A program made the position numbers and the translations under genes. Below the pieces are notes generated by a model. The model worked only from the letters and a program-made list of their open reading frames with translations, searched no databases and had not been told where the DNA came from. A DNA stretch of 39,338 nt from Rhizaria sp. SCN 62-66. Lineage: Eukaryota. Each line of letters opens with the position of its first letter. The first letter of the stretch is position 1. Below, piece by piece: positions 1 through 39,338 of the stretch. Location of the stretch: assembly GCA_001724265.1 (NCBI GenBank), contig MEDY01000060.1:62001-101338 (forward strand). The letters are read 5' to 3'.

Positions 1-286
1 ACACCCAAAACCGTTTTCGTTCCGCATCGTGATTGGAGCTAGCAGTGAGCAGCTTCATTAAAACATATCTACCGAGAGATATACTCGAAATTATAGCGAT
101 ATTTCTTCTGAACCTGGTTATATTTGCAGTACGTCTATTATATCAATTTATTACTCATACACAGACACACGTCTATACGTATTTTCAGCTTCTTTTCGCA
201 CCCAGTCGATTTTGAACTTGATCAAACCCTCCAAAGCCTCCAACAGTCCTGCAGCGCTTCTCGTCTGCGCACCTGACGTCTGCGCG

Positions 287-3200
287 ATGCCCATCACCCC
301 TGCCTTTACTTGGGAGCAGACGGACGACACCGTCAAGGTTGTCATCAAGTCCGTCTCCATCAGCAAGGCCAGTCTCTCTCTCTACGGTACGTTTTTGTAT
401 TTTCAACACACGCTTGCAGTTACTCACTTAGGCCTGCATCCCACATGACATCCCAACCGCGCTCATCGCATGTACCGCTTTGTCTACTGCTTTTGTTGCT
501 TGCGCGCGCAGTCTCTGATGTGTTTGTGAAGCTGAGCTCGCCACCTCTGCTGCTGCAGCTCGACCTCCTCCACCCCGTCGTGCCTTCTCGCTCCCGCGCC
601 GTCGTCGTCCCGGGCGGCGTCGAACTCCACCTCCGGAAGGCCACCACCACGGCAACTACCGGCGCTGATGCCGCGTGGTCCGCGCTGCAGCTGCCTGCGG
701 CGACTCCGGCGCAGGCGCGGTTATAGCGGCGCGCGGCGTCGATCGCTGCCCAGGACGCCGCCGCGGCCGCCGCGCGCGCCGCGGCCGCCGCGCGCGCGTC
801 TGAGCGCAAGGCGGCCGCACGCGAGGCCGACTGGGACCTGGAGGCGCGCATGCGGCTGCTCGGCGAGCGGATCGTCCAAGAGGAGCGCGATGCTGCTGTT
901 GGGGACCTCCTAGCATTGCATCCTCCCACTGCCACTTCTAACAACAACAGTCACAACAAAAACCGTAACAAGCAACTGATGGATGGTGATAGTGCTGCCG
1001 TGAGCGCTGCGAAAGTGGGGCCCGTTGCAGCGGACGCGGCAGATGACAAGCGTGGCGCGACCGCAACCGCATCCGACGCAGCCTCCGTCTCTAGTAGCAC
1101 CCCCTCACCGGCTGCGTCTCCTGCACCTGCGGTCGTTGCGAAGCCTACTGCTGCTGCTGCTGCGACAACTCGCGTTCTGCCGCCGCCGCGCGTTCTGCCG
1201 CCCCCGCGCCGCGCCGCCGGCTCCGCGGCTGCCGCGCCCGTGCTCGTTTCCTTCACCGCGCGCACCGGGCCGTTGGCCCACTTGCCCGCGCGTGAAGCCG
1301 CCGACCGGAAGGCCCTGCTCACGGTCCGTGCTCTCACCCGCGCCCGGCTCCGCGGCGGCCACGGCGGCGGCCAAGGGAGCGCCGGGGGCGGCGCGGTGGG
1401 CGAGGACGGGCTGAGCGAAAGCGAGCGTGTTGCGTGGGCTTACAAAGACAAAGGCGACGCGTTCGCGCGTGAGGGCGCGCTTAAGTCCGCTGTGGAGGCG
1501 TATACGCACGCGCTTGCGCTGGATGGATTCTGCGGGGACGCGCTGGCCAACAGGGCGGCGGCGAGGCTCCGGGCCGCGGCGGAGGCCTGGGGAGCGACGG
1601 CGGGCGCGGTCGCGGTCGAGCTGCCAGCGCCGGTCTACATCGCCGCGCCTGCAGCAGCCTCTGCTCGTGCGGCTGTGTCCGCATCTGGTGACGGGGAGCA
1701 GCAGCAGCATCAGCAGCAGCAGGATGACAAGAAGTCTCAGAACGACGACAATGAAGAAGAGGAGGAGGAAGAGCATTTTGATAGCGCCACTGCCTCCACC
1801 ACTACCACTGTTGATCCCGAGCCTAAACCGGAGTCTGAGCCTGAGTCTGCGCAAGTAGGTGAGGAGGATTTCATGGCGCTGCTTGCGCTGCCGTCCCCTG
1901 TCAAGCCCTCCGCGCCCGCACCGATGCCCACGGTCGCCGCGCCTCTCGCCTGTCGCCCCGCTCTTGCGGCCGCGGCGGCGCATTTGGCCGGCGCAACTGC
2001 CGGTGGCGCGGCTGCCAACTCTGGTGCGGCTGCAGCGGCGCTTGCTGCGGCGGCGGCGGACACGGCGGCCGCGGTGGGCGCCGCGCGTGGTGAGCTGCGG
2101 CTATGTGTTGCCGACTGTACGCGTGCTCTGCGGATGACGCGCGAGGGCCTCCACGTGCCCATGCGCAAGGTACGAACAACGTAGTGCAAAAAAAACAATA
2201 TATTATATTATATAATCTAACTTAATTTAACTTCATTGACCTTACTCACACTTTTGTTGTTGATGATACTGTTTTTGTTGTTGTTTTCTTTGATTTTGTG
2301 CAGATTCACTTCACGGTGAAGCTGCTGACTCGTCGCGCGCAGGCGCTCGCGCTCTTGGGCCAGCCCGCCGCCGGTGCCGCCGACGCCCGTCTCGCGACTC
2401 AGCTGCTGCCGGCCCTGCGCACCGAGGCCGCAGCCCACGACGCGCAGTTAGCGCGCATCGCGGCGGACCTCGCGCCCGCGGACAGTGCTGACGCCGCCTC
2501 CACTGCCGCGGCGACACCGACCAGCGCGCTCGTGACGCCCGCCACCGCCGCCGCCGCCGCTGCCACTGCTGTGGTGGCTGTTACTCCCACGACTGCCGCG
2601 GCGTCCGCGTCCGCTGCTGCGTCCGCGGCTGCTGCGTCGGTGGCTGCTGTGGCGGCTCCCGGCGTGACCGCCGCTGCCGCCGAGGCCGAGGCCGCCGCGG
2701 TGCTCCGCCTGTCCGCGGATTTGACTCGCCGCGGTGCGCTCTTATCCCGCTGCGCACCGGCCGCGGACGCCGCGGTGGCCGCCGCCGCTGCTGTGGCGCG
2801 GATGCTGCGGCGCGCGCTGGCGCAATCCGGCACTCTCGGCGCCAGGGCACTCGGCGCCACTGTGCGCGTGCGTGCGCCGCTGCGCTGGCTCCAGTCCGCG
2901 GGCCTCATCCCCGCTGCCACAGTAAGTACAGGCAACGGCGACGCACAGGAACCGGAGGTTGCTGACGGTGGCGATGACTGTGATGATGATGATTTCCGCA
3001 TCGATGTGGGTGCGCTGTGTGCTTCGGCGGCGGTGCTCTGCCCTTCCTCTGCCCCCTTAACTGCACGTTTGACTTGCGGGACCGCGACTGCGAACGCACG
3101 TGTGACAGCGAGCGCCGACGTGGCATTTACTCGTCTAGTTGCGTGGGCGCTGCGTGCGCTGTCAGTCGTGCTCACAGTCACCCCTGCACACGCGCGCGCG

Positions 3201-5389
3201 CTCTCACAGCGGGCTACGTTGTTGCACACCGTCGGTGCCGCCGCCGCCGCCGCAGCGGCGGGCAAACAGCCCGCCCAGCGCGCAGCCCTCACTAAGCTGT
3301 ACGTGTAACTATTAAAAAAACACGATCGCTGTTTATCCATGCTAATTTATTTCTAAGTTGAATATATCTAATCTTACTCTCATATCTCTACCTCACTCTT
3401 ATTTCTTTTCAATTCACTTCACAGTGCGTTGACGATGTGGTGCGCTGCGGCGGCGGACGCTTCCGCCGCACTCGCTCTGGTGGCTGACGCGCCTAGCGCC
3501 GCGCGTCGCGTGCGCGTGCCGCGCTCTGCACTGGCGCCCGCCGCGGATGCTGCGTCGGGCGTGACGCAGCCCAATAGCGACGACGATGAGCGCGATGAGT
3601 TCAACTCGTACGTCCTTCTCTATGCTCGACAAAGCGTGACATGCGACGCGTAATTGACTTGACTGCTATCAAACTGCTGGTGTGTTTTGGTGCTATGTTC
3701 ACTCGATCGAATTATCATAGATCAAACTTGTTTCTGAACGGTATTCACATGTCTTTGTCAATTTTGTGTTCTTCTATTTCTGTTTTTGCGCCGCTCAACA
3801 GTGAGCAGCTGGGCAAGGGCTCCGCCATGGACGGCATGAACACCAACGGCGGCTCCGCCTCCTCCGGTCTTTCATCTGCCCTGACCACCGCTGCGGTCTC
3901 CGGTCCCACAGCGGGCGCGGTCGCCGTCCCCGCCACCGACGCCGACGCCGCCGCCGCCCAAGCCGAGGTCGACAAGATCATCTCCGACGCCGCCGCGCGC
4001 TCCCCCGGCTCTGCGGGCGCGGGCGGCGCGGGCGGCGTCTGGCGCACCGCGGCCGAGCGCGAGGCCGCCGCGGCACAGGACTCAGCCGCGCTGGCGGCGG
4101 CGCGGTCGTTTGAGCCTCTTGAGCGCCAGAGGCTGCATCTCACGGCGCCCGCGGCCGCGCCCTGGCTCGTGGCAGCGCTCGCTGCGCCCGCCGTCACCGC
4201 GGTCGCCGCTGCAGTATCAGGTCAGAATCAGAGCCACAGTGCGACTGCGGCGACTTCGGCCGCGACAGCGGCTGTTGTGGCTGCGGTGCGCAGCGCCGGC
4301 GTCCGCGCCGCCGCAGTCGAGGCGCTGCCGCCCCGTACGGCCGCCATCGCCGCGGCGACGGCCGCGCGCGCCGCCGCTCTGTGGGCGATTGGCGAGACCC
4401 TGGCCCACGCCTCCTCCGGCTCCTCCGCGGCCGCCGTCGCCGCGGCCGGCGCTGGCGCTGGCGCCGGCGTGGGCTTAGCCGAGGGGCTCGCGGCCGTGTC
4501 GGCTGCGGTCCGTGGCGACCTGGCCGCTTTACCGGGGCTTTTGTCGGCCGCGGCGGGCAGCGCGCCGGCGGACCGCGAGCTCGCCGCCGCTGCGGCCACG
4601 GCGGCCGCGGCGGTGACCGCGACCCCGCCCGCGCCCGTGCCCGCCGCGGCCGCGCTCGTGCTGTTGCGCGGCGCTGCGGCAGCTGCTGCGTGCGCCACGG
4701 CGTCGTGGGCCGTTGAGGAAGCCGCGGCGGTGGCGCACGCAAGCGCGCTGGAGAGGCTGCTGGGGCAGGCGCAGCGAGCGCACGCCGCCGGGGCGTTTGG
4801 GAAGGCGACGGAGGCGTGGGGCGCGGTGATAGAGAAGATCACCGCCGCTGCTAACAGCAGTTCTAGCGCAAGCAGCACTTCCAGTAGCAATAGCTCTGCG
4901 GGCGTCGATGTGGCTGCGCTGGCGTTGACTTGGGCGAACCGCGCCGCGTCGCTGTTGCGGGCTGGAAAGGCGCGGGAGGCCGTTGTTGACTGCTCGCGCG
5001 CCGCGGACGCTCTTCGCGATCAACTCACCCTTCGTCAAAACATCAATAATGCCAGCGCACCCTCAAACACTCACACAAGCACGAGTAGGGCGAATAGTGC
5101 GGTGAATCGTGCGGTGCTTGAGCGGGCGTTGGTGGCCGTGCTGGCCCGTCGCGCCGCGGCTCGCATGCGCGTGGCACTCCCCGCAACCGCCGCGGCGACC
5201 CCGGCCGCGGCCGCCGCGCTGGTGGCCGCGACTGCCGCGGCGGCGGCGGCGGACTTGCGCGAGGCGTGCGCCGTGGCGGAGGAGTCTGGAGCCGTGGGTG
5301 ACCGGGAGCGTTTGGCACTGATGCAAGACCTCAAGCGGCTGCAGGACGCCACCGCCGCGGCGGGCACCGCGCAAAGGGCCGATGCGTGA
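287..5389 (+). CDS. DNAAF4: DNAAF4/DYX1C1/PF23-like dynein axonemal assembly factor (N-terminal CS/p23 domain, coiled coil, multiple TPR repeats); exons 287-386, 512-2169, 2304-3298, 3425-3607, 3802-5389; about 1507 aa with one internal TAG at 724-726
   Basis: Spliced N-terminus MPITPAFTWEQTDDTVKVVIKSVSISKASLSLY|VSDVFVKLSSPPLLLQLDLLHPV resembles the DYX1C1 CS domain. It is followed by a charged helix (RRAASI...ERIVQEERD) and TPR motifs (YKDKGDAFAREGALKSAVEAYTHAL...ANRAAARL; VKLLTRRAQAL; TWANRAASLLRAGKAREAVVDCSRA). Four GT-AG introns join the exons in matching phases (1,0,2,2). Total 4524 nt, divisible by 3; ends in TGA. Confidence 0.8.
387..511 (+). other. Spliceosomal intron 1 of the DNAAF4-like gene (125 nt, phase 1)
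   Basis: GTACGT donor, GCAG acceptor; splicing joins two frames into a continuous CS domain. Confidence 0.85.
2170..2303 (+). other. Intron 2 of the DNAAF4-like gene (134 nt, phase 0)
   Basis: GTACGA donor, AT-rich body, T-rich tract then GCAG; the flanking GC-rich ORFs join in frame. Confidence 0.85.
3299..3424 (+). other. Intron 3 of the DNAAF4-like gene (126 nt, phase 2)
   Basis: GTACGT donor, AT-rich body, pyrimidine tract then ACAG; phase matches the 3429-3653 ORF frame. Confidence 0.8.
3608..3801 (+). other. Intron 4 of the DNAAF4-like gene (194 nt, phase 2)
   Basis: GTACGT donor, ACAG acceptor; phase matches the 3641-5389 ORF frame. Confidence 0.8.
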
Positions 5390-6960
5390 GAGCACGGCTT
5401 AACATACGCGGGCTTCGGCGTGTGTGACTGTGCTAATTGTCGCTAGTGATGAGCATGCGCTGCATATGCATTCATTCGCGTCATCGTGCGGACTCGGGCG
5501 GTGTGTTTCCGCCTTATAATTGAGGTGAAACTGTTTTGGATCTGGAACAAAGTGGAAACGATTGCGGAAGCAGGTATTCTACACATTTTTTAGTCGTGGA
5601 GGGTGTAGTGCCGACCGGATGTTAACCAACATAGTGCCGCAACAGCTTGTTTCGCGATCACTTGCACACAGACTCACCGTGTTTACTTCAAACCGTTCGT
5701 GTATGTTTTATGATACTATAGTTGAGTCGCGCACCCGTAGCTCCACTTGAAGAAGCATTTTATTGTAATGTCACCTCAATGACGACGTCGATCAGACCAC
5801 GCAGTCATGGAGGGCGAATTCGCGTACAAGCCGTTATTAATAGATTTCGTACGCTAATTGATTTAATTGCTTCATTATGGCGTTTTTCTTGAGTTGGTTA
5901 AGCTTGTTTTTGGTTTACATTTGATTAGCCAGCTATATTCCCGCTTTTCATATCGTTCTGTGGTTTCCACCACAAACGGATTCCTCCTTGCGTGCTGTTT
6001 GCATCACGAAGGATATACTCCTTACTTCAACATGCTAATAGATATCAAACCATGTTTATCGTTAAAACGCGTTTTGTTTTATTGCAAAACATTTTATATA
6101 AAACAAAAGAAAGTTATTTCATAGAAGTATCGTCGATGATCCGCTCGGCCATTGTCCCCTTGCACTTCGGACCGAAAAATGACCGAGCGTGGCGACCTGC
6201 GTCCGTCGCCAGTTGGGTGGGGTGGCGTCAAAAGCACGACGGCGCCCCGGAGGTTTTTGGCCATTGCACTGTGCTTATGTATCGCTTAATCCGTGCATTT
6301 TTGCGGTAGGAGGGTGACTATTATTAGCACTTCTTTTTATCGACACCAATATTTCCCGTGGGGAGCGGGTGTGAAGACGGCACTGGGTCATTTCCTTTTG
6401 GCGAGACATGGCCCTCCCTACACCCCCCTCCCTCGCTTTCATTTGTTTGCCTCTTCTCCAGCGCCAATCGGCCACCAGTTGTTCTATGTTTATTTGTTTC
6501 ACCGCATTTTCTTGCGTTGTCCTCTATCCAAGTGTTAAGTGTTTGAGTTGCGCTTGTTAGTATGCCTTTTTTACCTTCTTTTCTCTCACCGCAACTCCAC
6601 CGACTCTCCCCTTTTGACCCTCTTGCTCCGCGTCCCCGATGAAGCCCCAAACACACCCCGACCTGGACGAGAGATCGTTGTCGTGGTATATTGGGTTGGC
6701 TTCTATCTTTTTTTCGTGCTGCTTTCGCTTCGAATTGCGGCCAGTGTCCGAGTTGAGGTCTTCTTCCTCTTTCCACGTGACACACCCCTCCAACTCTATT
6801 AGCTGCGCTTCTGACTCGGTTTTTGCCTCCGGGTTCACTTCGTTTGCCGTTTCCCGCTCTCCCGAGCTTATCTTTCTGCGCAATGCGTTCGTCCATAGGC
6901 GTTGCTCCAGCGTCTTCCGCGTCTTTTTCTGCTGTAGCTCACCGTTCATCATCTCGTCCG

Positions 6961-8523
6961 ATGGCCCAGCAACCGCAAACCCCGTCTAGTAGCGGCAACT
7001 TGTCTTTCGCCGCCTTCAAGGGCCTGTCCTCGCTTGCTCCCGCGTCGGCCCTCTCCGGCTTGTTCCTCTACCCCGGAGCCGCCTCCACATCGGCCGCCGT
7101 GCACTCCTCCGACGCGGGTTCCGTCTTGTCTTCACTCATGATGGCGAAACACGAAGCCTCCTCCGCGTCTCTGTCACGCCCTGTCATCAACGGCGCCTAC
7201 TCCGCGCCCGTCCACGCGCCCACCCTCGTCCTCCCGTCGGGGCCCGCGGCGCCCTCGACCCTCGCGCTGACTTCCCCCGTCCCCACAGGCGGCGCCGCCG
7301 GTCTCAGCCTCGTCATGGGCATCTCCGGTGGTCACATCTCCACGCTTGCGCGCAACATGGGGCTCCCGCTTGGTGTCATGGGCTCTGGACTCGGTCAGCT
7401 TGGCGCCGTCGCCCCCGCCGCGCCCCTTAGCACCGGCGCGGGCACAGGCGCAGGCATGGGGGCTCGTAGTGTTGCACCTGCCGTCGCGCCGCGTGTTGGC
7501 GCTTCGCTGGTCACGAGTACCGGCATGGGTTCCGCCGCGACCGTGGGCGGCACGGGTACCTCCCCCGCGTCCGCGCATCTCCTCCGCGGCTCCGCGGCCG
7601 CCGCTGCTGCTGCCGCTGCCTCTGTGTCGGCCGCCGCTGCCGCCGCGTTGCGCGGGCCTGTCTCGCCCGTCCCCAGCGCAACCGCGGCGTCTACTTCGTC
7701 AGCATCGACGTCGGCGTCGTCGCAGTTCAGCGACGCCGCGGCCGCGGTTGAGCACCTCGCCAAGAAGGCCCGTCTCGCGCCCGTGCTTGCCAACAGCGTC
7801 AACGCTACGACAGCGTCGTCTGGGCTGTCCCTTGCGACGACTGTGCCGTCGCCGGTCGACATGGCAAGTGCCACTCCGTCGCCCACCGCGTCCTCGCTCG
7901 CCGCCAATGCCTCGACCAACAGCGCTGCCGCTGCGTCTACACTTGCCACGAAGCCCGGCAACGCGTTCAGTTTCAACAACAACAGCAACAGTAATAATAG
8001 TCTCATCAGCGGTTTGAACAACGCGAGTCCCGACACGATCGCAAACCTCATCTCAATCCTCTGTGCCGCCCACAACCAGCCCAACGCTGGTTTACCCGCC
8101 ATGTCGGGGCTCAACGCCTTCGCACCCCCGGCGTCGAGCGCGCTGGCGGCCGCGCCGCTACAGGTCACGGGCTCGCCGGCGGCGCTGCTGACGGGCGCTG
8201 ATCTCGATGCGCTGACGAAGCTTGTCGAGTACCGAGTTCCGGAGCCCGGCAACCAGCAGCAGACGCAGCACTCGACTCCCTTACAGCAACAGCAACTGCA
8301 GCAGCAGTCGAATCAGCTGTTGAGCATGCTGCAGCAGCAGCAGGCGCAGCACCAGCAGCAGCAGCTCTACGTGCAGCAGCAGACGCAGCAACACCAGCAG
8401 CTCATGGCAGTGTACAACAACAAGACGCAGCTCAACAACAGCAACAGCAACGGCATCAAGGCGCAGCTGAGCAACCAACAGCAACAGCAGCTGCTTCAGC
8501 TCCAGCTCCAGACCGCTCAGGCT

Positions 8524-8563
<40 letters not shown>

Positions 8564-9046
8564 CTAAGAACGCCGCCGCTCTGGCCGCGGCACACCGCCG
8601 CGTCAACACCGCCGCCGCAAATGCCAACGCCGCAGCCGCAGCCGCCGCCGCGGCCGTTGCCGCGCCGTCCGGCTCCTCCCAGCCGTCGCCAGTGCCTTCC
8701 TCCAGTCAAAACTCGGCGCTGGCGCTGTCTCTGGCACCGGCGACGCTCGGCCAGGCCAACGCACTCGCCGTCGTCGCCGCCGCCGCCGCTGCCGCTGCCG
8801 CTCAAGCCCAGGCGCAGGCTCAAGCGGCGCGGCAGGAGGCGCGGGTTGAGTCGCGCAAGCGCACCCGCCCTTCCGCCGGACCCTCTGCCATCGACAGCGC
8901 TGTCGCCGCTGCGGCTGGGACCGGTGCGGAGACTTACGACAGCGACACCGCGGCGGCCGTGGCCGCCGTCGCGGCCGCCGCTGCGTCGGCAAACGCGGCG
9001 ATGGCTGCCGTGGCGAATGAGGCTGCGGCCAACGTCCTGGCGGCCT

Positions 9047-9105
<59 letters not shown>

Positions 9106-9981
9106 CAGCCGGTGGCCAAGAGCCGCGGCGGTCGCAAGCCTAGCGCCGCCAATGCCACTGCCGCCGCCGCTGCCGCCGCCGCTGCTGTCGCAGCTGCTGC
9201 TGAGGCGGGCCGCTACGAGTCAGAGCATCACCACGCTCTGCCGGGCAGCAACACCGGTGAGTTCGACAGCAGCGCTGACGGCGGCGACGACGACGACTCC
9301 TCAGCCCCCGCTGCTACCCAGACGGCTGCTGCGGCGGCGACGGCGAGCGCGGGTCTGCCGCCTAACTCGCGCCGGTCGTGCCCCGTCTGCTTCAAGACGT
9401 TCCGCGACGCGTACTACACGGCGCGCCACATGCTGACGCACTCCAAGGTGCGCGATTGGCAGTGTGCGCTGTGCCACTTCGCCTTTTCGCAGCCCGGTCA
9501 TCTCTCGCGCCACCTCAAGGCGATCCACCCGGCCGATTGCCGCGCCGCGTGTGGGGCGTGCGGCGGCAGCTTTGCGCTCCAGGGCGCGCTGCTGCAGGAG
9601 AAGGTCGTGCCCTGCGCCCACTGCACGCAGCCGTGCTCAGTTCACGCCGCGCTGCTCAAGTTCAACGAAGGGCTTGCGGCGGCCGCCAGGGACGGCGCTG
9701 TGGCCCCGTCACAGGCACAGGTGCAGCAGGCAGAGGCGCAGGCGCAGGCGCAGCAGCTCGCCAACGTGCAGGCGCAGATGCAGGTCGCCCAGGCGCAGGC
9801 ACAGGCGCAGGCACAGGCGCAGGCGCAGGCGTTACAGGCGCAGATGCAGGCACTCACGCAGCCCTCTGCCCACAGTCACTCGCGCGCGCAAGACGCCATG
9901 TCCGCTGCCGTGGCCGCGGCGACGGCGGTGTGGGCCGCGCGCGGGCCCGCGGGCAACGGCGTTGATTCTGACGCGCAGTAA
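6961..9981 (+). CDS. C2H2 zinc-finger protein (putative transcription factor) with poly-Q and poly-A tracts, about 1006 aa; start uncertain (an upstream in-frame ATG lies near 6883)
   Basis: Single long GC-rich ORF. Two tandem C2H2 fingers at 9379-9528 (CPVCFKTFRDAYYTARHMLTH-SKVRDWQ-CALCHFAFSQPGHLSRHLKAIH), basic patches (SRKRTRP, KSRGGRKP) and Q-rich segments; ends in TAA. Confidence 0.8.
9049..9108 (+). repeat. CAG/CAA trinucleotide repeat encoding Q20 in the zinc-finger protein
   Basis: Visible run of 20 CAG/CAA codons; a second shorter run lies near 8524-8562. Confidence 0.95.
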
Positions 9982-10155
9982 GTAAGCAGCCAGCAACAAA
10001 CAGCAAACTGGAAGCGAGAAGTGGGAACGTGCTGTTGTTGTTGCTGCTGCGTGCATGCGCCCGTGTTGTTGATGTTGTTGTTTTTTTATCCGTAATTTGT
10101 CTTCTCTCATCTCGTTCGTTCGATACTTTCTGTAACCAAACAATAGGTATAATTT

Positions 10156-10158
<3 letters not shown>

Positions 10159-10192
<34 letters not shown>
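10159..10192. repeat. (CT)17 microsatellite
   Basis: Perfect dinucleotide repeat in the presumed 3' UTR of the zinc-finger gene. Confidence 0.95.
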
Positions 10193-10199
<7 letters not shown>

Positions 10200-12157
10200 C
10201 TGAAGTGATTTGTTACCCGCCGACCCCCTTCCTTCTTTCTGTCTCAAGAACAACAATCAGACATGTCCACCAATCTTCTCTTCACCACCCTCTATTCCCC
10301 TCTTACACTTAGTACACACACATATATATATTTACGCCACGCCGACTTCAATGTTTCAATTTTAACTTTGTTTCTTGCTCTTTCTTTGCGACTGTTCCGC
10401 AGTCTCTTCTTCTTGTTTCTGTCAAGTCATGTGTCCGCGCTCTCGCCTAGATGCATGTTCCTTGTCTAAATTTTCAAAAAAAATAATTACTTTCGTCACG
10501 TTCTTGTCTAGTCTTACTTGAATGTTTGTTACTTTTCGCTGCACTGCGCCAGCAATACTCCGGTCATCGTTGGCTGCAACTTCCCACTACTGTTTATATT
10601 ATGCTGTTTATCTTGATGTTTATTTGATTGCGACCGTCTATATATTGCGTTTGTTTTTCTGTTTTTGGGATTGGTTTTCTCCGACATTTTCGTTGCTCTT
10701 CCTGACCTTTGCGCTCTGACCGCGTCGTATCTCCGTACGTTCTGTGCTGTGTTCTGTGCGGTTGCTGTGTTAAGCTCCACATGTCGAACCGCGCTACGCT
10801 GTCACTCCTGCATACGGACACGCCGCGGCGGACTCTGCAATTGTGCGTCGGGAATGATGCTCGATGCCGTGTGTTTGTACCTCCCATATTCCGTGCTGTG
10901 CTCATTCTGATTGGCTGGCGCCCCCCCTCTCTCTCTTCTGACGTTCTCTAGTGTGTTGTCTATGTATGATTGTCTTGTTTGCTTGTGTCACTTCCACTGT
11001 TTCTCTTTCTTTTTAGTTTTCTGAGCTTGTTTCGTAATACTTTGTTTTCTTTTCACCTGGCCGTGCAGCGCTTTGTCGCCGCTTGCTCCATTCCAACAAG
11101 CCTCGTTTTTATGCATTGCCCACAATCGCCGCGTCCACACACACCAAACACAATGTACATTTTTCCGTTTAAATAGTGTCTGTGTGTGACGGCGCGACGA
11201 TGCTGAAACTTTAGTCGCTCGGCTGAGAGCTGACCCGAAAGCTGTGGCTGTGCAGTTATGCACATGTGCGCGTTGCAGTGGTCAACGTACGCTGGAGGCG
11301 GTCTCGATCCAACTCCTCGCTTCGACACATCACGCGCTCGCGTTCTGTATAACTCTAACACCGTCGATCTTGCCCAATTCACTTGTTTCTGTTCAGAGTA
11401 CAATTGCTTGGCATGATCGGAAACGTTGCCTAGTATTACTATCATTATAATTTTATAATTATTTCGTTGTTACATAATCAATCTGATGGCATTCTTTCTG
11501 TAATAAACAATTACTATCTATTGTTCCAAGCTTCGTTGTCAGTGACTGCAGTCGCATTACAGGAGCTACATTATTTGTTTTACGGGACTTCATGGCAGGC
11601 GTCAGCTTTTGTGGACATTTATGTTTGTATTGATAGTCTTGCTTCATAAATAAGAAGCAACAAACTAAACATATTAAACCGCGCAAAGTGGTGGCGGATT
11701 GAAACAAAACAAAATGGAGGGGGAAAAAATGAACATATGAACGAACCAGCACACACAATGCGTGGGTGCGGCAACATGCCGCATTAGGTAAATAAAGGAA
11801 TACAATAAGCAGGTAAACTAGAGTAACAGGTGACAAGCCGAGAAAAAAAAAGTTGTCTTTCGTGTTCTCTCAAAAGAGAACGGTTCACGAAAAGCTAACC
11901 AAAGAGCAGAACAAATTGTGTGTTACTTTTCGTAACAGCACACAGCACTTGGACTAAGAGCGCATCACAAAAACAAATCCTTCACAGACTGACTAACAGA
12001 CTGATTAGCTGCACATCACAGACGAAGCGTTGGCTGAGTAGCTAAACATCTCAGCAACAACCTAACACTGCACAGCACAAGCAAGCAAGCACATTGCATC
12101 CGTCGTACTACATGATGTTTAACAATTGCGTGTCGGGGATAACGGCGTTTGGGACGC

Positions 12158-14014
12158 TTACGCCCAGCGCGCAATGACGGTGACAATGCCGAAGCCGACA
12201 AAGAGTGCGAGCACGCGCGCCCAGAGGAACGTCTTTTGCGCGAAACCGGCCGGCATGAGCTCGAAAAGCGCAACGAAGAGGAAAGAACCGCAGGAAATGG
12301 ACATGATGACCGCGCGAGCGAGCGCGCCCTCAACGCGTGCAACAGTGTAGCCGATGATGATGCCAAGCGGGGTGGCGAAGGCGACCATGAAGACAACGAC
12401 CACAGTCATCAGCTTTGAGAGCTTACCACGCCAGATCGTCGTGCCAGCAGCGAAACCATCGACAAACTTGTGACCCACAGTCGCGCCGAAAAAGGTCCAG
12501 AACGCGGCCGAGTTGGAGCTATCTGCGCCAAGCGCGAGGCCGTTGAAGACGCAGTGGATGGTGATGGCAAGTGTGGCGATCACGGCGTCGGTGGCCAGAC
12601 GGACCGACTCGGCGTTCTTTTGTTGCTCCGTCGTGAGATCCTGGTCTTTGCGGACTTCGAGACCGGCGTTGGGGTCCGCGTCGTCGCCAACGGCGGCGGC
12701 GGCGGCGGCGGTGTCGACCTCGGCCGCGGGCTCACCTGCAATGGGGACAACAGCGCCTGAGGACGAGGACGACAGAGCAATGAGCGCATCGCCGTTATCA
12801 GCAGACACCGAGGAGGCGAGGCCCTCGACGGGGGTCGCGATGGGGGACGCGTCGCCCTCAGCGTCGCCGCCGTTGCCGCCGTGTGCGTGACCGGAGGCGG
12901 AGCGCGAGAGCGAGTCGCCCGAGTGCGCAGGCACGAGCTGGCAGTGAGGCACGACGCTATCGCCGCGGGCGACCATCTCGACGTCACCTTCCATCGCGTG
13001 CGAGTGTGCATGCTTGTGTGCGTGCGCGTGGCCGTGGCCGTGGGCGTGGCCGCCGCCGTGGCCGTGCGCCTCGCAGTGTGCGAGGTGCCCAGAGTTACGC
13101 TTGACCAGGAACTGCAGGATCATGTGTTCCAGTGAAAACAGGAACAGCAGAGTCAGACAGGCGATCATTTCGGGGTACGCAACGCCGTGGTCGTGCGCCG
13201 CCTCGCTCTCCGTCTCCTCAGTCTCGGCCGCAGTCTCGTCCGCAGCCGCGCCAGGGCCGGTGGTCGTGTCGGTGCCTTCAGTGTGATCGTGGTCGTGGCC
13301 AGCGTTCTCGGCGCGGGGAAGCAGCGAGGCAGCGCGCGCGCGGGCGGCGGCGGCGGCGGCGGCGCGGGCCGCAGCCTTCGCAGCAGCCTTCTCGCTGGCG
13401 CGCGACTTGGCCGCAGCGGTGCCGCGGCGGGAGTAGAGCGTGGAGCGGGGGCGGCGCTCAGCGGGAGAGTTGACGACGATGACAGGTGCAACGGCAGCGG
13501 CGTTGGGAATTGCAGCCAGCGCGGCAGCGAGTTCGTCCTGGGACTCGAAACTGTTGTCCGACAGCAGCATCGCAATGTGCGCGCGCGTCTGCGCAGCCGC
13601 AGCAGCAGCGGAAGCAGAGGCGGAGAGAGTGAGAGCGTGCACAGCGTGAGCATCTTCAGTCGAGTGATCGTGGCCTTCGTGCTCGTACTCCTCCCAAACC
13701 TCGCGGGCCTCGGGAAGGGTGTGCAGCATGCCAATGCCGAGCATGGCGCCTGCGGAGAGACACACGGCCAGTGCCATGACGACGCGCGCGCGGGGAGACT
13801 TGGCCAGCAGCCAGGGCAGGAGCGCAGAAGCGAGCACGATGACGAAAATAACCGGGATGGCAACCATCTTGCCGATGTACACGGCGTGCGAGCTGTCGCT
13901 CTCTGTCTCTTCAGCTGCGTGGTCGTGGTCATCGTCAGCCGCGGGCTGGATGGCGGGCAAGCCGCTCACGTGACTCGCGAGGCTCATCAAAGAGCGGGTC
14001 AAAGAAGGTGACAT
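12158..14014 (-). CDS. ZIP (ZRT/IRT-like, SLC39) zinc/iron transporter, 618 aa
   Basis: About 8 hydrophobic segments. GAMLGIGMLHTLPEA (TM2), YPEMIACLTLLFLFSLEH (TM3), a His-rich TM3-4 loop (HGHGGGHAHGHGHAHAHKHAHSH), IHCVFNGLALG (TM4), GHKFVDGFAAG (TM5), ATPLGIIIG (TM6), GSFLFVALFELMP (TM7); ends in TAA. Confidence 0.92.
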   Translation of the reverse strand: MSPSLTRSLMSLASHVSGLPAIQPAADDDHDHAAEETESDSSHAVYIGKMVAIPVIFVIVLASALLPWLLAKSPRARVVMALAVCLSAGAMLGIGMLHTLPEAREVWEEYEHEGHDHSTEDAHAVHALTLSASASAAAAAAQTRAHIAMLLSDNSFESQDELAAALAAIPNAAAVAPVIVVNSPAERRPRSTLYSRRGTAAAKSRASEKAAAKAAARAAAAAAARARAASLLPRAENAGHDHDHTEGTDTTTGPGAAADETAAETEETESEAAHDHGVAYPEMIACLTLLFLFSLEHMILQFLVKRNSGHLAHCEAHGHGGGHAHGHGHAHAHKHAHSHAMEGDVEMVARGDSVVPHCQLVPAHSGDSLSRSASGHAHGGNGGDAEGDASPIATPVEGLASSVSADNGDALIALSSSSSGAVVPIAGEPAAEVDTAAAAAAVGDDADPNAGLEVRKDQDLTTEQQKNAESVRLATDAVIATLAITIHCVFNGLALGADSSNSAAFWTFFGATVGHKFVDGFAAGTTIWRGKLSKLMTVVVVFMVAFATPLGIIIGYTVARVEGALARAVIMSISCGSFLFVALFELMPAGFAQKTFLWARVLALFVGFGIVTVIARWA

Positions 14015-14920
14015 GGGGATACGGAAGTCAGTTTTCGAGTGATGGACTGAAAGCGTGGGCCTGAAGCAAAATTAAACTACAATTATAGAAAATATAAGTG
14101 GGTGAGTGAGCGAAAATTGATCGCGAAATGTCCATGTTTCAAGAAGAAGTATGTCAAAAGCGCGCAAAATGATGTCGCGAGCGAAGATGCTGCAGAGAGT
14201 CAATCACGGAAAGTGATTATCTTGACTCAATAAAACGTGCATTTTGTTCTTGATTTTCGCATATTCAGAGGAATAATCCCAAACACTATCAAAATAAATT
14301 AGTGAAACATGATGCCGATGAGAGATAACGAGCTATCCAGCATTGTTGCTGTTGAGCAGCTACCTGCTTCTAGAGGGCATGCGGTGATTCACGTTCGCTC
14401 TAATTATACATTGATATTAAGCACTTTAAGACAACATATTATTAATACACAGAGATCCAACTTCATTTATCTCGAATTAAATAAATTTAACAACTTAGAC
14501 GATGATCTTTATCCTGAATCAATAGTTTTCTGGAGGGTCATCGGCGGAACTTGGCCGATGATCGTTGGGAGGGTGGCTTAAGGCTCAATGCAAAATACTA
14601 AAAGGATTACTCCTAGATGCGTGCTAGCTTGCGCACGCCTCTGGCGGGTTCGGGCAGACTGCGCGGGGTGCGAAATTACGCGTGAAGAATAATGGTTTTA
14701 AATTCAATACAAAACAAGATACAGTCAGTAATATACTGACTATACTATACCACATATAAACTAGTGAGATATGCAGTATCGAATTGTTTTAAATTTGTGT
14801 GTGGTATTCTGCTTCAAATCCTTCCAAAGCGACGAATCACAGCCAAGTCTACGATAACATGGATTGAAAGTGATGAGTTTATTACGTGTTCGAATCTAAA
14901 TCTACCCGTAGTTGACAAGT

Positions 14921-17723
14921 TTACTTGCGTTGCTGGTTCCTGCGGAGCGCCTTGAAGTACTCAAAACTCCCCTCCGGCGGCATCTCACCGGCCGGCGACT
15001 GCTGCTGCTGCTGTTGCTGCTGATGCTGCTGCTGCTGCTGCGGCTGCGGCTGCTGCTGTTGCTGTGCGGAGTCGTGCTGGCCCAGTGCAGCCTGCTGTTG
15101 CTGTTGTTGCAAAAGCAGCTGTTGCTGCTGCTGGCGCGCGATGATCGACGCCTGCTCCTGGTTGAGCGCGGACACGGCGAGACCGGACGACGGCGTTTGC
15201 ACCTTGAACCGGTTGAAATAGCCGCCTCCTGCGCCGCCGCCTGTGGCGGTAACCGAGCTCCGAGGCGATGCGCGTCTACTGCCGCTGCCGCTGCTGCCCG
15301 CACTGCCGCCGCCGTCACTGGCGGGGCTTCCTGGCCGCGACAGCGCCCCGCCGCCGCCGGTCTGGCCGCCAGCGCCGCCCACGGTCACACTGTCGCCGCC
15401 ACCGTGAAGTCCGCTGGCGTCGGCGTCCAGCTGCTGGCCCAGCCCCGCGCCGGCCTCGGGCGCAGTGACGCGGCCGGGCACAAACATCACTGACGCGGCC
15501 TCGGCGTCGCCGCCGGACTGCAGAGCGCCGGCGGCGGAACCAGCGGCAGACTCGCCGCCAGCAGCCGCAGCGCCAAGGCCAGCGCCCGCTGCAGAGCCTG
15601 CGGCACCGCCGGTGGAGCCTCCGGCGGCGGCAGAGGAAGAGTCGCCAGCGCCCGCGGCCCCACCGGCGGCGGTGGCGTCGAGCTCGGCGGCGGCCGCGGC
15701 GGCTTCAGCGGGCGTGGTCCTGCTCAGCGCCTCCTCTGCCTCTGCGTCGCCCGTCGCGCCCGTGGCGAGAAGGCGGGCCTCGACGTCCACGGCGCCGGCC
15801 GCCGCGGGCTGCAGCGGCTTCGGGATGACGAAGTGCATGACAGGCCTCAGCAGCGTGATCGCAGACGTCGATGTGCTCGTGGATGCAGTCGCTGCAGAGC
15901 CAGCGGCCGCGCCGGCGCCAGTCGAGGTGACAGCGCCCGAGCTGGCGGAGGCCGCGGCGGCGGCGGCAGCGGCGGCGGCGGCGGCCTCGGCGGCGGCGAC
16001 CGTCTCCTGCGAGGCGGGCGCCGACGCGGCTGCAACGACCGACGCCGCGGCCGCCGCGCCGGCCTGCGCCGCCTCGGCAGCGTCAGCGGGGGCGACGGCA
16101 ACAGCGGCGGACCAGCGCTCGTTGACGTACATCTCCGCAGCGAGCTCGCCGCCGCTGAAGGCGCGGGGGCGGCCGCCAGCGGGGAGGGTCGCAGCAGCAG
16201 CGCCGGCGCCGGCGCCCGCGGTGACGGTGGTCGCGGTGAGCGGAGACGATCCCGCCTTGGACGGGGAGCCCGTCGGCGAGTGCGCGTGCGCGGACGCAGT
16301 CGCCGTGGCGGAAGCAGCGCTGGGGGAGGAGGCGGGCGCCGCGGGCACGGGGGCTGGGACGACGGGCGTAACAGTGAAGGACGCCGTGTCGACTGTGAGC
16401 GTGCTCCCGGGCGCGGCGCCGCTGGCGATGCTGTCGCCGACAGCGCGCAGCAAGTCCCCGATCGCGGCGACCGCGGCTTCGAGTCCGTCGCTGCTGCCGT
16501 CGCCGCTGCCGCCGCCGCTGCCGATGCCGGGAGCGAAGAGCACAGGGCCGAAACCGACTGTGGGCGCCGCGGCGGCGGGGGCGGGGGCCGCCACGGGCTG
16601 CGCCGGCGCGGCGGCGACGACGGCCGCGGGGGCGGCGGCGGCGGCGGCGGGGGACGTCAACAACGGGGATGGCGCAGCGCGTGTGGCCGACGACGGGGAC
16701 CGTGCGCCGAAGCCGGGGGACCGCGCCGACAGCGCGGGGGACGCGCCCCCACCACCGGTACCGGTACCCGTGCTCTGCGCCGCCGTAGCCGAGGCTCCAG
16801 TTGCGGCTGCGGGCGGGGCATTGACGGCGGCGGCGGCGGCGGCGGCAGACTTGCGCGCCGAGAGCGCGGCCGCGAGGCCCGAAGGCGAGGACGACCCGCG
16901 GCCGCCCCCAGAGGCTCCGGTACGTGTGGGCGACGACGATGCGGGGGACGCGGAGCCCGACGCGGGTTCGGGGGAATCGCAGGACGCTGCGCCAGAGACG
17001 GCGGCCACAGAGTCGCTTTCCGCCGCTGCTGCTGCTGCTGCGGCGGCGACGGCGGCGGCAGCAGCAGCGGCGGGGCCGGCGGCGGCTGCGAGCGTGGGCA
17101 ACGAGGGACCCGCGGCGGCGGCGAGCGGCGGTGTCGCGATGCCGGAGCTGATCGGCGCGGGTTGAGTGCGTGGCGACGCCGGCCCTGCGCTAAACGCGAA
17201 GACAGAGGTCGCGGACGACGACGGAGACGCCGAGAGCGCCAGCGGCAGCGAGCCCGCGGCGCCGGCGCCGAGGTGACCTGGAGAGCCGGAGCCAGAGCCG
17301 GAGCCTGGGGCACCGGCGCCGCCAGCGTGGTTGGCGGCGGCGGCAGCGGCAGCGGCGGCGGCGGCAGCGGCGGCGGCGGAGGAGGAGGCGCCCATGGGGA
17401 TCGCCTGAGATGCGCCTCCAGTCAAACCTGCGCCCAGTGCTGCTGCTGAGGGGGAAGAAGATGAGGATGACGGGGACGCGTGGCTGCTGAGTGAGAGAAG
17501 ACCTGCGGAACCCGTGACCCCGCCCGGCGCTGCGTTGGAGCTCAGAGACAACGCCACGCCGCCGGACCCGCCCGAGCCTGCACCGGGGCCGGGGCCGTGA
17601 CCCGGAGCGATGTTCAGCAGCGAGAGATAGCGGCTGCGGATGGCCGTGCGCTGCGCACTCGCGGGGGACGGAGACGCGGCGGACGACGACGCTGACGCGG
17701 CAGCGGCGCCCGCGGCGGCGGCT

Positions 17724-17770
<47 letters not shown>

Positions 17771-19399
17771 AGAGGACGACGACGTCGACGACGACGCTGT
17801 CATCACTGCGCCCGTCGAGACACCGGCGCCGCGCGCGAACCCGGACCGACCGGCACCAGTGGTGCCCGTAGGACCCATGGGGTGGCTGTGGGAGGCGGCG
17901 GAGGGCGCGGGGAGCTCGTCTGCGCTGCCCGAAGCGACCGGGAACACCACAGGCGACGCTGGCCGCGAGGGCCGCTCAGCTGATTCGTCAGCACCAGCGC
18001 CTACACCGGTGGCGGGCGGCGGGAGCGCGAGGGCCTCGGCCTCGGCCTCCCCGGCGGCGGCGGCCGCAGCGGCGGCAGCGGCGGCGGCAGCGGCGGAGGA
18101 CGCCGACGCGGCCTGCGACTGGATCGCGGCGAGCAGCTCGTCTTCGGTCACCACGGCCGCGGAAAGCGGGTGAGACTCCGGGACGACCGCGGCCCACAGC
18201 CCCACGGTGTGCAGCAATGCGAGCAGTGGCGTGGTGAACGGGTCCTCCTCCGCCGCGGCCGCCGCGGCCTCGCTCGCGGTCCGCGCGGACGCCACAGCGG
18301 CCAGACGGCGCTCCCAGCGTGCGCTGGCGGCCTCGCCCAACGCACGCGCGCGCGCGGCGACGTCAGCGAGTGTGCGGGCGAGAAGCTTGACGTCGCCGCG
18401 GCACTGGCGCAGGCGCCGGTAAAGGTCCTTGATGCCCTCGCTGGCTTCGTTGCGCGACCTCTTGGCACGGTTGAGCGCGTAAATGAGCACTTTCTGACTC
18501 AAAGTCGTGCGGCGGGCGAGCGCGTACAGACGCAAATGGCCCGGAAGCATCTCACCTACTTCCATGATGTTGGGCTGCACGCGCCCGAGCGAGTGTTCGA
18601 GTGCGGTCGTGTGGTAGTGGTGCGGCACGTCCCAGCGCGGGGCGGTGATCCGCGTCAGCACATGTTTGCGCACTTGGCGCACGCGCTGGACTGTGGCCGA
18701 GAGCATTGACCCACGGCGCTCTTCACCTTGCAGCACTGCGAGCAGAGTACCGGCATGGTGGGACAGGGAAGCCTCGGTCTGGCGCAATTGGCGCTGTTTG
18801 GCCACGACCTGCATGTGGACGGACAAGAGCAAAGAGGCGGCGTCGAGAGCCATCACAGGGGCCGGGGTCGGGACGGCAGCGGGCGTTGATGCCGCCACCA
18901 GTTGCTGCTGCTGCTGTTGTTGCTGAGCTGCGGCTGCGGCGGCTGCTGCTGCGGCGGCGGCCTCAGCCTCGGCCGCAGCGGCGGCGGCGGCGGCGGCGGC
19001 CTGCTTGGCGGCTGCCTCGTCCTCAGCGGCCGCCCGCTCCGGGTTCTCCGCGCGCTCGAGCTCGCGCTGCTGCTGTTCAAACTGCGCCAGCGGCATCGTC
19101 ACGGGGGCCAGAGAGTACGTGAACTCCGGGCCGAGGTTGAACCGCTCCGGTACGAACACGAAGTCCTCCAGTGCGTAGTCAGGGGTGGCCTTCTCGCGCG
19201 CGCGGCCCAGCGGGCGTTGCGGGGCGCGCATGGACGTGGGGGCGGGGGACTGGGTGGCGGAGGACGAGGACGCTGCGAGGGCGGCGGCGTAGGCCTGCGC
19301 CAGCGGGGACGGCGCCGCGGCGGCCACAGCCGGAGCAGGTGTAGTTGCAGGAGCGGCGGCGGCAGCAGTGGCAGCGGTCGCGGGCGCGGGCGCGAGCGA

Positions 19400-19442
<43 letters not shown>

Positions 19443-19939
19443 GGGGAATGCGGGCGCGAGCGCGAAGCGTTGGGCGCGGTTGCTTTGCTCATAATGAGCG
19501 AGATGTGCTTGGTTAAGGCCTCGCTGGCGGCGCCATCAATGGGACTCGCTCCCTGCTGCGGCTGATGTTGCTGTTGCTGTTGCTGTTGTTGCGGTGGCGG
19601 CGACAGTGGCGTCGGCGTTGCGGGCGCAGCGCCGGCCTCGGGCGCGCCGCCATCGGGGTATGCGTCCGATGGCGCGGCGGCCAACTGCGCGGCGGCGCCG
19701 ATGGGAGCGGCGGCAACGGCGCCCACAACCGCGGCGGCGGCGGCGACGGGTGCGATGGGCGCGGCGACGGGGACGTCGGTGTCGCTACCGCCGGAGTTGT
19801 GGCGCTGCAGCATCAGCAAGCGCTGCTCCTCGAGCTGCTGCAGCATGAGCTGTTTCTGCTGCTCCAAGTGCTGCTTCGGGTCGCGCGCAGGCCCCGCGCC
19901 GCCGCCGCGAGGGCCGCCGAATGGCATCGGCGCGGACAT
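14921..19939 (-). CDS. Hypothetical low-complexity Ala/Ser/Gly/Pro/Gln-rich protein, 1672 aa, with a central predicted helical/coiled-coil region
   Basis: 5-kb uninterrupted ATG-to-TAA ORF that exactly fills a GC-rich block bounded by AT-rich DNA; codon style matches the neighbouring genes. No family recognised. Confidence 0.8.
17726..17770 (-). repeat. Near-perfect (GCC)n repeat (about 15 units) encoding poly-Ala
   Basis: Visible (GGC)n run on the + strand inside the 14921-19939 ORF. Confidence 0.9.
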
Positions 19940-20702
19940 GCGTGTCGGAGAAGACTGGACTTCGGCAAAGGGTGCAGCAGGTTTTGATTAAATTTTAGAA
20001 AGAAACGGCTATAGTCGCAGATAGAAACATGCATTGTACAGATATTGAAGAGGTGAGTGTTCGTCTAGCAATTGGATGCAGCGACATAGGCCGAGGAAAG
20101 TATCACACTAGCAAAAGCAGTGGCGTAGAGAGGAGGTCCGAGCGACCTGCATTGACGGGTATATGACGTCTAGGACACAATTCCAAATACGAATAGGGGG
20201 GTAAGCTCACAAAGGCCCATATAAGACCGTTAGTATCCAATGAGTACGGAGAGCTGTAGCGGTATTCGTGCAGACAATGTCAGCTCTCTCAGTGTCGCCC
20301 GCTTGCTCACGGTCACATACCGACCACAAATAGCTTTTTGGGGCCGGCTTGTCTTTGGCCAGCTTCGACGCGGCGCAGGGCCATGGACGACGTGCCCTAC
20401 GAGGGTTTCCTGTATGGGACACTTGCACGATACAAAGGTCGTGGAAAGAGTAACTGGGAATACTTCTAGACTAACTGAGCTCTGTTAATCTTTTTTCGTC
20501 ACTCTGCTCCGCATCGTGACTCTGTATCTTACACATCGTTCGAGTTTATTCGAGTACGATGACGACTTGTGAAGCCTCGTCGGGACTTCCTTCATTGCCG
20601 TCTTGCCGCTCATTTTCGCGTTGTTTTCAGCTCACACTATTTTATTTTGCAAATCCACCTTTTTCTTCTTCCGAAACGCTTTGTCGCACAGACTACCGTA
20701 CG

Positions 20703-21845
20703 ATGCGTTTCGCTGTCGTTGCTGCCATGGCTGTCGCTGCCGCGACCGCGTCCGTCCCCACCTACGACGGCTACACCTACGACATGTTCCTCGCCGAGCA
20801 CCGCCCCGCCATGCTCCTCACCGGTGAGAAGCCCTGCCCTGCCCGCAAGGCTGTCTTCGAGGCCAACCTCGCGACCATCAAGGCGCACAACGCCCAGGGC
20901 CGCAGCTGGTTCATGAAGGTCAACGAGCACGCTGACATGACTGAGGAGGAGTTCCTTGCCTTCTACACCGGTCTCGACAAGTCGTCCCGCAACCAGGCCC
21001 GCCTCACCACCACCCGCGCTGCCACCCGCATCCACAACGACTTCGCCATCTCGTTCAAGGCCCGCCGCCAGTACGAGGACGTGAGCGCCCTCCCCGTCTC
21101 CGCTGACTGGAGCAGCACCATCAAGACCGCCCTCAACCAGGGCCAGTGCGGCTCCTGCTGGGCCTTCGCCGCCGCGCACACCTTCATCGGCCGTGCTAAC
21201 ATCGCCTCCGGCAAGGACGTCTCTGTTTCCGCCCAGCAGATCACCTCGTGCACCCCGAACCCCCGCAAGTGCGGCGGCTCTGGCGGCTGCCAGGGTGCGA
21301 CTTTCCAGCTCGCCGCCGACTACATCACCAAGGAGGGTTTCCTGACCACCGCTGAGGCGTACCCCTACACCTCCGGCTCCACTGGTTCCACCGGCTCGTG
21401 CAAGCTTGACGCCTCGATGCCCCGCGCGCTCACCATTGGCGGCTACACCGAGCTCCCCAAGAACAACAAGACTGCTCTCCTGGCCGAGGTTGCCAAGGGT
21501 GGCCCCGTCTCTGTCTCCGTCGCCGCGTCCAAGTGGTTCCTCTACGGCGGCGGCGTTTTCGACGGCTGCACGTCCTCCAAGGACGGCATCGTTAACCACG
21601 CTGTCACCATGACCGGCTACCAGCTCGAGGGCACCCCCTACGTCTCCATCCTCAACTCCTGGGGCAAGTCCTGGGGCGAGAACGGCTACATCCGCCTCAA
21701 GATGTACGATTCCGAGCCCGTCACCTCGGACACCTCCCCCCACTCCGGCGCCGCGTGCGCCGATGAGCCCAGCGTCCCCTACGACGTCGTCGGCGAGTGC
21801 GGTGTCTTCTCCGACTCCGCCTTCCCCGAGGACGTCAAGGCGTAA
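20703..21845 (+). CDS. Papain-family (C1A) cathepsin-L-like cysteine protease prepropeptide, 380 aa, intronless
   Basis: Signal peptide MRFAVVAAMAVAAATAS; I29 propeptide (RKAVFEANLATIKAHN, VNEHADMTEEEF); catalytic motifs NQGQCGSCWAF, NHAV and NSWGKSWGENGYIRL; strong C-ending codon bias; ends in TAA. Confidence 0.96.
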   Translation: MRFAVVAAMAVAAATASVPTYDGYTYDMFLAEHRPAMLLTGEKPCPARKAVFEANLATIKAHNAQGRSWFMKVNEHADMTEEEFLAFYTGLDKSSRNQARLTTTRAATRIHNDFAISFKARRQYEDVSALPVSADWSSTIKTALNQGQCGSCWAFAAAHTFIGRANIASGKDVSVSAQQITSCTPNPRKCGGSGGCQGATFQLAADYITKEGFLTTAEAYPYTSGSTGSTGSCKLDASMPRALTIGGYTELPKNNKTALLAEVAKGGPVSVSVAASKWFLYGGGVFDGCTSSKDGIVNHAVTMTGYQLEGTPYVSILNSWGKSWGENGYIRLKMYDSEPVTSDTSPHSGAACADEPSVPYDVVGECGVFSDSAFPEDVKA

Positions 21846-22771
21846 GCGCCTCATCGTCCACTCGCTTTCTGGCCGCCTCGGCGGCGGCCTGGTCTCCCGT
21901 GCTGCTGCGGCAGCGGTGACGGCCGCGCTGTAACACACTCGTGTGGTGCTGCTGTTTTACTTTTATATAAAACAACAAATGGGGATATGGAGCGATGAAA
22001 CTGCGCATGGACGCAGATTCGCCCTGTTTCCGCAGCACTTTCGCCTGTGCGTGCGTCACCCTCGTGACACGTGGCGGCATCGCTGTGCAAGCACGGATTT
22101 CTTGCAGCAAAACTTGACTCAAAACTGTATCGTATCGTCTCTACTTAAATGTATGGTATCGCTTTGTATAGTGTTTCAGAGTGGAGCCCGTTTGCTTTCG
22201 GGTATAGCGTCAATACAGATTCTAAGCATATCGTACCACGTCTTTTGGCTCTTTTATACTCTGTCTTTCATTGTTACTCTACTTTTGGCGTACGTCAAGA
22301 AACAGCAAATCATGTCTGGCAGGACATGAAAATGTGTGCAGACGATGCATAAGGCGAGTAAATCACTTAAACAATATATTTTCCGCGCATATAAGTTTCA
22401 TCAACCCGCAAATGTTTTGAATACACGGGCAAATCGGATCATACTGACGTGTATATGCATGTATTTCAATCCCAGCCACAAACGCTCTTGGTCACTGACC
22501 CAACCAGTAAAGGATCGGGCATTTGCGTTCGGCGTTTACTTCGTTTCCACAATCCGTTGTACACTACTTGAACACCTGCAACAGACATCATACGATAGAA
22601 TTGATTTGTAACCGTTATACTACATTCACAGCATATCGATAAGCTGTGTTCCCAGAGCAATTTAAGTCGGGTCGTTCAACCGCTCTCACGTATGTACTTT
22701 CTTCACATTGCTCAGCTTCGCTCCCCGGTCAAGGCAACTCTCGCGTTGACTTCAAGGAGCTTCTTCCGACT

Positions 22772-25700
22772 ATGTCGTCATCATCTGCTGACGCCATTAG
22801 CGTCGAGGTCCGTTCTACCGCCTTAGGACCCGTTCCCGTCATTCGTAGATCTCTCTCAGAATCCTGAACATTCCTCCGAACCGTTTGTTGCTTTTGTGGT
22901 CATTTCTCATTCCTCTCACACATCGCACCGATACTGCGTCTCACACTCATACAGGCCCTGGAGACTGTGCATTTCCGCTTCGTCTCCACGGACGATGACA
23001 AGCTCGCCCCCGCTGTGGCCCGCGTCCTCCCCCGCATCCTCCGCCTCCTCGCTCCCGCCGCGCCCGCCGCGCCCGCCGCCGCCACTGCTGACGGCGCCGC
23101 ACAGCCCATATCCGCGCCGCCGCTGGCACCCGTGTCGCAGATCTGCGCGCACCTGCTCAAGCGCATCAAGGCCATCCCCGCTTTCCCCTTGCCGATCCCA
23201 GCCTTGCTCGAGGTCGCCCGTGACGCGCGCGCCGGCATCTTGCTCCCCACGGCGTCTCTGCTGGCGCTCTCGTTCCTCGACTGCGCCGTGCCGTCGCTGC
23301 CGCGCGCCGACGCCGCCGTGGCCGCACTCGCACTGCTGCCCGGCGTTGCCGCACTGCCCGCCGCGCAGCAAGGCCTCGTGCTCTCTCTGTTCCTCCGCGC
23401 CTTGCCGGGCTTCCGCTCAGGGGTCTACGCCGACCTCGACGCCACCGTCGCCGCCAACAAGGCTGCCGCTGCGACTGCAAGTGGTGCTGTGGAGACTGCT
23501 GCTGCTGTTGCTGCGGTCGGTGTGCCTGAGAGCGCGCCGCTCGTCGCGCGGCTGCCGGCGGGGCTGCTTGAGGGCGCGCGCGCGGCGTTCATCGCCAGTG
23601 AGGACGACAAAGCGCTTGTTCTATCGGCGATCAAGGAGCTGTTCCTCTTCGCGCCTGACGCGTACAACGCCGCCGTCGCTGCCGCCACCAGTGCTGCCTC
23701 GGCGGCTGTTGCTGGTGTGGGCGCTGCTGGCGCCGCGGTCCCCCAGTCGCCTCTGTCCCCCGTCTCTCCCACCGGCGCCGCCGCCGGCGCCGCAGCTAAC
23801 TCTGTGACGCTGCCCGGCTTCAGCCCCGCGTCACTGGCGCGCTTTACGCGCAGCGGCCGCTGGGTGCCCGCGGGAGCTGATCTCGAGGCCCTGCGGACCG
23901 CGGCCGTGTCGTTCCTCGCCGCCTCCGCGGGCCCGGCGCCGACCTACGATCCCGAACTCACAGGGGCCGCCGCCTCTTCTCCCACTTCCGCGAGCCTCGC
24001 AGACTCCATCTCAACGCCATCCATTCCTGCTGTTGCTGCCGACGGCGGTGAGGACTCGCCCTCTGCTGCGTCTGCTACCGCGGCAACAACAGCCGCGACG
24101 GCGACGGCGTTCACTTGTGCCCAGGTGTACCCGGTCCTCGTGGCCGCCGCCGCATGCGCCGAGGACCGTGTGTCGATGCGCGCCGAAGAGTCCGCGCGCC
24201 GGCTGCCCGGTCTCGCGCCCCACGCCGACGCGGCCCTCGTCGCCGGGCTCTTCGCGCTGTACTCCGGCGGCGCCACGTCCCCCGCGCTCTCACTCGCCGC
24301 CGGCTCTGCAGCCCAGGTCGCTCCAGCGCCGCTGGCGGCGAAGCTGCGCGTGATCGAGGCGCTGCGCCAGTCCCGTCTCACCGCGGCGCCTGCGTTCGCG
24401 GCCAGCACACTCAAGGTCGTGTCGGATGCGTTCTTCGCCCCCGCGCCCGCGGCCGCCGTCGTGGGGGGCGGGCTGGAGGGCTCGACCGTCCGCACCAAGG
24501 CCGCCGGCGTCGCGCTCGCGTCGTGGGTGCTGATGCGGCTCGGCCAACCCACCGTGGATGTCACCGCAAAGAATCCTGCTGCAGGGGTTCAGGCGGCCAA
24601 TGCACCGGCGCCGTCGCCGTTGCCGCGGCTGTTGTTTCCGCTGCTCCTGACGCTGCTGGCGCGGATGGCGGCTGAGCAGCGCCGCGACTGGGCGGCCCGC
24701 GACCGGAGCCAGGCGTCCCTGCGCTCGCTGTCGGCCTTCGCGCCGTCCGCGGCCGCGCCCGCCGGCGACCGCGTCGCGGTGTCGACGGCGGCGCGCGACG
24801 TGCAGTGGGCTGCGCTTCGGGGGTCAGTCTACCACTGTCTCGGGGCGCTCGCGGCTGCGGCGCCAGAGACGGTGAACCGCAACCTCGCAGTTTTCGAACT
24901 CTTGCTCGCGCCAGTTGAAGGCGCGCCCGTTGCAGTGTCATCCTCCTCTTCCGCCGCTGCGTCTGCGTCTGTATCGGTGGCTTCCGGTGCGGTGGGGGCC
25001 GCGGGCGCGCTGGCTGCCGACGCGGCCGCCGCGGTGGCCGCGGCCGAGGACGCCACAAGCTCCGGCGCGGGCGCCAGCGCGGGCGCGGGCGGCGCCGGCG
25101 CCGGTGCTGGCGCGGCTCTGCGCCAGGCGTGTCTCGAAGCGTTATCGATGCTGCGGCCAGGGTTCTCCGCGTCCCACGCGCCGCCCGCCGCGCGCCGGCT
25201 GCTGCGGGCGCGGCTCTACGCGCTGCTGGGCGAAGGCCGCCGCCGCCGCCTGCTCGCGTTACAGTGGCTGAACCGGCTCTACCCGTTCTCGGACGCCGAG
25301 GCGCGGGTGGCATGTTGTCTCGCCGCGGCGGACGCGGCGCCAGAGGTGCGGGCTGAGGCGCGCGCGGGGCTCGAGCTCGGCACCGGCGTCGGCCGCGAGG
25401 CGGGTGACTCATCTTCCACCGCCGCCGCCACCGTCACTGCCTCCTCCACGGTACCCAGCTCTGCGTCTGACCAGGACGAGGCGGTGTTTGACGGCGACGG
25501 CGGGGCGAACGCGGCGGCCGAAGCGCTGGCGGCGCCGCAGCAGGCGCCCACGGCGGGCTCGAAACATCCCGCGTTCCCGGTGTTCATGGACGAGCTGCGC
25601 AGGCGGCTTGACTTTTCCGCGCTGCTACCGCTGACGCTCGAGGCTAAGCATAGCGTGGCCGCCGCTGCGGGCTCTGCCGCCGCCGCTGCGGCAGCTGCCG

Positions 25701-28700
25701 CTGCGACGGACCATGCGTTCAGCGGCTACTCAACCAACGCTCCCTCTAGCGGCGCTGCAGCTGCAAGCTTAGGCGCAGGCGCGAGCGCAGGCGCGGGTGA
25801 GGGCGCGGGCGCGGGTGAGGGCGACAACTCTGACCACACGCCCGGTGGGACTGCGGCCGCGACGGTGCTTGCTGCACTGACCGCCGCGGCGGCGGCCGGC
25901 GCCGCTGCGGCCGCGGCTGCCACCGCAGCGGGCGCGTCCGCCACCGACGCCGAGGCCGCCGCCGCCGCCGCCGCGCTGGCGGCGTCTCCCGTGCCCACCG
26001 TGGCCGTGACCAACCTGCCGTCCCAGGCGCTGCGGGCGATGCTTGCGTTCGCGCTTGAGACGCTGCGCGCGTCGGCCGAAGCCGCTGCCGCCGAGAAGGC
26101 CGCTGCCGAGGCCGCCGCCGCCGAGACCGCCGCCGCCGAAGCCGCCGAAGCCGCTGCGGCGGCCGCGAGCGAGGCCGCGGCACTCGAGGCCGCTGGCGGA
26201 GTTAGCCCCTCTGCTGGTGGGCTCAAGGAGACTGCGCTGAGCAAGGCCCTCGTGCTCGTCCAGGTGGCTGACCCCGCCGCTGCGGAGGCCGCGTACCTCA
26301 CCGCCCTGCTCGCCACCCCCTCAGCCGCCGGTGTCCGCCCCGCAGGCGCCTCCACTGGCGTTCCGGCGGGCGTCGCGGCGGCTGCGACACTGCACGCGCT
26401 GGCCGAGACCGGCTTCACCCCGCTTGCGCCGCCGCCGCTGCAGGACGCGGCTGCCGAGGCGCTGCTGCGGCTGCTGCGCGGCGCGCCCGGTCCGTTCGCG
26501 CGGCTTCTGCGTTCGCGCACGCAGTGGTTGCTGCGGCTCGCGCTGTCTGCCTCGGCCGCCGACGCGCGCGTGTGCGCCGCAGTGACTCTGGCCGAGGTCG
26601 CGCCCGGGATGGCCGTCACCGACCTACTGGGGCTCGCCGCGCGCTGCCTGCCCGCAGTCGACCACGCACGGCTCGCGGTGGAGGACAGGCGCGCGCTGCA
26701 TAGGGCCGCCGCGCAGTGCCGCGCGCTGAGCAAGCCCGCGCCCGACGCGCGCGCCCCGGTGTACTGGCCCGCCGTGGTCGACGCAGCCACGGGCAGTGCG
26801 GTCACTGCTGCCGCCGACGAGGATGCCTCGACAACCAGCGCGCTGCTGAGCTTCATGCTGCCCGCCCGCGCATCTGCTCCGAGCACCGCCATTACTGCCG
26901 CTGCCACTGCGCGTGCTGTGGCGATGACGGACTCTGACTCGGCCAGTGCCGCTGCGTCCGCGTCTGCGTCTGCTTCGCTGGGCGCGTGCTCGCTGCAGCC
27001 CTGTGCCGCTCTGGCCGCGTCGCTGTCCGCGGCCGGCGCGGGCACGAGCGCGGGCGCCGAGGCCGCGTTGCTCGTCCCCGCGGCGCCACGGCTCGACACA
27101 GCGCAACTGCAGGGTGCACTTCTCGCGCTGGGTGTCGCCGCGGCGCAGCTGGCTACGCACCCCGCCGTGCGCCAGGCGCTCCACTGGGCTCGGCCGCGCC
27201 GCGCGGGCGCCACGGCAGCCGCCTCAGCAGCCGCCGAGGCTGCGGAGGACCCGGAGCTGCGGCTGACGCCCGCGCTGGCGGCCGCGGCGGCGCTGGTGCC
27301 GCTGGTGACGCGGCTGCTGCTATGGTTTGTCTCCCCCGCGCCGGGCCCCGCGCTGCTGCTGCAGGCGCCTGACGCCGTCGCTGCAGCCGCGTTAGCGCTG
27401 GCGCGCGTTGCCTCCGCGGGCCCCCTCACGCCCGCGCTCACAGCCTCCTCTGCCGCTGCCTCCTCCGCCGCCTCCGCGGCTGCTTCCGCGGACGCCGCGG
27501 GCTTCGCGCCCTCGCTGGCGACGGCGGTGGCTGATTTGTCGACGCTCGTGCGCGGTGTCGCGCCCTCGCGCGCGGACACTGCGGCCGCCGCCGTTGCCAT
27601 CGGCGGCGGCGGCACTGTCAACGCGCGCTTCCTCGCGCAGCAACAGGCGCAGCAGCAGCAGGCGCAGGCGCAGCAGCCCGGCGGCGGCGCATCGCAGACT
27701 CCCGCCGCGGCCGCCACCGCCGCGGCAGCCGCGGCCGCTGCCGCGGCCGCCGCGCCGCCGCCGCGCCAGCCCGGGCGCGTGTCAGAGCGCGCCGCCCTGG
27801 CGCTGGGCGCGTTGTGCATCGGCGACCGCTCGCTGCGCACGCTGGCGGAGCTGCGGCCCGCGCTGGCGGCGCTGGGCGCGGTGCGGCACGAAGAAGTGCA
27901 CTTCTCTGTCGGCCAGGCGTGGGTCATGTTCGTCACCGGCATGACGCTCGAAGGCGAGGCGGATATCGTCGATCTCTGCCCGTTCCCCCCGCTCGCACCC
28001 TTCCTGCCGCCCAGCGCTGACACCGACGCCGACGGAGCCGCCGGAGACAGCGCCAACGCCGGCGTCGGCGTTGAGGGCAGCGTGGCCCCGCGCCGGCTGC
28101 GGCTGGCCAAATCCCTCGTTCCGCCCGAGGCGCCCGCGGCCGCGCTGCCGCTGCTGACCGCGCTGCTCGCCGACGCCGGCGAGTGGCTGCGCCACGGCTC
28201 GCTCTCTCTCCGCGCGGCGACCACGGTCTGGCTGTTGTGCCTTGTGCGCCACCTCGCGCGCATGCCAGAGTTCGTCCCGCTCGCGCCGCGCGCCCAGGTG
28301 TGCTTCATGCGCGCGCTGACCGAGTCGGACTCGTTCGTCCAGGAAGCGGGCTCCAAGGCGCTGTGTCTGCTGCACGACGCCGTGCCGTCGCCCAAGGCCA
28401 AGCAGGAGCTCGTCGACGCGCTCATCCGCACGTTCACCGCGCCCGCGGCGGCGGCTGCGGCGGCGGGCCGCGGCAACGCCGACACGGTGATCGACACCGG
28501 CAAGGGCGGATTCGCGACCTACCGCGAGCTCGTCGCGGCCGCGCACGACATGGGCCAGCCGGGGCTGGTATACCGCTTCATGGATCTCTCAGCGCACCAC
28601 GCGCTGTGGAACAGCAAGATGGGCGCGGCTTTCTCGCTCGGCACGCTCCTCGCGCGCACGCCCGGCGGCGGCGCTGCCTCCGCGGCCAACAAGGCGGGCG

Positions 28701-31700
28701 GCACTGAACGCAATGCGACCGCGCCCGGTGTGGCGCAGCTAGTGCCCAAGATCTTCCGTTACCGCTACGACCCGAACCCAAAGATCGCGGCGTCGATGGC
28801 GTCGCTGTGGTCCGTGCTGCTGCCCGACCCGCGCCGCGCTGTGGCGGACTTTTTCGACCCCATCACGCGTGAGCTGTTGGCCGGCATGCAGCAGCGCTCG
28901 TTCCGCACGCGCCAGGCGTCCTGCGTCGCGCTCGTGGAGGTGCTCACGTCCCCGGGACTGCCGCGCCGCGCAGTGGTGGGCGTTGTGGGGGAGACGTGGC
29001 CGCTGCTGCTGCGCGCGCTCGACGACATCCACGACGACGTGCGCAAGGCTGCGCTGCGTCTCGCGCGCACGCTGTCGTCAGTCACGCTGCGGCTGTGCGA
29101 CCGCTCGCTGTCGGGCGCCGCGGACTCGGCCGCCGCCATCGACGCCGTGCTGCCCACGCTGCTCGACGTGGGGCTGCCGTCGCGCGTCAAGGACGTGCGG
29201 TCTGTGGCGCTTGCCGCGCTGCTGGGCGTCGCCAAGGTCGGCGGCGCGTCGCTGCGTCCGCGCGCGCCCGCGCTGCTGGGGACACTGCTCGAGGGCCTGT
29301 CGTCGCTGGAGCCCGCGGCATTTGCGTACATGCAGTTCCATGCCGCGTCGGTTGATATGACGTCTGAGCAGCTGGAGCGTCTCCGCGTCGCCGTTTCGCG
29401 ATCATCGCCGCTCAACGAGGCCATCGCGTGCTGCCTCGCGCTCATCGACGGGTCCGTGATCCGCGAGACTGTGTTACGCCTGCAAGAGGTGATCCGCGTG
29501 GGCGTCGGCTTCCAGACGCTCGTCGCCGCCGCCAAGGCCATCGTCACGCTCATCTCCACGGCGCTGCGCGCTGATAATGCGGCGACGATGCGGCCCGCGC
29601 TCGCTGACGCCGTGCCCGGTCTCGCCAAGACTCTCTGTGCCGGGCTGGTAGACCCTTCGGCCACCACGCGCAAGGCCTACGCACACGCTCTCGCGCACTG
29701 CTGCCGCGTCGCCAAGCGCAAGCGCGTCGGTAAGATCGTCGCCGTGTTGGCCGCGCTCTTCGGCGCCCCGCTCGCCTCGGCGGGCGGCGACCCCGCGGTC
29801 GCGGCCGCGGCCGACTTTTCGCTCTCTTCCCGCGCGCTAGGCGGCTCCGGCGCCGCGGGCGGCAGCGGCGCGGGCGGCGACGCCGACGCGGGCTCGATGC
29901 CCGTGCCCGAGGCGTCGTCACCCGCTTTCGCGCGCCTCGCCGCGGCGACTGCGCTAGCCGAGCTGCTCAAGGTCGCGCCCGAGGCTGTGCGCGACTTCGC
30001 TGTCGACATCGCGCCGCTGGCCTTCCTCGGCATGCACCTGTCCGCCGCCGCCGTGCCGCCGCCGCCCGCGGCCGCGCTCCAAGGCCTGCCCAGTATGATG
30101 GCCGGCGGTGCGTGGGTCACTGCCGCAGGCACCGGCGTCACGGCCACCGCAGCTGCCGCAGCCACGTCACCCTCAGCGGCGCCTCCTGTTGCTGGCGCCG
30201 GGGAGTCAGACGCGGGCGCGGCGTTGCGCGCGTTGCTGGCGGCGTCGCAGTCTTTCTTGGCGACCGCCCCGGCCGCGGGCGCGGGCTCCACTGCGCTGGA
30301 CGAGGCCGAGCGCCTGATCCGCAACATCGGCTCCACAGTCAGCGGGGACGCCGGCGCCGGCGCGGCCGCTGCTCTCGCCGGCGCCGCCTCGTCCGCCGCC
30401 GGCTCCGGCGCGGCCACGGGGTCGGCGGGTGCGGTGAGCGCCAGCGCGCTGCTGGCGTCCGGCGACTCCGGCGCCGAGGCCGAGGCCGCGGGGCTGTTCC
30501 GCACGGTGTGGCGTGAGACGGCCGCGGGCGACGCCACAGGCGCGCTGCTCTACGCGCTCGACATCTCCGCCGGCGCGGCGCGCGTGCTCGCCGACGCGGG
30601 CGCCGAGTACGCGCTTAAGGCCGCGGCGCTGGGCGCGTTCGAGACGCTCGCACTGCTGGCGCACGCCGCGCTGCCCGCCGCTCTCGACGCCGACAAGCTG
30701 CTACGCCGCCTGTGCGCAGTCATGTCCGAGCGCGCGTGGAACGGCAAGGAGCGCGGTTTCGGCGCCATCGTCGCCGTACTCGCCGCCGTGCGCGCGCATG
30801 CGGCCGCGAACCCGACCGCGGCGCCCACCGTGTCGCAGGCGTGTCTGCAGACCGTGTTCGACACGCTCGCAGGCGAGACCACGCGCGCGCGCGTCGGGTA
30901 CAAGAAGCGCGCTCTCGCGGCGCTGGGACAGGCCGCGGCGCTGTTCCCGGCCGCCGGCTGCGAGGGCGGCGGCGCGCGCAGGTCCGCGCTGGCGGCGGCG
31001 CGGGCGTGCGTGTCGCCCTGGCTGCTGCTGGAGAACGAGGCCGAGGACGCCGCGGCAGCTGCGCTGGGCGGCGCCGAGGCCGCTGCGGCAGCGGGCTCGG
31101 GCGCCGGCGCGGCGACGGTCCGCGGCGGCGCGGGCGCTATCGGCGGCGAGGACGCTACGGGACTCAACGGGATGCGGTTGACTGAGCTCAAGGCTGAGTC
31201 GCTGCTGTGGGAAGTTGTGCTCGTCGCGGTCGGCCACGCAATCCCGCCCTGCTCTCTCGAGAGCCACACCGCGTCTGCCGCGATCACGGTGACTGCGACT
31301 CCGGCGGCGGGCGCGGAGGCGACGTTCGCAGACCACGGGCCGTGGGCGCTGGGCCTGCTGCTGCGCGGTCTGCGCCGCGGGCTGGCGTGGAACGCCCGTC
31401 TGGCCGCGCTTGAGGGGCTGCTGTCATGGACCGCGCGCGCCCCGCTGGCCCTGGCAGTGCTCGCGGGCGCCGCTCTGGCGGCCGCAGCCGAGGAAGGACT
31501 CGGCGACGTCAAGCACAAGCTTGTGCGCATGGCCGCCGTGCGCCTTGTTGCCGCGCTCGCCGCGCGCACGCGCCAGGCTGCGGCCGAGGGCGCGGCGGGC
31601 ACTCTGGCGCTGGGCGCCTCGCTGACCGGACTGGGCGCGCGAGTGCGCTCGGTGGCGGTGGCGGACCCCCGCGGAGAGGTCATGCTGGCGGCCGCTGAGT

Positions 31701-31852
31701 GCGCGCGCGCGGTCGAGGCCGCGGAGCGTGATGTCGAGAAGTCGCGCTCGAAGGGCGCGATTGCGGGTGCCGGTGAGACGCAAGGCGCTGGTGTGCGCAT
31801 GGGCGATGGTGACGGCGACGGCAAGGAGGAGAGTGGCTCGGGCGACATCTAA
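22772..31852 (+). CDS. ECM29: ECM29/ECPAS proteasome adaptor and scaffold (HEAT repeats); exons 22772-22807 and 22955-31852; about 2977 aa
   Basis: N-terminal ALETVHFRFVSTDDDKLAPAVARVLPRILRLL and the characteristic core TYRELVAAAHDMGQPGLVYRFMDLSAHHALWNSKMGAAFSLG...LVPKIFRYRYDPNPKIAASMASLW...WRTRQAS-like FRTRQASCVAL...LLEGLSSLEP...ERLRVAVSRSSPL; ends in TAA. Exon 1 (MSSSSADAISVE) is inferred. Confidence 0.9.
22808..22954 (+). other. Intron of ECM29 (147 nt, phase 0)
   Basis: GTCCGT donor after a 12-codon ATG exon, ACAG acceptor; supplies the ATG that the 8.9-kb ORF lacks at its 5' end. Confidence 0.7.
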
Positions 31853-32200
31853 GCTTTGCCTTAGTGAAACTATCTTCGATAATAGTGAATTATAGTAACC
31901 GGAACAATTGAAAATGCAGTCAAAATACATTTATACGAATATTCTTAACTTGAAAATCGACTTTTATAGTACAACCACACATTGCCTTGCGACTACCGAG
32001 AGCAGGTCGAAAAGAGAGGAGCCGAGAAGCGAGGAAATGCGTGATTAAATTAACATAGTATCCGTCGTCTAAACATGGTTATCGTGGTGTTTAAGGTGTT
32101 TTCAACTTTTTAATTTTATATTTCTTTAATTATTTCTCACTAAACGTATATCTTCCCTGTGAACCCGTCTCTCTTTGCGCCCACAGTCCGCTCAGGTCCG

Positions 32201-35200
32201 ATGCAGAACCGACCGACCGGATTTCTGGGATACACAAAGTCCCCGAGCGGTGAGACGCTGCTGCTGCTATGGAAAGCGCGTATGACAACGATGTCCACCT
32301 CCTCGACGTACTACGGTGATGTGATCTGTGATCGCAAGCGTCAGGACGCTATGGTGTCGGACATGATCTCTCGCACAGTGGCCGAGAAGACTGCCGGTCT
32401 GTTGGCCTACGTCGCTGAGACCGATAAGCGTGCCAAGAAGGACGACGGCAAGAAGGACAAGAAGGATAAGAAAGACAAAAAGGACAAGAAGGACGCCAAG
32501 TCCGACAAGGCCGCAGCAGCAGCTGACAAGAAGGACAAGAAGGACAGTAAGACCTCCAGCAGCGACAAGAAGTCATCATCTTCTTCGTCTTCAAAAGACG
32601 CCACCAAGGACGACAAGGAGACTACTGCGAAGCCCGACGCGCCCGTAGTGAAGACCGCCACGAGCGCCGACCCCGATGCCTCCTCTGCTGCTGGTGTCAC
32701 GGCTGCAACAACTGCAACTGCAACTGCAACTACGAATGTCGCGCCTGTGACTGTGAGCGCCCATGCGCCGCCGGCGTCGTTTTACACCCGCACGCTGTTT
32801 GCATCCGTTCCTTCGTCGACGTTTCTTGAGGAGTTTGACAAAGAGTCTGCCGCCGCCGTCACTGCTGCTGCCAAGGCCGCCGCTGCTGCTGAGGAGGAGG
32901 AGGAGGAGGACGACGACGACGACGACGAGGACGAAGACGATGACGACGATGATGATGACGATGACGACGACGACCTGGCTGGTATGCTTGCCGCCGCAGC
33001 CGCAGCCGGCAAAAAGTCCGACGCCAAGAAGGACAAAAAGGACAAAAAGGACAAGAAAGACAAGAAGTCTCGCCGGAGCAAGAAGAAGAAGTCTAAGTCC
33101 ACCCCACCGCCGAAGCCCGTCTTGCATTACGTGCACAAGGCGCGCAACGACCTCCGCACACTGCTCGCCGCCCGCAAGCGCGTGCAATACCTCACGCGTT
33201 CCGTGTACGCCGCCGCTGCAGAGGGCGACGTCACGAGTACCACTGGTTCCGCCGACAGTGCGGGTGGTCCGCGCGCGATTGTGACCGCGCCGCGCGCGCC
33301 GCTGACTGTGCTCGCGCCCGTCCCTTGGTGTGCGGCGCACCGTCTGGCGCTGCACATGCGCACGGCCCCGGGGGCCGATGGCGCGCTGCGTTGGGTCAGC
33401 GTGCGCCAAGTCCTCGCCGCCGCCGCCGCCGCGCGCCGCGCCGCTGCCGCCAGTGACGACGGGGCAGTACCGGACGTGCGCGTGTCTGCGTGGCGTGAGG
33501 GCGAGGACTCGTATGCGCTACCTGCCGCGCCGTTCTCGCGCAAGGCGGGGACTGGCGGCGTTGTGTCGACGGAGGAAGCGGTGGCGGAGGACGATGCTGA
33601 GATCACGCTTACAACGCAGTTCCAGGCATTGCTGATGTCGCCCCCCGTTGCCGACGCGCTCGCCGCCGTGGCCAGTCTGGAGCTCGAGCCTGAGACCGAG
33701 TCTGAGTCAGATTCAGACTCGGACTCGGACTCTGACAACGAAGACGGCCCAAGTCACGGGCACGGTCTCAGCCAGGGCCAGAGTCAAAAAGACAAGAAGT
33801 CGGAGGCGGAGGCGGAGCTTGCGGCGGAACAACAGCGCAAACTCGCGGCTTTCGCGGCGCAACAGGGCTCGATCAACGTCTTCCGCTGCCGTAGGTGTCG
33901 CCGTGTGCTGTTCACTGAGCGCGATCTCGTTGCACACGAGCCGCTTGACCTCGTGGTAAGTCAGTTGTCACCCACGAACGACGCATATGATCCGCATTGT
34001 TCCTCATTAAATCTGCTCTATCTTGACTATCTATGCCGTTCCGTGTCTACATTATTTTTTCATAACTCATATGTTAACATTCTTTTAAATTCTTGGTTTT
34101 ATATTTTGATCTTCAAATATATCTCTCACATCTCTCAACTTGTGCTATGTTTACGCAGGCGCTTGGCGAGCGTCGCCGCGCGCAGGCCGCAGACCAGGCC
34201 CGCGCTGCCGTGCTGCGCGTGGTCAAATCCGACCACGAGTCTCGCATGCGTGCCCTGTTAGCGCAGTCAAAGACCGCGGCTCGCCAGCTGCAGGCCGTGG
34301 AGCAAGCGATCGTTGACCGTGAAGTGCGTCGCTTACAGGCCGAGGACGCTGCGATCCTGGCACAGGACTCCCGTGGCGGCGGCGGCGGCGGCGGGCACGG
34401 TGTCGGTGTAGATATGATTGAGCCCGAGGACGGGGACGAGTTTTACACCATCGACGGCGACGGCGACGGCGAGAACGCCTGGGACGGGCTCGACAACAAC
34501 GGCGACGGCGACGACGATGAAGAAGATAAGGATGGCGACGATGACGACGATGAGTACGGCGACGCTGCTGACGACAGCGGAACCCTCGAAGAGCGCCGCG
34601 CGCGCCACGAGGCGACGATCGCCCGGCTCGAGCAGGCTGTCGCCCGCGAGCGCACGCGATTCCAGCGCGAACTCCGCCGCGAGCGCGAGCGCTTCGATGC
34701 CGCCTCCGCCGCTGCCGCCGCCGCCGCGGGCACCGAGTCGAACGAGTCCGTCGGCGCCTTCGAGTCGCCGGCGCTGCTGCCCGGTCTGGGCGGCGGGTTG
34801 TCGACCAAGCCGGACCGTTTGCGCACCGTGGGTGCGTCGGCGCCGCTGTTCCGCGGCAAAGGCTCGCACAAGTCTATCGTGCCCGGGCTCGCCGCGCTTC
34901 CGCCGGCGTCGGCGTCGGGAACAGTGGGCCCACGCGAGGGCGTGCGCGCGCGCGGCCGCTGGCAGACCGCGGCGGACGACGACGACCCTGCCGCCGCCGC
35001 CGCCGCCGCCGCTAAGAGCACCGTGGGGCGGCTGGCGTGTACGTCGTACTTCCTCACCTCAGAGCGGCCGCTGCGCGCACTGGCTCCGTTTTCTGACCCC
35101 GCGGGCGGGCCCATCGCGTGCCCCGGCTGCGCGGCGACCGTGGGTTGCTACAGGTGGGGTGGCGAGCAGTGCTCCTGCGGCGCGTGGGTTGTGCCCGGGA

Positions 35201-35550
35201 TGCGCGTGCAGCACGCCGCTGTGCACAAGCTCTCGTTCGACCTCTCCGCTGCAGCTGCAGCCGGTGCGCCAGCTGCCGCTGCCTCAGCATCTGCCTCCAC
35301 GACTGCGTCTGCGTCGACACCGGCGACCACAGAGGGTGCCGAGTCTGCTGCGGCGGCCGCTGCGCCTGCGCCTGCTGTTGCTGCTGCTCGTGAGGCGACG
35401 GCTGCAGCGGCGGCGGTGCCCGTTGCACCGGTGCGTGTCGGCGCGGGCGTCGGTGTCGGTGTGCGGCGGCTGGCTGCAGTCAGGCCGCCGGTGCGCAAGC
35501 CTGTCGTGGCGCCCACGGCAGCGCCTGACGCGGCGAACAAGCCTGAATGA
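32201..35550 (+). CDS. Protein with a split DUSP12/Yvh1-type zinc-binding domain plus Lys/Asp-rich repeats; exons about 32201-33955 and 34159-35550; start uncertain (possible micro-exon ATGC 32037-32040 spliced to 32187)
   Basis: FRCRRCRRVLF...VAHEP in the first exon and ACTSYFL...GPIACPGCAATVGCYRWGGEQCSCGAWVVPGMRVQHAAVHK in the second match the Yvh1/DUSP12 C-terminal zinc domain. A GTAAGT...GCAG intron joins the frames in phase 0; ends in TGA. Confidence 0.75.
33956..34158 (+). other. Intron of the DUSP12-like gene (203 nt, phase 0)
   Basis: GTAAGT donor, AT-rich body, GCAG acceptor; in-frame join. Confidence 0.88.
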
Positions 35551-35803
35551 GTCCGGTGAATGCGCAGTCAGAACGTTATGTGGACCGGGAGGTGCATGGT
35601 TTAAGTGAACGTGTTGATGCAACACGGACACGAAGCGTGTGGCCTCTGAAAGATGGCCATGTTTTATGAACACTAAATAAAGCAACAACAAAACTATTTG
35701 TGGATTGTCTGAAAGGTGTTAAATTGACGTGTATTAAAACTATGTAGATTGAATCTCTCTAAGTAACGTGAACTCATTGTTTCACTTGCGTTGTCATAAC
35801 CTC

Positions 35804-36691
35804 TTAAACAGCAGCACCCTCCGCCGCCGTATCATCACAAGCTGTTTCCTCACTCGCTGCAGTCTCCGCAGCCTTGCACGCGGCCTCCGCGACAGCAGCT
35901 GCATCCTCCTGTGACAGATCAAAGTCAAGCCGCGCGGTATCAAGATTCTGCAACAGGAGCTCGCTGTTGGGCGTGTCATTCTCATCCCAGCGCGCCTCGC
36001 TGGCCGGCAGCGTCGCGCAGATCCCCGCGGCCCAGTTGCGCCGCGCGCCGCGGCGGCGACACTCGTCCAGCGGACACCGCAGCAGCGTCCGGAGCGCAAA
36101 CCAAGGCGTCACGGCCTCGCGCCAGGGAGACAGCTCCAGCAGCAGGTACAGCCCCTCAACGAGCGCCACACGGCACGCGCGCGCGGGCGGCAGCGCGGCG
36201 GCGCCCGGGGAAGGGTCCTTAAGCGCGTGGTCCCACCCGGGCGCCGCCACGGGGCCCGGCTCGGTGGCGACGGCGTGCAACGTGCGGCAGAGGGCCAGGG
36301 GGTCGAACGTCCAATGCGCGCCGCGGCGTGCGTGCGCAAGTGCGGGGGACGGAAACTAGTCCAGAGTGGACCGGGGCAAGTGGAAACCGTCCATGGGCAG
36401 CACGGTGCACGCCTGGATGGGTGGGGCGTCTGTGGAGGAGTCGGCGGCCGCATTGGCACTCGGCGATGAAGAAGCACGGGCACGGGCGCGTTGGGCGGCA
36501 ACAGCGTTGGCGAGACTGCAGAGGTGGCCGGCAAGAGTCGTCTTGCCGGAGGCACAGGGGCCAACGAGGGCCACAAGCCAACGCTCGCGGCCGGGAGGCA
36601 GGGGCGTCTAGGAGAGCTCGACAATGCGCTCAACGAGCGCCGCTGCCGTCGCAGTCGTCGGTAGCGCGATCACCGCGTCTGAGATAGACAT
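35804..36691 (-). CDS. YFH7/uridine-kinase/phosphoribulokinase-like P-loop NTPase, 295 aa, intronless, with two internal TAG codons (codons 28 and 112)
   Basis: One 888-nt frame from ATG (36691) to TAA (35806-35804): MSISDAVIALPTTATAAALVERIVELS*TPLPPGRERWLVALVGPCASGKTT...VLPMDGFHLPRSTLD*FPSPALAHARRGAHWTFDP...APGWDHALKDP...VALVEGLYLLLELSPW...RWDENDTPNSELL. All motifs typical of this family are present in order. Confidence 0.88.
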
Positions 36692-36996
36692 CTGACTTCT
36701 CGGCGTCTAAGAAAAAAAAAAGTACAAAAATGGGTTACAAAGGAAATTAGCTTGTTCAATGACTTGTAGGGAAAATAGAGGCAAAGATATGGCGACTTCA
36801 TTTCTACTCGGTCCTCGCCTCGGCGTACATGACCCCCCTCATGGAGCAAACCAACCATTGTCTAACTTGATACTCGCGACAGAGTCCGTCAAGAGAGATA
36901 AAAGCTGTGATTCGGAACAGAAACGCTAGTTTTTAACTTGTCTTGTTTATTATACTTCAAGAAGCCTCGCTCTAGTCCCTGTGAGCTTGCAAGACC

Positions 36997-38551
36997 ATGT
37001 CTGACTACGAGGACGATCGCCCTCTGATGACGGGTCTGCAGACGCACCAGGCTTCCTATATGGCCTCCTCGTCCTACGCTGACGTCTCTCCGGCCGAGCA
37101 CACGGAGCAGTCTTTCACCTTGACAATGTCTGCTGGTCGTGGCGTCATGTTCTGCCTGGTCGGCATCTCGGCCAGTTTCCTGCTCGCGCTGGCCTGGGTC
37201 ATGGCCACCGACGCCGCGCATGTCACGCGTACGCACTGTCGCGTCGCAAACTGGCTGCCCTCGTTTTCCGCCGTCATCGGACACTCCTACATTACCGTAC
37301 GTTATTGTACTGTCATCCGCCGACTGCACTTTGTTGCCTGTCCACCTATCATGGACAGCTGACGAACAAATATCTCTTTTTCGCATATCACATGCTCACT
37401 CGCTCTTGAACTCTTTCGTGACATCATTATTGCGTATTACTCTTACGTGGGCATAGTCCGCGCTGTGGCGCACCGGCGTGTGCATTATCTTCACGATCCG
37501 CTGCGCGAGCGCGTTTATCTACCACTACTGGTACGCCCCGCCCTCCGCCGTCTCCGTTTCATCTTTCGCCCCGCAGACCTCGTCCTTCGCCGCGTCGGCC
37601 ACGGCCGATGACCTGTGGGGCGGGCCCTGGCTCTGGCGGCTCTCGCTGCTGCACTCTGCGCTTATTGTGCTGGAGAACGTGTCGCTGCTCGAGCTCACCA
37701 GTATCACTTCGAAGGACTCTGGTTCGACGCACGAGATCTTCTTCATCCTCTTCATCGTCGCCGCAACGACGGGCATGCTGCTGCAGTTCCCGCTGCTCAA
37801 CCGCAAGATCGACACCCTCACCGCGCTCGCAGTCGCGGGTGGCTCCGACCCTGGCGCCCCCGCGCTCAGCCTCAACGCGACCATGGGCAGTCAAGGGACC
37901 GTGGGCGCCACTCAAGGGGGGACTGGGACCGTGAGCGCCGCAGTGGCGGCGGGCGCGGCCGCGACCGTGGCGCGTCTGCAGCGCTCGCGCATGTACAAGT
38001 CCGCCTTTTGCGTGCTGTGGCTGGGGCTGCTGTGCGCTGCGGCGTATCTGTTTCAGCGCCACAACGCGATGTGCGAGCCCGGGATCTACTCGCTGTTCGC
38101 TCTGTCGGAGTACTTCCTCGTCGCGTCAAACATCGCGTTCAATTCGACGCTCGCGATGGACGTGCCCGGGGGCGCGTACACGTTTACGATGCCGCACTAC
38201 AGCCTCGCGCAGTCAGGCGGCGCGCTGTCCGGCTCACAGTCACTCCCGCAGTCGCAGTCTCACTACATGCGGGCCCGGTCTGCGGTGGCTGCGCGCGGCG
38301 GAGGGCGGGCGCTCGTTGGCGCGGCGGCGGCCATCGGTGTCGCCGGCGTCAGCGGTGTCACGGGTACTGGGGCATCCTGGGACGGCGATGGAACCGCTGA
38401 CAGTGACGGCGCTGGCGCTGTGAGTCGCGCTGGACCTGGTGTTGGGGCCGGTGGTGCTGGGGCTGCGTTCGTGGCTGGGGTGGGCGCTGTGGGGGCGGAG
38501 CCCGTGGCACGGGGCGGCTGGCGCGGCGTCGGAGCAAAGGCGGGGATGTGA
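36997..38551 (+). CDS. PGAP2: PGAP2/FRAG1 (Frag1/DRAM/Sfk1 family) post-GPI attachment factor; exons 36997-37296 and 37457-38551; 464 aa
   Basis: THCRVANWLPSFSAVIG|..LWR, ENVSLLELTSITSKDSGSTHEIFFILF and FQRHNAMCEPGIYSLFALSEY are PGAP2 motifs; phase-0 intron; ends in TGA. Confidence 0.88.
37297..37456 (+). other. Intron of PGAP2 (160 nt, phase 0)
   Basis: GTACGT donor, CATAG acceptor; splicing restores the family spacing LPS..SA.IG-x8-WR. Confidence 0.85.
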
Positions 38552-39004
38552 GGAAGCGTGATACAAGTGCGAGAATAGTGAACAGATGACAGTTTGAGTA
38601 CAGTTCATGTCGAGTTAAGATGGCCAAAGATGAAGTGGTTTAAACACGCAATACAGCCATAGAAAGTCGTTGTAGGTTTGTTAAGAAAGTGGTGTCAACA
38701 ATAATGTATTCCTTTTCATACAAATAGTCACGAATCGCGCACCTCGCGTCCGTTAATCAGTCCCTCCGGTCCACGCGTAGTCGCACGCGAACAACACAAT
38801 ACACACAGGATAGTATTTGCGTGTGTAGGCGAGCCCGCATCTGACTTGCGCGCCATTGCGCGGCGTCGTAAGTGGTGGCGTTACATATCCGCCGCGCGCG
38901 TTAGCTGAGCTCGTGTCCGTATTCAGTCATTTGCACTCAGCTGCAGCAGCTCATTTAGTTCGTACACTGTAATGATTCGTTAAAAAGTCATCGGGTGAGT
39001 GCAC

Positions 39005-39338
39005 TTAGAGCTCGAGCTTCTTGGGAGTCTCCCAGGTGAAGTCAGAGTCGGCGCGGCCGAAGTGGGAGTAGCACGCAGTCTTGGAGTAGACAGGGCGGAG
39101 AAGCTGGAGGTCCTTGATGATCATACCAGGGCGCATGTCGAAGTTCTTATTGACGATGGCGAGGAGCTCAGCGTCAGTGCGGCCATCGAGGGCAGAGCCG
39201 TACGAGTCGACGTGGATCGAGATGGGCTTGGCGACACCAATGGCGTACGAGAGCTGGACGAGGACGCGGCGGCAGAGCTTGGCAGCGACGAGGGACTTAG
39301 CGACCCAGCGGGCAGCGTAAGCAGCAGAGCGGTCGACC
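39005..39338 (-). CDS. MAT: S-adenosylmethionine synthetase (canonical MAT/MetK type), 3' part only; the gene continues beyond the window
   Basis: Minus-strand translation [47 protein letters not shown]...[46 protein letters not shown], then TAA at 39007-39005. Not listed in the ORF track. Confidence 0.96.

Follow-up and report, generated by a model that had tools for sequence, protein, structure and literature searches.

In-frame TAG codons in two genes of an uncultured, GC-rich eukaryote and the probable use of UAG as a rare sense codon

Nuclear genetic codes in which only UAG has become a sense codon are described for a handful of lineages, several of them protists (PMC5304391, PMC11687900). 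According to these accounts, UAG stands for glutamine and UAA (and UGA) for stop in Iotanema spirale (Fornicata), Hartmannula sinica, Trochilia petrani, and Protocruzia tuzeti. UAG is given as leucine, with UAA and UGA as stops, for Rhizaria sp. exLh, in which 384 in-frame UAGs in 71 genes are reported, and for a clade of phyllopharyngean ciliate MAGs (PMC5304391, PMC11687900). The green alga Scotinosphaera is listed as using UAG for serine, with UAA still a stop (PMC11687900). UAG-only codes bear on the uncoupling of UAG from UAA. The early phase of a reassignment is the point of dispute between the codon-capture and the ambiguous-intermediate models, and a GC-rich, intron-bearing non-ciliate with sparse UAG would be a natural snapshot of this phase.

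The window, that is, the whole stretch of 39,338 nucleotides analysed here, belongs to an uncultured eukaryote, GC-rich and with introns, of bioreactor and wastewater metagenomes. In the 8069 codons of seven of its genes we counted three in-frame internal TAGs and no TAA or TGA; at the ends of nine genes TAA was found six times, TGA three times, and TAG not once. The window resembles the codes with glutamine at UAG in that only UAG occurs in frame and the genes end at UAA or, for the rest, at UGA. It shares with the exLh and phyllopharyngean code the UAG-only change, the origin in environmental or contaminant sequence, and, at the nine gene ends counted, terminators that are exclusively UAA or UGA. 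The frequency of the codon differs: UAG is far rarer here than in the glutamine codes (none in the 6636 codons of five long genes), and its density is far lower than in exLh. The very high GC content of the genome (GC3 82%) is another difference from the glutamine codes. The TAG evidence consists of three codons in two of nine genes of one 39-kb window. The reading that we consider probable is a variant nuclear code that keeps UAA and UGA as terminators and rarely uses UAG, as a sense codon.

The TAG within the DNAAF4-like gene

One of the three TAGs lies in a gene (G1) that was rebuilt as a model of five exons (4524 nt, 1508 codons, final stop TGA). Its features are the following:

287..386, plus strand: exon 1, start ATG 287, first strands of the CS domain; the closest orthologue, P0125, starts with the same peptide
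387..511, plus strand: intron 1, GTACG...CAG, 125 nt, 50% GC; P0125 has an unrelated read-through stretch here
512..2169, plus strand: exon 2, which completes the CS domain and carries the TAG, the RRAASI helix, a central block that is conserved, and the first TPR
724..726, plus strand: in-frame TAG, codon 105; identical in an independent DNA contig
727..849, plus strand: 41 coding codons from the TAG to the next ATG, starting with RRAASI; 35/41 identical to P0125
2170-2303, plus strand: intron 2, GTACG...CAG, 27% GC
2304..3298, plus strand: exon 3; X5 RNA contig over 2902-3138
3299-3424, plus strand: intron 3
3425..3607, plus strand: exon 4; 3' end set by the spliced contig X6 record 29
3608..3801, plus strand: intron 4, GTACG...CAG, 194 nt, 42% GC; absent from the spliced contig of a cDNA run
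3802..5389, plus strand: exon 5, stop TGA 5387-5389; X5 RNA contigs over 4569-5224

An earlier note on this DNA had described ORFs 310-726 and 850-2184 as sharing a frame, with 41 open codons between them and a TAG as the only break in a spliced frame of 1508 codons. All of this was recovered. The two ORFs are the ATG-delimited forms of the stop-to-stop ORFs 277..726 and 727..2184, which lie in one frame with TAG 724-726 between them; the codons of 727-849 are open in that same frame, and codon 105 is the sole internal stop of the rebuilt model. The junction 3607|3802 was read directly in the spliced contig (X6 record 29, cDNA run). All four introns of G1 start with GTACG, end with CAG, and have lengths of 125-194 nt at 27-50% GC. 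In the 123 nt surrounding the TAG the GC content is 81% and no GTACG donor occurs, as expected from the claim that neither an AT-rich intron nor a donor site lies nearby. The openness of the 41 codons carries little weight, since stops are infrequent by chance at 81% GC, where base composition predicts about one stop per 110 codons and about 70% of 41-codon stretches are open. Their coding status rests on the 35/41 identity and on the codon-usage score, which in the TAG frame was +0.22 upstream and +0.64 downstream of the TAG (best other frame, -0.11 and -0.34).

The alignment with P0125 spans the TAG site with 65% identity over 139 residues and no gaps. The ORF of P0125 runs uninterrupted through this site and all of exon 2, supporting the view that the TAG stands inside one continuous gene with a CS and a TPR part. 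Ser is the residue of P0125 opposite the TAG, no part of the alignment is better conserved than the 41 residues directly after it, and the Met of ATG 850 is aligned with Leu. The charged motif proposed to follow straight after the CS domain was also present. RRxAS[IVLM] begins at the codon after the TAG column in 11/11 homologues, a set chosen by requiring this motif, so that the count is informative solely for the preceding (TAG) column. The gapless alignment, the motif at the following codon, and the lack of a donor at 81% GC indicate that the TAG is not spliced out. We conclude that TAG 724-726 is real, in frame, bordered by conserved coding sequence on either side, and beyond removal by splicing.

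The base call was checked in an independent DNA assembly. The X3 contig record 2, from a DNA run of another study, spans 541-929 with 0 differences from the window. An ORF of 93 aa ending at this TAG (P0247) is found on five contigs from MGnify, Logan, and ENA. The RNA contigs (X5) among those listed cover 1098-1885, 2902-3138, and 4569-5224 of G1, that is, exons 3' of the TAG, with introns and flanks uncovered. As to RNA continuity over 700-860, none of the contigs listed within 590-1097 is from RNA, and the depth in this bin consists of 34-36-nt low-complexity matches at 756-791. The contigs also contain one difference between RNA and DNA among those listed, T>C at 2969 in a single low-depth contig, which can be a strain variant.

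G1 is called DNAAF4/DYX1C1-like, a putative name given on architecture; the homologues retrieved are all unnamed sequences. DNAAF4 (DYX1C1, PF23) is axonemal dynein assembly factor 4, a conserved protein of cilia assembly with a CS (p23-like) domain at its N terminus. The architecture of DNAAF4 is described as including a central coiled-coil/DYX region and C-terminal TPR motifs (PMC5608425). A Pfam search of the single exons gave no CS match, the CS domain being split by intron 1, and TPR_1 in exon 2 scored 16.4 bits, under the cut-off of 27.8. The window aligns by profile search to P0248, P0249, and P0250, all of which have clear TPRs. A Pfam CS match of 28.8 bits (cut-off 21.3) covers residues 7-78 of P0248, and SHQ1-like_CS matches below the cut-off were obtained for the other two. 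When a chain named DYX1C1 was sought by sequence in the PDB, the matches were generic TPRs only.

In searches with the DNAAF4-like, kinase, and cathepsin proteins the nearest relatives were metagenomic sequences with 58-66% identity; the named matches belong to scattered groups and lie at or below about 40% identity, and no named relative comes closer than about 40-45%. The DNA of the relatives was sought by a locus search of metagenome contigs, where 600 pattern matches yielded 0 confirmed, and by a degenerate pattern for a 14-residue peptide of the CS domain, with 0 matches in metagenome, genome, and viral contigs (collections without the window itself). For the cathepsin relative, 62 pattern matches in genome contigs yielded 0 confirmed.

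Two TAGs in a kinase gene and the stop codons of the window

The other two TAGs were found in the second gene to which the earlier note had referred, about 36 kb from the first TAG and on the opposite strand:

35804..36691, minus strand: P-loop kinase of the phosphoribulokinase/uridine kinase (Yfh7-like) group (G8), 296 codons, terminal TAA
36608..36610, minus strand: in-frame TAG, codon 28; opposite Asn in the closest orthologue, P0414
36356..36358, minus strand: in-frame TAG, codon 112, in the conserved LDxFPxP stretch; opposite Gln in P0414, without gaps

Both kinase TAGs lie in gapless alignable columns, and the start Met of the gene matches that of P0414. All three TAGs of the two genes each face exactly one residue in gapless orthologue alignments. 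At these columns the closest relatives have S, N, and Q instead of TAG, as far as can be read from their ORFs, which are free of stops; the TAGs are therefore recent.

The 3' contexts of the three TAGs (CGG, ACG, and TTT) had been given correctly and differ from one another. The z-scores of downstream folding were -0.10, -2.77, and +1.52 at the three sites and -0.71 and +1.27 in two control stretches, so neither a common stimulatory 3' context nor a common downstream RNA structure was found across the three sites. Programmed stop-codon readthrough of a single gene (viral and some cellular UAG/UGA) is similar in that a stop inside a functional frame is passed. It differs from the present case, in which three sites are distributed over two unrelated housekeeping-type genes, the sites share no 3' hexamer or structure, and the essential domains located 3' of the TAGs imply that near-complete decoding would be needed.

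The off-frame stop counts of the seven genes used for the in-frame count were 42 for TAG, 24 for TAA, and 209 for TGA. CAG was counted at 276 codons, and TTG/CTG was 60/319. Judged by this ratio, full synonymy of TAG with CAG would be expected to give dozens of TAGs; as a sense codon, TAG is therefore very rare or poorly tolerated at best. The absence of TAG from the nine gene ends is weak evidence, with P of about 0.04-0.13 on the assumption that 20-30% of genes normally end in TAG. No tRNA gene, and hence no tRNA(CUA), and no Rfam match was found in the window.

Several other candidates were rejected as in-frame stops. TAG 2182-2184 lies within intron 2 of G1, the 3' splice site of a Frag1-family gene accounts for TAG 37454-37456, two TAGs in P0003 are out of frame and lie within or beyond an AT-rich intron, and a TAG upstream of the G8 start is in the 5' UTR. 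TGA and TAG sites that a codon-score screen returned antisense to long genes were rejected as antisense artefacts of Ala-rich coding.

Competing explanations of the in-frame TAGs

The earlier note had preferred code reassignment to gene decay. The continuous gene, the TAGs in the kinase, and the lack of a shared context support reassignment or efficient decoding as the better reading. If the three TAGs were premature stops in a strain or population whose DNAAF4-like gene and kinase are broken, ordinary sense codons would be expected at these columns in the closest relatives, as is the case at all three. The argument that decay should not have produced TAG three times proved weak: the coding DNA is GC3-rich, a single step turns 1032 of its codons into TAG but 244 into TAA and 237 into TGA, and the chance that three nonsense hits at random are all TAG is about one in three. 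We nevertheless regard decay as very unlikely. There is no frameshift and no further stop in 1508 + 296 codons, the kinase retains downstream of its TAGs 20/20 residues that are invariant among 28 sequences of the family, and the stretch with 35/41 identity, the best of its alignment, follows immediately after the TAG of G1. Moreover, the same TAG is present in assemblies of different studies and years, and exons 3' of it were found in a polyA RNA run. A sequencing or assembly error at 724-726 is scarcely credible. The identical X3 contig, the occurrence of the TAG-ending ORF in three collections, and two more TAGs of the same kind in another gene speak against it, and nothing was found in its favour; the X4 contigs break between 590 and 820, beside the GC-rich low-complexity stretch at 756-791. 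A change at the RNA level, whether the UAG is lost with a tiny intron of unconventional type or edited into a sense codon, would fit the gap in RNA contigs over 590-1097 among those listed and the T>C difference at 2969, but the latter is possibly a strain variant. The alignments with P0125 and P0414 are gapless, so any intron would remove conserved residues, and the five defined introns of G1 and G9 (125-194 nt, AT-rich, starting with GTACG) have no counterpart near 724. We regard such a change as even less probable than decay.

The remaining alternative, which we consider unlikely but less so than those above, is an ambiguous or leaky UAG that terminates most genes and is passed at three sites by efficient near-cognate or context-dependent readthrough. 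Stop codons with a dual meaning occur in some ciliates and in Blastocrithidia. The rarity of TAG in frame suits a costly codon, the fold downstream of one site is unusually stable (z = -2.77), and nine gene ends are too few to argue strongly against the use of TAG as a terminator. Still, TAG was seen at none of these ends, the 3' contexts differ, and two of the three sites have no structure beyond that of shuffles. Two TAGs in a kinase of 296 codons would also square any inefficiency.

Under reassignment, the reading considered probable, TAG 724-726 would be an ordinary but rare sense codon in the linker helix leading from the CS domain to the TPR part, and the full G1 protein of 1507 residues would be made across it. 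Decoding may be performed by a tRNA with the anticodon CUA and/or favoured by an eRF1 that no longer recognises UAG, and the change would presumably be genome-wide. The TAGs are missing from relatives that are 60-65% identical, and the lineage may be early in UAG capture. We tentatively picture an undescribed wastewater-reactor lineage with at least six divergent metagenomic relatives, in which UAG has gone from gene ends and is re-emerging at about 0.4 per 1000 codons. With standard or bacterial gene calling, proteins of this organism come out truncated, P0247 being an example, so the metagenome annotation of this clade needs the right code.

The amino acid at UAG

The residues aligned with the TAGs were counted in the homologues. 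At site 724 the 11 homologues have A5, Q1, L1, K1, E1, H1, and S1; the column of kinase codon 28 (n = 25) has Q6, A6, L3, N3, and others, and that of codon 112 (n = 27) has A9, Q5, T4, and others. The log-odds summed over the three columns were 5.37 for Q, 5.24 for A, and 2.94 for H, with the remaining residues at or below 0. The suggestion that a polar helical position at 724 favours Gln was not upheld: this column is variable, the closest orthologue has Ser, and over all three columns Gln and Ala tie.

Leu fits the three columns poorly (-0.85), and the orthologues have S, N, and Q there, unlike what the exLh and phyllopharyngean code would predict. The comparison with Scotinosphaera is supported by a UAG-only reassignment outside the ciliates and by Ser at the TAG column of the closest G1 orthologue; the differences are a score of -0.89 for Ser over the three columns and the lack of any tie of the window to green algae. 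The glutamine codes agree with the window in that Gln belongs to the two residues with the best fit and stands in P0414 at one of the sites. We know of no nuclear code in which UAG is assigned to Ala. From these alignments we infer that a polar or small residue is inserted at UAG; precedent speaks for Gln, while Ala suits the aligned columns equally well.

The TAG codon at 724-726 in the DNAAF4-like gene

The spliced model of the DNAAF4-like gene was rebuilt and comprises exactly 1508 codons ending in TGA, with the TAG of codon 105 as its sole internal stop, which confirmed the claim of the earlier note that this TAG lies in frame within the gene. The frame is common to the ORFs 277..726 and 727..2184.

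Exons and introns of the DNAAF4-like gene (introns GTACG...CAG, 125-194 nt, 27-50% GC)
287-386, plus, exon 1
387-511, plus, intron 1
512-2169, plus, exon 2 (TAG at 724-726)
2170-2303, plus, intron 2
2304-3298, plus, exon 3
3299-3424, plus, intron 3
3425-3607, plus, exon 4
3608-3801, plus, intron 4
3802-5389, plus, exon 5

All five definable introns of the window (these four and 37297-37456) begin with GTACG and fall within that length range, and those of the DNAAF4-like gene are far more AT-rich than its exons (70-75% GC). One junction, 3607|3802, was confirmed by a cDNA-run contig in which the two exons are joined. GC reaches 81% in the 123 nt surrounding the TAG, and GTACG is absent from them. 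By arithmetic, 41 open codons past the TAG have no significance of their own in DNA so GC-rich; the weight of the evidence for the frame lies in frame-specific codon usage and homology.

The base call was reproduced by a DNA contig of an independent study, which spans 541-929 with 0 differences from the window. A public 93-residue 'protein' (P0247), called on five contigs (MGnify, Logan, ENA), ends at 723, directly before the TAG. Public gene calls for this organism, this one and P0286 (another call of window ORFs) among them, come from a bacterial-type caller and break off at the TAG and at introns; the database proteins of this clade are therefore systematically truncated. At position 2969, one contig of a polyA RNA run (depth ~4) carries C, whereas the window and the independent DNA carry T; this may reflect strain variation, error or editing.

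One close orthologue was found, the 649-residue P0125 of a 15.8-kb metagenome contig, and its gene call, also from a bacterial caller, reads through intron 1 and then runs uninterrupted over all of exon 2. Over the TAG site 91 of 139 residues are identical without gaps, including 35 of the 41 directly after the TAG. The window's Met at position 850 stands opposite Leu in this orthologue and is thus not a conserved start. A profile search against 1.84 billion representatives brought in distant homologues, and in the 11 that passed a filter requiring the motif RRxAS[IVLM] this motif starts one codon past the TAG column. The homologue P0248 combines a Pfam CS domain, scored over the cut-off, with TPRs after it, which matches the published architecture of DYX1C1/PF23 (PMC5608425). 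The name DNAAF4 rests on this architecture, because there was no named homologue among the sequences retrieved. Termination at 724 would spare nothing but the CS domain and would cost the protein its best conserved linker, its central block and every TPR.

The kinase gene and the residues opposite the TAG codons

36691-35804, minus, P-loop kinase gene of the phosphoribulokinase/uridine kinase (Yfh7-like) group, 296 codons, terminal TAA; in-frame TAGs at codons 28 and 112

The closest kinase orthologue (P0414), aligned from its own start Met, is gap-free around both TAGs and has Asn and Gln opposite them, respectively. All 20 columns invariant in 28 sequences are intact in the kinase, and all lie downstream of both TAGs. 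Relatives of both genes have sense codons at the columns where the window has TAG.

Residues of homologues at the TAG columns
DNAAF4-like gene, codon 105: A5, Q1, L1, K1, E1, H1, S1 (n=11); closest orthologue S
Kinase gene, codon 28: Q6, A6, L3, N3, others (n=25); closest orthologue N
Kinase gene, codon 112: A9, Q5, T4, others (n=27); closest orthologue Q

Simple log-odds sums over the three columns were 5.37 for Gln, 5.24 for Ala, 2.94 for His, -0.85 for Leu and -0.89 for Ser; the value of -6.94 for Tyr and Trp is the floor for every residue absent from these columns. The earlier argument for Gln from the helix position alone was not borne out by the mixed column of codon 105. Our analysis favours Gln by precedent and by the single-step relation between CAG and TAG, and does not establish it.

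Decay, splicing, readthrough or a sense codon

Stop codons in the window
Internal in frame (7 genes, 8069 codons): TAG 3, TAA 0, TGA 0
Off frame (same 7 genes): TAG 42, TAA 24, TGA 209
Terminal (9 genes, few): TAG 0, TAA 6, TGA 3

Gene decay by random nonsense mutation is not rejected by the mere fact that all three internal stops are TAG, since one-step precursor codons are far commoner for TAG (1032) than for TAA (244) or TGA (237); five long genes (6636 codons) have no in-frame TAG. However, neither affected gene has frameshifts or further stops, the invariant kinase residues are intact, conservation peaks directly behind the TAG, and the same TAG recurs in assemblies of different studies and years. 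Moreover, among the matches listed, polyA RNA covers exons downstream of the TAG but neither introns nor flanks. The proposal that TAG is a sense codon rather than a sign of decay is therefore supported. None of the RNA contigs listed spans the TAG of the DNAAF4-like gene.

Removal of the TAGs by splicing is very unlikely in view of the gapless alignments, which place one residue opposite each TAG. As for readthrough, the 3' contexts differ (CGG, ACG, TTT) and no common downstream fold was found, in agreement with the earlier view that the three sites share no signal. The fold z values were -0.10, -2.77 and +1.52 (control stretches -0.71 and +1.27); the fold at -2.77, in the 120 nt from the first kinase TAG (36491-36610, minus strand), was equalled in stability by 2 of 200 shuffles, and the other two sites were not more stable than shuffles. 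Two TAGs in one small enzyme would also require efficient decoding. The remaining TAGs linking ORFs were rejected as codons, since they fall in introns or a 5' UTR, coincide with a 3' splice site or are out of frame; TAG 37454-37456 is a splice acceptor, since the intron of the Frag1-family gene (37297-37456) ends in ATAG.

The most economical explanation is a nuclear code that reads UAG as sense and stops at UAA and UGA, presumably by means of a tRNA(CUA) and/or an altered eRF1; the tRNA scan and Rfam search found no tRNA genes in the window. From nine genes, we infer a genome-wide change in the meaning of UAG. Such codes are documented in Iotanema, several ciliates and an uncultured rhizarian (PMC5304391, PMC11687900), and the present case is probably a new instance, differing in its very sparse UAG use and in a lineage without a close named relative. 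In the literature searched, we found no report of a UAG-only sense code in a GC-rich wastewater eukaryote.

The source organism and the rest of the window

The window alternates between blocks of 70-79% GC and spacers of 41-55% GC. The GC-rich blocks are the exons of eukaryotic genes (GC3 82%), whose products are very Ala- and Gln-rich. The stretch was found in public bioreactor, wastewater and activated-sludge metagenomes of several studies, a polyA metatranscriptome among them.

20703-21845, cathepsin L-like gene, letter-for-letter match in the protein collection
22868-31852, plus, very long uninterrupted ORF, 2994 codons, extremely Ala-rich, ends TAA
9982-12157, low-GC spacer between convergent genes, ~2.2 kb, 43-45% GC

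The identical cathepsin protein is recorded from four contigs, the longest of 164,872 bp. A protein search gave six metagenomic relatives (P0127-P0132, 58-66% identity), below which the next metagenomic matches stand at ~44% and named ones at ~40%. Because its near relatives are all metagenomic and named matches reach only ~40%, the source organism is an uncultured eukaryote, and the six relatives with the drop to ~44% below them suggest a whole uncultured clade around it in engineered and other environments. Several long ORFs antisense to 22868-31852 were rejected as composition artefacts. The low-GC spacer is flanked by the ends of a zinc-finger gene (9981) and a ZIP transporter gene (12158), and neither the tRNA scan nor the Rfam search matched it, nor does it hold a convincing ORF. 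At ~10150-10200 it contains a CT/GA-type simple repeat, the translation of which gives LSLS or RERE runs.

Follow-up and report, generated by a model that had tools for sequence, protein, structure and literature searches.

In-frame TAG codons in two genes of a GC-rich eukaryotic contig and the probable reading of UAG as an amino acid

The stretch of DNA analyzed here (the window, 39,338 nucleotides, to which all positions refer) contains a gene for a P-loop kinase at 35804 to 36691 on the minus strand, the reading frame of which is interrupted by two TAG codons. The question raised by this locus is whether UAG is a stop codon in the source organism or whether the gene is dead, read through, edited at the mRNA level or misassembled. 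Because three TAG codons in the window stand at positions where relatives have a residue and no gene nearby ends in TAG, UAG is probably translated in this organism, Gln being the weakly favored meaning, in what would be a young or low-usage reassignment of UAG alone.

The kinase gene and its two TAG codons

The kinase gene is a single exon that runs from ATG to TAA and has 295 codons, including the two in-frame TAG codons. Its frame, read from 36691 down to 35804, consists of 296 triplets; it starts with ATG and holds 293 ordinary sense codons, two TAG codons and the final TAA. No internal TAA or TGA was detected across the 296 triplets, in agreement with the original prediction of a single 888-nt frame broken by two TAG codons only. 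The first TAG (codon 28, 36608 to 36610, minus strand) is located in the N-terminal helix ahead of the P-loop, where IVELS is followed by the TAG and then by TPLPPGRERWLVALVGPCASGKTT. The second (codon 112, 36356 to 36358, minus strand) is located within the motif MDGFHL-x4-LD-X-FP, between MDGFHLPRSTLD and FPSPALAHARRG. A late start that bypasses the first TAG is impossible, since the frame has no ATG from codon 28 to the P-loop and residues 3 to 27 align with the N-terminus of the relative P0282.

The assignment to the YFH7-like P-loop kinases was borne out. The best match among solved structures was 2ga8 (E = 1.3e-19), the named matches include YFH7 and 'uridine kinase C227.14', and many homologues carry PF00485. 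Walker A (GPCASGKT, residues 44 to 51), MDGFH, AHxRRG, FDH..KDP and EG.Y are shared with the YFH7 and PRK/uridine kinase-like kinases (PF00485, 2ga8). Unlike that family, the window kinase had no Pfam match above the cut-off (AAA_18 alone appeared, at 22.1 bits versus 29.4, and the PF00485 gathering score was not reached), and it has an Ala/Ser-rich insert of ~26 residues downstream of the P-loop relative to P0282. In alignment A1 (15 sequences), 23 of the 23 invariant columns and 10 of the 11 near-invariant columns are preserved, the exception being F153, which is replaced by W. An uninterrupted allele of the kinase was absent from the protein collection, in which the best match had 61% identity. 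The second-closest named relative, P0002, presumably stems from a cercozoan transcriptome; its prefix, GEZN01, occurs in two Paulinella papers.

Alignment with the full-length relative P0282 (BLASTP) gave ungapped stretches at both TAG codons. The second TAG had been predicted to occupy exactly one residue position, and one residue column was indeed found opposite it in 14 of 14 homologues of A1. This column has Q in the two closest relatives, followed by A in six, T in three and R, C and H in one each, and is L in the solved structure 2ga8. At the first TAG, the column has N in P0282 and K in P0002. The GC content within 60 nt of the kinase TAG codons is 0.67 to 0.70, versus 0.27 to 0.50 in the four real introns of the window, indicating that these codons are not removed with an intron.

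The kinase TAG codons are not assembly errors; they are unchanged in contigs from separate runs. In run X1, one contig of 5,669 nt with a depth of 36.7 spans 35600 to 36900 with 0 differences, and in run X3, two contigs cover both TAG codons with 0 differences. The window may itself derive from X1 and X3, so these two runs do not count as independent evidence. In run X4, which belongs to a different study (2025) and represents a slightly different strain, a 188-nt contig (36451 to 36638) includes the first TAG, again with 0 differences. X4 has no cover at 36260 to 36435, hence none at the second TAG, and the cover of run X5 is confined to 35970 to 36299. Among the runs listed as containing the locus, there was no RNA run, and two poly-A metatranscriptomes of the X4 study contain next to none of the words sampled.

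The third TAG and the stop codons of the window

The third in-frame TAG (724 to 726, plus strand) is located in an unrelated gene that probably combines a CS domain with TPR repeats, presumably an architecture like that of DNAAF4/DYX1C1. On the plus strand, exon 1 (287 to 386) begins with the ATG at 287, encodes the start of the putative CS domain and is followed by a GTACGT donor at 387. Exon 2 (512 to 2169) encodes the second half of the CS domain, a linker and the first TPR region and holds the TAG. After an intron at 2170 to 2303 (plus strand, GTACGA..GTGCAG), exon 3 (2304 to 3308) keeps the frame and ends in TAA. After splicing, the coding sequence (2,763 nt) comprises 920 codons and the final TAA; a single TAG lies in frame, and TAA and TGA are absent from the frame. 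Exon 1 is supported by the N-termini of the homologues, which read MPITP..W.QT. The domain matches of the window gene are weak (SHQ1-like_CS on the 33 residues of exon 1, E = 0.084; TPR_1 on exon 2, E = 0.0077). Among the 13 rows of alignment A2, CS was detected in 8 and TPR_1 in 10, and eleven homologues align from the CS part through to the TPR part.

The CS domain ends with a conserved Trp (W55 in A2); the third TAG lies 15 codons past it and immediately precedes two near-invariant Arg residues. The homologues span this position in a single stretch, and the column opposite the TAG reads S, A, Q, K, S, L, Q, K, T, D and D in the 11 homologues. The alignment with P0241 is gapless, with 65% identity across 138 residues; over the entire CS+TPR gene, the identity is 57%. 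In the 41 residues right after the TAG, 35 are identical to P0241 (counted from the alignment), and this stretch ranks among the best conserved in the gene. The window's own gene call, P0243 (93 aa), stops at the TAG and was found on five contigs.

Two ways of taking this TAG out of the coding sequence were considered and rejected. An intron ending in TTATAG (721 to 726) would have no GTA[CA]G donor upstream in exon 2, its flanks are GC-rich (0.81 within 60 nt of the TAG), and the conserved CS strands would be lost. Fission into a CS-only gene and a TPR gene was rejected because the segment from TAG 724 to the ATG at 850 is conserved.

The 11 genes of the window terminate in TAA (8) or TGA (3) and never in TAG. 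Their 10,164 codons include no in-frame TAA or TGA and three in-frame TAG codons (~0.3 per 1,000), compared with 301 CAG and 63 CAA; the TAG codons fall in 2 of the 11 genes, and the other 9 have none. The six large open reading frames (7,313 codons), all bounded by TAA or TGA, have zero TAG. A settled code with TAG for Gln would be expected to give tens of TAG codons in these six frames, in which the synonymous C/T pair CTG:TTG stands at 288:58. Of the 84 stop-like triplets in the 150 nt past the 11 terminators, 18 are TAG, so that the probability of finding 0 of 11 is 0.07, which is weak evidence from 11 terminators. The next in-frame stop downstream is TAG for 3 of the 11 genes.

Two apparent TAG ends were rejected. 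That of the frame 850 to 2184 (TAG at 2182 to 2184, plus strand) sits inside the intron at 2170 to 2303 and is no terminator. That of the frame 32159 to 34261 is an out-of-frame artifact of an intron at 33956 to 34158 (plus strand, GTAAGT..CGCAG, 203 nt); the gene consists of 32159 to 33955 and 34159 to 35550, and its true stop is TGA at 35548 to 35550. Likewise, the TAG at 37454 to 37456 is the 3' splice site of an intron (37297 to 37456, plus strand) in a Frag1/PGAP2-like gene with exons at 36997 to 37296 and 37457 to 38551 and the stop TGA. The four real introns are conventional GT-AG introns of 125 to 203 nt. Other TAG triplets with coding-like flanks were dropped, being on the strand opposite to known genes. 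ARAGORN found 0 tRNA genes in the window, there were 0 Rfam matches, and the gene for eRF1 lies outside the window.

As to the window beyond the kinase, what the original prediction implied was found: a second gene with an in-frame TAG, no TAG ends and no in-frame TAA or TGA.

Explanations of the in-frame TAG codons

Each of the three TAG codons is opposite one residue column in gapless alignments, and both genes that carry them are otherwise whole: the kinase motifs are kept, and the CS+TPR gene splices in frame to 920 codons. The prediction that UAG is a sense codon gained from the TAG in a second gene and from the absence of TAG ends among the 11 genes, but it is set back by the count of only three TAG codons. 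In the favored explanation, the window is nuclear DNA of an uncultured eukaryote that has a GC-rich genome with few introns and occurs in bioreactor and wastewater metagenomes, and UAG is probably no terminator in it. UAG would be read by a tRNA with the anticodon CUA, for which a mutated tRNA-Gln(CUG) would be the simplest origin, and would no longer be recognized, or only weakly so, by eRF1. UAG would have gone from gene ends and come back at variable polar positions of two genes.

The choice of Gln is weakly favored from the alignments because, at one site, both of the closest relatives carry Q, and one transition suffices to turn CAG into TAG. Since the residues are not the same in the three columns (N/K; Q/Q; S/A/Q/K and others), Gln is no more than a candidate. 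The original preference for Gln accords with the two closest relatives at the second kinase TAG.

As a sense codon, TAG would be used very rarely, and two of the three lie in one 295-codon gene, a clustering more in line with a dead gene than with a codon in even use. TAG is absent at these sites from the closest relatives of both genes, so that there is no sign of old or conserved TAG codons. The pattern looks like a young or inefficiently translated reassignment and not like a code in which UAG is common. A more specific proposal is offered only tentatively, namely, an early stage of the change of UAG from stop to sense in a lineage other than the ciliates, fornicates and sainouroids known to have UAG-only codes. 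UAG would have been purged from gene ends, would have ceased to act as a stop and would be back at a frequency ~1% that of the Gln codons, in genes that are dispensable or weakly expressed.

The alternative that survives best, although it is unlikely, is a standard code with two genes that only recently became unitary pseudogenes or that carry fixed nonsense alleles, TAG having arisen through C-to-T and similar changes with too little time since for frameshifts or other damage to build up. TAG is the most accessible stop in GC-rich genes, accounting for 57 to 64% of random nonsense changes, and three TAG in three stops would then have a probability of ~0.2. The clustering of two stops in one small gene, the nine genes without TAG and the ordinary codons of relatives at all three sites also fit such decay. 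Organisms can plausibly do without a YFH7-like kinase or a CS+TPR protein of the dynein-assembly type, and the two genes of the window are likely to be dispensable, which further favors pseudogenes. This explanation requires, however, that 2 of 11 genes in a compact genome be broken by TAG only, with no frameshift, TAA or TGA and with the invariant residues kept. The usual marks of a unitary pseudogene (frameshifts, mixed stops and lost conserved residues) are absent, although a very young pseudogene may lack them.

The decay of the kinase was simulated under neutral drift without indels, the scored event being two stops that are both TAG in a gene with all 33 conserved residues intact. The probability was 0.016 to 0.021 if both stops arose under drift, which counts against pseudogenes. 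If it was the first stop that inactivated the gene, this probability would rise to ~0.2 to 0.26 for the intact conserved residues times 0.3 for both stops being TAG. The high conservation of the region after TAG 724 also speaks against pseudogenes, which would not account for the lack of TAG terminators (P = 0.07) either, and the alleles are fixed, with no alternative letter in any of the four runs compared.

Considerably less probable is a standard code with leaky UAG termination or programmed readthrough, in which near-cognate tRNAs insert an amino acid, part of the protein is made at full length and the genes survive. The bases that follow the in-frame TAG codons are A, T and C, versus G after 9 of the 11 true terminators; the in-frame contexts therefore differ from those of efficient stops, and the low usage of TAG suits a poorly decoded codon. 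However, the three TAG codons have no downstream motif in common and no common downstream structure (z-scores over 100 nt of -2.55, +1.10 and +0.51), and two such events per mRNA would be expected to multiply the loss of protein. Were UAG still in use as a stop, TAG ends would also be expected among the 11 genes.

Editing of the mRNA, from UAG to UGG (A to I) or from UAG to CAG, so that the genomic TAG is never translated as such, is very improbable and has nothing specific in its favor. In some ascomycetes, A-to-I editing corrects premature stops in sexual-stage transcripts, changing UAG to UGG and restoring Trp, and TAG terminators remain in use. The window resembles these cases in having genomic UAG inside otherwise intact genes but differs in that Trp is present at the TAG columns in 0 of 14, 0 of 2 and 0 of 11 homologues, so that restoration to Trp is not suggested. 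The lack of TAG terminators would not be expected from editing, and nothing identifies the organism as a fungus.

There is next to no probability that the TAG codons are an artifact, whether of sequencing, of assembly or of a chimeric contig, or that they drop out of the coding sequence through an intron or a gene fission. The organism does have introns, four of them in the window, one 3' splice site ends in ATAG (37454 to 37456), and TTA precedes TAG 724. Against an artifact, the kinase TAG codons are the same in contigs from separate runs, five contigs back TAG 724, every TAG is opposite a single residue in gapless alignments, the flanks have 67 to 81% GC versus 27 to 50% in real introns, exon 2 lacks an upstream GTA[CA]G donor, and 35 of the 41 codons from TAG 724 to the next ATG are identical to those of the relative.

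Known UAG-only codes and related DNA

Nuclear codes in which UAG alone is reassigned and UAA is kept as a stop are known from few lineages (PMC5304391, PMC11687900), and the precedents named in the original prediction are among them. In Iotanema spirale, UAG encodes Gln and UAA and UGA are stops (Panek et al. 2017, PMC5304391). That report gives 204 in-frame UAG codons in 126 genes, with 104 UAA and 15 UGA as terminators, and the meaning of UAG was proven at conserved columns and in reads. The window is similar in that only UAG and never UAA or UGA occurs in frame, UAG is never a terminator, UAA dominates and Gln leads, but it is GC-rich, comes from wastewater and has 3 TAG codons in 11 genes.

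In the rhizarian exLh (Sainouroidea), UAG encodes Leu, with 384 UAG codons in 71 genes, mostly at conserved Leu, and with 56 UAA and 15 UGA as terminators; its usage is uneven among genes and rare in ribosomal-protein genes, as stated in the same report (PMC5304391). The probable reassignment of UAG alone, the TAA-dominant and TAG-free gene ends and the uneven usage are shared with the window. The conserved Leu is not, since Leu occurs here once among the 11 CS+TPR homologues and in 2ga8, and the analysis gave no sign that the organism belongs to Rhizaria.

In phyllopharyngean ciliates, UAG encodes Leu or Gln and UAA is fixed as the preferred stop (McGowan et al. 2024, PMC11687900); this report describes uncultivated metagenomic genomes with widespread UAG and identified suppressor tRNAs. 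The window is alike in the probable reassignment of UAG alone, the preference for UAA and the metagenomic source, and differs in being GC-rich and tRNA-free, with GT-AG introns of 125 to 203 nt and very sparse TAG. A literature search for activated sludge together with nuclear code change gave no match mentioning activated sludge.

UAG-only codes show that eRF1 can distinguish UAG from UAA. If UAG is indeed sense here, an uncultured GC-rich wastewater eukaryote would widen the distribution of such codes. Because UAG is so sparse, the window could show the first steps of a reassignment, and an early stage, if true, would provide, in an extant organism, the intermediate (codon capture or low efficiency) that theories of code change postulate. 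Standard gene callers split these genes at TAG, as P0243 illustrates, so that metagenome annotation of the organism would be wrong.

Related DNA was sparse in the collections searched. A metagenome scan gave four loci with 36 to 40% identity, and a search of genome contigs gave at most 36%. Among viral contigs there was no match to the kinase, and the matches to the cathepsin and to a SAM synthetase fragment reached at most 37% and 62% identity, respectively. An atlas look-up returned bacterial SAM synthetase fragments. The named matches of ECM29 are from green algae, with 28 to 36% identity, and were judged to be driven by composition. The cathepsin of the window has a match of 100% identity in the protein collection, and its matches are unnamed or mixed.

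TAG codons within the kinase gene

The kinase gene lies on the minus strand as one 888-nt frame from ATG to TAA (36691-35804) with in-frame TAG at codon 28 (36610-36608) and codon 112 (36358-36356). As the original prediction had stated, these are the only interruptions of the frame. A search with X at both TAGs, in which 8,000 candidates were scored, gave 150 relatives at E <= 0.001, a family corresponding to the YFH7/"uridine kinase C227.14"/PF00485 group, and the top solved-structure match was PDB entry 2ga8 (E 1.3e-19). In a 15-sequence alignment, none of the 23 invariant columns was altered in the kinase, and its Walker A motif GPCASGKT was retained. The second TAG, predicted to occupy a single residue position, fell in one exact column in all 14 homologues. 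The full-length protein P0282 (271 aa), from the closest relative cluster, was 49% identical over 263 residues (BLASTP) and was ungapped opposite both TAGs, with N at the first and Q at the second. The segment from the first TAG to the P-loop contains no ATG, and residues upstream of this TAG align with the N-terminus of the relative, indicating that a downstream start could not rescue the kinase. The earlier statement that there is no room for introns holds for this gene, where the TAG flanks have 67-70% GC, but not for the organism, which has introns. The nearest named kinase homologue carries the prefix GEZN01, which occurs in passages of Paulinella papers.

The window derives from metagenomes of bioreactor and wastewater samples. 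Contigs of separate sequencing runs were compared with it over 35600-36900. TAG was kept at both kinase sites with no differences in a single X1 contig (5,669 nt, depth 36.7) and in two X3 contigs, although these two runs are possibly the source of the window and thus not independent of it. A contig of X4, a slightly different strain from another study (2025), covered the first TAG and also had no differences there; the second TAG lies outside the X4 cover. Elsewhere, the X4 contigs differed from the window at a few positions (35693, 35852, 36159 and 36717). An uninterrupted kinase allele was not found in the protein collection, where the top match was 61% identical. The same collection does contain the cathepsin of the window (100% identical, 4 contigs).

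A third TAG and the use of stop codons

Every TAG in the window was scored for coding potential on both sides. Besides the kinase, this gave one sense-strand TAG within a gene, at 724-726 in the second exon of a plus-strand CS+TPR gene (exons 287-386, 512-2169 and 2304-3308). The spliced gene has 920 codons plus TAA, with one in-frame TAG and no in-frame TAA or TGA. When 1.84 billion representative sequences were searched in full with HMMER, 40 homologous proteins reached E <= 0.001. Among them, P0241 is the closest (55% identity in the search, 57% in the multiple alignment); it matches residues 1-381 of the query unbroken across the TAG, and 11 aligned homologues span the CS-domain part through the TPR part. 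Pfam CS and TPR_1 were found in 8 and 10 of the 13 alignment rows, respectively, an architecture that is presumably that of DNAAF4/DYX1C1. The TAG column contains S, A, Q, K, S, L, Q, K, T, D and D and is directly followed by two near-invariant Arg residues. By manual count from the alignment, 35 of the 41 residues between this TAG and the next ATG are identical to P0241, which rules out an intron over the TAG and speaks against two separate genes at this point. The organism's own standard gene call, P0243 (93 aa, 100% identical, 5 contigs from three sources), stops exactly at this TAG.

The database protein P0241 shows no break at the site of intron 1, where it has the in-frame stretch GPYASFHAF...PHFPFVV, and it also extends into the second intron. 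It comes from a eukaryotic contig on which genes were called in prokaryotic style, indicating that relatives of the window organism are mis-annotated in metagenome catalogues.

Use of TAG as a normal terminator was not seen in the window, as the 11 gene ends comprise 8 TAA, 3 TGA and no TAG. The sample is small: of the 84 stop-like triplets within 150 nt downstream of the terminators, 18 are TAG, giving a probability of 0.07 for none in 11. The next in-frame stop after the gene end is TAG in 3 of 11. TAG was rejected as the end of ORFs 850-2184 and 32159-34261: it is intronic or follows an intron in each, and the genes run on to TAA or TGA. TAA is the main stop despite a GC3 of 0.7-0.85. Nine of the terminators are followed by G, one by A and one by C, and G is a strong termination context.

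The 11 genes (10,164 codons) contain 3 in-frame TAG and no TAA or TGA. TAG is absent from six ORFs (7,313 codons), each bounded by TAA or TGA. Codon counts were 301 CAG, 63 CAA and 3 TAG, compared with 288:58 for the comparable synonymous pair CTG:TTG. A settled sense codon would be far more frequent than TAG is here. If TAG encoded Gln, the most likely place to see it in the window would be the C2H2 zinc-finger gene (6823-9981; 1,052 aa), whose product has long tracts of Gln and Ala; the gene has 102 CAG, 15 CAA and no TAG.

Probable reassignment and its alternatives

UAG is probably no longer a stop in this organism and is translated, the change being young or the decoding inefficient. The original prediction of reassignment is not proven, but what it predicted for the window held, namely, a third in-gene TAG and no TAG ends. 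The main alternative, that the two genes are young pseudogenes, is rather unlikely. It would account for the scarcity of TAG, for the presence of two of the three TAGs in one small gene and for the ordinary codons of relatives at all three sites. TAG is also the easiest stop to reach, making up 57-64% of random nonsense changes in these GC-rich genes, where nonsense changes are 1.7-2.6% of point mutations. Neutral drift of the kinase was simulated with indels ignored and 33 conserved residues tracked. When the second stop arose, a mean of 71-86 substitutions had accumulated, and the probability that none of the 33 residues had changed was 0.045-0.067. The probability of intact conserved residues with both stops being TAG was 0.016-0.021. 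Should inactivation have occurred through the first stop itself, the probabilities would rise to about 0.06-0.08, before a second TAG-only "pseudogene" among ten neighbours and the lack of TAG terminators are also demanded. On balance, these points favour a translated UAG whose reassignment is young or inefficiently decoded.

Site-specific readthrough is a rival in that the bases after the three TAGs are A, T and C, compared with G after most true stops. However, the three sites share no common motif or structure (structure z-scores, -2.55, +1.10 and +0.51). Editing to UGG is not suggested, since Trp occurs in no homologue at any of the three columns. An artefact is excluded, as it is contradicted by both the contigs of the runs and the gapless alignments.

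The second kinase TAG is the sole site informative for the amino acid. The two closest relatives have Gln there, and one transition converts CAG to TAG. The remaining homologues vary at this column (A in six, T in three, R, C and H, with L in 2ga8), and the facing residues are N/K at the first kinase TAG and S/A/Q/K/L/T/D at the CS+TPR TAG. Gln, predicted as most plausible with Leu as possible, is still the best guess from this site, but the data are too few to decide, and Leu and others may also fit.

Related codes and other features of the window

The precedents named in the original prediction are borne out by the published reports. UAG alone is reassigned, with UAA kept as the main stop, in the sainouroid rhizarian exLh (Leu; 384 UAG in 71 genes, stops 56 UAA and 15 UGA) and Iotanema spirale (Gln; 204 UAG in 126 genes, stops 104 UAA and 15 UGA) (PMC5304391) and in phyllopharyngean ciliates (Leu or Gln) (PMC11687900). 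The window resembles these codes in its terminator pattern and in involving UAG only, whereas its UAG density is one to two orders of magnitude lower and its genome is GC-rich, intron-poor and non-ciliate. A UAG-only code from activated sludge was not found in the literature searched, supplementary files aside. If true, the reassignment would join the few nuclear codes in which UAG alone has changed, and it may have been caught unusually early.

GC3 in the coding regions is 0.70-0.85, with AT-rich spacers between them; a ZIP transporter, a papain-type protease, the C2H2 protein and a Frag1-like protein are among the encoded products. Four conventional introns of 125-203 nt (GC 0.27-0.50) with YAG acceptors were found at 387-511 (donor GTACGT), 2170-2303 (GTACGA), 33956-34158 (GTAAGT) and 37297-37456 (GTACGT). 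Three of the four start with GTACG rather than the commoner GTAAGT, and one ends in ATAG, which may be a lineage signature.

The ECM29 homologue (22967-31852; 2,961 aa) is a single exon and exceeds its detected homologues (1,765-2,289 aa) by about 1,000 residues, with Pfam domains only at residues 56-523 and 2096-2264. Its matches are green algae at low identity, and those of the cathepsin are mixed taxa. A 2.1-kb stretch (10000-12150; about 44% GC), unusually long for this compact window, lies between two genes whose 3' ends face each other; it gave no convincing ORF or Rfam match and contains a (CT)n-like run near 10150-10200 (translated SLSLSL). The right end of the window cuts a SAM synthetase gene, of which the C-terminal 110 residues are present on the minus strand (39005-39337, stop TAA); the full gene is a conserved marker that, if recovered, could help to place the organism.
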